A DNA stretch of 64,000 nt from Bacteroidales bacterium (GTDB taxonomy: Bacteria; Bacteroidota; Bacteroidia; Bacteroidales; VadinHA17): the NCBI GenBank assembly GCA_034004115.1, contig JAVEXG010000001.1:1153-65152 (forward strand), read 5' to 3'. Position 1 is the stretch's first letter. Every line of letters begins with the position of its first letter. The notes under the pieces were generated by a model. The model was not told the origin of the DNA. It searched no databases and saw nothing but the letters and a program-made list of their open reading frames with translations. Below are positions 1-64,000 of the stretch, piece by piece. Position numbers and translations under genes: made by a program.

Positions 1-56
1 TCCCTGAGGATTTGTCCCAGATCAGAGAATGATTCAATCCTTTCAGCAAGTGTCAT
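1..56 (-). CDS. 5' end of an unidentified CDS running off the left edge (visible: MTLAERIESFSDLGQILR)
   Basis: ATG at 56-54 on the minus strand, with the frame open to base 1. A TAAATTTG -7-type box lies at 84-77 on the same strand, about 20 nt upstream. 18 codons are too few for a product call. Confidence 0.3.
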   Translation of the reverse strand, partial: MTLAERIESFSDLGQILR

Positions 57-159
57 TATTGAATTATTTGAGGGGACAAATTTATCAAATAACCGCAGAT
101 GATTATCAGGTTGCATCATTTCAAACTGAATTGCCTGCCTGATTTTATTCTCTTTCACG

Positions 160-198
160 GAAACAGAAAAGCTGATCCCATGAAGAAGGATCAGCTTT
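160..198 (-). terminator. intrinsic terminator downstream of the TonB-C lipoprotein gene
   Basis: Perfect 11-bp stem AAAGCTGATCC (168-178) / GGATCAGCTTT (188-198) with a 9-nt loop. Read on the minus strand, it is followed by TTCTGTTTCC. Confidence 0.55.
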
Positions 199-230
199 AA
201 AGGTGTTGTAATTCAATACCCGGATGCCTG

Positions 231-752
231 CTATTGAAGTTTGAACTCAATCGGGATTGTATACCATACGGCAACAGCTTTCCCGTCCTTTCGTCCGGGT
301 TCAAAGGCGGGGAGCGAGCTTACCACCCGCAAAGCTTCCTGATCAAGGTCCGGATCGGCACCCTTTAAAACACTTGCCCGTCCTACAGTACCATCGGCCT
401 CAACAGCAAATCTGATTAAAACTTTTCCCTGCGTACCGGATAATTTGGATGACTCGGGATACCTGGTGTTTTCTTTAAGATAATTAAGAAGGCCCTTGTC
501 TCCTCCTTCAAATTCCGGCATCTGGTCAACCTCCGTGTAAGTATCAGCACCCGCTGTCTGACTCTCCTGAGGAGGTGGAGGTGGGGCTGGAGCAGGAGGC
601 GGGGGAGGAGGAGGCATAGTTTCGGCTGTTGTTTCATCACCGCCGCCCTTTTGACCACAACCCTGCATTGTGGTAAACATCAGAGCAACGACCGGGATGA
701 AGATCAACATTGCCATCCTGACCTGCCCTTTGAACACTTTTCTTGTTTCCAT
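231..752 (-). CDS. TonB C-terminal-domain protein, probable lipoprotein with poly-proline linker
   Basis: The ORF track gives 231..827, but that start is TTG. I prefer the ATG at 752 (METRKVF...). Signal peptide ends ...TTMQGC. PPPPPPPAPAPPPPP linker. C-terminal TonB-type pattern YPESSKLSGTQGKVLIRFAV...LDQEALRVV...FEPGRKDGKAVAVWYTIPIEF. Confidence 0.85.
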   Translation of the reverse strand: METRKVFKGQVRMAMLIFIPVVALMFTTMQGCGQKGGGDETTAETMPPPPPPPAPAPPPPPQESQTAGADTYTEVDQMPEFEGGDKGLLNYLKENTRYPESSKLSGTQGKVLIRFAVEADGTVGRASVLKGADPDLDQEALRVVSSLPAFEPGRKDGKAVAVWYTIPIEFKLQ

Positions 753-835
753 TTCAAATAGTTTTAGTTGTTTAGGTTTTACTGTCCCAATTTCGCAATG
801 AGCATTTGTATATGCGTAAAGATACAACGAAGTAC

Positions 836-851
836 TTAGTTATACAACTAA
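836..851. promoter_or_regulatory. palindromic operator candidate TTAGTT-ATAC-AACTAA
   Basis: 6-nt perfect inverted arms with a 4-nt spacer. It has the same core as the palindrome at 2666-2685. It lies between the M56 sensor gene end (905) and the TonB-C gene start (752). Confidence 0.45.
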
Positions 852-904
852 AAAGATAATTTTATTTACAGGTTACATTTTTTCCGGGGGAGCAGGGACT
901 ATTT

Positions 905-2209
905 TTACTTCAGTGTAAAGTTAATCGGGACCATATACCATACCGGTACGGCCTTGCCTCCCTGGCGACCCGGTTCGAATCGCGGGAGCAAACGGACAAC
1001 CCTGAGGGCTTCTGCGTCAAGATCAGGTGAGACTCCCTTTAAGACAGTTTCATGACCTGCCTTTCCCTGTTCGTCAACGGAAAACCTTACAATCACCTTA
1101 CCCTGTGTACCTGCTATTTTTGCTGATTCGGGGTATTTTGTGTTCTCCATAAGGAACCTAAGCAGGGCTGTTTCGCCACCCGGGAAATAAGGCATTTGTT
1201 CGACGACGACATAGGGTTCTGAATTCTTTGGGGGAGGTATCAGTTTCTGGCCTGCAGCTTCTTCTCCTGCCGGCGGCGGAGGAGGAGGCGGCGGGGGCAG
1301 ATATGCTTCCGCCAGTGTCTCGCCGGGAAGAGGGTTTTGCTCGGTGCAGGTCGAGAATGCTAGCAGGACTGAGGCAACAACCGGTATGATGATCAGTAAT
1401 TTCAGATTGGCAAGTGAAGTTGTGGGTTTCTTCGACATCATTATTATCCGTTTCTTAACCAGCGACGGATTTGAAAAGCTGTTTGAGATCCTGAATATCC
1501 GCGACCGGAATATCTGATTCAGAAGAAGTTTCTGGTAGGTGCTGACTGAAGTTCCCCTGCTGATACACTCCTGATCGGCCTGGTACTCGTGGACTGCCCT
1601 CAGTGACCTTTCAAAAAGGTGTATGGCCGGATTAAACCACTGAAGCGTCTTCATGAATTCGATAAAGACAATATCGGATGAATGGTTGTGATCGAGGTGG
1701 TTCTGTTCGTGCCTTATAATTTCTTTTTCTTCCTGATGCGACAGATTGCTGTTAATAAATATGTGTCCGAAAGCTGAAAAACCCGATGTGCAAAGTCCTT
1801 CAAGCCTGATAAGGTTTGATCCCCGGCTTCTTTTCCGTGCAATTAGGAAGAACAGTTCCAGCAGGTCGACTGCGAATTTTGCAAGGAAAAGCACAAGCCC
1901 GGAAACATAAACAATTGTAAGCCACTTGAAGACCGACAGTATCAGTACCGTCTTTTCAGTCATTGATCCTTCAGTGATGCTTCCGGTAATCAGGACTTCC
2001 GAAAGCACTTTTCCGAAAATGGGCAGATTAAGCGGTTTGCTTGTGTGTACCGTTATCAGGGGAAGTATCATGGCTGATAAAACCGAAATTATTATGAATG
2101 CCCTGTTCCGGCCGTGCATTGTATCGCGGTGAAGGAACATCCTGTATACAAACCAGAAAGCAGTAAGGTAGACTGCGGCTTTGGCCGAATAGATAATCAG
2201 CGGGTCCAT
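905..2209 (-). CDS. BlaR1/MecR1-type M56 metallopeptidase signal transducer fused to a TonB C-terminal domain
   Basis: Multi-TM N-terminus. HExxH zinc motif (IIRHEQNHLDH). PPPPPPPPP linker. C-terminal domain has the same TonB-C pattern as the neighbouring gene (YPESAKIAGTQGKVIVRFSV...LDAEALRVV...FEPGRQGGKAVPVWY). Overlaps blaI-like stop by 13 nt. Confidence 0.9.
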   Translation of the reverse strand: MDPLIIYSAKAAVYLTAFWFVYRMFLHRDTMHGRNRAFIIISVLSAMILPLITVHTSKPLNLPIFGKVLSEVLITGSITEGSMTEKTVLILSVFKWLTIVYVSGLVLFLAKFAVDLLELFFLIARKRSRGSNLIRLEGLCTSGFSAFGHIFINSNLSHQEEKEIIRHEQNHLDHNHSSDIVFIEFMKTLQWFNPAIHLFERSLRAVHEYQADQECISRGTSVSTYQKLLLNQIFRSRIFRISNSFSNPSLVKKRIIMMSKKPTTSLANLKLLIIIPVVASVLLAFSTCTEQNPLPGETLAEAYLPPPPPPPPPAGEEAAGQKLIPPPKNSEPYVVVEQMPYFPGGETALLRFLMENTKYPESAKIAGTQGKVIVRFSVDEQGKAGHETVLKGVSPDLDAEALRVVRLLPRFEPGRQGGKAVPVWYMVPINFTLK

Positions 2210-2601
2210 TTTTCAGTGTTCTGTTTTTTCATTTCAGTTTCCATGATCCTCATGATCTCTCCCATCTCCCTCACCGAAATGCTCTTTTCACTGGCGAAAA
2301 AACTTACCATCTTCTCAAAGGAGTTGGAGAAATAATCCTTAACGAAATTATTCAGATGCGCCTTGGAATAGTCGCTTTTCGAAATAAGAGGATAATACTC
2401 ATGTGTCCTGCCGTAAGCCTTATGAGCCACGAATCCTTTGTCCTGAAGTATTCGTACTATTGTGCTTACCGTATTGTAGGCCGGTTTCGGATCTTCGAAG
2501 TGCCCGAGAATATCCTTTACAAATCCCTTCCTGATCTTCCAGAGCACCTGCATTACCTGTTCTTCAGCACGTGTCAGTTCTCTTATGACTTCCTGTTTCA
2601 T
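2197..2601 (-). CDS. BlaI/MecI/CopY-family winged-helix transcriptional repressor
   Basis: 134 aa. N-terminal LTRAEEQVMQVLW...TVSTIVRILQDKGFV pattern typical of the penicillinase-repressor family. It lies immediately upstream of the M56 sensor gene and overlaps it. Confidence 0.9.
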   Translation of the reverse strand: MKQEVIRELTRAEEQVMQVLWKIRKGFVKDILGHFEDPKPAYNTVSTIVRILQDKGFVAHKAYGRTHEYYPLISKSDYSKAHLNNFVKDYFSNSFEKMVSFFASEKSISVREMGEIMRIMETEMKKQNTEKWTR

Positions 2602-2665
2602 TTCTTATAAGCTTTTACTTCCTGAACCTCAATCCTGAACACTATATACAAATTTAAAACGAATA

Positions 2666-2685
2666 AGTTAGTTTTACAACTAACT
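2666..2685. promoter_or_regulatory. palindromic operator candidate AGTTAGTT-TTAC-AACTAACT
   Basis: Perfect 8-nt inverted arms with a 4-nt spacer. It sits in the divergent spacer 65 nt upstream of the blaI-like start (2601) and 83 nt upstream of the permease ATG (2768). Confidence 0.5.
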
Positions 2686-2767
2686 CGTTAATTATTTTTT
2701 ATGTTCGTCTTTCAATTAAAAAATAGTGTACTTTTATTTTTTTTCGGTGTTTTTAAGTATTGAGGAA

Positions 2768-4021
2768 ATGAGTCTGGTAAAAAGAGTAGGTATTTTCAAG
2801 GATAACCTTAGGATTGCAATAAGGGCAATAAGCTCCAACAGGTTGAGGGCTATTCTTACAATGTCAATAATCGCTTTCGGTATAATGGCTCTGGTAGGGA
2901 TACTGACTGCAATTGATGCAATCAAGTCGTCACTGACATCTCAGTTTACAATGATGGGAGCCAACTCTTTCACAATCTCCTCCAGGGGAATGAATGTGCA
3001 GGTGGGAAATGACAGGAGGCGTATCAGAAACCATTCTCTTATCACATACCACCAGGCCATGGAATTCAGGGAGTTGTTCACCGAACCTGCCTGGGTGTCG
3101 GTTTCATTCAATGCAACCGGTATGTCGACAGTTAAATACGGATCGGAGGAGACTAACCCGAATGTGAGCCTTATGGGTGTCGACGAGAACTATCTTGCAG
3201 TATCGGGTTATGAGGTTGAGAGAGGAAGAAATTTCAGTCCGGATGAGATACAAATGAACAGGCGTCTTGTCCTGCTTGGGTCTGAAATCGCATCTGATCT
3301 TTTTCCGGCAGGCGTAGACCCTATCGGTAAGGATGTATCCGTTGCAGGATTGAAGCTCCAGGTTGCCGGAATTCTGAAAAGCAAGGGAGCCAGCCAGTTG
3401 TCGGGCGATAATATCTGCCTGATGCCTGTTTCGGCAGCCCGGCAGTATTTTTCCCGCCCGAACATGAATTACAGCATCACTATCATGCCGATAAATCCTG
3501 TCAATCTTGACGTTATGGCAGGACAGGCCGAGGGTGTGTTCAGGATTGTCAGGAACCTCGATCCGTCGGATGAATCTGATTTCAACGTGGTAAAGAGTGA
3601 TACAATCCTGAATATGCTGCTTAAAAACATTCGTTATGTCACTCTTGCTGCCACCCTTATCGGAATTGTAACCCTCTTCGGTGCCGCAGTGGGTCTGATG
3701 AATATTATGCTGGTTTCGGTAACTGAGCGTACACGCGAAATAGGAGTGAGGAAGGCTGTCGGCGCCAAACCAAAAACTATAAAGTACCAGTTTCTTTTTG
3801 AATCGATCATGATAGGACAACTGGGTGGAATTTTCGGGATAATCCTGGGGATTATTATCGGCAATGCCGTATCTTCAATGCTAAGATCCAGTTTTGTGAT
3901 TCCATGGTTGTGGGTGACAATGGGGATAGTTGTGTGTTTTATTGTTGGTGTTGTATCAGGTTACGCTCCGGCAGTGAAAGCAGCCAATATAGATCCCATC
4001 AAGGCTCTCCACTACGAATAA
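2768..4021 (+). CDS. MacB/FtsX-type ABC transporter permease (no ATPase gene adjacent)
   Basis: The ORF track starts at 2726. The ATG at 2768 gives MSLVKRVGIFKDNLRIAIRAISSNRLR, a typical MacB-type N-terminus. A large periplasmic domain sits between TM1 and TM2. The C-terminal FtsX domain has the RTREIGVRKAVGA motif. Confidence 0.9.
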   Translation: MSLVKRVGIFKDNLRIAIRAISSNRLRAILTMSIIAFGIMALVGILTAIDAIKSSLTSQFTMMGANSFTISSRGMNVQVGNDRRRIRNHSLITYHQAMEFRELFTEPAWVSVSFNATGMSTVKYGSEETNPNVSLMGVDENYLAVSGYEVERGRNFSPDEIQMNRRLVLLGSEIASDLFPAGVDPIGKDVSVAGLKLQVAGILKSKGASQLSGDNICLMPVSAARQYFSRPNMNYSITIMPINPVNLDVMAGQAEGVFRIVRNLDPSDESDFNVVKSDTILNMLLKNIRYVTLAATLIGIVTLFGAAVGLMNIMLVSVTERTREIGVRKAVGAKPKTIKYQFLFESIMIGQLGGIFGIILGIIIGNAVSSMLRSSFVIPWLWVTMGIVVCFIVGVVSGYAPAVKAANIDPIKALHYE

Positions 4022-4025
4022 AAAA

Positions 4026-4046
4026 AGCTGTCCCGTAAGGACAGCT
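4026..4046. terminator. bidirectional intrinsic terminator between convergent permease and gap genes
   Basis: 8-bp stem AGCTGTCC / GGACAGCT with a 5-nt loop. It is flanked by A6 upstream and CTTAATTTTT downstream. Confidence 0.7.
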
Positions 4047-4074
4047 CTTAATTTTTATAAGGTATTGTGTACTG

Positions 4075-5109
<1,035 letters not shown>

Positions 5110-5118
5110 TTAAACGCA

Positions 5119-5126
5119 CAAAGATA
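5119..5126 (-). promoter_or_regulatory. -7 box (TATCTTTG) of probable gap promoter
   Basis: Matches the Bacteroidota TAnnTTTG consensus on the minus strand, 37 nt upstream of the gap ATG. An upstream TTTG (5145-5142) is only 15 nt away, shorter than the usual spacing. Confidence 0.45.
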
Positions 5127-5155
5127 TGGATTTTTTCCGTGCAAACGACCGGATG

Positions 5156-5962
5156 TTAATAATTTGCAGGAGTCCTCTTCCTTCTGAAGATATAGGATAT
5201 TTTGTTGGTTTCCGGATTTAAGGGATCAATTACAACCCCGAATCTGTAACTGATAAATAATGAGAAATATATAGCTTTGTTGTCGACCGTTGCCATTATA
5301 GGGATCTTTTTTGGGTAAGCGCTGAAGGCAAGCCCGGCTTCAACGGCATGAATAAGTTTTTCTTCCTTGCTGTACTCGAAATTCAGTCCTCCCTTGGCGT
5401 AAAGCCCGGGAATCATCTTCAGTTCGCTCAGTCCTTTCGTGAACGGCGCCCTGCTGTAAATGTCGTAAGGCGGGTGCGTAATGACATCCAGCTTTTCCTC
5501 TACTATATCAAACTCGTAAGCTGAAACAGGATACAGTATCTTGTAGTAGATGGGTTTATAAAATGCAAGGGACGGTCCTCCGGAAATAAAATACCTGACC
5601 GCAACCCCTCCGAGATCTGCCTTTTTGAAAATCTCATGCTGGAAACCAAAGCTTCCTCTGAGATAAACAGGGAAATTCATCTTTCCGTAAACAAAGGTGC
5701 CTGGTGTCTGGTAATAAGGATTTGACTCCCTGTATTCCTTGGGATGCTTGATCGTGCCTGCTTCAATCTCGAAATATCTCTTGTTAAGATAGTTGATCCT
5801 CTTTGCTTCACGGAAGCTTATACCATAACCATCTGAATTGAGGAGAATCCCGAAAGACCTTTCATTTCTGAAAAAGATCTTCTGCTGCTCGTCAAGTTCA
5901 CCCTGCCCGTTTACCGGAATTGCACAAAATCCAACAAGAAAAATAATAAGCAGCTTCTTCAT
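5156..5962 (-). CDS. hypothetical secreted/outer-membrane protein
   Basis: 268 aa. Clear signal peptide (MKKLLIIFLVGFCAIPVNGQ). Aromatic-rich alternating pattern with a C-terminal ...SYRFGVV region consistent with a beta-barrel. I do not recognise a family. Confidence 0.7.
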   Translation of the reverse strand: MKKLLIIFLVGFCAIPVNGQGELDEQQKIFFRNERSFGILLNSDGYGISFREAKRINYLNKRYFEIEAGTIKHPKEYRESNPYYQTPGTFVYGKMNFPVYLRGSFGFQHEIFKKADLGGVAVRYFISGGPSLAFYKPIYYKILYPVSAYEFDIVEEKLDVITHPPYDIYSRAPFTKGLSELKMIPGLYAKGGLNFEYSKEEKLIHAVEAGLAFSAYPKKIPIMATVDNKAIYFSLFISYRFGVVIDPLNPETNKISYIFRRKRTPANY

Positions 5963-6010
5963 TTCAATATGCTAACTTACAGGACCAGAACCCAGGAAAC
6001 TACGATCTGT

Positions 6011-6136
6011 TCAGCCGATGTTCCCTGCCTGTTCGGTCTCAGCTTCAGCATATGCCGGACAAGCCTTGTTATTGCAGGCTCCGGTAAAAATAGCAGTGAT
6101 AACACAGACGAACAGGATAATAGCAAACTTTTTCAT
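6011..6136 (-). CDS. 41-aa putative lipoprotein (below ORF-track cutoff)
   Basis: My own translation of the minus strand gives MKKFAIILFVCVITAIFTGACNNKACPAYAEAETEQAGNIG. It has a classic signal peptide plus lipobox (FTGAC). It lies 48 nt upstream of the 5156..5962 gene on the same strand. Confidence 0.5.
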   Translation of the reverse strand: MKKFAIILFVCVITAIFTGACNNKACPAYAEAETEQAGNIG

Positions 6137-6312
6137 AAAACCTTGCTTTTAATAAGACACAAAAGTAAAACAATCATTTAATAAACAACTTTCATGCCGT
6201 TTTATTTTGTCCGGGCAAAAATTAAGCCTTACCAATTATGGCACGATTTTGTTACATATTCTAAACATATTTTTTGCATTTTTGTTGTATCATTCACACA
6301 CTCATTTTTGTG

Positions 6313-7236
6313 ATGAAAGCACTATTAACTACAATATTATTGATTATTCTTATGAGCATTAACTCTTTTTCACAGGAGAAGCTTCCCTACAACAGCCTGT
6401 CGAAACAGGAATCGCGGGTCATTGAAGAGAAAGGGACAGAGGCTCCGTTTACTGGCAAATACACCGATCATTCCGGCCAGGGTACTTACCTTTGCAGGAA
6501 ATGCGGAGCAGCCCTCTATAACTCGTCCTCCAAGTTTAAATCCGATTGCGGCTGGCCAAGCTTTGACGACGAAATCAAGGGGGCTGTCAACAGGTTTCCC
6601 GATCCTGACGGGATGAGAACGGAGATAGTATGCGCCAACTGCGGGGCCCATCTTGGCCATGTCTTTACGGGGGAACGCTTAACCTCAAAGAACATCCGCC
6701 ATTGCGTAAATTCAATATCGCTCGAGTTTGTTCCCTCCGAACTGACGCCGGGAAGATACGGGACTGCAGTATTTGCAGGCGGCTGCTTCTGGGGAGTTGA
6801 ATACTTCCTGCAGAAGGAACCGGGCGTAATCTCCGTTACCTCGGGATTTATGGGAGGCCATGTGAAAAATCCGTCTTACAGGGAGGTATGTACAGGCAAT
6901 ACCGGTCATGCTGAAGCTGTTAAGGTAATATATGATCCGGATAAGACATCCTACGAGACTCTCCTTAAGCTCTTCCTTGAGATTCACGATCCGACCCAGG
7001 TGGGTGGTCAGGGTCCCGATTTAGGCGACCAGTACCGGTCAGAGATTTTTTTCATGAACGATGAACAGAAACTGATTGCCGAAAAAAATGTCGGCATACT
7101 GAAGTCAAAGGGACTTAAAGTGGCAACAGCGATTACAAAGGCCTCAGAGTTCTGGGATGCTGAAGGATATCACCAGGACTACTATTTCAAAAACGGCAAA
7201 TTGCCCTACTGCCATGGCTATACCAAAAGATTCTGA
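6313..7236 (+). CDS. msrBA: secreted bifunctional methionine sulfoxide reductase MsrB-MsrA
   Basis: The ORF track starts at 6274. The ATG at 6313 gives the signal peptide MKALLTTILLIILMSINSFS. The MsrB half has CRKCGAAL / CANCGAHLGHVF zinc cysteines and RHCVNS. The MsrA half has the GGCFWGVE active site. Confidence 0.93.
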   Translation: MKALLTTILLIILMSINSFSQEKLPYNSLSKQESRVIEEKGTEAPFTGKYTDHSGQGTYLCRKCGAALYNSSSKFKSDCGWPSFDDEIKGAVNRFPDPDGMRTEIVCANCGAHLGHVFTGERLTSKNIRHCVNSISLEFVPSELTPGRYGTAVFAGGCFWGVEYFLQKEPGVISVTSGFMGGHVKNPSYREVCTGNTGHAEAVKVIYDPDKTSYETLLKLFLEIHDPTQVGGQGPDLGDQYRSEIFFMNDEQKLIAEKNVGILKSKGLKVATAITKASEFWDAEGYHQDYYFKNGKLPYCHGYTKRF

Positions 7237-7262
7237 ATGAAGAATCAGTCATTTATTGAAAA

Positions 7263-7391
7263 ATGAGATACTCAATGCTTTCAATGCTGGCCGGAGCCAT
7301 CGACAACAGGACAATAATGGTTTCGTCCATCATTGTCCTTTCTGTCATAATAATTACAGGCTACTTCCTTCTTCGCAGAAGGCGGAAATAA
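7263..7391 (+). CDS. 42-aa putative single-pass membrane peptide (below ORF-track cutoff)
   Basis: My own translation gives MRYSMLSMLAGAIDNRTIMVSSIIVLSVIIITGYFLLRRRRK. It has a hydrophobic helix followed by a polybasic tail. It starts 27 nt after the msrBA stop on the same strand. Confidence 0.3.
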   Translation: MRYSMLSMLAGAIDNRTIMVSSIIVLSVIIITGYFLLRRRRK

Positions 7392-7397
7392 ATAAAC

Positions 7398-7530
7398 CTG
7401 GTTGCTGGTTACCAGCCTTCGCTTAAGCTACGGCCGGTAAAACCGGGTGTTTATTGCTGGTTGGCAGTTGGCAGGAGGCAGTACCGCACGCCGCGTGCCG
7501 CGTACCGCACACCGACTAACCCGCAACCAG
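7398..7530. repeat. structured GC-rich spacer built from heptamer tracts and bounded by a 14-nt inverted repeat
   Basis: CTGGTTGCTGGTTA (7398-7411) is the near-perfect inverse (13/14) of TAACCCGCAACCAG (7517-7530). Inside are (TTGGCAG)2-GAGGCAG at 7461-7481 and CCGCACG-CCGCGTG-CCGCGTA-CCGCACA at 7484-7511. Confidence 0.7.
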
Positions 7531-7538
7531 CCTTTAGT

Positions 7539-8672
7539 TCATATTTTGACCCAGACGTTACCTTTCTTATTGGATTCTACAACGGAGTGAATGAACTTCA
7601 TCCCCCGCACTCCGTCGTGAACGGTCGGAAACTCCCCCGGATCAAAATTCTGCCCCCTGATTGATTTGGCTGTTCCCTTATATATATTGGCCAGAGCCTC
7701 ATAAATACCTTCGGGATGTCCCGACGGCATTGTATGACTGGCTTCGGCAAGCTTTTCATTGTAACCGTGAGCAGGCTTGTATATCCTTGTAGGTTCAGTG
7801 TCGCTCAGCATGTAAAGGTAATTGGGATTCTCCTGCCCCCATTTCAGGCTTGCCTTCGATCCGTAAATGGCAAGGGTTAATCCATTTTCCTCTCCGCCGC
7901 ATACCTGGCTTGCCCTTATTACTCCCTTAAGGTTCTTTCCGAACCTGAGGAGGACGGTACCGTCGAGGTCGAGACTGACATCATCCTTTACACTGCTCAG
8001 GTCGGATAGGATTTCCTTAATTTCCAGTCCTGTAGTATATTCGATGAGATTAAAGGCATGTACCCCTATGTCACCCATGCAGCTGCTGACTCCCGCATGC
8101 TTCGGATCGAGCCTCCACACTCCCGTGATCCTGCTCTCCGTTCCGTGAATTATCGAGTTGATCCATCCCTGGTAATACTGGGCATCAATACGCTGGATGG
8201 TTCCCAGAACTCCTGAGGCCACAAGGTCCCTCATCTGCCGTACCATCGGATATCCTGTATACGTGTGAGTAAGAGCAAATGTGAGCCCGGTTTTGGCAAC
8301 TTGTCTTTCCAGTTCAACAGCTTCCTCAACTGTCATTGTCATAGGCTTCTCGCATACCAGGTGGAACCCGTAACGAAGGAGCTTTGTTGCGAACGGAAAA
8401 TGAAGCGCATTGGGTGTTACTATCGATACGCTCTGCATCCGTTTGTCGGCTGGTAATTTAAGCTCGGATTCTATCATGGCATCGACGCTCTCATAGCAGC
8501 GGCTCAGGTCGATTCCCTCCATTGCGGCAAACTCCTTGCTGCGTTCATAATTTGCATCAAATACACCGCAAACAAGTTCGAAATCGTTGCAAATACGTGA
8601 GGCTCTGCGATGGGCATCCCCTATGAATGCCCCGAAACCGCCTCCGATCATACCCATTCTGATCTTCTTCAT
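7539..8672 (-). CDS. Gfo/Idh/MocA-family NAD(P)-dependent oxidoreductase
   Basis: 377 aa. N-terminal Rossmann motif (IRMGMIGGGFGAFIG) and the typical C-terminal alpha/beta domain of the family. Confidence 0.88.
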   Translation of the reverse strand: MKKIRMGMIGGGFGAFIGDAHRRASRICNDFELVCGVFDANYERSKEFAAMEGIDLSRCYESVDAMIESELKLPADKRMQSVSIVTPNALHFPFATKLLRYGFHLVCEKPMTMTVEEAVELERQVAKTGLTFALTHTYTGYPMVRQMRDLVASGVLGTIQRIDAQYYQGWINSIIHGTESRITGVWRLDPKHAGVSSCMGDIGVHAFNLIEYTTGLEIKEILSDLSSVKDDVSLDLDGTVLLRFGKNLKGVIRASQVCGGEENGLTLAIYGSKASLKWGQENPNYLYMLSDTEPTRIYKPAHGYNEKLAEASHTMPSGHPEGIYEALANIYKGTAKSIRGQNFDPGEFPTVHDGVRGMKFIHSVVESNKKGNVWVKI

Positions 8673-8724
8673 AATTTTATTTTTTATTTGATTCTTGTCT
8701 CTTATTTTGATTTATTTTCAAATC

Positions 8725-9717
8725 CTATTTATCAAATGCGGAATCAAAGGCGATATTCGAAGCAGGAAAGTCAACTGACCTAACAAACTGGCAGGCCTCC
8801 ATTGCTCCATGCTCCCGGTCCATTCCGCTGTCTTCCCATTCTATCGAGAGGGGACCGTCATATCCTATCCTGTTCAATGCCCTGATTATCTCTTCGAAAT
8901 TTATATTTCCCCGGCCGGGGCTCCTGAAATCCCAGTAGCGGCCCTTGGTACCGAATTCTGTATGGCCGCCGAAGACTCCCGCTTCAGCAGGTCCGTCCGA
9001 CCAGCCTGCATCCTTCATGTGAACATGAAATATCCTGTCGCTGAATGCGTAGATGAATTCCACATAGTCAACCCCCTGGTATCCGAAATGAGACGGATCA
9101 TAATTGAATCCGAATGCGGGGTGGTTCTTAAGTGCGGCAAGCGCTTTCCTGGCTGATGCGATATCGAAAGCTATTTCTGTCGGGTGAACCTCAAGCGCAA
9201 ATCTTACCCCCATCTCCTTGTAGGCATCAAGTATGGGCTTCCATCTTCTGGCAAACTCCCTGAAGCCGTCGTCTATCATTTTAGGAAGGTTCGGAGGGAA
9301 AGAGTATGCAAGGTGCCATATCGGACTCCCGGTGAAACCGTTTACTATTGAAACTCCAAGCCTGAGGGCGGCCTCGCCTGTCTTTACCATCTCGGCTGCA
9401 GCCCGCTTTCTGACTCCTTCAGGATCACCATTACCCCAGACATAATCCGGAACTATTGCCTTGTGTCTTTCGTCAATCCGGTCCGCAACGGCCTGCCCAA
9501 CCAGATGATTCGATATCGAAAAGACCTTAAGCCCGTATTTATCCAGAAGTTTTCTTTTTGCCTTGCAATAGGCATCCGTTGCCTTGTCGACTTCAAAATG
9601 ATCGCCCCAGCATGCAAGCTCAAGTCCGTCATATCCGAACGACTTCGCCTTTTTACAAACTGTTTCAAATGGTAAATCTGCCCACTGGCCCGTGAAGAGT
9701 GTAACTGGTCTGCTCAT
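8725..9717 (-). CDS. sugar phosphate isomerase/epimerase (xylose isomerase-like TIM barrel)
   Basis: 330 aa. It shows patterns of AP-endonuclease-2/xylose-isomerase-like barrels (GYDGLELA..., ...LEVHP..., HVHMKD...). It is paired with the Gfo/Idh/MocA gene, as is common. Confidence 0.82.
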
Positions 9718-9850
9718 ATCTGTTGTATTTTAAACTTATGAAATTTCAGGTGGATGGATACATGTTGCTAATATAGTAAATTCATTTGCATCAGTTCCAC
9801 CCATTGGGTGAGAATTTGTTTACTTTGCGTATAATCTGAAGCTTAATATC

Positions 9851-10606
9851 ATGAATGTCAATACCAGCTTTCTTCTTCAAAGGAGAACAATAAGAAAATA
9901 TAAAAGCGAAGATGTCACCGACGATCTGCTAAATGACATCATCAATGAGGGATGCAGGACTTCCACAACCGGAAATATGCAGGTTTACAGCATTATAGTA
10001 ACCCGCGACAGCCAGATCAGGCAGCAGCTGCTTCCCCTTCACTTCAATCAGCCTATGGTAACCGAAGCCCCGGTTGTCCTGACTTTCTGCGCCGATTTCA
10101 ACAGGTTTAATAAGTGGTGCGTGCTGAACGATGCCAGACCGGGTTATGACAACTTCCTTTCGTTCATGACTGCAGCCATCGATGCCCTTCTGGTGGCCCA
10201 GACAATCTGTATTTCAGCGGAAGCCAGGGGATTGGGTATCTGTTATCTCGGCACCACAACCTATATGGCTCACAAGATAACCGAGGTGCTGCGACTGCCG
10301 TTGGGGGTGGTTCCGGTTACAACAGTTACCCTTGGCTGGCCTGCTGCTTATCCCGAACAGCCCGACAGACTGCCTGCCGGGGCAATCGTCCACAGGGAGG
10401 TTTATTCCGATTATACCGATCAGGAGATCCGTGATTACTATTCTGCAAAGGAAGCCAGAGAAGAATCAGCTCAGTTTGTCAGGGAGAATGACAAAACTAC
10501 ACTGGCTCAGGTTTTTACAGATGTGAGGTATAAAAAGGAGGATAACGTCTACTTCTCCGGTATTTTGCTGCAGGTATTGAAGGATCAGGGATTTATGAAT
10601 CAGTAG
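9851..10606 (+). CDS. nitroreductase-family NAD(P)H flavin oxidoreductase
   Basis: 251 aa. N-terminal RRTIRKY... motif and a nitroreductase fold pattern (...STTGNMQ..., GLGICYLG). Confidence 0.85.
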   Translation: MNVNTSFLLQRRTIRKYKSEDVTDDLLNDIINEGCRTSTTGNMQVYSIIVTRDSQIRQQLLPLHFNQPMVTEAPVVLTFCADFNRFNKWCVLNDARPGYDNFLSFMTAAIDALLVAQTICISAEARGLGICYLGTTTYMAHKITEVLRLPLGVVPVTTVTLGWPAAYPEQPDRLPAGAIVHREVYSDYTDQEIRDYYSAKEAREESAQFVRENDKTTLAQVFTDVRYKKEDNVYFSGILLQVLKDQGFMNQ

Positions 10607-10640
10607 CTGAAAGCTGCCAATTCGCACATCCTTAGTTCTT

Positions 10641-10670
10641 TAACCCCTCTTAAGGGGGCAGGGGGGTGAA
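10641..10670. repeat. C-run/G-run hairpin element (single copy of the C5/G5 family)
   Basis: CCCCT-CTTA-AGGGG hairpin (10644-10657) followed by GCA-GGGGGG (10658-10666). It is related in style to the elements at 40250-40356 and 58851-58920. Confidence 0.5.
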
Positions 10671-10743
10671 AAATGGCAGGAGTTGAAGAAATAAAGAATT
10701 TCAATAATCATGATGTGTATAAAGGTTAGGAGTTGCCCTGACT

Positions 10744-11814
10744 TTATCTGAAAGGAATATCCAGAGACTTTGCTACTTCCTCCAGGTCCTTTTCAATTGC
10801 CGGGACAAGCTCTATACCTTCGGCACTTATCCTGAGCTCAGCTTCCCGTTCCGGATCTCCGGGTATCAGAACTTTTTCCTGGCCCTGTGCAGGTAAGGCG
10901 GAACGGAATGTTTCAATCCATTCGTCCATCTTTGCCTTGAAGGCATCTGCAGGCTGAAAGGCATCAATCCTCATTGCTCCGAAGAAATGCCCGGTTCCCT
11001 CGCCAACTTTTTTGTCGAGTAGCGGCAGATAGGCAACGCTTGGAGGAACGAAGGGACCGAAGTTGGCTCCGCTGAATACGGCGGAGAAGATGTCAACGAG
11101 CGATGAGAGACAATATCCCTTGTGGCTCCCGTGAACCCTGTCGCCTCCGAGAGTAAGCATCGAACCTCCCGATTTAAGTATCGAAGGATCATCTGAAGGA
11201 AAGCCGTTCTTGTCCTGGACAAACCCGAACGGCACTTTTTCGTCTTTCTTCTCGGCAACGGCCAGTTTCCCTCTCGCAATGGGTGTTGTTGCAAAGTCAG
11301 CAACTAGCGGAGGCTGTTTTCCTGCAGGTATTGCCACAGCAATGGGGTTGGTGCCCATCATCCTGCTCACGGAAAATGTAGGAGAAACCAGCGGATTGGC
11401 GTTTGTCAGGCAGATACCTGTCATATCATGTTCGAGCGCCATCATTGCATAATATCCGGCTATGCCGAAGTGATTTGAGTTACGCGCGGCCACCCATCCG
11501 GTGCCTGCAAAACGGGCTTTCTCGATTGCAATTTCCATCGATCTGCGGGCAGTAATCATGCCAATGGCATTATCCCCGTCGACTACCGCCGTGCTGGGTG
11601 ATTCATGAACGATCCTGATCTGAGGCCTGACATTGATCCTTCCTGCCTTCCACAGTTCATAATAATCCTTTATCCTTATCATCCCGTGTGAGGCATGTCC
11701 CCTGAGCTCGGCTGCAAGAAAAACACCGGCAATGATTAGGGCATCGGTTTCACTGCATCCCATCCTTATGAAAACCGACTTTGTGAAATCAAACAGAAAA
11801 TCCCTTGTGTACAT
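10744..11814 (-). CDS. Ldh2-family malate/L-lactate/sulfolactate-type dehydrogenase
   Basis: 356 aa. It shows the characteristic ...RGHASHGMIRI... and ...NHFGIAGYY... motifs of the Ldh_2 family. Confidence 0.88.
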   Translation of the reverse strand: MYTRDFLFDFTKSVFIRMGCSETDALIIAGVFLAAELRGHASHGMIRIKDYYELWKAGRINVRPQIRIVHESPSTAVVDGDNAIGMITARRSMEIAIEKARFAGTGWVAARNSNHFGIAGYYAMMALEHDMTGICLTNANPLVSPTFSVSRMMGTNPIAVAIPAGKQPPLVADFATTPIARGKLAVAEKKDEKVPFGFVQDKNGFPSDDPSILKSGGSMLTLGGDRVHGSHKGYCLSSLVDIFSAVFSGANFGPFVPPSVAYLPLLDKKVGEGTGHFFGAMRIDAFQPADAFKAKMDEWIETFRSALPAQGQEKVLIPGDPEREAELRISAEGIELVPAIEKDLEEVAKSLDIPFR

Positions 11815-11869
11815 GAGAATTTTTGTTGGTTGGTATTAGGTCCTTTGGTTCGGAATTGATATTGTTTTT

Positions 11870-11932
11870 CAATAAATAGTTATCGAATTACAATAAAATA
11901 TTATCGTTTTACAATAAATATTTGTTGTTTTC
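11870..11932. repeat. three tandem 21-bp AT-rich direct repeats
   Basis: The three copies are CAATAAATAGTTATCGAATTA, CAATAAAATATTATCGTTTTA and CAATAAATATTTGTTGTTTTC, with 15-16 of 21 identities between neighbours. They lie upstream of the Ldh2-family gene and downstream of the SDR gene. Confidence 0.7.
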
Positions 11933-11982
11933 CAGGACTCACCTTTGAGTCCGTTTCAGAGCTGATGGCAGGCACTGACCTT

Positions 11983-12741
11983 TCAGACCTTTCTGTTGAG
12001 ATGTCCTGCGCTGGCCTGTTGTGATGGTGTTATTGTCAGATCATTTATACAGACATGTTCCGGCAGGGTTGCGCAGAAATAAATCACTTCTGCGATGTCC
12101 TCTGCAGTCAGTGCCTTAACTCCCTTGTAAACAGCATCGGCCTTTTCCCTGTCGCCCTTGAACCTGACGATTGAGAATTCCGTTTCAGCCATCCCCGGGG
12201 CAATGTTGGTAACCTTTATGCCATGTTTCAGCAGATCGATCCGCATTGCTTTTGAGAGTGCGTCGACTGCGTGCTTTGAGGCGCAGTAAACGTTTCCGTT
12301 CTCATAAACCTCCTTTCCTGCAATTGATGATATGTTGAATATGTGTCCTCCGCCACGTGCAACCATCAGCGGCGAAACAGTCCTGGTGATGTAAAGGAGT
12401 CCCTTCACGTTGGTGTCGATCATCCGGTCCCAGTCATTGGTGTCACCGTCGTCAATGTGTGAAAGTCCGACGGCAAGTCCGGCATTGTTAACCAGAATGT
12501 CAATGTTTTTCCATTCAGGGGGAAGATTTTCAACGGCCGATTTAACCGCAGCAAGGTCTCTGACATCGAAATTCAGCGTCAGAACTTCAGTACCCGTAAG
12601 AGTAAGCTCTTTTTCAAGCTCCAGCAGTCTTTCTCTTCTACGGCCTGTGATAATTATCCTGTATCCGTTTTCAGCAAATTTCGCCGCAATGGCGCGGCCG
12701 AATCCGGCTGTGGCACCGGTTACCATTATGGTCTTTTCCAT
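11983..12741 (-). CDS. short-chain dehydrogenase/reductase (YdfG-like NADP-dependent)
   Basis: 252 aa. TGATAGFG cofactor motif, NNAG, and the YCASK catalytic Tyr/Lys motif. Confidence 0.92.
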   Translation of the reverse strand: MEKTIMVTGATAGFGRAIAAKFAENGYRIIITGRRRERLLELEKELTLTGTEVLTLNFDVRDLAAVKSAVENLPPEWKNIDILVNNAGLAVGLSHIDDGDTNDWDRMIDTNVKGLLYITRTVSPLMVARGGGHIFNISSIAGKEVYENGNVYCASKHAVDALSKAMRIDLLKHGIKVTNIAPGMAETEFSIVRFKGDREKADAVYKGVKALTAEDIAEVIYFCATLPEHVCINDLTITPSQQASAGHLNRKV

Positions 12742-12791
12742 TGAACTGTTTAGCTATTGTTGCGGGTAAAAGTATAAATAATATTTGTACT

Positions 12792-12799
12792 TATATTTG
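12792..12799 (+). promoter_or_regulatory. -7 box (TATATTTG) of probable ubiE promoter
   Basis: TAnnTTTG match 18 nt upstream of the ubiE ATG. Confidence 0.4.
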
Positions 12800-12816
12800 C
12801 GGTCAATATTTATTCA

Positions 12817-13539
12817 ATGACGGAAAGACACGACAGGGAGATCACTGAAAAGGAGGGGATAGGCGGAATGTTCGACTCCATTGCATGGCGCTATGATTTT
12901 TTGAACCATCTGCTGTCGTTCGGGATCGACAAGCGCTGGAGGAAAAGGGCGATAAAGGAAATATCAGGGAACTTCAGGAATCCGGAAATCCTGGATGTGG
13001 CAACCGGTACGGGCGATCTTGCAATTGAAGCTGCAGGAATAAACCCCATGAAAATTACCGGTATCGATATCTCCGAAAACATGCTGCAGATAGGTAAAAG
13101 AAAGGTAGCAGAGAAAAACCTGGAGAATCTGATTGATTTTGTCAGGTGCGAATCGGAAAATATCTGTTTTGATGACGAAACTTTTGATGTTGCCATGGTG
13201 GCATTCGGCGTCAGGAATTTCACTGACCCTGTAAGGGGACTGTCGGAAATGAGAAGGGTCCTCCGAAGAAACGGGATGGTCGTTGTGCTTGAATTCTCCC
13301 GTCCCGACGGAACTATTTTTAAACATCTTTATAACATCTATTTCGGCCATGTGCTTCCCTTTGTCGGATCGCTCTTTTCAAAACATAGGAAGGCTTATAC
13401 ATATCTTAATGAATCAGTTATGAGGTTTGCTGAAAAGGAAAAATTCATAAGCATGATGACCTCCGCCGGATTTTCGGATATCAGCCAGACAAGAATGACA
13501 GGCGGAATAGCTTCCATTTATACCGGCGTCAGAAAGTAA
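12817..13539 (+). CDS. ubiE: demethylmenaquinone/ubiquinone C-methyltransferase
   Basis: 240 aa. YDFLNHLLSFGIDKRWR signature of UbiE/MenG, and the SAM-binding ILDVATGTGD motif. Confidence 0.93.
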   Translation: MTERHDREITEKEGIGGMFDSIAWRYDFLNHLLSFGIDKRWRKRAIKEISGNFRNPEILDVATGTGDLAIEAAGINPMKITGIDISENMLQIGKRKVAEKNLENLIDFVRCESENICFDDETFDVAMVAFGVRNFTDPVRGLSEMRRVLRRNGMVVVLEFSRPDGTIFKHLYNIYFGHVLPFVGSLFSKHRKAYTYLNESVMRFAEKEKFISMMTSAGFSDISQTRMTGGIASIYTGVRK

Positions 13540-13641
13540 AAACAATATTCGGCAGCCAATCAAGTTATATAAATCAGGTACCTCCTTGTCCCTTCCCGGC
13601 CAACGGTCCGACCATAATGCCGGTAAAGGGTTGAAGGATAT

Positions 13642-14412
13642 TTGATTAATCAAATCACTGCAACCGGAAAGTTGAGAAAAGGATCCTTATATTTAATTCT
13701 TGCAGGATTGTTCCTCCTGTTTTCTGCTGATGTATTCTGTCAGAAACAGAAACCCAAAAACGATTCATGGTACGACGATAAGCCGCTTCATTTTGGCTTC
13801 AGCCTTGGGGTCAACCTGATGGATTTCGATATAACTCCTTCTCAAACCTATCTTGAGCAGGATGGATATTTCCCGGAGGTAAGCGTTCTGAATCCCGGAA
13901 TAAACATTCAGGTTGTGACAGATTTCCGGCCGGCAAAATACATAGATCTGCGATTTCTTCCCGGCGTTTCATTCGGACAAAGAAGTGTTCAGTATTATGA
14001 TTTTAAAGACGATACGGAACCCATAAATGAAGAGATAGGAGAAATCCAACGACTTCAATCCTCATTCCTTGAATTTCCCCTCCTTGTGAAGCTTAAGGGC
14101 GACAGGCTGAACAATGTAAGGCCATATGTAATAGGAGGACTTAATTACAGGTACGATCTTGCCGGTAAAAAAGAGTATCCGGAAAGCGAAAATATATATC
14201 TGAGACTGAAAAGATCCGATCTGTACTATGAAGCGGGAGCCGGCCTCGATTTTTACCTGCCGTTTTTCAAACTGTCAGTTGAAATTAAGACATCAAGAGG
14301 ATTGAGAGATGTCCTTTGGCATGACGTTGGAGTTAGCGGTAAAACACAGTATGTTAATTCAATTGAAAAAATGCAGTCGCGAATCTGGGTCGTTTCATTT
14401 CATTTTGAATAG
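13642..14412 (+). CDS. porT: PorT-like outer-membrane beta-barrel protein
   Basis: 256 aa with a signal peptide (LILAGLFLLFSADVFCQ). It has alternating beta-strand patterns and ends in an aromatic-rich strand. A position directly after ubiE is typical of porT in Bacteroidota, as far as I recall. The only available start is TTG at 13642, so the start is uncertain. Confidence 0.6.
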   Translation: MINQITATGKLRKGSLYLILAGLFLLFSADVFCQKQKPKNDSWYDDKPLHFGFSLGVNLMDFDITPSQTYLEQDGYFPEVSVLNPGINIQVVTDFRPAKYIDLRFLPGVSFGQRSVQYYDFKDDTEPINEEIGEIQRLQSSFLEFPLLVKLKGDRLNNVRPYVIGGLNYRYDLAGKKEYPESENIYLRLKRSDLYYEAGAGLDFYLPFFKLSVEIKTSRGLRDVLWHDVGVSGKTQYVNSIEKMQSRIWVVSFHFE

Positions 14413-14418
14413 TACTCA

Positions 14419-15975
14419 ATGTCAAGGATTGTCAGGCTCAATATAAGCCCTGAAACCGCCGCAGATCAATCGCTGGTCCGTAAACTGGCAGGTTCGGTTG
14501 CCGGAATTCCCCCGTCCGGGATTTCTCAGCTCAGAATAATCAGAAGATCGGTCGATGCACGTAAAAGAAACATAATTGTTAACCTCGAGATCGAGGTTTT
14601 TGCATCAGACGACCAGCCGGCTCCGGCAATTCAGCCTTATGTTCCGCAGGATGTAACGGCTAAGAGAGAGGTTATTGTTGTGGGAGCAGGTCCGGCTGGT
14701 CTTTTTGCAGCGCTCAGGCTTATTGAGCTGGGGATACGTCCCGTCATCCTGGAACGGGGAAAGGATGTCTCAGCAAGAAAAAAGGATATCGCCCTGATAA
14801 GCCGTGAGCACAGGGTCGATCCCGACAGCAATTACTGCTTCGGAGAAGGCGGTGCCGGCACTTTTTCAGACGGCAAGCTTTACACGCGGTCAAAAAAGAG
14901 GGGAGATAACAGGAGGGTACTGGAATTGCTGTGCATTCACGGGGCAAATGAAAATATCCTGTATGAGGCCCATCCGCACCTGGGAACTGATAAACTCCCG
15001 GGGATCATCACCGGAATCAGAAAGACGATAACCGAAGCCGGAGGGGTATTCCTTTTCGGGAAAAGAGTAAGCGACATTATTGTTGAGGGTAATAAGGTTA
15101 AAGGTGTTGTGACCTCGGGAAATGATAGATTCCTCTCTCCATTCGTTATTCTGGCAACCGGACACTCATCAAGGGATATTTACTCTCTGTGCATTAGCAG
15201 GGGCATAAAACTTGAGCCTAAATCGTTCGCCATGGGCGTGAGGGTTGAACATCCCCAGGCACTGATCGACAGGATCCAGTACCATGGGAAGGAAAGAGGC
15301 AAATTCCTGCCGGCGGCTACTTACAATCTGGTTAAACAGGTTGATGACAGAGGCGTGTATTCGTTCTGCATGTGTCCGGGAGGATTCATCGTACCTGCAG
15401 CAACCTCGCCCGAAGAGGTTGTTGTAAACGGAATGTCTCCCTCCACCAGGAACTCTCCTTATGCAAATTCGGGCATCGTAGTGGAAATCAGACCGGAGGA
15501 CCTTAAAGATTATGCACGGTTTGATGTTCTTGCCGGACTTGAATTCCAGAAGGACTTTGAAAAACTTAACTGGGAACAGGCGGACAGAACACAATCAGCC
15601 CCGGCACAACGGATTACCGATTTCCTTACTGGAAAAACTTCAGCAACATTGCCTGCTGTCTCATATTTCCCCGGTGTAATATCATCTCCGCTTCATGAAT
15701 GGATCCCGCCTACGATCGGAGACAGACTAAAGGCCGGCTTTGGCTTTTTCGGATCTGTCATGAGGGGCTTCCTTACAGAAGAGGCAGTAATAACAGGTGT
15801 TGAGTCGAGGACTTCATCTCCGGTCAGGATCCCCAGAGATCCTGTTACATTGGAGCATACAGTTGTCTCTGGGCTCTACCCATGCGGAGAAGGATCAGGT
15901 TATGCCGGAGGGATAGTGTCGTCGGCAGTCGACGGTATGAATAGTGCAGAGGCAGTCGCATCCTTGGTGAAATGA
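14419..15975 (+). CDS. FAD-dependent oxidoreductase (uncharacterised NAD(FAD)-utilising dehydrogenase family)
   Basis: 518 aa. Contains the dinucleotide-binding motif VIVVGAGPAGLFAA. Confidence 0.8.
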   Translation: MSRIVRLNISPETAADQSLVRKLAGSVAGIPPSGISQLRIIRRSVDARKRNIIVNLEIEVFASDDQPAPAIQPYVPQDVTAKREVIVVGAGPAGLFAALRLIELGIRPVILERGKDVSARKKDIALISREHRVDPDSNYCFGEGGAGTFSDGKLYTRSKKRGDNRRVLELLCIHGANENILYEAHPHLGTDKLPGIITGIRKTITEAGGVFLFGKRVSDIIVEGNKVKGVVTSGNDRFLSPFVILATGHSSRDIYSLCISRGIKLEPKSFAMGVRVEHPQALIDRIQYHGKERGKFLPAATYNLVKQVDDRGVYSFCMCPGGFIVPAATSPEEVVVNGMSPSTRNSPYANSGIVVEIRPEDLKDYARFDVLAGLEFQKDFEKLNWEQADRTQSAPAQRITDFLTGKTSATLPAVSYFPGVISSPLHEWIPPTIGDRLKAGFGFFGSVMRGFLTEEAVITGVESRTSSPVRIPRDPVTLEHTVVSGLYPCGEGSGYAGGIVSSAVDGMNSAEAVASLVK

Positions 15976-15999
15976 TGCAGGGGAGCCAGCCCCGGGAAC

Positions 16000-16770
16000 T
16001 CATTTTCTTCTTCTTGCAAATTCCGAGAGAACTACTGAAACGGCCATCCCGACATTGAGAGATTCAACTCCGTGGTCCGATACTGAAAACCCTGGTATGA
16101 ATAATCTTTTTGTAATGAAGGGAGCCAGGCTTCCGGATATTCCCTTTGACTCGTTGCCGAACACGATTATTCCCCTTTCGTCAAGCTCCGATGTATAAAT
16201 TGATTCTCCCTCCAGAAAGGTTCCGTAAACAGGCATACCCGCCTTTTTCGCTTCCCCAAGAATGAAGTCAAGCTCCGAATACAGGACCTCAACATTCAGG
16301 ATTGCCCCCATTGAAGCCTGGATCACCTTCGGATTGTAAACATCAACCGAACCGGAAGAGCAGATAATATTTCGTATTCCAAACCAGGCCGCGGCCCTTA
16401 TTATTGTTCCGAGATTACCCGGATCCTGCACTGATTCAAGAGCTATGCTCAATCCCTGCATGCTGCCGGCGGAAAATAAAGGCGGATCAGGCATATTTAC
16501 TACTGCCAGTGCATTGTGTGGGGTGGTCAGACTGCTGATCCTTTTCAGTTCTTCATAGGAGGCTGGCACTATTTCACCTATAAGGGCTCTGTCGCCCTGC
16601 CCCAGGGTTGAGATGAATTCCGGTTTGGCAACAAGAAGGCTAAGCTTTTGACCGGCAGCAAGGTATTCCCTTACCAGTTTATCCCCTTCAATTGCAAAAA
16701 GCTTTTCCTCTTCCCTTACCTTCTTTTTCTGAAGCGACTGAATGTACTTTATTGTAATTCTGCTTACCAT
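16000..16770 (-). CDS. TrmH/SpoU-family RNA 2'-O-methyltransferase
   Basis: 256 aa. SpoU motifs QDPGNLGTIIR, ...FGNESKGIS... and ...ESLNVGMAVSVVL. Confidence 0.9.
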   Translation of the reverse strand: MVSRITIKYIQSLQKKKVREEEKLFAIEGDKLVREYLAAGQKLSLLVAKPEFISTLGQGDRALIGEIVPASYEELKRISSLTTPHNALAVVNMPDPPLFSAGSMQGLSIALESVQDPGNLGTIIRAAAWFGIRNIICSSGSVDVYNPKVIQASMGAILNVEVLYSELDFILGEAKKAGMPVYGTFLEGESIYTSELDERGIIVFGNESKGISGSLAPFITKRLFIPGFSVSDHGVESLNVGMAVSVVLSEFARRRK

Positions 16771-16840
16771 CCCTGAATAGTTTTGTGTTTCCGCAGGTAC
16801 GATATTTGTGGAAACTAATTATGTCTGTGCCCGATAATAG

Positions 16841-19234
16841 TTGTTTTCTATTATATATATATTTGCTTCAGGCTTTGATTTGCAAATTTTGAAAAAAACC
16901 GGTTCAAATAAAAATATATTACACCAGGGGAAAATATTTTTCCTGTTTCTCCTTGTGCCCCTCATCTTTTCATGCAATCCGACCAAATATGTTCCGCAGG
17001 ACGAGACCCTTCTCAACAGTAATTTCATCGAGATCGGCAAGGAGGGATTGAATAAGACTGACCTTTCTCCCTATATCAAACAAAAGCCAAACAAAAAGAT
17101 CTTTGGAGCCCGGTTCCATTTGTGGCTGTTCAACCTTTCCAACATCGAAAAGACGAAATGGCCTCACGGGTGGCTCAGGCGGATAGGGGAGGAACCTGTC
17201 ATTTTCGACAGTTTTTCAAAGGACCAGAGCAGGCAGCAGCTTGAGGATTTCATCGCTTCCAAGGGCTACTTCGACAGCGATGTTACAGATTCGGTTATGA
17301 CGCAGAAGAGAAAGTCGGATGTCTTTTATAATGTTAACCTGAAATCACCCTATACAATCAGGAATATATTCCATGAGATTGACGACACCACAATCAGGGC
17401 GCTGTTCAATTTCGATTCGGTGTCGTGTCTCATTCAGAGAGGCAAGCCTTATGATGTCGACGTCCTTCAGGCCGAGCGGACCCGTCTCGAGCGTTATGTA
17501 AAAAACCATGGGTTTTACGGATTCTCTGCCGATCATATTTCTTTCAGGGTCGACAGCACGATAGGCAACAGGCAGGTCAATCTGTTTTATGAGGTCAGGA
17601 AAGCACAACGGATTGATCAGTATAACAGGATAACCCTTGGTCCTCATCAGGTCTATCAGATCAAAAATGTCTATATTCATCCTGAATACATTCAGAAATC
17701 GGTGATGGAAGAGGGTGAATCTTATGCGGGACGCCTTGATACAACATTCTACCAGGGCTTCTACTTCATTACGGAAGGTTCCAAACCTGCAGTCAGGCAC
17801 GATCTGATACTCAAATCCCTTTATCTCAAGCCGGGTTCCAACTATAATCTTGTCGATGTTGAGCAAACCCAGAGTCATCTTCTGACTTTGAAGACTTACC
17901 GCCTTGTAAATATATTTTTCAGCGATACTGATCCTCCTGAAGAGAACCCGGGGCAGTCAATGTATCTTAACTGCCATATTCAGCTTACCCTGCTAAGCCA
18001 GCAATCGTTCAATGTTGAACTTGAAGGTACAAATACGGCCGGTAATTTCGGGGGCGCCCTGAACCTGGTTTACCAGCACAAGAATCTGTTTCGCGGCGCA
18101 GAGCAGTTCAACCTGAAGCTCAAAGGCGCCTTTGAGGCAATGTCGCAGCCAAATACAAAACTCAGAAGCACCCAGGAATATGGAGTGGAAACCTCACTGA
18201 GGCTTCCCAGGTTCCTTATGCCCGTTATTAATCCGGAGGAGTTCATAAAAACCAAGAATCCGACAACCACTTTACTGGCCGCATATAACTATCAGGATCT
18301 CAGTTTCTTCACAAGGACAATGGCCAACGCCACCTTCGGTTACAGCTGGACGGCCCGGGACTACGGGACACATATTGCGAATCCCTTTCAGCTTAACCTT
18401 GTGAATATGATGAAAATTGATACGAGCTTCCAGAAGCTGATCAATGTTTCGTCATACCTCTCAAATAGTTACAAGGATGTACTAATCCTTGGCGGCAACT
18501 ATTCCTTTATCTTCAACAATCAGAAGATCCAGAAATCGAGGGATTACCTCTTTTTTAGGGTGAATGCCGAGGCTGCCGGGAACATGCTTTCTGCGGCAGG
18601 AAAACTGGCCGGGGCTCAGAAAAAGAATGATTACTACAATTTCCTGGGGCAGCCTTATGCCCAGTATGTACGTCTCGATGCCGACGTAAGATACAATGTG
18701 ATTATAAATGATATCAGCTCGGTTGTGTACAGGGCTTTCACAGGTGTAGGGATCCCCTACGGCAACTCGAGGGCAATACCCTTCGAGAAACAGTATTTCG
18801 GGGGAGGCGCCAACGGTATCAGGGCATGGCAGGTGCGTTCCCTTGGTCCCGGTTCCTATGATGTTCCGGATACAATCAATTTCATAAACCAGACTGCGGA
18901 TATTAAGCTTGAAGCTAACGTGGAGTACAGGTTTAAACTGTTCTGGGTTCTTGAAGGCGCTCTGTTTATGGATGCCGGCAATATCTGGACCTTCAATGAT
19001 GATGCCTCCCGTCAGGGTGCCAGATTCAGATTCAACAAGTTCATCGACGATATGGCGGTGGGTACAGGAACCGGATTCAGGTTCGATTTCAGCTTCGTTA
19101 CTGCCAGGATTGATATGGGAGTCAAGCTGCGTGACCCGGCTATCAATGCTGGCTCCAAGTGGATACTGGCCTCCAGGCGATTCGACTTCGGCGACGATAT
19201 TACATTCGTGCTGGGTATAGGATATCCCTTCTGA
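16841..19234 (+). CDS. BamA/TamA-family (surface antigen D15) outer-membrane protein
   Basis: 797 aa. C-terminal Omp85 barrel pattern (...FGGGANGIRAW..., ...EYRF..., terminal GIGYPF). There is no in-frame ATG near the 5' end. The TTG at 16841, or the TTG giving (M)KKTGSNKNILHQGKIFFLFLLVPLIFSC, could be the start. Confidence 0.85.
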   Translation: MFSIIYIFASGFDLQILKKTGSNKNILHQGKIFFLFLLVPLIFSCNPTKYVPQDETLLNSNFIEIGKEGLNKTDLSPYIKQKPNKKIFGARFHLWLFNLSNIEKTKWPHGWLRRIGEEPVIFDSFSKDQSRQQLEDFIASKGYFDSDVTDSVMTQKRKSDVFYNVNLKSPYTIRNIFHEIDDTTIRALFNFDSVSCLIQRGKPYDVDVLQAERTRLERYVKNHGFYGFSADHISFRVDSTIGNRQVNLFYEVRKAQRIDQYNRITLGPHQVYQIKNVYIHPEYIQKSVMEEGESYAGRLDTTFYQGFYFITEGSKPAVRHDLILKSLYLKPGSNYNLVDVEQTQSHLLTLKTYRLVNIFFSDTDPPEENPGQSMYLNCHIQLTLLSQQSFNVELEGTNTAGNFGGALNLVYQHKNLFRGAEQFNLKLKGAFEAMSQPNTKLRSTQEYGVETSLRLPRFLMPVINPEEFIKTKNPTTTLLAAYNYQDLSFFTRTMANATFGYSWTARDYGTHIANPFQLNLVNMMKIDTSFQKLINVSSYLSNSYKDVLILGGNYSFIFNNQKIQKSRDYLFFRVNAEAAGNMLSAAGKLAGAQKKNDYYNFLGQPYAQYVRLDADVRYNVIINDISSVVYRAFTGVGIPYGNSRAIPFEKQYFGGGANGIRAWQVRSLGPGSYDVPDTINFINQTADIKLEANVEYRFKLFWVLEGALFMDAGNIWTFNDDASRQGARFRFNKFIDDMAVGTGTGFRFDFSFVTARIDMGVKLRDPAINAGSKWILASRRFDFGDDITFVLGIGYPF

Positions 19235-19332
19235 AATAAATTCCCTTTTTCTTACACATTTTTTCCCTTGTTATTTTCACCTGGCCCCCGGATTTAATAT
19301 ATTGCACCCGGTCTCGCTTGCTATTAAATTAT

Positions 19333-19992
19333 ATGGATGCGTTCAGGGAATTTTTCAGGGACTGGTTTGGCTATTCCAGGAGAGAAAGAAGGTCAACCTT
19401 CATTCTTCTCATTTCTATTGTTGTAATAACGGGAATAAGATATCTCTTTCCAATCCATGAAATGACGGTCCGGGAGCTGCCGGTTTCTCAGGAGTGGCTT
19501 TCATCAGACAGCACTGAGGTATATCTGGCGGCATATAGGACAACTGCCTCACGACCAGTGCAGGAACAGGCACGGCGCGCACCTGTCCGACCCAGGCAAC
19601 TGGATCTCAATACCTGCGACTCGGTATCGCTGGAAGCCCTTCCGGGAATAGGCCCGGTACTGGCGGCACGTATAATCAGGTTCAGGAAACTAATTGGCGG
19701 ATATGCTTACGTTGATCAGCTCAGGGAAGTTTACGGACTTCCTGAAGAGACTTTCGTGCTTATCTCGGGCAGGGTAACGGCCGACTCTCTTGATGTTACT
19801 AGGATCAGGATTAATTCAGCCGGCTACGGCGACCTTATCAGGCATCCCTATTTCAAGAAGAACGAGGTGCCTGCTATATTGAAGTACAGGGAGTTAAGTG
19901 GCAGGATCAATGGAACGGGCGAGCTTGTCGGCAATGGTGTCATCTCCGCGGAGACTGCACGCAAGCTTAGTCCTTATCTGGCATTTGACTGA
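19333..19992 (+). CDS. ComEA-like helix-hairpin-helix DNA-binding protein
   Basis: ATG at 19333 (the ORF track gives a TTG at 19318). N-terminal TM anchor. Two HhH-type segments (LEALPGIGPVLAARII..., ...GYGDLIRHPYF). Confidence 0.75.
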   Translation: MDAFREFFRDWFGYSRRERRSTFILLISIVVITGIRYLFPIHEMTVRELPVSQEWLSSDSTEVYLAAYRTTASRPVQEQARRAPVRPRQLDLNTCDSVSLEALPGIGPVLAARIIRFRKLIGGYAYVDQLREVYGLPEETFVLISGRVTADSLDVTRIRINSAGYGDLIRHPYFKKNEVPAILKYRELSGRINGTGELVGNGVISAETARKLSPYLAFD

Positions 19993-20147
19993 TAATTTAA
20001 CCAATTTTTAACACCTTTTTTATTTGGCATCAATGAATATAAACCGTACCTTTAATAAGTCATGGTTTTTATCTGATACTGCATGCAAAGCGTTATTATG
20101 TCAAATAATTTAAATCAAATAAAATGATAAAATTGTCGCCTTAATAT

Positions 20148-20178
20148 TTTGAAAAGATTTTTAATGTGTCTAAATTTG
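20148..20178 (+). promoter_or_regulatory. rpsU promoter (-33 TTTG / -7 TAAATTTG)
   Basis: TTTG at 20148-20151 and TAAATTTG at 20171-20178, separated by 19 nt. The ATG lies 28 nt downstream of the -7 box. Confidence 0.65.
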
Positions 20179-20205
20179 CGCCTCGTTTTAAACTGAATTA
20201 AAATT

Positions 20206-20397
20206 ATGATCATTGTACCAGTAAAAGAAGGCGAAAATATTGAGAGAGCTCTCAAGAAGTTCAAGCGGAAATTTGAAAAAACAGGTGTGATCCGTGAACT
20301 GCGCTCGCGTCAGGCTTTCATCAAACCTTCAGTACGCAAAAGGGAAGAGTTAAAGAAGGCACAGTATGTCCAGAAGTTGCAGGAGAGCGAAGAGTAA
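20206..20397 (+). CDS. rpsU: 30S ribosomal protein S21
   Basis: 63 aa. MIIVPVKEGENIERALKKFKRKFEKTGV... is a canonical bS21 sequence. Confidence 0.97.
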   Translation: MIIVPVKEGENIERALKKFKRKFEKTGVIRELRSRQAFIKPSVRKREELKKAQYVQKLQESEE

Positions 20398-20447
20398 TAC
20401 GCCGTCCTGTTCCTTTTTTTAACAATAACATATAAGGGGGTTCCTTT

Positions 20448-21335
20448 ATGGATCATAAGGAATCGTTCTTACAGTTCCTGAAAATCGAGAAGCGGTACTC
20501 GCCGCACACTGTAAGATCCTATTTAAACGATCTTGATCAGTTCGATAATTACCTTAGGCTGCAAAACCAGTCAGGGAATACGGATGATCTCACTTCCCAT
20601 GATGTAAGGTCATGGATTGTATCTCTTATAGGAGACGGGTATTCCCCTTCCAGTATTCACAGGAAAATTTCGTCGCTCAGAGTCTTTTACAAGTTTCTGA
20701 GGAAGGAGGGTCTGGCAACAGGCGATCCCCTTGAAAAAGTTGTCCTTCCAAAGACAGCAAAGAGGCTGCCTGTTTTTGTAGAGGAGAAGGCTCTCGACAA
20801 GCTGCTTGACGACTGTCAGTTCGAAGATGGATTTAAAGGGATAAAGGACAGGGCAATTATCGAGATGCTCTATTTCACGGGGATGAGAAGGGCGGAACTG
20901 ACAGGTCTTAAAATATCCGACGTCGATCTGACATCTGCATCTGTGAGGGTGACAGGTAAAAGAAACAAGCAGCGGATCATCCCGCTGATTGGTCATTTCG
21001 CAGTGAAGCTGGCTGATTATTCAAGGGCTCGTGATGTTGAGTTTCCGGATATGCCTTCTGAATGGTTTTTTGTTGATGACCGGGGGAACAAGTTGTATGA
21101 TAAATACGTTTATAATACAGTGAGGAAATACCTGGCAATGGTAACTACAATCGAGAAGAAAAGCCCCCATGTGCTCAGGCACACTTTTGCCACCCATATG
21201 CTTAACCACGGGGCGGACCTGAATTCAATCAAGGAATTCCTGGGTCATGCCAATCTTTCAGCTACTCAGATTTATACGCATAATTCATTTGAGAAACTCA
21301 GGAGAATATATAAACAGGCTCATCCAAGAGCTTAA
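20448..21335 (+). CDS. xerC: tyrosine recombinase XerC/XerD family
   Basis: 295 aa. N-terminal SAM-like domain, and a catalytic R...HxxR...Y pattern (HVLRHTFATHML...GHANLSATQIYTH). It sits in the rpsU-xerC-hpf context typical of Bacteroidota. Confidence 0.88.
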   Translation: MDHKESFLQFLKIEKRYSPHTVRSYLNDLDQFDNYLRLQNQSGNTDDLTSHDVRSWIVSLIGDGYSPSSIHRKISSLRVFYKFLRKEGLATGDPLEKVVLPKTAKRLPVFVEEKALDKLLDDCQFEDGFKGIKDRAIIEMLYFTGMRRAELTGLKISDVDLTSASVRVTGKRNKQRIIPLIGHFAVKLADYSRARDVEFPDMPSEWFFVDDRGNKLYDKYVYNTVRKYLAMVTTIEKKSPHVLRHTFATHMLNHGADLNSIKEFLGHANLSATQIYTHNSFEKLRRIYKQAHPRA

Positions 21336-21365
21336 TTATTAATTAATTAAACAGGAGGGACCATC

Positions 21366-21665
21366 ATGAACATTCAGATTCACTCAGTGCGGTTTGATGC
21401 CGATAAGAAACTAATTGATTTTGTTCACCAGAAACTGGATAAACTTATCCAGATAGGTGATGGAATTGTTAATGCTGAAGTGTACCTGAGGCTTGATAAG
21501 GATCAGGAGCGTAAGAATAAAATTACGGAAATCAAGCTTGATCTGAGGGGAGCACCCATGTTTGCCAAAAAGCAAAGCAAGACTTTCGAGGAGGCTACCG
21601 ACCAGGCTATTGATGCTCTTAAGAAGCAGATTACCAAATACAATCAGAAGAAGAGAGGAGCATAG
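21366..21665 (+). CDS. hpf: ribosome hibernation factor (HPF/RaiA family, short form)
   Basis: 99 aa. MNIQIHSVRFDADKKLIDFV... sigma-54-modulation/S30EA pattern. It is preceded by AGGAGG at 21353-21358. Confidence 0.9.
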   Translation: MNIQIHSVRFDADKKLIDFVHQKLDKLIQIGDGIVNAEVYLRLDKDQERKNKITEIKLDLRGAPMFAKKQSKTFEEATDQAIDALKKQITKYNQKKRGA

Positions 21666-21696
21666 TTTAGGTCGGTTCAAAAAAAAAATCGATAAT

Positions 21697-21728
21697 TTTG
21701 ATAAATGAAATTTAAATTCATACATTTG
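21697..21728 (+). promoter_or_regulatory. promoter of the tRNA-tuf cluster (-33 TTTG / -7 TACATTTG)
   Basis: TTTG at 21697-21700 and TACATTTG at 21721-21728, separated by 20 nt. The first tRNA starts about 50 nt downstream. Confidence 0.65.
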
Positions 21729-21779
21729 CAAACCGATTTTGGAGGGTATGTAATGGCCTGTCGGGACGTTCTTTAAATT

Positions 21780-21853
21780 GCCGATGTAGCTCAGTTGGCC
21801 AGAGCAGCTGATTTGTAATCCGCAGGTCGGGGGTTCGAATCCCTTCATCGGCT
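21780..21853 (+). tRNA. tRNA-Thr (anticodon UGU)
   Basis: Hand-folded cloverleaf. Acceptor GCCGATG/CATCGGC, D arm GCTC..GAGC, anticodon loop TTTGTAA, T arm GGGGG-TTCGAAT-CCCTT. One U-C mismatch in the anticodon stem. Confidence 0.9.
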
Positions 21854-21900
21854 CTTGAAAGAGTTGCATTTGTATGTCTTGGGAGATATACTCTGTTTAA

Positions 21901-21983
21901 GGGGAGATACCAAAGTGGCCAACTGGGGCAGACTGTAAATCTGCTGGCTGATGCCTTCGTAGGTTCGAATCCTGCTCTCCCCA
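21901..21983 (+). tRNA. tRNA-Tyr (anticodon GUA), long variable arm
   Basis: Acceptor GGGGAGA/TCTCCCC, anticodon stem-loop GCAGA-CTGTAAA-TCTGC, T loop TTCGAAT. Confidence 0.92.
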
Positions 21984-22051
21984 CTTAAACGGAGAAACCG
22001 CATCTAGTACAGATTGTATTGTACTGATATGGAACTCTGCAGATGATATTA

Positions 22052-22124
22052 AGCGGGAGTAGCTCAGTTGGTAGAGCATTAGCCTTCCAAGCTAAGGGTC
22101 GCGGTTTCGAGTACCGTCTCCCGC
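22052..22124 (+). tRNA. tRNA-Gly (anticodon UCC)
   Basis: Acceptor GCGGGAG/CTCCCGC, anticodon stem-loop TTAGC-CTTCCAA-GCTAA, T loop TTCGAGT. Confidence 0.92.
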
Positions 22125-22136
22125 TCACTTTTTTGA

Positions 22137-22209
22137 GGCCAGAGTAGCTCAGGGGTAGAGCACTTCCTTGGTAAGGAAGGGGTCGGGGGTTCAATTCCCC
22201 CCTCCGGCT
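22137..22209 (+). tRNA. tRNA-Thr (anticodon GGU), slightly irregular fold
   Basis: Anticodon stem-loop CTTCC-TTGGTAA-GGAAG, D arm GCTC..GAGC, T arm GGGGG-TTCAATT-CCCCC. The acceptor GCCAGAG/CTCCGGC has an A-C mismatch, and the C7 run leaves one extra C at the T-stem/acceptor junction. Confidence 0.8.
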
Positions 22210-22269
22210 CAACGAAACAATGATGACAAAACTGATATAAATAAACTTAAATTTAATAAGCTTGGAGTT

Positions 22270-23457
<1,188 letters not shown>

Positions 23458-23476
23458 GAGTTTTGGATATATCAGT

Positions 23477-23507
23477 GCAGCATCATTCTCGTAATGATGC
23501 TGCTTTG
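23477..23507 (+). terminator. hairpin after tuf (weak terminator or processing signal)
   Basis: 11-bp stem GCAGCATCATT / AATGATGCTGC with a 5-nt loop, followed only by TTTG. tRNA-Trp begins 7 nt later, so read-through or processing is likely. Confidence 0.45.
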
Positions 23508-23513
23508 TCCCAC

Positions 23514-23586
23514 ACGGGTGTAGCTCAGTTGGTAGAGCACTGGTCTCCAAAACCAGGTGTCGGGAGTTCGAGTCTCTCCTCCCGTG
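23514..23586 (+). tRNA. tRNA-Trp (anticodon CCA)
   Basis: Anticodon stem-loop CTGGT-CTCCAAA-ACCAG, T arm GGGAG-TTCGAGT-CTCTC, acceptor ACGGGTG/CTCCCGT with one U-U mismatch. Confidence 0.88.
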
Positions 23587-23603
23587 CTAATTAAAATGTT
23601 AAA

Positions 23604-23795
23604 ATGAATATTAAAGGTTATTTCGCGGAATCTTATACTGAACTGGTCCACAAGGTTACCTGGCCAACCTGGAGCGAATTGCAGAACAGCGGTGTGCTCG
23701 TACTGGTGGCAACTCTCATTATAGCCATTATTGTGGCTCTTATGGACCTTGGATTCAGTAAAGTTATGGAATTCATTTACAGTTTGTTATATTAA
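23604..23795 (+). CDS. secE: preprotein translocase subunit SecE
   Basis: 63 aa with a single C-terminal TM helix. Canonical position between tRNA-Trp and nusG. Confidence 0.92.
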   Translation: MNIKGYFAESYTELVHKVTWPTWSELQNSGVLVLVATLIIAIIVALMDLGFSKVMEFIYSLLY

Positions 23796-23813
23796 ATCAA
23801 GAGGTCAATCCCG

Positions 23814-24362
23814 ATGAGCGAGAATATTAAGAAGTGGTATGTACTTCGTGCTATTGGAGGGAAGGAAAAAAAGGTTAAGGAGTATATAGACAATGAAGTG
23901 GCCCGCCTTAAACTTGAAGAATTTGTCTCTCAGGTACTGATCCCGACTGAAAAAGTATACCAGATACGTTCAGGGAAAAAAATCAGCAAGGAAAGGACTT
24001 TTTTCCCCGGTTATGTATTGGTTGAAGCTGTCCTTACAGGTGAAATCCCTCACCTTCTGAGAAATATTCCAAATGTCATTGGTTTCCTTGGCTCACAGGA
24101 CGGAGAACCGGTGCCCCTCAGAAAACCTGAAATAAACAGGATTCTGGGGAAAGTGGATGAACTGAATGCTAGCGATGAGGAACTGAACGTTCCGTTCTTC
24201 GTCGGAGAATCCGTGAAGGTAATCGACGGACCATTCAACAGCTTCACAGGTATCATCGAGGAGGTAAACGATGAAAAGAAAAAACTCAAGGTAATGGTGA
24301 AAATCTTTGGAAGAAAAACACCCCTTGAACTTAGTTTTATGCAGGTAGAAAAGGAAAATTAA
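23814..24362 (+). CDS. nusG: transcription termination/antitermination factor NusG
   Basis: 182 aa. [16 protein letters not shown]-terminal domain and a C-terminal KOW motif ([21 protein letters not shown]). Confidence 0.97.
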
Positions 24363-24445
24363 CTGAAGATATTGACGGTCATGATATTTATAATGCTTCC
24401 TGAATGACCGCCAAGCTTTCGCAATAAACAAGCAAATTTTAAATT

Positions 24446-24883
24446 ATGGCAAAAGAAGTTGCTGGAATTATCAAGTTACAGATTCGTGGCGGAGCAGCTA
24501 ATCCATCCCCACCAGTCGGACCCGCACTGGGCTCCAAGGGTGTGAATATAATGGATTTCTGCAAGCAATTCAATGCCAGGACCCAGGATAAAGCTGGAAA
24601 AGTGATACCGGTCGTTATTACGGTTTATGCCGACAAATCATTTGATTTCGTCACAAAAACCCCGCCGGTCGCAGTTCAGCTTCTCGAGGTTGCCAAATCC
24701 AAAAAAGGTTCAAAGGAACCCAACAGGGATAAGGTGGCATCCGTATCATGGGACCAGGTCAAAACAATTGCTGAGGAAAAGATGGAAGACTTGAACTGTT
24801 TTACAATCGAGTCGGCCATGAAGATGGTAGCTGGTACCGCCAGGAGTATGGGAATCGCTGTTAAAGGCGCCCCAGGTAAATAA
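24446..24883 (+). CDS. rplK: 50S ribosomal protein L11
   Basis: 145 aa. [21 protein letters not shown] signature. Confidence 0.98.
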
Positions 24884-24899
24884 TTAATAAGTAGAAAAA

Positions 24900-25595
24900 A
24901 TGACTAAACTTACCAAAAACCAGAAGCTTTCCGAAAGTAAGATAGACAGGGAAAAGCTTTATACGTTGACAGAGGCATCGGCACTGGTTAAAGGAATAAC
25001 CACTACCAAATTCGATGCTTCCATCGACCTGGATGTAAGGTTAGGTATCGATCCTAGAAAATCAAACCAGATGGTCCGCGGCGTTGTTTCCCTTCCTCAC
25101 GGAACGGGTAAACAGACACGCGTTCTTGTACTCTGCTCTCCCGACAGGGAAGCTGAAGCACAAGCCGCCGGAGCTGACTATGTGGGCCTTGACGATTATA
25201 TTGAAAAAATCAAGGCAGGTTGGACAGATATTGACGTTATCATAACCATGCCATCCGTGATGGGCAAAGTCGGTCAGTTAGGTCGAATACTCGGTCCGAG
25301 AGGACTGATGCCGAACCCAAAAAGCGGAACTGTCACCATGGAAATTGGCAAGGCTGTTAAAGAAGTGAAGCAGGGTAAGATTGATTTCAAAGTAGACAAA
25401 AGCGGAATCATTCATACCTCTATCGGAAAAGTCTCTTTCGAGCCACAACAGATCGTCGAGAACGCCAGGGAGTTTATCCATATGGTAAACAAACTGAAAC
25501 CGGCTGCAGCAAAGGGTACATATATTAAAAGCGTGTTCCTTTCAAGCACAATGAGCCCGGGGATTAAAGTCGATCCTAAAGGTCTTGATGATTAA
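24900..25595 (+). CDS. rplA: 50S ribosomal protein L1
   Basis: 231 aa. ...[24 protein letters not shown]... signature. Confidence 0.98.
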
Positions 25596-25620
25596 TTTGT
25601 AAAGTTAAACTCGAAAAATT

Positions 25621-26142
25621 ATGAGACGGGAAGAAAAAATTGCTATCATAGACAGCCTCGCTGAGATACTAAAGGAGTACAGCCACTTTTATCTGACTGA
25701 CACCGCTCAGTTGAATGCCGCTGACACAAGTGCACTGAGAAGGAAATGCTTCGAAAACGATGTAAAACTTATCGTTGTCAAAAACACTCTCCTGAAAAGA
25801 GCACTCGAAATGTCTGAAGGTAACTTTGAAGAATTGTATCCGATTCTTAAAGGTACTACATCCATCATGTTCACTAATTCCGGAAACACTCCCGCAAAAC
25901 TTATAAAGGAGTTCCGCAAAAGACATGATAAACCTGTTCTGAAAGGCGCTTACGTCCAGGAATCAGTCTTTATCGGCGATCAGATGCTCGATGCACTCGT
26001 TGCCGTCAAGACAAGGGAAGAACTTATCGGAGATCTTATTTTCCTTCTCCAGTCTCCCGCCAGAAACGTTATATCGGCTTTACAGTCAGGTGGAAACACA
26101 TTGCACGGTGTTCTTGAAACACTATCAAAAAAAGAGAATTAA
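25621..26142 (+). CDS. rplJ: 50S ribosomal protein L10
   Basis: 173 aa. Position and sequence pattern are typical of uL10. Confidence 0.95.
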   Translation: MRREEKIAIIDSLAEILKEYSHFYLTDTAQLNAADTSALRRKCFENDVKLIVVKNTLLKRALEMSEGNFEELYPILKGTTSIMFTNSGNTPAKLIKEFRKRHDKPVLKGAYVQESVFIGDQMLDALVAVKTREELIGDLIFLLQSPARNVISALQSGGNTLHGVLETLSKKEN

Positions 26143-26173
26143 TCAAGTAAATCACTTTAAAATCCAATAAAAA

Positions 26174-26551
26174 ATGGCAGATCTTAAGAAATTTGCAGAA
26201 GAACTGGTTAACCTGTCTGTAAAAGAGGTAAACGAACTGGCTAAAATACTCAAAGAGGAATATGGCATTGAACCCGCAGCAGCAGCAGTTGCAGTTGCAG
26301 GCCCCGCCGCCAGCGACGACGCCCCGAAAGTTGAGGAAAAAACCAAATTCGACGTAATCCTCAAGGCAGCAGGTGGTCAGAAATTACAGATCGTTAAACT
26401 GGTTAAGGATATCACCGGTCTCGGACTTAAAGAAGCTAAGGCAGTCGTCGATTCAGCTCCCGGTCCAGTTAAGGAAGGTGTATCAAAAGAAGAAGCAGAA
26501 GCTATTAAAGGTCAATTGGTTGACGCAGGAGCTGAAGTTGAACTTAAATAA
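26174..26551 (+). CDS. rplL: 50S ribosomal protein L7/L12
   Basis: 125 aa. Ala-rich hinge and the C-terminal ...[37 protein letters not shown]. Confidence 0.98.
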
Positions 26552-26577
26552 CTATACCTGAATAACGGGTTCCAGGT

Positions 26578-26617
26578 TTAGTCCCGAGTTTTCGGGACTA
26601 AGCCTTTTCGTTCTTTT
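26578..26617 (+). terminator. rplL-rpoB intergenic attenuator/partial terminator hairpin
   Basis: 10-bp stem TTAGTCCCGA / TCGGGACTAA with a GTTT loop, followed by GCCTTTTCGTTCTTTT. An attenuator at this position is well known in other bacteria. Confidence 0.6.
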
Positions 26618-26646
26618 AATTGTAAGTTCACTTAATCCTTTTATAA

Positions 26647-29600
26647 ATGTCTTTAAAAAGTACTGAAAGAATTAGTTTTGCCTCCAGGAAAAACCAGCTC
26701 GACTACCCCGATTTCCTGGAAGTTCAGCTGAAATCATTCAGTGAGTTTTTCCAGCTTGGAACAACTCCTGAAAACAGGAAGAAGGAAGGACTATTTAAGG
26801 TCTTTACGGAAAATTTTCCCATTACCGATACAAGAAATAATTTTGTTCTCGAATTCCTCGATTATTATATCGATCCCCCACGCTACACAATTGATGAATG
26901 TATTGAACGCGGACTGACATTCAGCGTTCCCCTGAAGGCAAAGCTTAAACTCTATTGTACCGACCCGGAACATGAGGATTTTGACACCGTTATCCAGGAT
27001 GTCTACCTCGGTACTGTTCCTTATATGACAGATAGAGGTACTTTCGTCATCAATGGTGCTGAGAGAGTTGTGGTATCGCAGTTGCACAGATCACCCGGCG
27101 TTTTCTTCGGACAAAGCGTCCACGCCAACGGCACAAAATTGTATTCGGCCAGGATAATCCCCTTTAAGGGATCATGGATCGAATTTGCAACCGACATCAA
27201 CAATGTAATGTATGCCTATATCGACAGAAAGAAAAAACTGCCGGTGACAACACTCCTCAGGGCTATCGGATTCGAGAGCGACAAGGAAATCCTGGAGATC
27301 TTCAACCTCGCTGAAGAACACAAAGTTTCCAAGACCAACATCAAGAAGCTTGTCGGACGTAAGCTCGCTGCCAGGGTGCTTAAAACCTGGGTCGAGGACT
27401 TCGTCGACGAGGATACCGGTGAAGTGGTTTCAATAGAAAGAAATGAGGTGATCCTCGACAGGGAAACAGTTATCGAGTCAGATCATGTCGACCTTATTGT
27501 CGATTCCGGAGCAAAGGCAATTCTTCTCCACAGGGAGGATACAAGCCTTTCGGACTTCGCCATTATCTACAATACTCTTCAGAAAGATCCCTGCAACTCC
27601 GAAAAGGAAGCAGTCATTTATATCTACCGCCAGCTTCGTAATGCTGAACCGCCCGATGAGGCAACGGCAAGAGACGTAATCGATAAACTCTTCTTCTCCG
27701 ACAAGAGATATGACCTCGGGGAAGTGGGCCGCTACAGGATCAACAAGAAACTTGGCCTCGAAACCGAAATGACGGTTAAGATACTTACCAGGGAAGACAT
27801 TATAAAGATTATTGGTTACCTGATCGAACTTATCAACTCCAAAACCGAAGTTGATGATATCGACCACCTTAGCAACAGGAGGGTGCGTACCGTAGGCGAA
27901 CAGCTCTATGCTCAGTTCGGTGTCGGTCTTGCACGTATGGCACGTACAATCCGTGAAAGAATGAACGTAAGGGATAACGAGGTTTTTACCCCCGTCGACC
28001 TTATCAATTCAAAAACACTGTCATCCGTTATAAACTCCTTCTTCGGCACAAACCAGCTCTCGCAGTTCATGGACCAGACCAACCCGCTTGCCGAAATGAC
28101 GCACAAGCGCCGTATGTCGGCTCTCGGACCCGGCGGTCTGTCACGCGAAAGAGCAGGATTCGAGGTAAGGGACGTGCACTATACCCACTATGGCAGGCTA
28201 TGCCCCATAGAAACTCCCGAAGGTCCCAATATCGGACTTATCTCTTCCCTTTGCGTTTATGCCAAAATTAATGATCTCGGTTTTATCGAGACTCCTTATC
28301 TGAAGGTGCAGGACGCACAGGTCGATATGAGCGGCGAAGGAATAGTATGGCTAAGCGCCGAAGAAGAAGAGAAAAAAATTATTGCTCAGGCAAATGCCCC
28401 GATTCTCAAGGACGGACATTTTGAAAACCCGAGGGCAAAATGCCGGTACGAAGCTGATTATCCTTTCGAGGAAGTGGAAAAGGTCGACCTGATGGATGTT
28501 GCTCCCAACCAGATAGCATCAATCGCTGCGTCACTTATTCCATTCCTTGAACACGACGATGCAAACAGGGCTCTCATGGGCTCCAACATGATGCGTCAGG
28601 CCGTGCCTCTTATCAATCCCGAAGCTCCGATTGTCGGAACGGGACTCGAGGGCCAGGTTATTCAGGACAGCAGGATACTTTACGCTGCTGAAGGCGACGG
28701 AGTTGTGGAATATGTCGATTCAAACGAAATTGTTGTCAGGTATACAAGATCGGATGAGGAAAAATTCGTGAGTTTCGATGACGATACCAAACGCTACACC
28801 CTGCCCAAATACAAGAAAACCAATCAGAATACCTGTATCAACCTTGTTCCTGTTGTCAGGAAAGGTGAAAAGGTTTCAAAAGGACAGGTGCTTACGGAAG
28901 GTTACGGAACCAAGCACGGTGAACTCGCCCTCGGCAGAAACCTGAAGGTTGCATTCATGCCCTGGAAAGGCTACAACTTTGAGGATGCAATCGTGATCTC
29001 CGAAAGGGTCGTTGAGGAGGATATGTTTACATCAGTCCATATCGACGAATACCTTCTTGAAGTTCGCGATACAAAGCGCGGTCTGGAGGAACTTACTTCC
29101 GATATTCCGAACGTAAGCGAGGAAGCTACCAAAAACCTTGATGAAAACGGTCTGATCAGAATAGGCGCCCATATTATTCCTGGCGATATCCTTATAGGAA
29201 AAATCACACCCAAAGGTGAATCGGATCCCTCACCTGAGGAGAAGCTCCTGAGAGCAATCTTCGGCGACAAAGCCGGTGATGTAAAGGATGCCTCACTGAA
29301 GGCAGGTCCGTCGCTTGAGGGCGTTGTAATCGACAAGAAACTCTTTACCCGCGCAATCAAGGACAGAAAGGCTAAAGCTGTCGAGAAACCGCTTCTCGAT
29401 AAGATTGAAGCTGATTTCCTGAGAAGTACCGATGAACTAAAGGCAAGGCTCGTCGATAAACTCTTCATTCTTGTCAATGGCAAAACTTCACAGGGAGTAA
29501 AGGATTATCTTAACGTCGACGTGATTCCCAAGGGCAGCAAATTCACTCTGAAGCAGCTGCAGGAAATTGACTTCCTAAATGTCAATCCCAACAAGTGGAC

Positions 29601-30456
29601 CACCGACAAAAAGAAAAATGACAGCATAAAGCAACTCCTTCATAACTATATAATCAAGTACAAGGAGATTGACGGTATCTTCAAGCGCAAGAAGTATAAC
29701 ATCACAATAGGGGATGAACTTCCTGCAGGAATTGTACGTCTGGCTAAGGTTTACATAGCCAAGAAACGCAAGGTGAAAGTAGGCGACAAGATGGCCGGCC
29801 GTCACGGGAACAAGGGTATTGTGGCGAAGATTGTTCGCCAGGAAGATATGCCGTTCCTTGAGGATGGCACCCCTGTCGATATCGTACTTAACCCGCTTGG
29901 CGTTCCTTCGAGGATGAACCTCGGACAGATCTATGAGACGGTCCTTGGATGGGCAGGACAAAAGCTTGGCCTTCAGTTCTCTACACCTATTTTCGACGGT
30001 GCCACGATTGAACAGATAACCGAATACACCGAAAAGGCAAAACTTCCACGATATGGCAAGACTTACCTTTACGACGGTGGTACCGGTGAGAGGTTCGACC
30101 AGCCCGCAACAGTTGGTGTGATCTACATGCTTAAGCTGGGACATATGGTTGATGACAAGATGCATGCCCGTTCAATTGGGCCTTACTCCCTCATCACTCA
30201 GCAGCCCCTTGGCGGAAAAGCACAGTTCGGAGGACAGCGTTTCGGAGAAATGGAAGTCTGGGCTCTCGAAGCATTCGGCGCCGCCCATATTCTTCAGGAG
30301 ATACTTACAATTAAGTCGGACGATGTTATCGGCCGTGCAAAGGCTTATGAGTCAATAGTAAAGGGTGAACCGATGCCTCAGCCAGGTATACCCGAATCAC
30401 TGAACGTACTGTTGCACGAGTTGAGAGGACTGGGACTGAGCGTCATACTTGACTGA
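26647..30456 (+). CDS. rpoB: DNA-directed RNA polymerase subunit beta
   Basis: 1269 aa with unmistakable RpoB motifs (e.g. ...[14 protein letters not shown]..., ...[10 protein letters not shown]...). Confidence 0.99.
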
Positions 30457-30502
30457 CCTTCCTCTTTATTATTTTAATTAAAGGACAAATAAATTACAGT
30501 AT

Positions 30503-33500
30503 ATGTCATTCAGAAGAGATAACAAAACAAAAACAAGTTACTCAAAGATTTCTATTGGTCTCGCTTCACCGGAAGAGATTCTCGATCGTTCAAGCGGCGA
30601 GGTTCTGAAACCTGAGACAATCAACTACAGGACCTACAAGCCAGAGCGTGACGGACTCTTCTGCGAAAGGATCTTCGGACCGGTTAAGGATTACGAATGC
30701 CACTGCGGAAAATATAAAAGGATAAGATACAAGGGGATTGTGTGCGACCGCTGCGGTGTTGAGGTCACTGAAAAGAAAGTCCGCCGTGAGAGAATGGGAC
30801 ATATATCGCTGGTGGTTCCGATAGCCCACATTTGGTACTTCCGCTCACTGCCCAACAAGATCGGTTACCTCCTGGGCCTTCCTACCAAAAAGCTCGATTC
30901 AATTATCTACTACGAAAGATATGTTGTAATCAACCCGGGTATCAAGGCTGCCGATGGCATCAAATACCTCGATTTCCTTACAGAAGAGGAATACCTTGAA
31001 ATAACTGAATCACTTCCCAAGGAGAACCTCTATCTTGAGGATACCCATCCCGACAAGTTCGTTGCCGATATGGGAGCTGACGCTCTTTATAAACTGCTTT
31101 GCAGAATCGATCTTGATGAGCTGTCATATTCCCTTCGTCACAGGGCTAATACCGAGACTTCCCAGCAGCGCAAGAATGAGGCACTGAAAAGGCTTCAGGT
31201 TGTCGAGGCTTTCAGGGATTCAAAGAATGTGAACAAGCCTGAGTGGATGATAATAAAGGTGGTTCCGGTAATTCCGCCTGAACTGAGACCTCTTGTACCT
31301 CTTGACGGAGGCCGTTTTGCAACAAGCGACCTTAACGACCTTTACAGAAGGGTCATCATCAGAAATAACCGTCTTAAGCGACTGATTGAGATCAAGGCTC
31401 CGGAAGTGATCCTCAGAAATGAAAAAAGGATGCTTCAGGAAGCAGTCGACTCATTATTCGACAACTCCAGAAAGGCAAATGCCGTCAAGACTGACGCCAA
31501 CCGTCCTCTTAAATCGCTTAGCGACAGTCTTAAAGGAAAACAGGGCAGGTTCCGTCAGAACCTCCTTGGAAAAAGGGTTGACTACTCCGCACGTTCGGTT
31601 ATTGTGGTCGGACCGGAACTCGATCTTCACGAATGCGGTCTGCCAAAAGACATGGCTGCTGAGCTATACAAACCTTTCATAATAAGAAAACTGATTGAGC
31701 GCGGAATTGTCAAAACCGTCAAATCAGCCAAGAAAATTGTTGATCGCAAGGACCCGGTGGTATGGGATATCCTCGAGAACGTTCTCAAGGGACACCCTGT
31801 AATGCTTAACCGTGCCCCCACTCTTCACAGACTGGGCATCCAGGCCTTCCAGCCGAAACTTATCGAAGGAAAGGCCATCCAGCTGCACCCGCTCGTATGT
31901 ACCGCATTCAACGCCGACTTCGACGGTGACCAGATGGCTGTTCACCTGCCGCTCGGAAATGCTGCCGTACTTGAGGCACAGATGCTGATGCTTGCATCGC
32001 ATAATATCCTTAACCCCGCTAACGGAGCTCCGATAACCGTTCCTTCACAGGACATGGTTCTCGGCCTGTATTATATTACTAAGGGAAGGAAAAGCACTCC
32101 CGAGGATAAGGTCAGAGGTGAAGGACTTACATTTTATTCACCTGAAGAGGTCAATATTGCCCATAATGAAAAGAAAATAGACCTTCATGCCTATATTAAG
32201 GTGAAAGTTAACGACAGGGTTGACGGACAGCTTGTTAACCACCTGGTGGAAACCACCGTGGGAAGGGTTATCTTCAACCAGTTTGTCCCGGAAGAGGTAG
32301 GTTTTATAAATGAGATCCTTACAAAAAAATCACTAAGGGACATTATCGGCAGGGTTCTGAAATTATCAGGCACTGCAAAAACTGCCGCTTTCCTCGATGC
32401 CATCAAGAACCTTGGGTTCAATTCGGCATTCCGCGGAGGTCTTTCATTCAACCTCGATGATGTGATCATCCCCGAGGAAAAAACGAAATTCGTAACCGAA
32501 GGCTATGAACAGGTTGAGGAAGTGCTGAATAACTACAGCATGGGGTTCATAACCAACAATGAACGATATAATCAGATTATTGATATCTGGACACATGTCA
32601 ATGCCCGACTGACACAGTCGCTGATGAAACAGCTGTCAACCGACAAGCAAGGTTTCAATTCAGTATTCATGATGCTCGACTCCGGCGCAAGGGGATCGAA
32701 GGAACAGATACGCCAGCTTTCCGGGATGAGGGGACTTATGGCAAAACCGCAGAAATCAGGTGCCTCAGGTTCTGAAATCATCGAAAACCCGATTCTCTCC
32801 AACTTCAAGGAGGGCCTGTCGGTTCTGGAGTACTTCATTTCAACTCACGGTGCCCGTAAAGGTCTTGCCGATACAGCTCTCAAGACAGCTGACGCCGGCT
32901 ACCTGACACGCCGTCTGGTCGATGTTTCGCAGGATGTAATTATTAACGAGGAAGACTGCGGTACCCTTAGAGGCCTTGTGGCAACTGCCATCAAGAAAAA
33001 CGAGGAAGTCGTTGAGTCGCTCTACGAAAGAATTCTCGGGCGCACAACTGTCCACGATGTGTTCCATCCGCTTACCGGAGAACTTATAGTTGAAGCCGGT
33101 CAGGAACTTACTGAAGATCTGGCGAAAAAGATAGAAGATTCTCCTATCGAGCAGGTTGAAATCCGCTCAGTGCTGACATGCGAATCGAAAAAGGGTGTTT
33201 GTGCAAAATGCTACGGCCGAAACCTTGCTACCGGCAGAATGGTACAGAAAGGTGAAGCAACAGGTGTTATCGCCGCCCAGAGTATCGGTGAACCAGGTAC
33301 CCAGCTTACACTCCGTACTTTCCACGTTGGAGGTACTGCATCAAATATTACTACTGAATCGCGCCTTGTTGCCAGGTACAGCGGTATTGCCGAGATTGAA
33401 GAACTCAGATCGGTCCCCAAAAAGGATACAGAAAAGGGAGAAGTTGATATAGTAATCGGTCGTCTTGCAGAAATGAGAATAATAGACAAGAAGACAGGAA

Positions 33501-34795
33501 TTGCACTTACAACCCATACAATTCCCTATGGCTCGAGATTATACATCAAACCCGGGCAGGAAGTTGAAAAAGGAAAACTGATATGCGAATGGGATCCGTT
33601 CAACGCTGTAATTATTTCTGAACTCGCAGGAAAAGTTGGTTACGAGCACCTTATCGAAGGTATAACCTTCAGGGAGGAATCTGATGAACAGACCGGTTTT
33701 AAGGAAAAGGTTATCATAGAGAGCAGGGACAAGACCAAAAACCCTGCTATCAAGATACTTGGTCCCGACAACGAAGAACTCAGGATTTATAACCTGCCTG
33801 TCGGCGCTCATCTTGTTATGGAAGCAGGAAAAAGGGCAGAGGCCGGTGAGGTGCTTGCCAAGATACCAAGGGCTGTGGGAAAATCGGGCGATATAACCGG
33901 AGGTCTGCCGCGAGTTACGGAATTATTCGAGGCACGTAATCCCTCCAACCCCGCTATCGTCTCTGAAATCGATGGAGAGGTTACTTTCGGAAAAATCAAG
34001 AGGGGAAACAGGGAGATTGTTATCAAGTCAAAAACCGATGAGATAAAGAAATACCTTGTTCCGCTTTCAAAACAGATACTTGTTCAGGAAAACGACTATG
34101 TGAAAGCCGGTGTTCCTCTTTCCGATGGTGCTATCACGCCGTCGGACATTCTGGCCATCAAGGGCCCGACAAAGGTTCAGGAATATATCGTGAATGAAAT
34201 TCAGGAGGTGTACAGGCTTCAGGGTGTGAAGATCAATGACAAACATTTTGAGATCATTGTCCGCCAGATGATGAGAAAGGTCGAGATAGTTGATCCGGGT
34301 GATACTAAATTTCTTGAACGCCAGATTGTCGACAAACTTGAATTCATGGATGAGAACGACTGGATATATGGCAAGAAATATATTGTCGAATCAGGCGATT
34401 CCCAGACCCTTCGTCCGGGTATGATTGTGACAGCCAGAAAACTAAGGGATGAGAACTCGATCCTGAAGCGTCGCGACCTAAGGGTTGTTGAAGCAAGGGA
34501 TGCCGTTCCGGCCACGTCAAACCAGGTCCTGCAGGGTATTACAAGGGCAGCTCTTCAGACAAACAGCTTCTTCTCGGCAGCCTCCTTCCAGGAGACCACC
34601 AAGGTGCTTAACGAAGCGGCTATCCTCGGTAAGATCGACAAGCTTGAAGGATTGAAGGAGAACGTGATCGTCGGTCACCTTATACCTGCCGGTACAGGTC
34701 AGCGCCAGTACAACAGTATAATAGTCGGATCGCTCGAAGATCTGGAAAATCTCACTGAAGCACAGGCTGAAACAGTATCGGAAGCAAGGAAGTAA
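30503..34795 (+). CDS. rpoC: DNA-directed RNA polymerase subunit beta'
   Basis: 1430 aa. Zinc-binding [23 protein letters not shown] and the catalytic NADFDGDQM motif. Confidence 0.99.
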
Positions 34796-34813
34796 ATTAA
34801 ATATTTGCATATC

Positions 34814-35131
34814 ATGTCAGATCCTAAAAATCCCAATCAGATCAATATTGAACTGAGTGAGGAAGTGGCTCAGGGCATCTATTCAAACCTCGCCGTAATC
34901 ACACATTCAGCCTCCGAGTTCGTGATCGACTTTGTCAGAATCATGCCCGGTATTCCTAAAGCCCAGGTGAAGTCAAGGATTATTCTTACCCCTGAGCATG
35001 CAAAAAGACTGGTGACTGCCCTGGAGGATAATATAGCCAAGTATGAAGCTGTACATGGTAAGATAAAGGATGTCAAGGGCTCCACTCCTGTGCTGCCCAT
35101 GAACTTCGGAGGTCCGACAGCACAGGCCTGA
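34814..35131 (+). CDS. small conserved protein downstream of rpoC (DUF3467-like)
   Basis: ATG at 34814 (the ORF-track TTG is at 34805). About 105 aa. The family name is from memory of the conserved Bacteroidota rpoC-downstream gene. Confidence 0.7.
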   Translation: MSDPKNPNQINIELSEEVAQGIYSNLAVITHSASEFVIDFVRIMPGIPKAQVKSRIILTPEHAKRLVTALEDNIAKYEAVHGKIKDVKGSTPVLPMNFGGPTAQA

Positions 35132-35151
35132 GGAAGGTTATTATTAGTCCT

Positions 35152-35946
35152 GTGAAGGAATTTAAGATATCTTTCATTGGTGCTGGAAAAGTGGCGGGTG
35201 CATTGTGCAGAAAGTTGCACAGCAACGACTTCAGTATCAGGAAAATAGTGTCAGCGACCGGGTTGAGGGGAGAATCCCTCGCCCGGTCGTGTAACGCCGA
35301 ATGGTCTCAGACAGCTGAGTTCAACAGCGGCGAAGACCTGATCATCGCAGCTGTCCCCGATGACAGTCTGCCAGGAATCCTGGAGAAAATCCTTTGCCCC
35401 GCAAAAACAATAGTGGCTCATACTGCCGGAAGCATCGGTCTCGATGTTTTCCCTCCGTCAATCAAAAACAGGGGAGTTTTTTACCCTCTGCAAACCTTCT
35501 CTGAAAACAGGCTTGTATCGTTTAATGAACTGCCTTTTTTCCTTGAAGCCTCTGATTCATCTGTCCTGCAAACTCTCCGCAAGGTTGCACTGAAACTCGG
35601 TGCAAAGGCCTATGTCACTTCTGCCGACCAGCGTAAAATGCTTCATCTGGCAGCGGTTTTTGCCTGTAATTTCACAAACCACATGCTCTCGGCCGGAAAG
35701 ACCATCTCCGGCAAAGCCGGATTTTCTTTTGATGTCCTCAAACCTCTTATAAATGAAACAATTATAAAGGCATTTGAGAACGGTCCGGAGAACTCCCAGA
35801 CAGGCCCCGCCTACAGAAATGACACAGGCACTATTAAAAGACATATTGATTTGCTATCTTTCTCTCCCGAACTTGAGGGGATTTACAGGGAAATAACAAA
35901 ATCAATTATAAAACTATACAACAGCGATTCTGATGACCAACTTTAA
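35152..35946 (+). CDS. Rossmann-fold NAD(P)-binding protein (DUF2520/ProC-like family)
   Basis: 264 aa with a GTG start. FIGAGKVAG dinucleotide-binding motif. The family assignment is from memory. Confidence 0.7.
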   Translation: MKEFKISFIGAGKVAGALCRKLHSNDFSIRKIVSATGLRGESLARSCNAEWSQTAEFNSGEDLIIAAVPDDSLPGILEKILCPAKTIVAHTAGSIGLDVFPPSIKNRGVFYPLQTFSENRLVSFNELPFFLEASDSSVLQTLRKVALKLGAKAYVTSADQRKMLHLAAVFACNFTNHMLSAGKTISGKAGFSFDVLKPLINETIIKAFENGPENSQTGPAYRNDTGTIKRHIDLLSFSPELEGIYREITKSIIKLYNSDSDDQL

Positions 35947-36454
35947 GGAAGACCTGACCAGGGTAAAGGCTTTTGTGTTTGACATCGACGGAGTTATGTC
36001 GCTGCAGACAATCAGCCTGAATGCCTTCGGTGTGCCTAACCGTACTGTTAATCTTCGTGACGGATATGCCATTCAGCTGGCTGTTAAAAAGGGTTATCGC
36101 GTCGGAATCATTTCTGGCAGCAATGCAAAGGAATACATCAGAAGACTGAAGGGTCTGGGCGTAAGCGATATCTACCTCAACAGCCGGGCCAAGACCGAAC
36201 ACTTCAATAATTTCTGCACGAAACATGAAATTCAGCCGTCGGATGTAATGTTCATGGGTGACGACATTCCGGATTACGGAGTCATGAAACTGGCTGGAGT
36301 GCCGGTCTGCCCGTCCGATGCCGACAGTGAGATCAAAAAGGTTGCATCCTATATATCCGATAAAAGGGGAGGGGAAGGATGTGTGAGGGATGTGATCGAA
36401 CAGGTTCTGCGATTGCATAATAACTGGATGGATAATGATGCTTTCACCTGGTAA
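35933..36454 (+). CDS. kdsC: 3-deoxy-D-manno-octulosonate 8-phosphate phosphatase (HAD-IIIA)
   Basis: 173 aa. HAD motif I FVFDIDGVM and the ...MGDDIPD... motif. Overlaps the upstream gene by 14 nt. Confidence 0.85.
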   Translation: MTNFKEDLTRVKAFVFDIDGVMSLQTISLNAFGVPNRTVNLRDGYAIQLAVKKGYRVGIISGSNAKEYIRRLKGLGVSDIYLNSRAKTEHFNNFCTKHEIQPSDVMFMGDDIPDYGVMKLAGVPVCPSDADSEIKKVASYISDKRGGEGCVRDVIEQVLRLHNNWMDNDAFTW

Positions 36455-36457
36455 CGG

Positions 36458-37441
36458 ATGAAGACATTTCTGAAGCTTGTTCGCTGGCCAAACCTGCTTA
36501 TTGTAGCCTTTACAATGATCCTGATGCGTTATGCGGTGATTGAGCCGGTAATCAGCAAAATCACCGTGTCCATTATCGGGGGTACCGGGGAAATGACACC
36601 GCTTTCTCTTAAATTCCCGTGGTACGACTTCCTTATTCTTATCCTGGCCACAGTCTGCCTGACTGCAGGTGGCTATGTGATCAACGATTATTTCGACATC
36701 AGAACCGACCTTATAAACAGGGGAGAGGTTATTGTGGGCTCTAAAGTGCCAAGAAGACAGGCCATGCTATGGCACAACATTCTCAACCTCATTGGAGTGG
36801 CAGCGGGTTTCTATATCTCCTGGAAAGCCGGATACTTCTGGATGGGAATGTTATTTCTCATTGTCTCGGGATTGCTTTACTTCTATTCCGCAAGCTATAA
36901 GCGGCAATTCCTTGTCGGAAACATCGTAGTGGCGGTACTCACGGCAATGGTCCCCCTGCTTGTTGTCTTCTATGAATGGCCCGCCCTGTACAGGTATTAT
37001 GAGGTGAATGCCTTTTCGTCACCCGATGTAAAAATAATATTTTACTGGGTCGGCGGCTTCGCCCTGTTTGCCTTCATCACCACACTTACCAGGGAGATAA
37101 TCAAGGATATCGAGGACTTTGAAGGCGATCTGGCTTATGGCCGGAATACGGTGCCGGTTGTTACAGGCATTCTTACTGCCAGAGTCATTGCTATTGTGCT
37201 GACTGCGGTCACCATAGCAATGCTTTTTTTAGTCTGGAGATTTTTCCTCCACGATAAGATAACCCTTGTATATATTTCTGCTGCTGTTGTTATTCCGCTT
37301 GCCATTGTTATTTACCGGCTGATTCTCTCTCCCGGTAAAAGGCAGCTTCATTCCGCAAGCAGGTTTGTGAAGATCGCACAGTGTTCGGGTGTTCTTTATT
37401 CTGTTGTGGTTAAACTGATCCTCGACTTTAACCTTATCTGA
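36458..37441 (+). CDS. UbiA-family prenyltransferase
   Basis: 327 aa with multiple TM helices. First Asp-rich motif NDYFDIRTD, and a second in ...DIEDFEGD.... Confidence 0.88.
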   Translation: MKTFLKLVRWPNLLIVAFTMILMRYAVIEPVISKITVSIIGGTGEMTPLSLKFPWYDFLILILATVCLTAGGYVINDYFDIRTDLINRGEVIVGSKVPRRQAMLWHNILNLIGVAAGFYISWKAGYFWMGMLFLIVSGLLYFYSASYKRQFLVGNIVVAVLTAMVPLLVVFYEWPALYRYYEVNAFSSPDVKIIFYWVGGFALFAFITTLTREIIKDIEDFEGDLAYGRNTVPVVTGILTARVIAIVLTAVTIAMLFLVWRFFLHDKITLVYISAAVVIPLAIVIYRLILSPGKRQLHSASRFVKIAQCSGVLYSVVVKLILDFNLI

Positions 37442-37442
37442 C

Positions 37443-38030
37443 ATGGGGATCGATGACCTCAACAAATTCAGGATTATCCTTGGATCGCGGTCTCCCCGGC
37501 GGCAGGAACTTCTGAGGGAGCTCGGCCTTGAATTTGAAGTGGTCACAAAAGACTGGGACGAGTTCTATCCTGCTTACCTTACCGGCCCTGAAATCGCACT
37601 TTATGTGGCAGAGGAAAAGGCAAAATCTTTTATTCCGGAGATAAAAGGAAACGAGATAGTCATTACTGCTGATACGATTGTCTGGTGCAACGGGGAGGTA
37701 CTTTCCAAACCGTCAGACAGGGAAGATGCCATGAGAATAATCCGGAAAATATCAGGCAGGACCCATGAAGTGATAACCGGAGTCTGCCTTCTCTCATCCG
37801 TTAAAATGGTGTCGTTCCAGTCATCCACAAGGGTTACATTCTCTGAACTTTCGGATGAGGAAATAGTTCATTATATTAGCAGATACAAACCCTACGACAA
37901 GGCAGGTGCATACGGCATCCAGGAATGGATTGGCATAGCTGCATGCAGCTCAATCGAAGGTTCTTACTTTAATGTGGTTGGCCTGCCGGTTGAACAGGTA
38001 TACCGCGAACTGAAAAAATTTGTGTTATGA
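37443..38030 (+). CDS. maf: Maf-like nucleoside triphosphate pyrophosphatase
   Basis: 195 aa. ...ILGSRSPRRQELL... and ...DKAGAYGIQ... motifs. Confidence 0.93.
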   Translation: MGIDDLNKFRIILGSRSPRRQELLRELGLEFEVVTKDWDEFYPAYLTGPEIALYVAEEKAKSFIPEIKGNEIVITADTIVWCNGEVLSKPSDREDAMRIIRKISGRTHEVITGVCLLSSVKMVSFQSSTRVTFSELSDEEIVHYISRYKPYDKAGAYGIQEWIGIAACSSIEGSYFNVVGLPVEQVYRELKKFVL

Positions 38031-40198
38031 GGAAATTATTTTTTATAGTCTTTATTGCATTTACAGCCCTGGGAAGTTATGCTTCTACGGCTCCCGATGA
38101 GGGGATCTGGATACCCATTCTTATTGAAAAGTACAATATCAAGCTGATGCAGGAGAAGGGATTCAGACTGTCGGCCGAGGATATTTACAGCGTCAATCAG
38201 GCAAGCATGAAGGATGCCGTAGTTAATTTTAACGGAGGTTGTACCGCAGAGTTCATATCGGGCGACGGACTGCTGATAACAAACCACCATTGCGGTTACG
38301 GTCAGATTCAGGATCATTCCACACTTGAAAACGATTATCTGACAAACGGTTTCTGGGCTATGTCGCGCGACGGTGAACTGCCCAACCCGGGCGTCACGGT
38401 TACACTCCTCAAGCGGATGGAAGACGTAACCGGGAAAGTTCTTCAGGGTATTACTGATGGGATGCCTGCCCAGGAACGTGATAAGCTTATCTCCTCCCGC
38501 ATCGCCGACCTCCAGGCTTCAGCTGTGGAGGGAACCGGTTACAGCGCCGTTGTAAGGCCGTTTTTCATGGGCAACCAGTATTTTCTTTTTGTAAATGAAA
38601 CTTTCAGGGATGTAAGGCTGGTGGGAGCCCCTCCTTCTGCAATCGGGAAATTCGGCGGTGATACCGACAACTGGGTATGGCCCAGGCATACAGGCGACTT
38701 TTCATTATTCAGGGTTTATGCAGATAAAAACAATAAACCTGCTTCTTATTCCACCGATAATGTTCCGTATAATCCCGGATATTACTTCCCGGTATCTCTG
38801 AAGGGCGTGAACGAGGGCGATTTCACCATGGTTTTCGGTTATCCCGGAACAACATCTGAATATGTACCTTCATATCACATTGATATGGTAAAGAATCATA
38901 TCAATCCTGCAATGGTGGGTATCAGGGCGAAGAAGCTTGAGATAATCGACAAGGCAATGGAATCGGATCCTCTTATCCGGATTCAGTACTCCTCAAAGAA
39001 AGCCGGAATATCAAATTCATGGAAGAAATGGATAGGAGAGATGCAGGGACTCGAAAAAATGAACACAATCGGGCAAAAGCAGGAATATGAATCCAGACTG
39101 ACTGAATGGATCAGATCCGACAATGACAGAAGACTCAGGTATGGGGACATCCTTCCGGCCTACAGGGATCTTTATGAAGGCTTTAAAGAGTATACACTCG
39201 TCAACAATTACTCCAATGAAGTCTTTAATGGAATTGAGGCTGTTGTGCTGGCAAGAAGAACATATGATCTGGCATCCCTTTACAGGAAAGGCCAGGCACC
39301 AGATGCTCAGACTGTCTCAAAGACCAGGGAAGCCATCTCGGAATATGCTGCGGGATTTTTCAAGGACTACGACAGGGAAACCGATCAGCAATTGTTTGCA
39401 GCCATGCTTACCCTGTACGGTGAAACACTCGATTCAAAATGGCTCTCACCGGAGTATCTGAGACTGAAAAAGACCACAGGAGGCGACTTCAATTCCATTG
39501 CCCCGGATCTGTATGACAAGTCGGTGTTCACCGACCAGCAAAGGTTTGATTCCTTTTTGAAAAAGTTCGGAAGATCTTCTCTGAAAAAACTCGAAAAGGA
39601 TCCTTTTTACAGGCTTGCAGTTGATGTTTCAGGCTTCATTTCCGGAAATGTCCGGCCTGAACTGTCGCGTATGTACAGCGAATTGCAGAAACTAAACAAA
39701 CGCTATATGACGGCCCAGATGGAATATGACAGCACCAGGATCTTCTACCCCGATGCCAATTCCACTCTCAGAGTGTCGTTCGGAAGCGTGAAAGGCTACT
39801 ATTCCGAAGATGCTGTATATTTCAAACCGGTTTCAACACTAAAAGGCATAATTGAGAAGGACAATCCTGAAATCTACGACTACAATGTGCCGGCCCGGCT
39901 GAAGGAGTTATATTCAAAGGCCGACTACGGGCGTTACGGTCGTAACGGAGAGATGCCGGTGTGTTTCATTGCAAACAATCATACTACAGGCGGAAACTCC
40001 GGAAGTCCGGTAATCAATGCCGATGGTTATCTGATAGGTATAAATTTCGACAGGGCATGGGAAGGAGTTGCCAGTGATCTGGCCTTCAACCCTGAGCAAA
40101 GCCGTAACATAAGCCTTGATATAAGATTTGCCCTGTTTATTATTGATAAATTTGCCGGTGCGGGCTATCTGCTCGATGAAATGACAATAATCGAATAG
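38027..40198 (+). CDS. S46-family dipeptidyl-peptidase (DPP7/DPP11-like serine peptidase)
   Basis: 723 aa with a signal peptide. ...TNHHCGYG... (His) and ...GGNSGSPV... (Ser) catalytic motifs. ATGA start/stop overlap with maf. Confidence 0.9.
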   Translation: MRKLFFIVFIAFTALGSYASTAPDEGIWIPILIEKYNIKLMQEKGFRLSAEDIYSVNQASMKDAVVNFNGGCTAEFISGDGLLITNHHCGYGQIQDHSTLENDYLTNGFWAMSRDGELPNPGVTVTLLKRMEDVTGKVLQGITDGMPAQERDKLISSRIADLQASAVEGTGYSAVVRPFFMGNQYFLFVNETFRDVRLVGAPPSAIGKFGGDTDNWVWPRHTGDFSLFRVYADKNNKPASYSTDNVPYNPGYYFPVSLKGVNEGDFTMVFGYPGTTSEYVPSYHIDMVKNHINPAMVGIRAKKLEIIDKAMESDPLIRIQYSSKKAGISNSWKKWIGEMQGLEKMNTIGQKQEYESRLTEWIRSDNDRRLRYGDILPAYRDLYEGFKEYTLVNNYSNEVFNGIEAVVLARRTYDLASLYRKGQAPDAQTVSKTREAISEYAAGFFKDYDRETDQQLFAAMLTLYGETLDSKWLSPEYLRLKKTTGGDFNSIAPDLYDKSVFTDQQRFDSFLKKFGRSSLKKLEKDPFYRLAVDVSGFISGNVRPELSRMYSELQKLNKRYMTAQMEYDSTRIFYPDANSTLRVSFGSVKGYYSEDAVYFKPVSTLKGIIEKDNPEIYDYNVPARLKELYSKADYGRYGRNGEMPVCFIANNHTTGGNSGSPVINADGYLIGINFDRAWEGVASDLAFNPEQSRNISLDIRFALFIIDKFAGAGYLLDEMTIIE

Positions 40199-40249
40199 AG
40201 AAAAGGGGATATCTGCCTTGGTGCAATGTATTATTCATTTTTGAAATCT

Positions 40250-40356
40250 ACACCCCCTTCCCAGCCTTCCCCCAGGGGGGAAGGAGCAACACGCTTTTCC
40301 TCCCGGGGGGAAGGCGCCCCAAGCTTTTCCCCCTTGGGGAAAACGGGAAAGGGGGT
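40250..40356. repeat. tandem C5/G5 hairpin repeat element
   Basis: CCTTCCCCC-A-GGGGGGAAGG palindrome (40265-40284). Two roughly 30-nt direct units: GGGGGGAAGG-AGCAACACGC-TTTTCCTCCC (40275-40304) and GGGGGGAAGG-CGCCCCAAGC-TTTTCCCCC (40305-40333). TTTTCCCC-CTT-GGGGAAAA hairpin (40325-40343). Confidence 0.75.
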
Positions 40357-40453
40357 AAGTTATAATAAATGTAACTTCCCATTGATCATCCTGGCACAAG
40401 AAAGGCCAGTGTCATAAAGCAACGGGGATCCTCCGGGTTAGATAGAATTAATA

Positions 40454-41350
40454 TCAGTACGCCCTGATCCTTTTCAGTTTGTCGGCATATCTCTGATAAA
40501 CTGCATCCTGGGCAGCAATCTGCTCCTTGACCTTTTCCTGCATCCTTTCATTTCTTGGGATGTCGCCTGTTGCCTGGTCAATAGTGGAATCAGCCTTGCC
40601 TATTTTCTTCTCAGCTTTTTTAACGCTCTTCTCTGCCCTCTTTTTGCGCTTCTCAAGCTCCTTTATCTGTTTTTCGAGCTCATCCTTTGCAGGCCCTTCT
40701 TCCATCGTTAAAAGCAGACGGTTTTGTTCCGCAATTGCAGCAGTCACAGTGTTCAACTCATTGTTCTGAAGTATGATGTTCTCATTCTCAGAGGATATTC
40801 TGGAATTGTTTGACTGAATGTTCTTTTGCATCCTGGATTTTTCACTCTCGAGCGATGAAAGCTCCTTCTGAAGATCTTTCAGCTTCTTTTCCTCCGCATC
40901 AGCCTGGCTCTTGGCAACATCGATGTATTTGTTCTTTGCGAATTCCTTCATGAATTCCTGTGCACTGACGAATGCAGGGCTGCCTGTTGCACTTTCAATG
41001 TACTCGTCCTTCTTGACTTCAAAGGCTGCAAAAAGCTGAAGCATCGAATCGAGCCTGACAAGCTTGCTGTAGACATTGATATCACCGGCATCGATCTTCT
41101 TGATCCGGGCACCGAAAATCGACATTTCGCCGTTTTCGTTTACAACTTTCGATTTTGTGCCTGATTCGATCTCCTTGATCCAGTCCTTGAGGACAACATC
41201 GAAATCTGCTTCAGGTATAGTCACCGACAGGCTTGGAATATATAACTTGCCTATCTGGATCGAGTCCTCCGAGAGGACTATGGGTTTCTGTGCATTTACT
41301 GCAATCAGAGGCAGTAAGGCAAAGAGTAAAACTGTAATTTTTAGTTTCAT
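40454..41350 (-). CDS. secreted coiled-coil protein of unknown function
   Basis: ATG at 41350 gives the signal peptide MKLKITVLLFALLPLIAVNAQ. The ORF-track TTG at 41371 falls inside the promoter box. The C-terminal half is Lys/Glu-rich with heptad character. Confidence 0.75.
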   Translation of the reverse strand: MKLKITVLLFALLPLIAVNAQKPIVLSEDSIQIGKLYIPSLSVTIPEADFDVVLKDWIKEIESGTKSKVVNENGEMSIFGARIKKIDAGDINVYSKLVRLDSMLQLFAAFEVKKDEYIESATGSPAFVSAQEFMKEFAKNKYIDVAKSQADAEEKKLKDLQKELSSLESEKSRMQKNIQSNNSRISSENENIILQNNELNTVTAAIAEQNRLLLTMEEGPAKDELEKQIKELEKRKKRAEKSVKKAEKKIGKADSTIDQATGDIPRNERMQEKVKEQIAAQDAVYQRYADKLKRIRAY

Positions 41351-41368
41351 GGTATTAATTAATTTACT

Positions 41369-41400
41369 CAAACTTAACTACGTTTGTCTAAATATCCAAA
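41369..41400 (-). promoter_or_regulatory. promoter of the coiled-coil protein gene (-33 TTTG / -7 TAAGTTTG)
   Basis: On the minus strand, TTTG (41400-41397) and TAAGTTTG (41376-41369) are separated by 20 nt. The ATG lies 19 nt downstream. Confidence 0.6.
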
Positions 41401-41591
41401 TAAATAGATAAACAGATAATAGTAGTAACAAAGATACTAAATTATAAAAGAAGTATCAATATGCCCTGATAAATGCACAAACCGGACCTAAAAATTAATC
41501 GTTCGCAAATTCAGCGCTTCATGTCATAAAATTCGGTTTTAAAATTCGATTGGAGCTAAAATTTATTACCTTTCAGCGATAATCTGAACAA

Positions 41592-42722
41592 ATGATCAGG
41601 ATAACAGCAGACAATAAGATCCCGTTCCTGAAAGGGGTTCTGGAACCCTTTGCCCGGATTACCTATCTTCCGGGCAGTCAGTTTGACAGAGATGTCATAA
41701 TGGATTCTGACGCACTCCTTGTGCGAACCCGGACAAAGTGCAGCTCTGATCTTCTTTCCGGCACCAGGGTGCGGTTCATCGGCACTGCCACAATCGGATT
41801 CGATCATATTGATACAGGTTTCTGCAATGCAAACAATATCCGCTGGACAAATGCCCCCGGATGCAATTCCTCTTCCGTAATGCAGTATATTGCTGCTGCA
41901 CTGATGAGGATTTCTTCAGAATCGGGGCTCTCACTGAGCAGATTAACTATCGGAATTATCGGCGTCGGTAATGTTGGATCGAAGGTTCAGAAGCTGGCCC
42001 GGACGCTCGGCATGAAGGTTCTGCTGAATGACCCTCCGCGGCAAAGAAAGGAAAAGCAGGATATTTTCGTCAGCATTGAACAGGTACTTGAAGAATCAGA
42101 TATTATCACATTGCATGTTCCCCTGAATACCGGCGGAAAGGATAATACCTTCCACCTGATTGACGCGAATACTCTTGGCAAGGTGAAAAAAGGATCATGG
42201 CTGATTAACTCCTCCAGGGGAGAGGTTGTTGAAGCTGACGCCCTTAAGGAAGCTCTGACCGGTGAACGTATTGCAGGAGCTGTCCTGGATGTCTGGGAAA
42301 AGGAGCCTGAGATTGATATCCCTCTCATGCACATGGCTTTCCTGGCCACTCCTCACATCGCGGGTTATTCAGCCGATGGCAAAGCCAACGGCACCTCAAT
42401 GGTTGTGAATGAACTCTGCAGGTATTTTGATCTTCCCCTTAATGACTGGTTCCCGTCAGAAGTTCCTGAGCCGGCAGACCCGGTGCTTGTCATTGAATGT
42501 CATGGGAAAAGCCTTGAGGAGATAGCCGGAAGAGCCGTAAGCCATTCATATAATATAATGGCAGACGACGTCAGGCTGAGATTCGACCCTTCACGTTTTG
42601 AAAAGGAGAGAGAAAACTATCCTCTCCGGCGTGAATTTCCCAGCTACTCGATTGAACTGAGAGACGGAACGGAAGAGGCCAGAGCACTTATTTCCTCGCT
42701 GGGTTTCAGACTCATTGGCTGA
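41592..42722 (+). CDS. pdxB: 4-phosphoerythronate dehydrogenase
   Basis: 376 aa. PdxB-like N-terminus (ADNKIPF...DALLVRTRTK). NAD-binding GIIGVGNVGSKV. D-2-hydroxyacid dehydrogenase catalytic pattern (...SSRGEVV..., ...TPHIAGYS). Confidence 0.85.
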   Translation: MIRITADNKIPFLKGVLEPFARITYLPGSQFDRDVIMDSDALLVRTRTKCSSDLLSGTRVRFIGTATIGFDHIDTGFCNANNIRWTNAPGCNSSSVMQYIAAALMRISSESGLSLSRLTIGIIGVGNVGSKVQKLARTLGMKVLLNDPPRQRKEKQDIFVSIEQVLEESDIITLHVPLNTGGKDNTFHLIDANTLGKVKKGSWLINSSRGEVVEADALKEALTGERIAGAVLDVWEKEPEIDIPLMHMAFLATPHIAGYSADGKANGTSMVVNELCRYFDLPLNDWFPSEVPEPADPVLVIECHGKSLEEIAGRAVSHSYNIMADDVRLRFDPSRFEKERENYPLRREFPSYSIELRDGTEEARALISSLGFRLIG

Positions 42723-42794
42723 GTTCTGTACGGTTTCCCTGATTTTAATGTTTCCGGACGGTCAGTATTGACTGTTTTTTATGTTATAACATTG

Positions 42795-45700
42795 TTATAA
42801 CGTTGCCTGAGTCGTCTTTGCGGTCTTTTTTACCGCTTTTCCCGACTTAGCATACTCCTTAACCTGGAAGGCAAAAGCCTGAAGCCTTGTGTCGAGCGAT
42901 ACTGAATCCTGACCGTCGTAGGCTATGTTGATGAAGGGAATGTTGTCATGGTCCTTTCTGAATGAATCGCTAAGGGAAGCAACCAGTGTTCCCGGCATGC
43001 AGGTAAATGGCAGTATTGCCGCCATCCCTGAAACACCCCTTTCTGCAAGTGCCACCGAGGTTCCGAGAGCAATCGGCGGGTCGCCGTCGTAAAATTCACT
43101 TACATATTTATTCGAAAGCCTCAGCATGTCGTGCAGCGAAACATCCTTTTCGTGATCGGTTAATTTCTTTATTCCTCTTGTCAGCATCCTCGAGATCACT
43201 TCCTGGCCAACTCCCTGGATCTTCGATTTTATGATACCCTTTTTGTCATTCTTCCATCTGCTGTCGCGGGTGAACCTGTGGGTTGAGTAAACAATCCATT
43301 CGGAGAACGGTCCGACCAGAACTTCAAGGCCAAGTTCTTCCAGTCGGTTTGAGATGTTCCCGTTGCATCCTGCATTGTCGCGCATGAAGATCTCACCTAC
43401 AATCCCCACAACAGGCCTTCTTACGCTCCTGTCAACCGGTATTGCAACAAAGTCGCCGGCTATTTCCGCCAGCACCCGGTGAAGTCCGGAGGATCCCTTT
43501 TCGATGCACCTCTCGAGGCGGTGTATTGCATCCTCGTATAGCCTGTCGGTTTCACCCCTGTTGATCTCGTACGGCCTGATCTCCCTGTGTATTTTCCGGA
43601 TAAAATCAGCGGCAAGGAATCCTTTCCATGCCCTTATCCTGAACTTCTGTCCGTGCTCACCGGCCACATCCTGATAGGATGTGTCATTTGACGGTGTTAT
43701 GAGTTCAGCCTTTTCAAAACCGAGACGGTCAAACAATATCCTGTGGAACTGGTTGTACTGTCCGAACCGGCACGGACCATTGTGGTCGGGCATGAAAAAG
43801 CACATTTTTGACGGGTCGGCACCGGGCTCACTGAGTTTTTTGATAAAGCTCCCGGTAGTGCATATCATCGGGAAACACTCTTTGGATGAGGTGTATTTTC
43901 TTCCGATAGCAATTTCTTCTTCGGTCTGTTTCGGAAGAACCTCTGACTGAACTCCTATGCTTCGGGCAGCAGCCGCAACCATATAGGCGCCATCATTCAT
44001 GTAGGGAAGGTAGAGCACCCTGTCTCTGGATGGCGATGTAAGTCCGGGCCTTGGCCTGAACACCACGGCTTCCTTCCTTTCATTCTGTTCCGATCCTTTC
44101 AGGCTGTCGAGAAATGCCTCTATACGTGTTACCATACCTGCATCGGCCGAATGCTCATCGACCTCAAGATGCAGAAAGGGCTTTCCCTTGAGTTCTTCAG
44201 TGATATAGTGCCAGATAAATGAATCGGGACCGCATCTGAAATTACTGATATAGACCGCATACAGACCTTCTGTTTTTGCAACATGCTGGGCTGCGGCAAC
44301 AATTTTCTGTCCGTTTGGCCAGTACATGTTCCTGTAATTGTCAAAAATATTATAGGGAGTCAGGTCGAGCATGTCAAGGGGAACGGGCATCACATCCTGG
44401 GCTATCAGCTTCTCAACCAGATTCAGGTTCAGGTGAGGATCAGTGCCGTTATAGGGGCGGCCCAGTAACACAACCGGCCGGCAGTTGTCGGGAATCCTGC
44501 TTAATGCTTCCTTTCCAAACGAAACCAGGCTCTTTTCAAACGTTATCTGAGCCTGGTCGGCTTCATAGATTGCGTTCCTGATCTCTTTCCTGCCTATCCC
44601 GAACCTGGAACCGAAATATTGAGTCATCTCCCTGACAAGAGCTCTTTCAAAAAACCTGAAATGCAGGGTTGGAACCAGAAGCTTTGATTCATCCACCTTG
44701 CCCCTCAGAGCGGCCTTTACCATGAAAGGATAGGTTTGTATCCATGGACAGTTGCAGTTAAAGGTCTTGTTTCCTTCCCTGAATTTGGCATTTACAATGA
44801 AAGGAAGGAAAATGTAATCAGCACCTTTTTCGTACAGATCCATCACATGACCATGCATCAGCTCAACCGGAAGGCATATTTCGGTTGTGATTGTTTCAAT
44901 TGCTTTCGTTACAAGCTGTTTGTCCGACTCTTTCGACAGTATCACCCTGAACCCCAGCTTCTCAAAAAACGTGCGCCAGAAGGGGAACTGCTGGTAAAAA
45001 ACCATCAGGGCTCTTGGTATCCCGATTGTCGGACCATTGCCGCTGCCTTCCTTATATCCTTCCATTAGCATCTCGGTCCGCTTCCTGAACAGGTTGGGGA
45101 TGTTGTTTTCTTCCTTTTTACGGCTGTCGGTCTCATATTTCTCACACCTGCCGCCATAGAAAAGGGATTTCTCCTCCCCGGCGATCTTTACTTTTCTTAT
45201 TTCACAGTTGTTTGCGCAGCTCTTGCAAACGAACCTGCTTACTTCATATTCAACATTACTGATCCCAAAACCCTTGAATTTTGTCTTGCCCCCGTTCTTC
45301 ATCTCTTTTTGGGCAAGAATAGCGGCCCCGATGGCGCCGGTCACATCAAAATGAGGCGGTATCGTGATCTTTTTACCTGTTACATGCTCAAAGGCCGCCA
45401 CAACAGCCTTGTTGTTTGTTACACCTCCCTGGAAAAAGATCTTGTTCCCGATCCTCCTGTCGCCTACTACCTTTTCGAGATAATTATACACTATCGAATA
45501 GGCAAGGCCTCCTACCATATTGTCATTTCTGGCACCCTTCTGTACGCAGGTATTAAGGTCCGATTCCATGAAAACAGTACACCTGTCACCCAGTTTTACG
45601 GGGTTTTCGGCTTTCAGCGCCATCGACCCGAATTCCTCGATGATCTTTATGTTCAGCTTCTCAGCCTGCTCCTCAAGAAACGATCCGGTGCCGGCAGCGC

Positions 45701-47069
45701 ACACCTTGTTCATCTCAAAGTCGACCACAACTCCGTTCTCAATACTGATAAACTTTGAATCCTGTCCGCCTATCTCAAAAATCGTGTCTACAGTCGGATC
45801 ATAGTCAATTGCGGCGGTAGCCTGAGCTGTGATTTCATTTCGGATTGTATCAGCTCCGATAAAGTCTCCTGTCAGATACCGGCCCGATCCGGTTGTTCCT
45901 GCCCCCAGTACTTCAACGTCATTGCCTGTTTCTTCATATATTTCCGAGATGCCTCTCCGGATAGCCTCCAGCGGCTTGCCAGCCGTCGGCAGGTATCTCC
46001 GTGAAATTACCCTGTGATCCGGATCGATCAAAACAACGTTGGTGCTCAGAGAACCGACATCCACGCCCAGGTAAACAGGTAAGTTACTGGTACCGTTCTT
46101 TTTGAAATGAACTTTTTTGTCATAAACCGCCTCCGACTCCACAAGTGGAGGAAGACTCCTGAAATTCCCGGAAGCTCTGTCCAGATAGGCATCAAGGTCA
46201 TTCAGCCCCCTGAAGTGATTCATCTCTAAATTGTTGGAACAGGCATGCATGACTGCTCCTATGGCTCCCATGGAGGCATGATGATCAGGTATTATCAATT
46301 CATCCCCGTTCAGGGAAAGTATATCCCTGAATGCCCTCACCATGCCGGCGTTTGCCGCCACTCCTCCGGAAAATATGACAGGTTTTTTGAATTCCCTGCT
46401 CTTTGCAACATTGCTCCTGAAATTTCTTGCAAGGGCAAAACACAATCCTGCCACAATATCGTGAAGAGGTGTGGCAATCTGCTGATGATGAATCATGTCG
46501 CTCTTTGCAAACACACTGCATCTTCCTGCAATACGGGGCGGATCAACCGATTTTAGTGCCATCTCCCCGAACTCCTTCTCGATTGCAACTCCTATCCTTC
46601 GTGCCTGCTGGTCAAGAAAAGACCCCGTACCTGCTGCACAAATGCTGTTCATTTCAAAATCCACAAGCCTTGAGTGCCCGTTTGCAGGATCCTTTTCAAG
46701 CAGGATCAGCTTTGAATCCTCTCCGCCGATCTCGATCACGGTCCTGGCTTCGGGATATAATGTTCCGGCAGAGGTCGCCTGAGCAATGATCTCGTTTACA
46801 AATATCCCGCCTATCAGACTTGTTGCCAGCCTGCCTCCTGTACCAGTAACTGCTGTACCGGCAAAGAGATCAGGAGGGTATAGTTTGAAAATGGCATCCA
46901 GCCTGTCGCGAAGAACATTGAACGGCCTGCCATGAACATAATCGTAGAAATCCTCAATTATTTTGAATCGGCCGTCGAGGATGACGGTGTTCAGAGATAC
47001 AGAACCAATGTCCAATCCCAAAAAAAATCCCTTGTTTTCAGGATTGAACAGGGAGCCTTCTTCAGCCAT
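42795..47069 (-). CDS. 1424-aa fusion: two BcrAD/BadFG-type (HgdC-like) activase ATPase modules + Cys4 linker + large 2-hydroxyacyl-CoA-dehydratase-like/DUF2229-type C-terminal region
   Basis: Two ASKHA modules. The first has GLDIGSVSLN...EIGGEDSK...ICAAGTGSFLDQQA...GRCSVFAKSD. The second has GVDVGSLSTN...EIGGQDSK...VCAAGTGSFLEEQA...DRCTVFMESD. These are followed by CKSCANNCEIRKVKIAGEEKSLFYGGRCEKYE and about 780 further residues. Confidence 0.85.
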   Translation of the reverse strand: MAEEGSLFNPENKGFFLGLDIGSVSLNTVILDGRFKIIEDFYDYVHGRPFNVLRDRLDAIFKLYPPDLFAGTAVTGTGGRLATSLIGGIFVNEIIAQATSAGTLYPEARTVIEIGGEDSKLILLEKDPANGHSRLVDFEMNSICAAGTGSFLDQQARRIGVAIEKEFGEMALKSVDPPRIAGRCSVFAKSDMIHHQQIATPLHDIVAGLCFALARNFRSNVAKSREFKKPVIFSGGVAANAGMVRAFRDILSLNGDELIIPDHHASMGAIGAVMHACSNNLEMNHFRGLNDLDAYLDRASGNFRSLPPLVESEAVYDKKVHFKKNGTSNLPVYLGVDVGSLSTNVVLIDPDHRVISRRYLPTAGKPLEAIRRGISEIYEETGNDVEVLGAGTTGSGRYLTGDFIGADTIRNEITAQATAAIDYDPTVDTIFEIGGQDSKFISIENGVVVDFEMNKVCAAGTGSFLEEQAEKLNIKIIEEFGSMALKAENPVKLGDRCTVFMESDLNTCVQKGARNDNMVGGLAYSIVYNYLEKVVGDRRIGNKIFFQGGVTNNKAVVAAFEHVTGKKITIPPHFDVTGAIGAAILAQKEMKNGGKTKFKGFGISNVEYEVSRFVCKSCANNCEIRKVKIAGEEKSLFYGGRCEKYETDSRKKEENNIPNLFRKRTEMLMEGYKEGSGNGPTIGIPRALMVFYQQFPFWRTFFEKLGFRVILSKESDKQLVTKAIETITTEICLPVELMHGHVMDLYEKGADYIFLPFIVNAKFREGNKTFNCNCPWIQTYPFMVKAALRGKVDESKLLVPTLHFRFFERALVREMTQYFGSRFGIGRKEIRNAIYEADQAQITFEKSLVSFGKEALSRIPDNCRPVVLLGRPYNGTDPHLNLNLVEKLIAQDVMPVPLDMLDLTPYNIFDNYRNMYWPNGQKIVAAAQHVAKTEGLYAVYISNFRCGPDSFIWHYITEELKGKPFLHLEVDEHSADAGMVTRIEAFLDSLKGSEQNERKEAVVFRPRPGLTSPSRDRVLYLPYMNDGAYMVAAAARSIGVQSEVLPKQTEEEIAIGRKYTSSKECFPMICTTGSFIKKLSEPGADPSKMCFFMPDHNGPCRFGQYNQFHRILFDRLGFEKAELITPSNDTSYQDVAGEHGQKFRIRAWKGFLAADFIRKIHREIRPYEINRGETDRLYEDAIHRLERCIEKGSSGLHRVLAEIAGDFVAIPVDRSVRRPVVGIVGEIFMRDNAGCNGNISNRLEELGLEVLVGPFSEWIVYSTHRFTRDSRWKNDKKGIIKSKIQGVGQEVISRMLTRGIKKLTDHEKDVSLHDMLRLSNKYVSEFYDGDPPIALGTSVALAERGVSGMAAILPFTCMPGTLVASLSDSFRKDHDNIPFINIAYDGQDSVSLDTRLQAFAFQVKEYAKSGKAVKKTAKTTQATL

Positions 47070-47254
47070 ATCCGGAGATTTTTTTATCCTGTAATAAGCC
47101 TTTATAAGATCGGTAAATTAAGAATTTTTATCAAGAGTCGGAAATATATGACAATTATCATGCAACGTTGCGATAAGACGTTATAGCTAAGGTGTTTAGA
47201 AATCATTTTGATGATATTTTGTTTCTGTCTGAAAAGTTGAATAACGGATGCTAA

Positions 47255-47276
47255 AATTGTAACATATGTTACAATT
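47255..47276. promoter_or_regulatory. perfect 22-bp palindrome AATTGTAACATATGTTACAATT (candidate Crp/Fnr-family operator)
   Basis: The sequence is identical to its own reverse complement. It lies in the divergent spacer between the 1424-aa gene (start 47069) and the Crp/Fnr gene (47364), 3 nt upstream of a TAATTTTG -7 box. Confidence 0.55.
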
Positions 47277-47278
47277 GC

Positions 47279-47286
47279 TAATTTTG
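47279..47286 (+). promoter_or_regulatory. -7 box (TAATTTTG) of probable crp/fnr-family gene promoter
   Basis: TAnnTTTG match 78 nt upstream of the ATG at 47364. Confidence 0.45.
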
Positions 47287-47363
47287 AGGCAGATTTGTGC
47301 CTGATTTGCTTTCCCGGAAGACAAAACGGATAATCGGGACATCAGGCATTGACAGGAAAGAAA

Positions 47364-48035
47364 ATGGACTATACCTATCTTTTGAACACCCCAGTTTTCA
47401 GGGGCCTGGATATTGCTGAGATAATGTCGCTTATCTCTTCTACTCCATACAGGATCAGACGTTTCAATGCAGGGGCAATGATTTTCCAGAGCGGCGAGCC
47501 GGTGAATTCATTTGTAATGGTTATCAGTGGATCCGTAAAGGGCGAAATGACTGACTATTCGGGACGTGTACTTAAAATTGAAGAGATAAGAGAAGCGGGT
47601 TCTCTCGGAGCCGCTTTTCTCTTTGCCGGGAAGTCGGTTTTTCCGGTGAACGTAATTGCTGTTACCGATACGGAGCTTCTGACAATCGAGAAGAATGATT
47701 TTCTGAGGTTTCTGAAGTGGGATGACAGGATTCTTGCAAACTTCCTGGGAATGATTTCAAACAGGTCGGCATTTCTGAGCGAGAAGATAAAATTCCTGAA
47801 TTTCAAGACTATAAAAGGCAAACTGGCACAATACTTCCTTCAGATTTCCGGTCCCGGCGGTTCAACCGTCATGCTGACGATGACCCAGGCCGATCTCGCA
47901 GATTATTTTGGAGTTGCCCGTCCTTCGATTGCCAGGGTGGTGTCCGAAATGGAAAACGAAGGTATAATCAAGACCAGGGGGCGTTCCTTACGGATACTCG
48001 ACCGTGAAAGACTTGCCATCCTGACAAGGGAATAG
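47364..48035 (+). CDS. Crp/Fnr-family transcriptional regulator
   Basis: ATG at 47364 (the ORF-track TTG is at 47349). N-terminal cNMP-binding-like beta-roll. C-terminal HTH (QADLADYFGVARPSIARVVSEMENEGII). Confidence 0.9.
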   Translation: MDYTYLLNTPVFRGLDIAEIMSLISSTPYRIRRFNAGAMIFQSGEPVNSFVMVISGSVKGEMTDYSGRVLKIEEIREAGSLGAAFLFAGKSVFPVNVIAVTDTELLTIEKNDFLRFLKWDDRILANFLGMISNRSAFLSEKIKFLNFKTIKGKLAQYFLQISGPGGSTVMLTMTQADLADYFGVARPSIARVVSEMENEGIIKTRGRSLRILDRERLAILTRE

Positions 48036-48043
48036 GGGATTTG

Positions 48044-50116
48044 TCAGGAAGACCCTGTTGAATCGGGCAGTGTAATTGTAAAGCAGGCTCCTTCACCCTC
48101 GCGGCTTTCCACACTCATGGTTCCGCCGTTGATCTTCACGAGCTCATAGCAAAGTTTGATGCCAAACCCTGTACCTTTCTCATTCTCTGTTCCTGGTGTG
48201 CTCTCAATCTCACTGGCAGTAAACAGTTCCTTCTGCTTTTCCTCCGGAATACCGACTCCGTTGTCGCACACCTTTAGCGAGATCCCTTCGCGTGTATTTG
48301 ATTTGTCCTTCAAGAGAATGCTTATCCTTCCTCCCCTGGGAGTGTATTTCACTGCATTTGAAAGCAGGTTCCTGATTATGATGTCAAGCAGATCCTTGTC
48401 GAAAAAGGCTTTTGAGTTACCTATCTGGGTGAAATTGACCTTGATTGACTTCTTATCGGCAGTCTCCTTGAAAATGCTCAGGTTGGTGAGAATGATATCG
48501 GCAAGATCATGTTTACCGGGGGCATACCTGATCTTGTCTTCCTGTCCTCTTCCCCACACGAGCATGTTTTCAAGAAGGCTGATCACCTGCTGGGAGTATT
48601 CTATGCTTGCATCTGCAAAAGAATCATACTTCTCCTTATACTCCTCCTCCTTGAGAAGGTTGAGCATGTAAAGGATGTTAACCACCGGGCTCCTAAGGTC
48701 GTGGGCGATCACTGAAAAAATCTTGTTCTTCAGCTGTATTGTTTCCGAAAGCTTTTTGTTTTGCGCGGCTATCCTGATGTTCTGCTCCTCGATCTCTTCC
48801 TTGCGGGCAATAATCTCATGGGTCCGGTCATCGACGATTTTCTCGAGATGCCGGTTCAGGTACTCATGCTCTTTCTGCAGCTTCTCCTTCTCGGAATAGG
48901 CTTTTACCCATTTGTACAGGATCAGAACTGCCTGGATGAAAACAAACACAACAATAGCCTGGGTCAGTATGTATCCGGAAAAAACCGCCTGTTTTCCAAG
49001 CGATATCCTGACATCGTTTACAGCAGCTGCACCCAGCATGATGAATGTCAGAAAATAGAAGAAATCGATCAGATTCCCCCTGATTACCCCTTTTACCGAT
49101 TCAAAAAGTACAGTGGAGAACAGGATCACAAGCAGGGGATAAATTATAAAGGTCGCGTAACTGAAAACATCAACAGGAAATGCTATTGTAACTACCGCTG
49201 CGATGGCCAGGATTATTGTAACCCCCCGGGTAATTATCCTGAAGCACATTGAACGGTAGAGGTAAAGTGCAAACCAGTACCATCCGGCAAGGATTACGTA
49301 AAGCCCAAGGTATTCCCATCTCACTATCCAATCCCAGCTTATGTCCATGATGTTGTGGATCAAGAAATTGGATGTAAAGAGAGGTCTTATGGCAAGTCCG
49401 GTCACGGCAATGCTGAAAAAGGCCGTCTGCTTGTCCCTTGAGAAAATGACAAAAAAGAAGAAAAAGAGAAGTGAAAAGGCGAGGAGGAAACTCATTGATG
49501 ACCAGTCCTTTGCCCAGCTGGAGGCATAATCCTGCTGGATCTCGTTGAAGGTACCTATCTTCATTGGTATCCAGAACCCTCCCCTTCGGTGGTGAAAGTT
49601 GGAAACGTTTATAACGATTTCAATTGTGTCGGCATCCGGATTAAACCTGAAAAAGCGCCTTTCGTAATCAGGTTCGGTATAGTCTGCCGAAACACCCGGT
49701 ATGCCATTCCTGCCCATCTTTTTTCCGTCGACATATACTTCATAGGAGGAATCGAACACGGGCATGTCGACTGCCAGGGAGTTTCTGTAACCGGGCGGCA
49801 GCAGTATCCTTAAACGGTATGTGGCAAAGCCCTTTCCCGAAGGCTTCAGCGATTCAGTCCTGTAACTGGTCCAATAGGAGGGGACCTGGCCAAAAAGATC
49901 CGGAACGGGAGGATCAGCTAACTTGAAATCCCTGGGGACCAGTTTCTTCGACCAGTGGAACTCCCATTCGCCGTTAAGCTTGAATATGAATTTATTGCCT
50001 GCCGATTCCCTCAGGTCTATAATACCTCTGACAGCTGTGGGTTCAGCACCATAAGCCGGTGCCAGAAAATAAAAAAGCAGAAAGTATAGAAGAAAGGTAA
50101 GAGATGCTTTTTTCAT
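48044..50116 (-). CDS. sensor histidine kinase with 7TMR-DISM-type extracytoplasmic and 7-TM domains (no cognate response regulator nearby)
   Basis: 690 aa. Signal peptide, an extracytoplasmic domain of about 200 aa, and about 7 TM helices. H-box FSVIAHDLRSP, N-box LLSNAVKYT, G1 DNGVGI, G2 GTGFGI. Confidence 0.9.
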   Translation of the reverse strand: MKKASLTFLLYFLLFYFLAPAYGAEPTAVRGIIDLRESAGNKFIFKLNGEWEFHWSKKLVPRDFKLADPPVPDLFGQVPSYWTSYRTESLKPSGKGFATYRLRILLPPGYRNSLAVDMPVFDSSYEVYVDGKKMGRNGIPGVSADYTEPDYERRFFRFNPDADTIEIVINVSNFHHRRGGFWIPMKIGTFNEIQQDYASSWAKDWSSMSFLLAFSLLFFFFFVIFSRDKQTAFFSIAVTGLAIRPLFTSNFLIHNIMDISWDWIVRWEYLGLYVILAGWYWFALYLYRSMCFRIITRGVTIILAIAAVVTIAFPVDVFSYATFIIYPLLVILFSTVLFESVKGVIRGNLIDFFYFLTFIMLGAAAVNDVRISLGKQAVFSGYILTQAIVVFVFIQAVLILYKWVKAYSEKEKLQKEHEYLNRHLEKIVDDRTHEIIARKEEIEEQNIRIAAQNKKLSETIQLKNKIFSVIAHDLRSPVVNILYMLNLLKEEEYKEKYDSFADASIEYSQQVISLLENMLVWGRGQEDKIRYAPGKHDLADIILTNLSIFKETADKKSIKVNFTQIGNSKAFFDKDLLDIIIRNLLSNAVKYTPRGGRISILLKDKSNTREGISLKVCDNGVGIPEEKQKELFTASEIESTPGTENEKGTGFGIKLCYELVKINGGTMSVESREGEGACFTITLPDSTGSS

Positions 50117-52218
50117 TTAAGTCCTCTGTTTTCAAGCAGGGCTTCAATTCCCGGTTCTTTTCCCCTGAAAGCAATATACATTTCGAGCGGATCCCTTGAA
50201 CCTCCCTTCGAAAGGATCTCGTTCTCAAAACGAGAGGCCACTTCCCTGCTGAATATGTCGCCTGTCTCCCTGAATGCCTGGAAGGCATCGGCATCAAGCA
50301 TTTCGCTCCAGTAGTAACTGTAGTATCCTGCAGCATACCCGCTGTTCCAGATATGATTGAAATAGGTAGATCTGTATCTGGGTTTGATCTCAGGGATCAG
50401 TCCGTATTTGTCGAGCACTTTCTTTTCAAATTCACGCACATTGACCTCGGCTGGTTCGCTCATGATATGGAATTCCATATCAAGAAGCGCGGCAGCCAGG
50501 AACTCGACTGTTTCGAAGCCCATATTGAATTTCCCTGCATTTTCGAGTTTTTCGATAAGCTCTGAAGGAATGACCTCTCCTGTCTGATAATGCAAGGCAT
50601 ATACCTTCAGGACTTCGGGTTCAAGAACCCAGTGCTCCATAATCTGCGATGGAAGTTCAACGAAATCACGTGCTACGGATGTTCCTGAAACCCCGGGATA
50701 TGTTGAATTGGAAAGCAGCTGATGGAGGGCATGTCCGAATTCATGAAAAAGCGTGCTGGCTTCGTACGGAGTAAGAAGCGACGGTTTGCCGTCACCCGGA
50801 GGAGTGCTGTTTGTTACCATCGTCACCACAGGATGGATCATATTCCCGTCCCTGTCGCGGTTCTGCCCCCTGTAGGCTCCGCACCAGGCTCCTCCGCGCT
50901 TGGAGGAGCGGGGATAATTATCTATCATCAGCACTCCGATATGCTCATTGTCACGGGTCACTTCATAGGTAACCACGTCGGGATGGTATTTAGGAATATC
51001 GGTTCTTTGGGTGAAGTTGAGGTTGTAAAGCCTGTTGGCTACATGGAACATGCCGTCAATTACGTTCTCAATCCTGAAATACGGCCTTGTGAGCTCGTCG
51101 TCAAGAGCGTACTTCTCTTTTTTTATCTTCTCTGTGTAATACCACCAGTCCCATGGTTCGAGTTTGAATTTTCCGCCTTCCTTGTTTATTATCTCCTGCC
51201 GGGCTGCGGCTTCAGCCTTTGCAACAGGCAGGGCTGCATTCCAGACCTGCCCAAGGAAATCGAGAACCCTCTCAGGTGTCTTCGCCATGTTTCTCTCGAG
51301 GGCGAAACCGGCATAGGTTTCATAGCCCAGCAGTTGTGCCCTCTCCAGCCTCAGCCTGGCTATCCTGGCTGTTATCTGGTTGTTGTCGTATTCATTGCCA
51401 TTGTCACCTTTCATGAAATAGGCAGTGAAAAGCTGTTTCCTCAGTTCACGGTTCTCAGCATACTTCAGGAAGGGTTCCATAATCGGGTACTGAATTGTGA
51501 ATGCCCATTTACCTTTCTGATCCATCCTTTCGGCCGTCGAGGCAGCCTGGGCTATTACGCCTTCGGGAAGACCTGCCAGATCTTCTTTCCTGTCGATGAA
51601 CAGGGTGAAATTATTTGTCTCTGCCAGAAGATTCTGACCAAACCGGACCGAAAGGGTAGACATTTCCCCGTTTATCTTTCTAAGTTTGTCCTTGTCTCCG
51701 GGCGATAGTTCCGCGCCGCTCCTTACAAATCCCTTGTAGGTGTCATCAACTATTTTCTTTTCCTCTTCGGTCAGGTTGAATTTATCCATGTTATCATAAA
51801 CCGATTTGATCCTGAGGAAAAGGGTGTCGTTCAGGTTGATGTCATCCCTGTGCTTCGACAGGAGAGGCGCCATCTCCATGTTGATTGCCTGAAGCGAATC
51901 GTTTGTATGGGCTGAATTCAGGGCTCCGAATATCCGGCTAACCTTTGTAAGAAGTTCGCTGCTGTATTCAAGCTCCTTTATCGTGTTTTCAAAGGTCGGC
52001 TCTTCCTTGCTTGTAATGATCTTCCTTATTATTACGTTTTGCTCTTCAAAACCTTTAAGATAGGCAGGCTTGAAGTGTTCCGGCTTTATTTGTTCAAAGG
52101 GAGGAACTCCGAACGGGGTATTGAATTCATTGAGAAGGGGATTGTCGCTGGTTTCCTTCTTGCTGCAGGAGGAAATAATAACTGAAGCCATAACGATAAG
52201 CAAAGCTAGTTTCTTCAT
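50113..52218 (-). CDS. dcp: M3-family peptidyl-dipeptidase (Dcp-like), lipoprotein
   Basis: Zinc motif TLFHEFGHALH. The preferred start is the ATG at 52218 (MKKLALLIVMASVIISSC lipoprotein signal) rather than the ORF-track 52290. The stop overlaps the kinase start (ATGA). Confidence 0.9.
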   Translation of the reverse strand: MKKLALLIVMASVIISSCSKKETSDNPLLNEFNTPFGVPPFEQIKPEHFKPAYLKGFEEQNVIIRKIITSKEEPTFENTIKELEYSSELLTKVSRIFGALNSAHTNDSLQAINMEMAPLLSKHRDDINLNDTLFLRIKSVYDNMDKFNLTEEEKKIVDDTYKGFVRSGAELSPGDKDKLRKINGEMSTLSVRFGQNLLAETNNFTLFIDRKEDLAGLPEGVIAQAASTAERMDQKGKWAFTIQYPIMEPFLKYAENRELRKQLFTAYFMKGDNGNEYDNNQITARIARLRLERAQLLGYETYAGFALERNMAKTPERVLDFLGQVWNAALPVAKAEAAARQEIINKEGGKFKLEPWDWWYYTEKIKKEKYALDDELTRPYFRIENVIDGMFHVANRLYNLNFTQRTDIPKYHPDVVTYEVTRDNEHIGVLMIDNYPRSSKRGGAWCGAYRGQNRDRDGNMIHPVVTMVTNSTPPGDGKPSLLTPYEASTLFHEFGHALHQLLSNSTYPGVSGTSVARDFVELPSQIMEHWVLEPEVLKVYALHYQTGEVIPSELIEKLENAGKFNMGFETVEFLAAALLDMEFHIMSEPAEVNVREFEKKVLDKYGLIPEIKPRYRSTYFNHIWNSGYAAGYYSYYWSEMLDADAFQAFRETGDIFSREVASRFENEILSKGGSRDPLEMYIAFRGKEPGIEALLENRGLK

Positions 52219-52290
52219 ATCGGGAATAAGATTGATTATTAACAGGGCTGCTATTTTACAAAGATTAAAATTTCCGCTAATATTAGCCAA

Positions 52291-54108
52291 CTATACCGGC
52301 TTTTTCTTGCTTTTCCTTCTTTTCTGCTCCCTGATCCTGAAAAGAATATCTCCTTTATTTACATTGGCTCCCTGGGCAACAGCTATCTCAGCAACTTCTC
52401 CCTCCCATGGACAGATAATCTCATCGATGTACGAATTTGTCTGGATATAGCAAATTCTTTCGCCTGCACTTACAAGATCACCGGGTTTGGAGGGTTCAGT
52501 CTGCTCGCCGTAAAGATTGTAGTAAATCTTACCCTTCGCCGGTGCAGTGATTGGCTTAACGGAAGGATCTTCCTTCTTTGGCACAGCCGGTTGCGCAGCT
52601 AAGGCGGGTGCTGCATCCATAACCCTTGCCGCACCTGCTGAAGCAGCCTGCTCTTTTGCTTTTGCAAGCTCGCCTTCAAATCTTGTTTTGGCGGCACCGC
52701 TCTTATAGTCGCGGTACTGCCTGTCGTGCATTGCAAGTTCAAAGAGTTCCTCTTCATCCCGGCCTGTGTCCCATCCGTTTTTCTTCATTTCAGCCCTGTA
52801 GGCCGGAAGCTCGTCGGGATAGGCATCCTGCGGATTGCCTGTATAAAATTCCTTTCCCATTTTTTCGGCCAGACTGACTATCTCATTACCCAGCTCGCCC
52901 GGAAGCTTTCCGGCTTTCCCAAGTATCATGTCCCAGGTATTGTTGTCTATCATACCGTATCTCTCCTTGCCGCTAGTCATCTGAAGTATATTCATCAGGG
53001 CCACGTTCTTTACATACTGGCTGAATGGAGTTACAAGCGGCGGATACCCAAGAACAGGCCATATGGTTTCAACCTCCTTGAATAGTTTCACAACAAGCTC
53101 ATCTTCTGTCAGCTCCTGGAGACCCTGCTTTTTTAGCGAGGCGTTTATGCCCTGATGGACACCCTTCAGGTCGGCCATCAGGCTGCCCATCATTCCGCCG
53201 GGCAGTCCGCTGCTGATCAGCAGCGACGATACTTGCTTGTTTCTCGGATCGATGAAATATCCCAGGAAATCATCAATGAACGACTGAGTGAGCGACCTGA
53301 CCTTCATGTAAGCATCCATGTTGATCTCCGGAACATCGAATCCGGCATCATCCATTATTGCCCTGATAGCGATGACATCGGGATGTATCATCCCCCAGCT
53401 CAGAGGCTCCATTGCAACATCGATATAATCGGCTCCGGCCCTTGCCACCTCAAGCATTGAGGCTACCGACATGCCCGGACCTGAATGTCCGTGGTACTCA
53501 ACAATGATTCCCGGATATTTTTTCTTTATCTGCCTTACCAGTACCCCAAGGGTCGCAGGCCTCCCCACTCCGGCCATATCCTTCAGGCATATCTCGTCGG
53601 TACCGTAGTCGACAATGTGTCTGACAACCTCCATGTAATACTCGACGGTGTGAACAGGAGAGTGAGTGATCGAAAGGGCTGCCTGGGATATCATGCCTGC
53701 CTCCTTCGCGAATTTTATCGACAGTTCGAGGTTCCTGTGATCATTAAGGCCGCAGAACGACCGTGATATATCAACTCCCTGAGCTTTTTTAACCTTGTAC
53801 ATGAGCCGGCGGACGTCGGCCGGAACAGGGTACATCCTTATCCCGTTCAGTGCACGCTCGAGCATGTGGGTCTGAATGCCGGCTTCATTGAAGGGCTTTG
53901 TCCACTCCCTGACTGCTGTATTCGGATTTTCTCCGTACAGAAGCTGAACCTGCTCAAAGGCGCCTCCGTTGGTTTCGATCCGGTCAAAGCATCCCATTTC
54001 TATTATATGAGGGGCAACGGCTTTTAGTTGTTCAACACGGGGCTGATACTTGCCCGACGACTGCCACATGTCGCGGTAAAGCAGACTGAACCGGATCTTG
54101 TTCTTCAT
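52291..54108 (-). CDS. OadA/PycB/5S-type carboxyltransferase with C-terminal biotinyl-like domain lacking the biotin lysine
   Basis: 605 aa. YRDMWQS (compare RD(A/G)HQS), SPVHTVEYY, KDMAG (the Lys that is carbamylated in homologues), YHGHSGPG (HxH), and SGLPGGMMGSLMADL (PYC_OADA-type). The C-terminal hybrid-barrel pattern has IQTNSY where the EAMKM motif is expected. Confidence 0.85.
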   Translation of the reverse strand: MKNKIRFSLLYRDMWQSSGKYQPRVEQLKAVAPHIIEMGCFDRIETNGGAFEQVQLLYGENPNTAVREWTKPFNEAGIQTHMLERALNGIRMYPVPADVRRLMYKVKKAQGVDISRSFCGLNDHRNLELSIKFAKEAGMISQAALSITHSPVHTVEYYMEVVRHIVDYGTDEICLKDMAGVGRPATLGVLVRQIKKKYPGIIVEYHGHSGPGMSVASMLEVARAGADYIDVAMEPLSWGMIHPDVIAIRAIMDDAGFDVPEINMDAYMKVRSLTQSFIDDFLGYFIDPRNKQVSSLLISSGLPGGMMGSLMADLKGVHQGINASLKKQGLQELTEDELVVKLFKEVETIWPVLGYPPLVTPFSQYVKNVALMNILQMTSGKERYGMIDNNTWDMILGKAGKLPGELGNEIVSLAEKMGKEFYTGNPQDAYPDELPAYRAEMKKNGWDTGRDEEELFELAMHDRQYRDYKSGAAKTRFEGELAKAKEQAASAGAARVMDAAPALAAQPAVPKKEDPSVKPITAPAKGKIYYNLYGEQTEPSKPGDLVSAGERICYIQTNSYIDEIICPWEGEVAEIAVAQGANVNKGDILFRIREQKRRKSKKKPV

Positions 54109-54233
54109 ATTTCTTATCTGAGTTTTCAGGTGCTGTCACCTGACATGATTATGTCGTGCAACACACCGGTTATACTTGCAAAGTAAGCTCAATTATTGCT
54201 GATTGCAACTGATTAAAGTCAGATAATTAAATC

Positions 54234-54290
54234 GGTATGCGGTACGTTGCTTGCTGCTCAATGACCGCGTACCGCGTACCGCAAACCAGT
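54234..54290. repeat. GC-rich hairpin built from CCGCGTA heptamers
   Basis: 13-bp stem GGTATGCGGTACG (54234-54246) / CGTACCGCGTACC (54268-54280, one G-U pair) with a 21-nt loop. The right arm belongs to CCGCGTA-CCGCGTA-CCGCAAA (54265-54285). This is the same heptamer family as 7484-7511. Confidence 0.7.
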
Positions 54291-54327
54291 AAAAAAAAAA
54301 GGAAAGATAGTTGGGAGTTATCTTTCC
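54291..54327 (-). terminator. intrinsic terminator of the TonB-dependent receptor/DUF4249 operon
   Basis: On the minus strand the sequence reads GGAAAGATA-ACTCCCAAC-TATCTTTCC followed by T10. That is a 9-bp stem with a 9-nt loop. Confidence 0.85.
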
Positions 54328-54515
54328 TTCATTAACCTAAACCTGATCGTAGAATGTGGCCGGACGGCCAAATAAAGAACGTTTACATAGTATAGACGCC
54401 TGGGCTAACATTTTGTTGCAGGTTTCTGTGTTAATGTTATGTTAAGCAAATGTTAAATCGGGGAGCGGCAGACTTAATGCGCAGATATTTAATGATATAA
54501 GGCTGTAAATATTTT

Positions 54516-55379
54516 TTATCTGAGTTTGTAAACAATGGAATCCACCGTGTATGAGGCAAAAATACCAAGTCCTCCGGTGATATTTGAATATGCCGGTGAT
54601 ATCTCCCTGAACGGGTCGTCTCCGCCGGAATACTTGTTCAGCGACTTATGCCATGAATAATAGTCCTTGTCGGTATTCAGTATGTAAAAAATGAAAAGGG
54701 TTGAGTCACTTTCTGACAGCAATCCTCCGTTATATACCGCATTTGCGAATAATCTTTTCCCGTCACTCCCTTCATCACTGAAATAAATGTCATTTGAAGT
54801 GTAGGTCTCGTAAATATACGGATAGGTTCCGAAATAAGGATTGTAATCAAGCACCTTGACCGAGAAACTGTAAAAGTTATCCTCTTCTGGGGGATCGTTA
54901 ATATACACATTCATCTTAAGTTCCGAGAATCTGTCTCCGCCGGGCTGATCGTACCAGGTTCTGACAGTGTCAACAGTTATTCCGAGGTCCCTCTTCTGAG
55001 GTACCGTGCATTCTGCTTCAGCCCTGAATCCCTTGTCGGACGAAACCTCAAGAAGATATTTTTTCCCGTAGGCAACAGCAAGGTCTTTTTTCCTGAACAG
55101 GTAAACATCGCCCGACGGTTCAAGATTTATCTTTTTCTGTCCGTCAGACATCGTTACTGTTAAATTCCCATAGCCTTCAGCAATTGTAAGATCCCCGTAA
55201 ATCCTCTCATTCGAACTCACCTTTACGAATGATGCGGAATCATGCGGGGAAATGAATGAGGTGATCACAAGCTTCTGTTCAAACCCGGGCAGCTTAACGT
55301 TCCTGGCTTCTCTTTCGCACGAAAGGGTGGCCAGTATTACGACTGCAGCTGATATGATATAGGTTGCTGTTGCTTTCAT
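54516..55379 (-). CDS. DUF4249-like lipoprotein partner of the TonB-dependent receptor
   Basis: 287 aa. Lipoprotein signal (...VILATLSC). It lies immediately downstream of the receptor gene with no gap. The family name is from memory of the common Bacteroidota pairing. Confidence 0.7.
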   Translation of the reverse strand: MKATATYIISAAVVILATLSCEREARNVKLPGFEQKLVITSFISPHDSASFVKVSSNERIYGDLTIAEGYGNLTVTMSDGQKKINLEPSGDVYLFRKKDLAVAYGKKYLLEVSSDKGFRAEAECTVPQKRDLGITVDTVRTWYDQPGGDRFSELKMNVYINDPPEEDNFYSFSVKVLDYNPYFGTYPYIYETYTSNDIYFSDEGSDGKRLFANAVYNGGLLSESDSTLFIFYILNTDKDYYSWHKSLNKYSGGDDPFREISPAYSNITGGLGIFASYTVDSIVYKLR

Positions 55380-57788
55380 CTAAAATCTGAATGACCACGT
55401 AATTGAAGGAATTACTGGAAAAAGTGTGACCTGGTTGAGTACACCTTCCCTTTTCCCGGTTTCATCTGTCTCTGTTGTGCTGTAGTAGAAAAAAGGATTG
55501 AGCCTGCAATATGCATTATAAACTGAAATCTCCCAGGTCCTTTCTCCCCACTTCTTTTGCTTGTGGAATTGTATCCCGAGATCAAGGCGGTGGTAGGGCT
55601 TCATCCTGAAATTGTTAAGGGAACCAAACTCCTGTGCCGTAAAGGTAAATTCAGGCGGAAAATAGCCTCCGGGACTTGGAATATACTGGTCGCTGTTGAT
55701 TATTCCTGTGAAATTATGATACTCAGCAATGAAACCCGATAATGGAAGAGTCACTGCATTTCCTGTTCCGTAAACCCATGTACCCGAAATGTTTATCCTG
55801 TCGTTGATCTTATATAAACCAACTACTGAGATATCATGCCTCCTGTCGTACCTGGCATAGAATTTTTTCCCCAGGTTAAGTGAGTCGAACTGCATCTGGG
55901 TCCACGACAGTGTATATCCTATCCAGCCAGTGAAGTTCCCTTCCTTTTTCTGGAGGAGGAACTCAATTCCGTACGACCACGACCGTCCTGCTGTAACGTT
56001 ACTCTCCCATTTGATGTCTTCCATTTCCGATGGTTCACCAATCTCCAGGAAAGAGGCCCCTGCCTTGTAGCCTATTACATTATTCATTGTCTTGTAATAT
56101 CCCTCCATCGAGAATGAAATTCCGTGCTTGTCGAAATCCCTGACAATTCCCAAAGCCGCCTGTTTCGATCTCTGAGGCCTGATCCTGTCGGTCGAAGGAA
56201 CCCAGAGATCCGTCGGAAGATTTATTCCCGTGTTTGTGAGCAGGTGAACATACTGGTTCATTGAAGCATAGGAAGCCTTTACTGCCAGTCCTGGTTTCAC
56301 TCTCCAGGCAGCAGAAAGCCTCGGTTCAGGATACTGGTAGGTTACCTTGTCAGCAGTGAAATGGCTGTATCTTATTCCTGCATTGATCTTCAGGGCTTCG
56401 AGGGGCTGCCAGGTGTCTTCGGCATAGATACCCGCTTCCAGGCTGTTGACGTAGGTTACATCTCTTATACTCATCTGGTTGGGTATATCGCGCTCGACAT
56501 ATGCGTGCGGATTGAACCTGTGGAATATCCCTATCATTCCTGCCTTTATCCAGTGCCGGGGATCGGGGTGAAAATCCAGGTCGTGCTTAAAGGTTATGTC
56601 CTTGATCCCGGAATAATACTCGGCCCTGTAATCCTCGTTTTCAACCACGTTCCTGAATTTGTCATATATGCCGAAGGAGTATTTGCTGTAAACAACCGAT
56701 GTGTTGGAGAACAGCTTGTTGCTGAAAAGGTGGTTCCATCTCAGGGTGGCTGTCGAGTTTCCCCAGAGGAAGCCTATGTTTTCACGATATCCCGACGATT
56801 TGTATTTCATATAGAATTTGTCTTTCCCGAAATACCCGCTCAGGTAAAGCTTGTTCTTCCTGTTGAAATCATAGTTGACCTTTGCATTGAGATCATAGAA
56901 ATAATACCCTGTGTTGTCCTCATCAGAAATGGCGAAAACTGGCCTGAGCACCAGGTCGGCATAGGTCCGCCGGCCTGAGATGAGCAGTGATGACTTGTTC
57001 TTCTTAAGTGGTCCCTCAACCGTAATATTGGATGAAATTATTCCTATACCGCCCTCCCCGTGCCATTCTTCCCTGTTGCCCTCCTTCATATTCATTTCAA
57101 GTACTGACGAAAGCCTTCCTCCGTAACGTGCAGGAAATCCTCCCTTTGTAAGTTCAACGCTTTTCAGTGCGCTCCCGTTGAAGAGCGAGAAGAAACCGAA
57201 AAGATGGCTGGCGTTGTATACTATTGCATCATCAAGGATTATCAGGTTCTGATCGGGACCTCCGCCCCTGACGTACAATCCGCTGGAACCTTCCGAGCCT
57301 TTCTGAATGCCTGGCATCAGCTGAAGGACCTTTAGTACATCCTTCTCACCCATAAGCGAAGGGACCTCCCTTATCTGGGCTGTCTGAAGCTTCACGGAGC
57401 TCATTTTGGCCGACTCACTTTCCCTTTCGGGGCGGTCAGCATTAACCACCACTTCATTTAACAGCAGATTAGGGCTGAGCTCGATATTAAGCTCTGTGTC
57501 CTTGCGCAAGCCTGTCCTGATCGTCATGGTCGTGAAACCCACATAGGAGATTATCAGATCGACAGAATCGGCAGCAGGCAGGGTGAGAGAGTAAAATCCG
57601 TAGGTGTTGGTCACGGTACCGGTCTTCCGGTCGGGCAGGTAGATGTTCACTCCTATAAGAGATTCGCCGCTGACAGCTTCCCTGATGTATCCGCTTACTG
57701 TATGCCTGCCAGACGACCGCACCTGGCCTGCGACTTCAGAAGCCACAAAAATCATTAGCAATAACAGAAGCCGGACTCTCATTGACAT
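55380..57788 (-). CDS. TonB-dependent receptor with N-terminal carboxypeptidase-regulatory-like domain
   Basis: 802 aa. Signal peptide, then a CarboxypepD_reg-like segment (VSGYIREAVSGESLIGVNIY). Plug region (...LQLMPGIQ...GLYVRGGGPDQNLIILD). Barrel ends in ...SITWSFRF. Confidence 0.92.
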   Translation of the reverse strand: MSMRVRLLLLLMIFVASEVAGQVRSSGRHTVSGYIREAVSGESLIGVNIYLPDRKTGTVTNTYGFYSLTLPAADSVDLIISYVGFTTMTIRTGLRKDTELNIELSPNLLLNEVVVNADRPERESESAKMSSVKLQTAQIREVPSLMGEKDVLKVLQLMPGIQKGSEGSSGLYVRGGGPDQNLIILDDAIVYNASHLFGFFSLFNGSALKSVELTKGGFPARYGGRLSSVLEMNMKEGNREEWHGEGGIGIISSNITVEGPLKKNKSSLLISGRRTYADLVLRPVFAISDEDNTGYYFYDLNAKVNYDFNRKNKLYLSGYFGKDKFYMKYKSSGYRENIGFLWGNSTATLRWNHLFSNKLFSNTSVVYSKYSFGIYDKFRNVVENEDYRAEYYSGIKDITFKHDLDFHPDPRHWIKAGMIGIFHRFNPHAYVERDIPNQMSIRDVTYVNSLEAGIYAEDTWQPLEALKINAGIRYSHFTADKVTYQYPEPRLSAAWRVKPGLAVKASYASMNQYVHLLTNTGINLPTDLWVPSTDRIRPQRSKQAALGIVRDFDKHGISFSMEGYYKTMNNVIGYKAGASFLEIGEPSEMEDIKWESNVTAGRSWSYGIEFLLQKKEGNFTGWIGYTLSWTQMQFDSLNLGKKFYARYDRRHDISVVGLYKINDRINISGTWVYGTGNAVTLPLSGFIAEYHNFTGIINSDQYIPSPGGYFPPEFTFTAQEFGSLNNFRMKPYHRLDLGIQFHKQKKWGERTWEISVYNAYCRLNPFFYYSTTETDETGKREGVLNQVTLFPVIPSITWSFRF

Positions 57789-57836
57789 TGCCTTTCCGTA
57801 AGAATAACTGCAATATTAATGATAAATCCCGGTTTT

Positions 57837-57844
57837 TACCTTTG
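57837..57844 (+). promoter_or_regulatory. -7 box (TACCTTTG) of probable promoter for the glycyl-radical operon leader
   Basis: TAnnTTTG match 192 nt upstream of the activase ATG. There is no good -33 TTTG. Confidence 0.4.
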
Positions 57845-57982
57845 CAATAAAGCTTAAACTTATTAACTTGCGGCGTTTTAAGGTATATGATTTCAAGGCT
57901 TAAATACAGCTTCATGATGCAGCGTCTCGGACGAAGGCTATACCATTGCCTGATGTTCTACAGCCTGTAATCAACATAATTT

Positions 57983-58021
57983 CCATCCGGCTTCTTCCGG
58001 ATGGTTTTCCCTCTTTTTTTT
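57983..58021 (+). terminator. sense-strand intrinsic terminator/attenuator inside the leader of the glycyl-radical operon
   Basis: 8-bp GC-rich stem CCATCCGG / CCGGATGG with a CTTCTT loop, followed by TTTTCCCTCTTTTTTTT. It ends 15 nt before the ATG at 58036. There is no upstream plus-strand gene for it to terminate. Confidence 0.7.
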
Positions 58022-58035
58022 AGTTTGTTGTTGTA

Positions 58036-58836
58036 ATGAAAGGATTGATTTTCAGCGTTAAACGGTATTCGGTTCATGATGGTCCGGGAATAAGGGTGAC
58101 CTTCTTCATGAAGGGCTGTCCTCTTTCATGCTGGTGGTGCCATAACCCGGAGGGGATATCACCGGAACAACAAACTGTTGTGCAGACGAGGAAGGTAGGG
58201 GATAAGGAATTTCACCGGGATGAACAGGTGGGTAAACTTTATTCAACCGGGGATATTCTTGAGATACTTGAACGGGAACGCATCTTCATAGAGCAATCGG
58301 GTGGGGGAGTTACGTTCTCAGGCGGTGAACCGATGATGCAGTATGAATTCCTTCTGGAGGCGCTGAAGGCCTGCAGGGAAAAAGGCTTCAATACTGCTGT
58401 TGATACATCGGGTTATTCCTCCGCTGAGAGTTTCATCTCAATAATGCCATTCACCGATGTTTTCCTGTTCGACCTGAAACATCCCGACGATGCACGTCAT
58501 GTTGAATATACCGGAGTTTCCAATATCCGTATTCTTGAGAATCTTAAGATGATTATCGACAGTGGAAAGAATGTCATGATAAGGATTCCCGTTATCCCGG
58601 GGAAAAATGATGATGAAGCAACTCTTAATTCGATACGGAGTTTACTGATGAATCTTAAAAGAGACAATCTTGTTAAGGTAAGCCTTCTTCCATTTCACAG
58701 GATCGGAATTGCGAAATACAATAAATTCGGCCTGCCATACAGGATGAATGACACAGTGCCTCCGTCATCACAAAGGATGAACGATTTGAAGGAGTTTTTT
58801 GAGGTAACTGGTATTAAAGTGAAAGTTGGAGGGTAA
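58036..58836 (+). CDS. glycyl-radical enzyme activating enzyme (radical SAM), short PflA-like form
   Basis: 266 aa. Glycine-rich VHDGPGIR, CPLSCWWC (CxxxCxxC) and the GGEP SAM motif. It has four Cys in total, so no auxiliary-cluster cysteines. Confidence 0.93.
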   Translation: MKGLIFSVKRYSVHDGPGIRVTFFMKGCPLSCWWCHNPEGISPEQQTVVQTRKVGDKEFHRDEQVGKLYSTGDILEILERERIFIEQSGGGVTFSGGEPMMQYEFLLEALKACREKGFNTAVDTSGYSSAESFISIMPFTDVFLFDLKHPDDARHVEYTGVSNIRILENLKMIIDSGKNVMIRIPVIPGKNDDEATLNSIRSLLMNLKRDNLVKVSLLPFHRIGIAKYNKFGLPYRMNDTVPPSSQRMNDLKEFFEVTGIKVKVGG

Positions 58837-58850
58837 TTAGCCATAGGGTA

Positions 58851-58920
58851 TTTACCCCCACCCCCAGGGGGGCTTAAAAAGGAATACGGATTTAAAGTCC
58901 CCCTTGGGGGATTTAGGGGT
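58851..58920. repeat. C5/G5 hairpin repeat element between activase and glycyl-radical enzyme genes
   Basis: CCCCCACCCCCAGGGGGG (58855-58872), CCCCCTTGGGGG (58899-58910) and GGGG (58916-58919). The CCCCCAGGGGGG and CCCCCTTGGGG sub-motifs occur in the same order as in 40250-40356. Confidence 0.7.
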
Positions 58921-58957
58921 TGAGCAATCGGGAAAAGTAATTAATCGAACTAAAATT

Positions 58958-61327
58958 ATGATACTTACAGAACGGGTAAAGAGACTGAGAGAGCAGAGCC
59001 TTAATGCGGTCGAAAAAATAACCGCCGAAAGAGCGCTGCTGATTACTGCATTCTATAAAAGCGATGAAGCGAGGGAGGTTTCAGCCCCGGTGCGCAGGGC
59101 CAGGGCTTTTGAGTATCTGCTCAGGAACAAAGCCATCTGCATAAACGAAGGAGAACTGATTGTCGGTGAACGCGGCCCAGAACCCAAGGCTACCCCGACC
59201 TATCCTGAAATAAGCCTTCACTCACTTGAGGATCTGGAGATACTCGATTCGAGGAAAAAGGTGTTTTTCAGGGTCGGTGAGGATGTGAAAAGGATCTACC
59301 GCGACGAGATAATTCCCTACTGGAAGGGCAAAAGCAACCGCGACAGGATCATGGGGCTGATGACACCTGAATGGATGAAAGCCTATAATGCAGGCATCTT
59401 TACCGAGTTCCAGGAACAGCGCGCCCCCGGCCACACCGTGCTTGGAGGGAGAATGTTCCGGACAGGCTTCCTTCAGCTTAAGGAAGAAATATGGGAAAGT
59501 CTTTCCTCACTCGATTATCTTAATGATTTCGAAGCTTTCGACAAGGCGGAGGAACTGAAGGCTATGGATATCGCATGCGATGCCATAATCATGTATGCCG
59601 GCAGGCACGCCGATGAGCTTGAACGTCTCGCCGGTTCAGAGAAGGACAGCACGAGGAAGAAAGAACTGGTTTCAATGGCTGCCGTCTGCCGGAGGGTGCC
59701 GGCACATGCTCCTGAAACGGTGCATGAAATGCTCCAGCACTACTGGTTCATTCACCTTGGTGTCATAACCGAACTGAATCCATGGGATTCATTCAACCCC
59801 GGCAGGCTTGACCAGCATCTTTTCCCCGTTTATAAAAAGGAAAAAGAGTCCGGATCCCTTACCGATGAAGAGCTGAGTGATCTTCTGGGGTGTTTCTGGG
59901 TGAAATTCAATAATCATCCATCACCACCGAAAATGGGTGTCACCGCCAGCGAAAGCAACACCTACACCGACTTCTGCCTGATAAACCTTGGAGGAGTAAA
60001 ACCCGACGGATCGGACGCCGTCAATGAAATGTCATACATCCTTCTCGATGTGATAAGAGAAATGAGAATACTCCAGCCCAGCTCAATGGTACAGATAAGC
60101 AGGAAAAGTCCCGACAGGTTCATTCACAAGGCCCTTGACATTATAAAAACAGGATTTGGCCAGCCTTCCTGCTTCAATACTGACGCTATAATCCAGGAAC
60201 TGCTCAGGCAGGGCAAAAACATAGTGGATGCCCGCAACGGAGGCGCTTCAGGATGCGTCGAAACAGGTGCTTTCGGGACGGAGGCTTACTGGCTGACAGG
60301 TTATTTCAACCTTACAAAGATACTTGAGGTAACCCTTAACAACGGGTTCGATAGGAGAACAGGTCTGCAGATAGGACCGGAGACAGGCCTGGCTTCAGGT
60401 TTTAAGACATTTGACGATCTGGTTGAGGCTTACAGGATCCAGGTAAGTTATTTCGCCGGCATAAAGATAAGGGGCAACAATGTGATAGAGAAAACCTTTG
60501 CCAGATGGCTGCCTGTGCCTTTCCTTTCACTCCTTGTTGAGGACTGCATTGCAAAAGGCAGGGATTACAACGGGGGAGGCGCAAGATACAACACCACCTA
60601 TATTCAGGGGGTTGGTCTGGGTTCACTGACGGATATCCTTACTTCAATAAGGTTTAATGTCTACGACAGGAAAAACTACACCTGGGATGAACTGCAGAAA
60701 GCTGTTGATGACAACTTTGAAGGGCACGACCAGTTGAGATACGACCTTATTTATAATACACCCAAATACGGCAACGACGATGATTATGCCGATCAGCAGG
60801 CTGTTACAGTGTTTGAGATCTACTATGATGCTGTTAACGGTAAACCATGCTCCAGGGGCGGAGTGCACCGGATAAATATGCTGCCCACTACATCTCACGT
60901 CTATTTCGGCGGTGTAACCGGTGCCACGGCTGACGGAAGGAAAGCTTTCACTCCACTGTCGGAAGGGATATCCCCGAGTCAGGGTGTGGACAGCAACGGC
61001 CCCACCTCGGTGATAAAATCGGCATCAAAGATCGACCACCTGCGTACCGGAGGCACTTTGCTCAACCAGAAGTTTTCCCCTTCGTTCTTTGAGGATGAAG
61101 AGAGCTACAGCTGTCTTACATCGCTGATAAGGAGTTACTTCAGCCTCGACGGTCATCATATCCAGTTCAATGTGGTCAATGCCGAAACACTCCGTGAAGC
61201 CCAGAAGCATCCTGAATTGTACAGGGACCTTATTGTGAGGGTAGCCGGCTACAGCGATTACTTCAACGATCTCGGGGAGGATCTTCAGAACGAGATAATC
61301 CTCCGGACCGAGCACGAATCAGTCTGA
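58958..61327 (+). CDS. glycyl-radical enzyme of the dehydratase/eliminase class, probable trans-4-hydroxy-L-proline dehydratase (HypD-like)
   Basis: ATG at 58958 gives 789 aa; the ORF-track TTG at 58904 lies inside the repeat. Glycyl radical motif RVAGYS. Single-Cys loop GCVE, not the CC of pyruvate formate-lyase. Residues H159, D277, S333, F339, C433, E435, Y449, T644/645 and G764 line up one position below the HypD catalytic residues as I recall them. Confidence 0.9.
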   Translation: MILTERVKRLREQSLNAVEKITAERALLITAFYKSDEAREVSAPVRRARAFEYLLRNKAICINEGELIVGERGPEPKATPTYPEISLHSLEDLEILDSRKKVFFRVGEDVKRIYRDEIIPYWKGKSNRDRIMGLMTPEWMKAYNAGIFTEFQEQRAPGHTVLGGRMFRTGFLQLKEEIWESLSSLDYLNDFEAFDKAEELKAMDIACDAIIMYAGRHADELERLAGSEKDSTRKKELVSMAAVCRRVPAHAPETVHEMLQHYWFIHLGVITELNPWDSFNPGRLDQHLFPVYKKEKESGSLTDEELSDLLGCFWVKFNNHPSPPKMGVTASESNTYTDFCLINLGGVKPDGSDAVNEMSYILLDVIREMRILQPSSMVQISRKSPDRFIHKALDIIKTGFGQPSCFNTDAIIQELLRQGKNIVDARNGGASGCVETGAFGTEAYWLTGYFNLTKILEVTLNNGFDRRTGLQIGPETGLASGFKTFDDLVEAYRIQVSYFAGIKIRGNNVIEKTFARWLPVPFLSLLVEDCIAKGRDYNGGGARYNTTYIQGVGLGSLTDILTSIRFNVYDRKNYTWDELQKAVDDNFEGHDQLRYDLIYNTPKYGNDDDYADQQAVTVFEIYYDAVNGKPCSRGGVHRINMLPTTSHVYFGGVTGATADGRKAFTPLSEGISPSQGVDSNGPTSVIKSASKIDHLRTGGTLLNQKFSPSFFEDEESYSCLTSLIRSYFSLDGHHIQFNVVNAETLREAQKHPELYRDLIVRVAGYSDYFNDLGEDLQNEIILRTEHESV

Positions 61328-61353
61328 TTCCGGGAAAGGAACCTGAAGATACC

Positions 61354-62313
61354 TTATTTCTTCTTGTCTTTAACCTCGTTGAACATCGACGTAGCAGTGG
61401 CAACAATACCTGCAACATCAGCAAGGTTTGCCGGAAGAATTATTGTGTTATTCTGTTTGGCAAGATTTGCGAATCCGGTAAGGTATTGTTCGGCAACCCT
61501 CAGGTTGACGGCATTCAGACCGTTTTCTTCGGATATAGCCGTTGCAATGGCCCTGAGGCCGTTGGCAGTTGCAGTAGCCACCTGTTCAATTTCTGAAGCA
61601 CGGCCGGCAGCCTCGTTGATCCTCCTTTGCTTTTCACCTTCCGATCTTAGTATGAATTCCTGCCTGTCCCCGTCGGCAACGTTGATTTTGGCCTGCCTGG
61701 CACCTTCCGACTCGGCAATGGTGGCCCTCTTTTCCCTTTCTGCCCTCATCTGTTTTTCCATTGCATCCTTTATGCTCTGGGGAGGAATAATGTTCTTTAC
61801 CTCGTAACGGGTGACCTTTACACCCCAGGGTTCGCTTGCCTTGTCGACAGCCTCAACTATAGTGGCATTTATCGATTCGCGTTCCTCGAATGTACGGTCG
61901 AGCTCGAGCTTCCCGATAACGCTCCTCATTGTGGTCTGGGCTATCTGAATTGAAGCAAAGCGGTAGTTGTCGATCCCGTAAGAGGCTTTCTGGGGATCCA
62001 GAACCTGAAGGTAGAGGATTCCGTCAACTTCAACCGCAATGTTGTCGCGGGTTATGCATATCTGCGAGGCAACATCAATTGCCTGTTCCTTGAGGGTGTG
62101 CCTGTACCTTATCTTGTCGATGAAGGGGATAAGTACCTGGAAACCTGCCGTAAAAGTTGCCCTGTACTTTCCGAGACGCTCAACAATTATTGCTGTTCTC
62201 TGAGGTACAACCTTCACCATGGAGGAAATGAGGATGAAGGTCAGTATTATTATCCCTATAAGAATAATAGTAGTGCTGGGATTTGCTGCTGCCAGTGTAA
62301 TTAGTGGTGCCAT
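61354..62313 (-). CDS. SPFH/band-7 (stomatin-like) membrane protein
   Basis: 319 aa. N-terminal TM helix and ...VVPQRTAIIVERLGKY... typical of SPFH domains. Ala/Glu-rich coiled-coil C-terminus. Confidence 0.92.
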   Translation of the reverse strand: MAPLITLAAANPSTTIILIGIIILTFILISSMVKVVPQRTAIIVERLGKYRATFTAGFQVLIPFIDKIRYRHTLKEQAIDVASQICITRDNIAVEVDGILYLQVLDPQKASYGIDNYRFASIQIAQTTMRSVIGKLELDRTFEERESINATIVEAVDKASEPWGVKVTRYEVKNIIPPQSIKDAMEKQMRAEREKRATIAESEGARQAKINVADGDRQEFILRSEGEKQRRINEAAGRASEIEQVATATANGLRAIATAISEENGLNAVNLRVAEQYLTGFANLAKQNNTIILPANLADVAGIVATATSMFNEVKDKKK

Positions 62314-62321
62314 TTTTTATT

Positions 62322-62771
62322 TTATTTTTTAGGTTCAACAAACAGTTTAAAACTCTCCTTCGACCTGATAATGACAATCTGCCCTTCCTTAACGGGTTCC
62401 GTCGATTCAGCCTTCCATGAAGTACCCTTGAATTCGATCTTGCCGGTTTGCCCGGGACCAAAGTCATATAAGGCAACAGCTTCCTTTCCGGTGAATTCAT
62501 CCTCCACCTGCTTTGATAATTCATCCTTGCTGTAAAAAAACCGCTTCTGTATCATCTTCCTCAGCAGTACGAGGGAAAGGACAGATGTGACGGCAAAGAC
62601 AATGGCCTGAAGATTTATTCCCGGATCAGCAATCAGGCAAAGAAGTGCGGTGACCCATGCCCCTACTCCGAAAAAGAAGATGACAAATCCCGGAAGGACC
62701 AGTTCCAGAAGGAACAATGCAAGTCCGATTATAAACCAGACCAGTTCCGGTTTTGAAAAAAGAGATTGCAT
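62322..62771 (-). CDS. NfeD-family membrane protein
   Basis: 149 aa with three TM helices and a C-terminal OB-fold-like beta domain (GKIEFKGTSWKAES...). It is in the canonical upstream-partner position for an SPFH gene. Confidence 0.85.
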   Translation of the reverse strand: MQSLFSKPELVWFIIGLALFLLELVLPGFVIFFFGVGAWVTALLCLIADPGINLQAIVFAVTSVLSLVLLRKMIQKRFFYSKDELSKQVEDEFTGKEAVALYDFGPGQTGKIEFKGTSWKAESTEPVKEGQIVIIRSKESFKLFVEPKK

Positions 62772-62959
62772 AGCGGTGGTGTTTTATAAATGTGTGATTG
62801 TTGTTTTCCTGTCAAGTAAAGATATAAAAAATCATAATAAAACTACTGACCCGGCCCGGATTGGAAAAAGGTCATTTTTTTTAGCCTTTACCCTCCGGCG
62901 ATTAATGGAATATCAGTTTTTTTTCGTAAATTATTACACAATTTTAAACCTGAGACCAG

Positions 62960-63682
62960 ATGGAAAAATTCTTTGATTATTTTGATGAAAGATACAGGCA
63001 ATCAGTGCTTAGCAGCCCTGCTTCCGAAGATGGTCCCGTGATCACAATATCCCGTCTTACCGGGTGCGATGCCCGGGAAACGGCTGCCATTATTGTTGAA
63101 AAGCTGAATTCCATCCATAAAACGACAAAATGGAAATGGGTCGACAAGGATATCATCTTTTCCATTGCAAAGGAGCTGAATATCGATACCCAGCGTGTTG
63201 AGAGCTACTACAAGGGCATTAAGCTTTCCAATCTTTCCGAGATGATCATGGCTTTTTCGGGAGGGTTTGTAAGCGACCTCAGAGTTAAAAAGGCAATCAA
63301 GGATGTGGTGCTTACAATCTGCAAGGAGGGCCATATTGTCCTTGTGGGAAGAGGAGGTGTATCAATTGCGCATAATGTGAAGGATTCGCTTCATGTAAGG
63401 CTGGTGGCTCCTTTTGAATGGAGAGTGGATAACGTGATGAGGAAAAAGGAAATGGGTAGGGATATCGCTCAGAAATTCGTCACTGATACGGATGAGAAAC
63501 GCGATGACCTTATCAGGACATTCATGGATAAAAAGGTCAGGAACATTGAAAGCCTGTTCGATGTGACTCTGAACAGACAAACGTTCTCCATCGCCGCTAT
63601 AGCTGATATGGTGGTTTCAATGTACGACAGGAAGGTGGCAGAGGAGAAAGCTGAAAAGGAAAAGATCAAATCGCTTCTCTAG
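62960..63682 (+). CDS. cytidylate kinase-like family protein
   Basis: 240 aa. ...VITISRLTGCDARE... and ...IVLVGRGG... patterns typical of the Cytidylate_kin2-like family. The function is not known to be CMP kinase. Confidence 0.7.
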   Translation: MEKFFDYFDERYRQSVLSSPASEDGPVITISRLTGCDARETAAIIVEKLNSIHKTTKWKWVDKDIIFSIAKELNIDTQRVESYYKGIKLSNLSEMIMAFSGGFVSDLRVKKAIKDVVLTICKEGHIVLVGRGGVSIAHNVKDSLHVRLVAPFEWRVDNVMRKKEMGRDIAQKFVTDTDEKRDDLIRTFMDKKVRNIESLFDVTLNRQTFSIAAIADMVVSMYDRKVAEEKAEKEKIKSLL

Positions 63683-64000
63683 AACTCACTTAGTTCGCCG
63701 ACTTTCTTTATGTGGACGCTCAGCCTGCTGTCGAGGCTCTTGCTGTAGGCATCCCAGTCAGTTATCGGCCTGCGGGCTACTCCGGTATCCATTGCTGCTC
63801 TTGCCACACAGGTTGCCACACACGAAATAAGCCTTGGATCGAGCGGCTTGGGTATTATGTATTCCTTGCCGAACGAAAGGCTTTTAAGGTTATATGCCCT
63901 GAGAACCACATCCGGAACCGGCTCCTTGGCAAGAAGGGCAAGCGCCTTCGCTGCAGCCAGTTTCATCTCCTCATTGATCGTGGTGGCCCTGACATCAAGA
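63679..64000 (-). CDS. NAD(P)-dependent malic enzyme, C-terminal part (partial, continues past the right edge)
   Basis: The frame stays open upstream of the ORF-track Met. The translation reads ...LDVRATTINEEMKLAAAKALALLAKEPVPD...FGKEYIIPKPLDPRL..., the conserved end of the malic-enzyme NAD-binding domain. The stop overlaps the convergent gene's stop within CTAG. Confidence 0.85.
   Translation of the reverse strand, partial: LDVRATTINEEMKLAAAKALALLAKEPVPDVVLRAYNLKSLSFGKEYIIPKPLDPRLISCVATCVARAAMDTGVARRPITDWDAYSKSLDSRLSVHIKKVGELSEF

Follow-up and report, generated by a model that had tools for sequence, protein, structure and literature searches.

The minus-strand gene at positions 42795 to 47069 of the window, the 64-kb stretch of Bacteroidales DNA that was analysed, is likely to encode, in one chain, an ether-lipid synthase of the PlsA/PlsR-Ger family, an anaerobic group within the benzoyl-CoA reductase (BCR)/2-hydroxyacyl-CoA dehydratase superfamily. 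PlsA and Ger enzymes are oxygen-sensitive, ATP-driven iron-sulfur proteins that convert a phospholipid ester to an ether bond in anaerobic bacteria. PlsA/PlsR and single-gene PlsA turn diacyl glycerophospholipids into plasmalogens (PMC9702350, PMC12838417), Ger turns the sn-1 ester into an alkyl ether (PMC13159169), and the corresponding lipids appear when the genes are expressed in E. coli (PMC12838417, PMC13159169). The original prediction had proposed an ATP-driven reductase/dehydratase of unknown function with no known substrate. Its mechanistic class agrees with the activase and DCCP/dehydratase folds and with the PlsA homology described below; the lack of a substrate does not hold at the family level, as PlsA/PlsR and Ger share the same B-B-DUF2229-HGD-D architecture and act on phospholipid esters. 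The family is thus known, its architecture and class of chemistry included, with Bacteroidetes homologues already on record (PMC10191378; supplement of 10.1101/2022.04.21.487849), and the protein is one of its uncharacterised members. The gene and its modules are as follows.

42795..47069, minus strand: whole gene, likely fused ether-lipid synthase of the PlsA/Ger family, 1424 aa, module order activase-activase-Cys4-Red1-Red2
46233..47024, minus strand: activase module 1, residues 16-279, BcrAD_BadFG/HgdC type, putative cluster ligands C144 and C184
45312..46070, minus strand: activase module 2, residues 334-586, putative cluster ligands C457 and C497
45144..45227, minus strand: Cys4 segment C615-x2-C618-x3-C622...C642, small beta-hairpin linker, putative metal or Fe-S cluster binder
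44100..45029, minus strand: acceptor module Red1, residues 681-990, DUF2229 with HGD-D-like tail, C732, C774 and C946
42858..44012, minus strand: acceptor module Red2, residues 1020-1404, counterpart of the stand-alone PlsR subunit, C1065, C1100 and C1357

The open reading frame begins with ATG. Pfam searches of its 1424-aa product identified BcrAD_BadFG twice (best stretch 334-586, second approximately 16-279; E 1.5e-77 overall), DUF2229 at residues 681-901 (E 8.7e-63) and, below threshold, HGD-D at residues 912-990 (24.8 bits; cutoff 28.4), giving an architecture of two PF01869 domains, PF09989 and a weak PF06050. The NCBIfam model TIGR00241, 'acyl-CoA dehydratase activase', also matched twice. 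The originally described presence of two tandem HgdC/BcrAD-BadFG ATPase modules in one polypeptide is upheld by the reading frame, Pfam and NCBIfam alike.

Each ATPase module had been described as retaining both cluster cysteines, and this is the case: C144 lies within CAAGTG and C184 within CSVFAKSD in module 1, and C457 within CAAGTG and C497 within CTVFMESD in module 2. These align with the motifs KCAAGTG and CTVFAES in HadI, an activator whose structure is solved (4EHT). Module 1 aligned with HadI by phmmer at E 3.5e-31, motifs included, and with HadI, HgdC and MbdQ by Foldseek at TM-scores of 0.83-0.91. Module 2 spans profile positions 1-271 of 271, and its PDB matches include MbdQ (9GAI_D, E 8e-32) and HgdC (1HUX, E 3.7e-31). 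The predicted model of residues 1-600 matched MbdQ, HadI, HgdC and DCCP-R at TM-scores of 0.81-0.91.

The four cysteines of the Cys4 segment are present as described originally and are followed by 782 residues, close to the 780 or so first given; all four are also kept in E. faecalis and Clostridium PlsA. The region is modelled as short strands with a pLDDT of 60-70. The model of residues 596-1424 (pLDDT 80, pTM 0.82) had as its best PDB matches DCCP 6ENO, BzdNO 8S2R, DCCP 7YYL, HadB 3O3O and MbdO/N 9GAI, each with a Foldseek probability of 1.00; 6ENO ranked first (E 4.6e-4), and TM-scores to DCCP, Had and Bzd were indistinguishable at 0.41-0.47. Red1 was itself placed in the DCCP/Had/Bzd fold. 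Together with the DUF2229 match, these results bear out the earlier assignment of the C-terminal region to the 2-hydroxyacyl-CoA-dehydratase/DUF2229-type fold and show its likeness to dehydratase and double-cubane proteins. Red1 and Red2 are paralogous (hhalign, E 4e-6), each with three invariant cysteines paired as C732~C1065, C774~C1100 and C946~C1357. All 14 listed cysteines are invariant across 36 diverse relatives. The domain anatomy and folds support a self-contained protein in which two activase modules are fused to an acceptor of the dehydratase/double-cubane fold.

For comparison with characterised enzymes, E. faecalis plsA was retrieved by an exact match to a published primer; it is 4248 bp long, as published, with the reported TetR gene upstream (PMC9702350). 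The same approach gave a plsA-plsR operon of the C. perfringens type, from Clostridium sp. LIBA-8841 as a close proxy and not from C. perfringens itself. Identities between E. faecalis PlsA and the operon (50% and 41%) fall within the published ranges of 48-55% and 41-42% (PMC12838417). The window protein aligned with E. faecalis PlsA (EfPlsA) from end to end (residues 18-1385 against 6-1385; 28.6% identity over 1426 columns, E 1e-157), and the two have all 14 cysteines in common. Its residues 1-990 aligned with Clostridium PlsA (29%, E 1e-123), of which Red1 is the counterpart of the C-terminal third, and residues 1030-1404 with Clostridium PlsR (BLASTP, E 2e-20, 19% identity). The window protein has the 'architecture 1' that was assigned to E. 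faecalis PlsA in published work (supplement of 10.1101/2022.04.21.487849), and the domain search of E. faecalis PlsA performed here gave the same result.

Orthologues within the Bacteroidales are 77-94% identical to the window protein, and about 15% of Bacteroidota have homologues (PMC10191378), Ger homologues having also been reported from this phylum. In a neighbour-joining tree the protein belongs to a large sister clade outside the PlsA clade, with a long branch to E. faecalis and Clostridium PlsA; all of the 150 nearest 50%-cluster representatives are likewise just 27-29% identical to EfPlsA. Beyond its own phylum it is closest to proteins of Desulfobacterota/Syntrophaceae (47-49%) and Brocadiia/Planctomycetota (44%), groups that have alkyl ether lipids and are the source of the validated or proposed 'modified PlsA'/Ger (PMC8788747, PMC13159169). 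By the taxonomy of these relatives, the window protein may sit closer to Ger than to PlsA. A Ger-type product, with the sn-1 and perhaps the sn-2 ester converted to a saturated alkyl ether in place of a plasmalogen, is accordingly a possible if less likely outcome. Against it, the Pfam architecture resembles that of E. faecalis PlsA and not the extended D/H patterns of Ger, those extra matches being marginal, and the sole lipid data for the order are the phosphatidylethanolamine (PE) plasmalogens of B. thetaiotaomicron (PMC10056535). No sequence marker separates the two activities (PMC13274423), PlsA and Ger being regarded in the field as inseparable by sequence (PMC13274423, PMC11868695), so that alkenyl and alkyl ether products cannot be told apart on this basis. 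A vinyl ether is somewhat favoured because B. thetaiotaomicron, another member of the Bacteroidales, produces PE plasmalogens.

The surroundings of the synthase gene contain the following features.

47349..48035, plus strand: Crp/Fnr-family regulator, divergent upstream neighbour, cNMP-binding domain and HTH_Crp_2 (Pfam)
47255..47276, no strand assigned: perfect 22-bp palindrome AATTGTAACAT ATGTTACAATT in the divergent promoter region, found by inverted-repeat search, candidate operator
41592-42722, convergent and downstream: pdxB, above the NCBIfam equivalog cutoff, carries DUF3410

The Crp/Fnr regulator had been named as the only neighbour, with CoA-transferase and acyl-CoA genes lacking. 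The regulator is confirmed and no such genes were found within about 6 kb, as would be expected for a phospholipid substrate, but pdxB follows downstream, and past the regulator there is a gene for a 7TMR-DISM histidine kinase. The translated regulator contains no cysteines and is therefore not an FNR-type Fe-S oxygen sensor. The palindrome occurs once in the window against a chance expectation of 0.05, and TTGTAAC-N4-GTTACAA is its conserved form beside a divergent Crp-family gene. Adjacency of the crp gene is kept at loci L013, L014 (one gene removed) and L015/L016. The half-sites are retained in L013 and L014, with differences confined to the central N4; the L015 copy is degenerate, and the examined loci at which crp is not adjacent gave no convincing one. 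The divergent regulator probably controls the synthase gene through this palindrome. Some relatives have a 2×[4Fe-4S] ferredoxin gene directly upstream of the synthase homologue. A glycyl-radical enzyme and its activase are also encoded in the window, which points to an anaerobic host.

No lipid-biosynthesis genes adjoin the synthase gene, which might be read in favour of a self-contained ATP-driven reductase or dehydratase, as first proposed, with a non-lipid substrate, the Bacteroidales clade then comprising functionally distinct paralogues with a PlsA-like architecture. The deep split from validated PlsA and the several PlsA-like homologues of unclear role in some genomes (PMC13274423) point the same way, as does the much faster divergence of the acceptor half (38-41% identity to Desulfobacterota homologues) than of the activase half (58-61%). 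The low identity to validated PlsA (28-29%, and 19% in the PlsR-like module) also counts against an ether-lipid synthase. A non-lipid substrate is nonetheless improbable: the entire chain is collinear with PlsA plus PlsR and keeps all 14 cysteines, every experimentally tested protein of the full architecture makes ether lipids, and the monocistronic, housekeeping context of the homologues in several phyla fits a membrane-lipid modifier and not a catabolic enzyme.

It is highly improbable that the protein is a fused enzyme of the 2-hydroxyacyl-CoA dehydratase or benzoyl-CoA reductase type with a CoA thioester as substrate. Homologues are named 'acyl-CoA dehydratase activase' and 'CoA-substrate-specific enzyme activase' in databases, the fold matches HadB, BzdNO and MbdON, and a 2-hydroxyacid-dehydrogenase-family neighbour is conserved among relatives' loci; that neighbour, however, is PdxB, HGD-D fell below its Pfam cutoff, the BCR subunit equivalogs scored far below their own, a sequence profile search with the acceptor module found no solved dehydratase, and no CoA ligase or acyl-CoA dehydrogenase is nearby. 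Equally hard to sustain is a DCCP-like double-cubane-cluster enzyme that reduces small molecules and carries its DCCP-R in the same chain, for although DCCP 6ENO is the top Foldseek match and both halves match the DCCP:DCCP-R complex 7YYL, the TM-scores do not single out DCCP and the six acceptor cysteines are split 3 + 3 over two paralogous modules. This split resembles the alpha/beta dehydratases and BCRs more than DCCP, in which six cysteines in one chain of about 420 residues hold the [8Fe-9S] cluster.

For an ether-lipid synthase the following mechanism is proposed, in which the types of cluster, the electron donor, the substrate and the product are inferred. The two N-terminal activase modules would form an intramolecular pseudo-dimer with one [4Fe-4S] cluster held by C144/C184 and C457/C497 and reduced by ferredoxin or flavodoxin. 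ATP binding and hydrolysis would push a low-potential electron into the acceptor half, a putative pseudo-heterodimer of the HgdA/B-like paralogues Red1 and Red2 with three cysteine ligands each. By homology to PlsA/Ger the substrate would be a phospholipid ester, the target being the sn-1 acyl ester carbonyl of a membrane glycerophospholipid, probably PE. The carbonyl would be reduced in two one-electron steps, then protonated and dehydrated, yielding either a plasmalogen (a 1-O-alk-1'-enyl lipid) or a saturated 1-O-alkyl ether like the product of Ger.

Among known systems, the HgdAB/HadBC with HgdC/HadI, BzdNOPQ/MbdONPQ and DCCP:DCCP-R enzymes share with the window protein an ASKHA-fold ATPase pair, the bridging-cluster cysteine pair and the acceptor fold, with three cysteines per module in the window protein. 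Unlike them, it carries all parts in one chain with an extra Cys4 linker, and unlike the dehydratase and BCR systems its gene has no CoA-pathway neighbours. Ger of T. maritima (Tmari_0479) and D. alkenivorans (SHJ90043), a 'modified PlsA', forms 1-O-alkyl glycerol ethers in E. coli only anaerobically (PMC13159169). Compared by reported architecture, Ger shares the single-chain B-B-DUF2229 core but has extra small D/H domain matches in its C-terminal part, and its saturated alkyl ethers differ from the ether lipids reported for Bacteroides. The C. perfringens PlsA-PlsR pair (CPE1194-1195), a two-gene plasmalogen synthase according to Jackson et al. 2021 as cited in PMC9702350, has the same cysteine set and, by inference, the same chemistry, whereas its two parts are fused here. 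Closest in form is E. faecalis PlsA (EF1327; also L. cremoris and B. longum subsp. suis), a single gene that yields PE plasmalogens in E. coli (PMC12838417). It has 1415 against 1424 aa, the same order of activase, activase, Cys4, DUF2229 module and PlsR-like module, and a divergently transcribed regulator gene upstream, TetR/AcrR in E. faecalis and Crp-family in the window; it differs in its low identity and in belonging to another deep clade.

The gene under study is a single long reading frame in the window:

42795-47069, minus strand: 1424-codon ORF

The profile-HMM domain assignment proposed in the original prediction was carried out with Pfam, which placed two BcrAD_BadFG domains (PF01869) at the N-terminus, at residues ~16-279 and 334-586, and after them a DUF2229 domain (PF09989) at residues 681-901 (E 8.7e-63; score 212 bits, cutoff 29.4). 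An HGD-D (PF06050) tail at residues 912-990 remained below threshold (24.8 bits, cutoff 28.4) and covered only positions 262-342 of the 342 in the profile. The NCBIfam 'acyl-CoA dehydratase activase' domain matched twice. Each activase module contains two invariant cysteines that are putative cluster ligands, C144 (in CAAGTG) and C184 (in CSVFAKSD) in module 1, and C457 (in CAAGTG) and C497 (in CTVFMESD) in module 2; these motifs align with those of the solved activators HadI, HgdC and MbdQ. They are followed by a C615-x2-C618-x3-C622…C642 segment and then 782 residues to the C-terminus. Pfam, NCBIfam and the motif alignment to solved activators thus bore out the two activase modules with both cysteines each of the original prediction; its four-cysteine segment is present in the sequence, and its proposal of an ATP-driven, low-potential electron-transfer mechanism is supported.

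This architecture is the one published for the anaerobic plasmalogen synthase (PMC9702350, PMC10191378, PMC12838417). In C. perfringens, plsA-plsR turns diacyl glycerophospholipids into 1-alk-1'-enyl lipids (Jackson et al. 2021, cited through PMC9702350 and PMC10191378). E. faecalis, L. cremoris and B. longum subsp. suis have both parts in a single gene of 4.2-4.9 kb, and recombinant E. coli carrying such a gene forms PE plasmalogens (PMC12838417). Reference plsA loci were recovered by exact DNA match to the gene-specific primer parts in Table S6 of PMC12838417. The E. faecalis primer identified a locus with a 4248-bp ORF, equal to the published length, and with a TetR gene upstream of plsA, as reported for EF1326-EF1327. 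The C. perfringens primer missed the C. perfringens representative but matched two genomes of Clostridium sp., and gave a two-gene operon (975 and 420 aa) in Clostridium sp. LIBA-8841, from which the reverse primer is absent; this operon served as a close proxy for C. perfringens, validated by identity ranges only. The E. faecalis product, EfPlsA, is 50% identical to PlsA and 41% identical to PlsR of this operon, within the published C. perfringens ranges, and the operon is therefore a good proxy.

Residues 18-1385 of the window protein aligned with residues 6-1385 of EfPlsA, collinearly and over the full length (28.6% identity, E 1e-157). All 14 cysteines (four in the activases, four in the linker and six in the acceptor half) are common to EfPlsA and invariant in 36 diverse family members. 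Conservation of these cysteines and of the motifs around them stood in for the PlsA sequence motifs of Jackson et al. 2021. One bridging [4Fe-4S] cluster, two clusters in the acceptor half and perhaps one more at the four-cysteine segment would be expected. Judged from its sequence, the window protein is quite likely to be a single-chain ether-lipid synthase of the PlsA/Ger family, with the sn-1 ester of membrane glycerophospholipids as its substrate. The ester would be reduced by two sequential one-electron steps, followed by protonation and dehydration, the chemistry proposed in PMC8788747. The statement in the original prediction that no substrate is known was not borne out, since PlsA/PlsR and Ger relatives with the same architecture and lipid substrates have been published.

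Structure models were made in two pieces, residues 596-1424 and residues 1-600. The AlphaFold2 model of residues 596-1424, built with 70 homologues, had a pLDDT of 80 and a pTM of 0.82, and its best Foldseek matches in the PDB were 6ENO and 7YYL (both double-cubane cluster protein), 8S2R (BzdNO), 3O3O (2-hydroxyisocaproyl-CoA dehydratase) and 9GAI (MbdO/N), all with probability 1.00 and a target-normalised TM of 0.41-0.47 for one module. The model of residues 1-600 (pLDDT 85.7, pTM 0.76) gave TM values of 0.81-0.91 against MbdQ, HadI, HgdC and DCCP-R. Sequence profiles of the acceptor modules returned only noise against the PDB, with no solved dehydratase found by sequence. When residues 676-1000 and residues 1015-1410 were compared profile against profile, the acceptor modules proved to be paralogues (E 4e-6), whose cysteines pair position for position: C732 with C1065, C774 with C1100, and C946 with C1357. 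The dehydratase/double-cubane-type fold predicted for the C-terminal half therefore stands on the Foldseek matches of the AlphaFold2 model.

At E ≤ 1e-3, searches with the acceptor half found 4733 representatives of 50%-identity clusters, of which 979 reached E ≤ 1e-30; the best are mostly ~1400-aa fusions. For the nearest 150 representatives, identity to the window protein is 26-59% over the acceptor half and 39-64% in the best full-length BLAST alignments, and all 150 are only 27-29% identical to EfPlsA. In a neighbour-joining (NJ) tree, a long internal branch parts the E. faecalis and Clostridium PlsA from the clade of the window protein. Membership of PlsA sensu stricto, the Firmicutes/Actinobacteria clade, was rejected, the window protein being ungrouped with validated PlsA in this tree. 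A deep split divides the experimentally validated PlsA proteins of Firmicutes from a clade with far more members, drawn from Bacteroidota, Desulfobacterota, Planctomycetota and candidate phyla. Named relatives in the clade of the window protein are from Bacteroidales (58-94%), Syntrophaceae/Desulfobacterota (47-49%) and Brocadiia/Planctomycetota (44%), with further relatives from Aerophobetes, Sumerlaeota and Aminicenantes. Identity to the Desulfobacterota homologues is 58-61% in the activase half, against 38-41% in the acceptor half. In plasmids, tblastn gave matches at PlsA distance only, from Listeria, Fusobacterium and Collinsella among others; identity was 24-27% where a match covered most of the query and reached 32% in partial matches.

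[quoted passage not shown] Ger or 'modified PlsA' homologues have been discussed in the phyla of the named relatives of the window protein (PMC8788747, PMC11868695). Because the clade relatives of the window protein come from these groups, Ger may be a nearer relative of it than PlsA is, a relation judged from the taxonomy of the relatives; PlsA and Ger are at present indistinguishable by sequence (PMC13274423, PMC11868695). The labels of 30 cluster representatives, which are MAG labels only, were Bacteroidales, Aerophobetes, Brocadiia, Planctomycetota, Deltaproteobacteria, Sumerlaeota and Aminicenantes, with no Thermotoga or Desulfatibacillum among them, and a thermophile-composition screen of the representatives reached no named Thermotogae protein. 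PE plasmalogens are made by B. thetaiotaomicron and not by B. fragilis, B. ovatus or B. vulgatus (PMC10056535), and PlsA/PlsR homologues occur in ~15% of Bacteroidota genomes (PMC10191378). By analogy with these Bacteroidota, the balance tips towards a vinyl-ether product in Bacteroidales. A search of the literature for a locus tag in Bacteroides brought up no papers.

Two further genes flank the region of the plsA/ger-like gene:

41592-42722, plus strand: pdxB (4-phosphoerythronate dehydrogenase, with DUF3410), convergent and downstream, above the NCBIfam equivalog cutoff
48044-50116, minus strand: 7TMR-DISM-type sensor histidine kinase, adjoining the Crp-family gene, with no response regulator adjacent

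A role for PdxB as a pathway partner was rejected, as the protein passes the NCBIfam equivalog cutoff for pdxB. The same gene is the convergent neighbour in three loci of relatives carrying a plsA/ger-like gene (L013, L014 and L015), and its adjacency probably reflects synteny and no link in function. A divergent Crp/Fnr-family regulator gene lies upstream; its product contains no cysteines and is therefore not an FNR-type Fe-S sensor. The pairing of histidine kinase and Crp-family gene is kept in L013, L014 and L015 despite differing outer flanks. No CoA-transferase, ligase or acyl-CoA dehydrogenase was found near the gene, which is consistent with a phospholipid substrate. In Desulfobacterota, the plsA/ger-like gene stands alone beside housekeeping operons. 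Rfam returned tRNAs only, with no riboswitch near the plsA/ger-like gene.

Elsewhere in the window, the following features were recorded:

20448-21335: tyrosine recombinase/integrase-family gene, immediately upstream of the tRNA cluster
21780-23586: cluster of five tRNA genes
26647-34795: rpoB/rpoC region, after the tRNA cluster
58036-61327, plus strand: radical-SAM activase, then an 807-aa PFL-like glycyl-radical enzyme

The glycyl-radical enzyme and its activase are consistent with an anaerobe. Such a pair also lies near the plsA-like gene in two loci of relatives (L015, L020).

The divergent intergenic region of 279 bp carries a perfect 22-bp palindrome, AATTGTAACAT|ATGTTACAATT, which occurs once in the window. 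The palindrome, with the core TTGTAAC-N4-GTTACAA, and a 2x[4Fe-4S] ferredoxin-domain gene were located as follows:

Window 47255-47276: palindrome
L013 5796-5813: palindrome
L014 5103-5120: palindrome
L015 4854-4871: palindrome, degenerate copy
L014 5176-5895, same strand as the plsA/ger-like gene: ferredoxin-domain gene, directly upstream of it
L015/L016 4924-5823, same strand: ferredoxin-domain gene, directly upstream
L020 4086-4697, same strand: ferredoxin-domain gene, directly upstream

The half-sites are kept in two related loci, L013 and L014, with changes confined to the central four bases. Where no crp gene is nearby, no convincing palindrome was found (none in L019, and only a 3-mismatch match in L020). 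In L014, the palindrome lies upstream of the ferredoxin-domain gene, which directly precedes the plsA-like gene. The ferredoxin gene thus stands upstream of the plsA/ger-like gene in three different contexts. Its product has 200-300 aa, with the 2x[4Fe-4S] domain at the N-terminus and an AF_0155-like, Cys-rich region at the C-terminus. The gene is missing from the window (by tblastn), L013 and L019. The distribution of the palindrome suggests a candidate operator for Crp-family control of the plsA/ger-like gene, and the position of the ferredoxin gene suggests a candidate dedicated physiological electron donor for some members of the clade.

The Crp-family regulator, with its conserved candidate operator, and the upstream ferredoxin gene in several relatives also suggest another reading, which we consider improbable: that the Bacteroidales clade is a functionally distinct PlsA/Ger branch, making saturated alkyl ethers or reducing Bacteroidota-specific lipid esters rather than PE. 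Were this so, no physiological electron donor would have been identified for the PlsA/Ger family before this co-encoded ferredoxin. The double-cubane cluster protein (DCCP), which has six cysteine ligands in one module, is matched in fold (6ENO, E 4.6e-4 by Foldseek); in the window protein the six acceptor cysteines are divided between two modules, three in each. A 2-hydroxyacyl-CoA dehydratase of the HgdAB/HadBC type, whose fold does match, was rejected on the HGD-D score below gathering and the partial profile cover; a dehydratase pathway context was rejected as well, there being no CoA-transferase nearby and the adjoining dehydrogenase being PdxB. Class I benzoyl-CoA reductase was rejected on the NCBIfam equivalogs for BcrA/D and BzdQ (170 vs 578, 118 vs 313 and 108 vs 380 bits). 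A pseudogene or chance ORF is ruled out by the 1424 codons and by orthologues that are 77-94% identical.

Assignment to the PlsA/Ger family corrects a misleading annotation, since the public label is 'acyl-CoA dehydratase activase', and predicts ether lipids in this Bacteroidales organism. Plasmalogens and alkyl ether lipids affect the membrane properties and oxidative-stress tolerance of anaerobes, and ether lipids are relevant to gut microbe-host lipid signalling and to the reading of sediment ether-lipid biomarkers. The literature already covers the enzyme family, the chemistry it carries out and its occurrence in Bacteroidota, so the window protein is a new member and not a new concept. 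Modest new leads are the deep divergence from validated PlsA and two candidates, a ferredoxin partner and a Crp-type operator.

Compared with the known synthases, the E. faecalis and Clostridium PlsA proteins carry DUF2229 at a position matching that in the window protein. Residues 1-990 are 29% identical to Clostridium PlsA (E 1e-123), and residues 1030-1404 are 19% identical to Clostridium PlsR (E 2e-20, BLASTP). The second acceptor module of the window protein is the equivalent of PlsR, and is a paralogue of the first module with corresponding cysteines.
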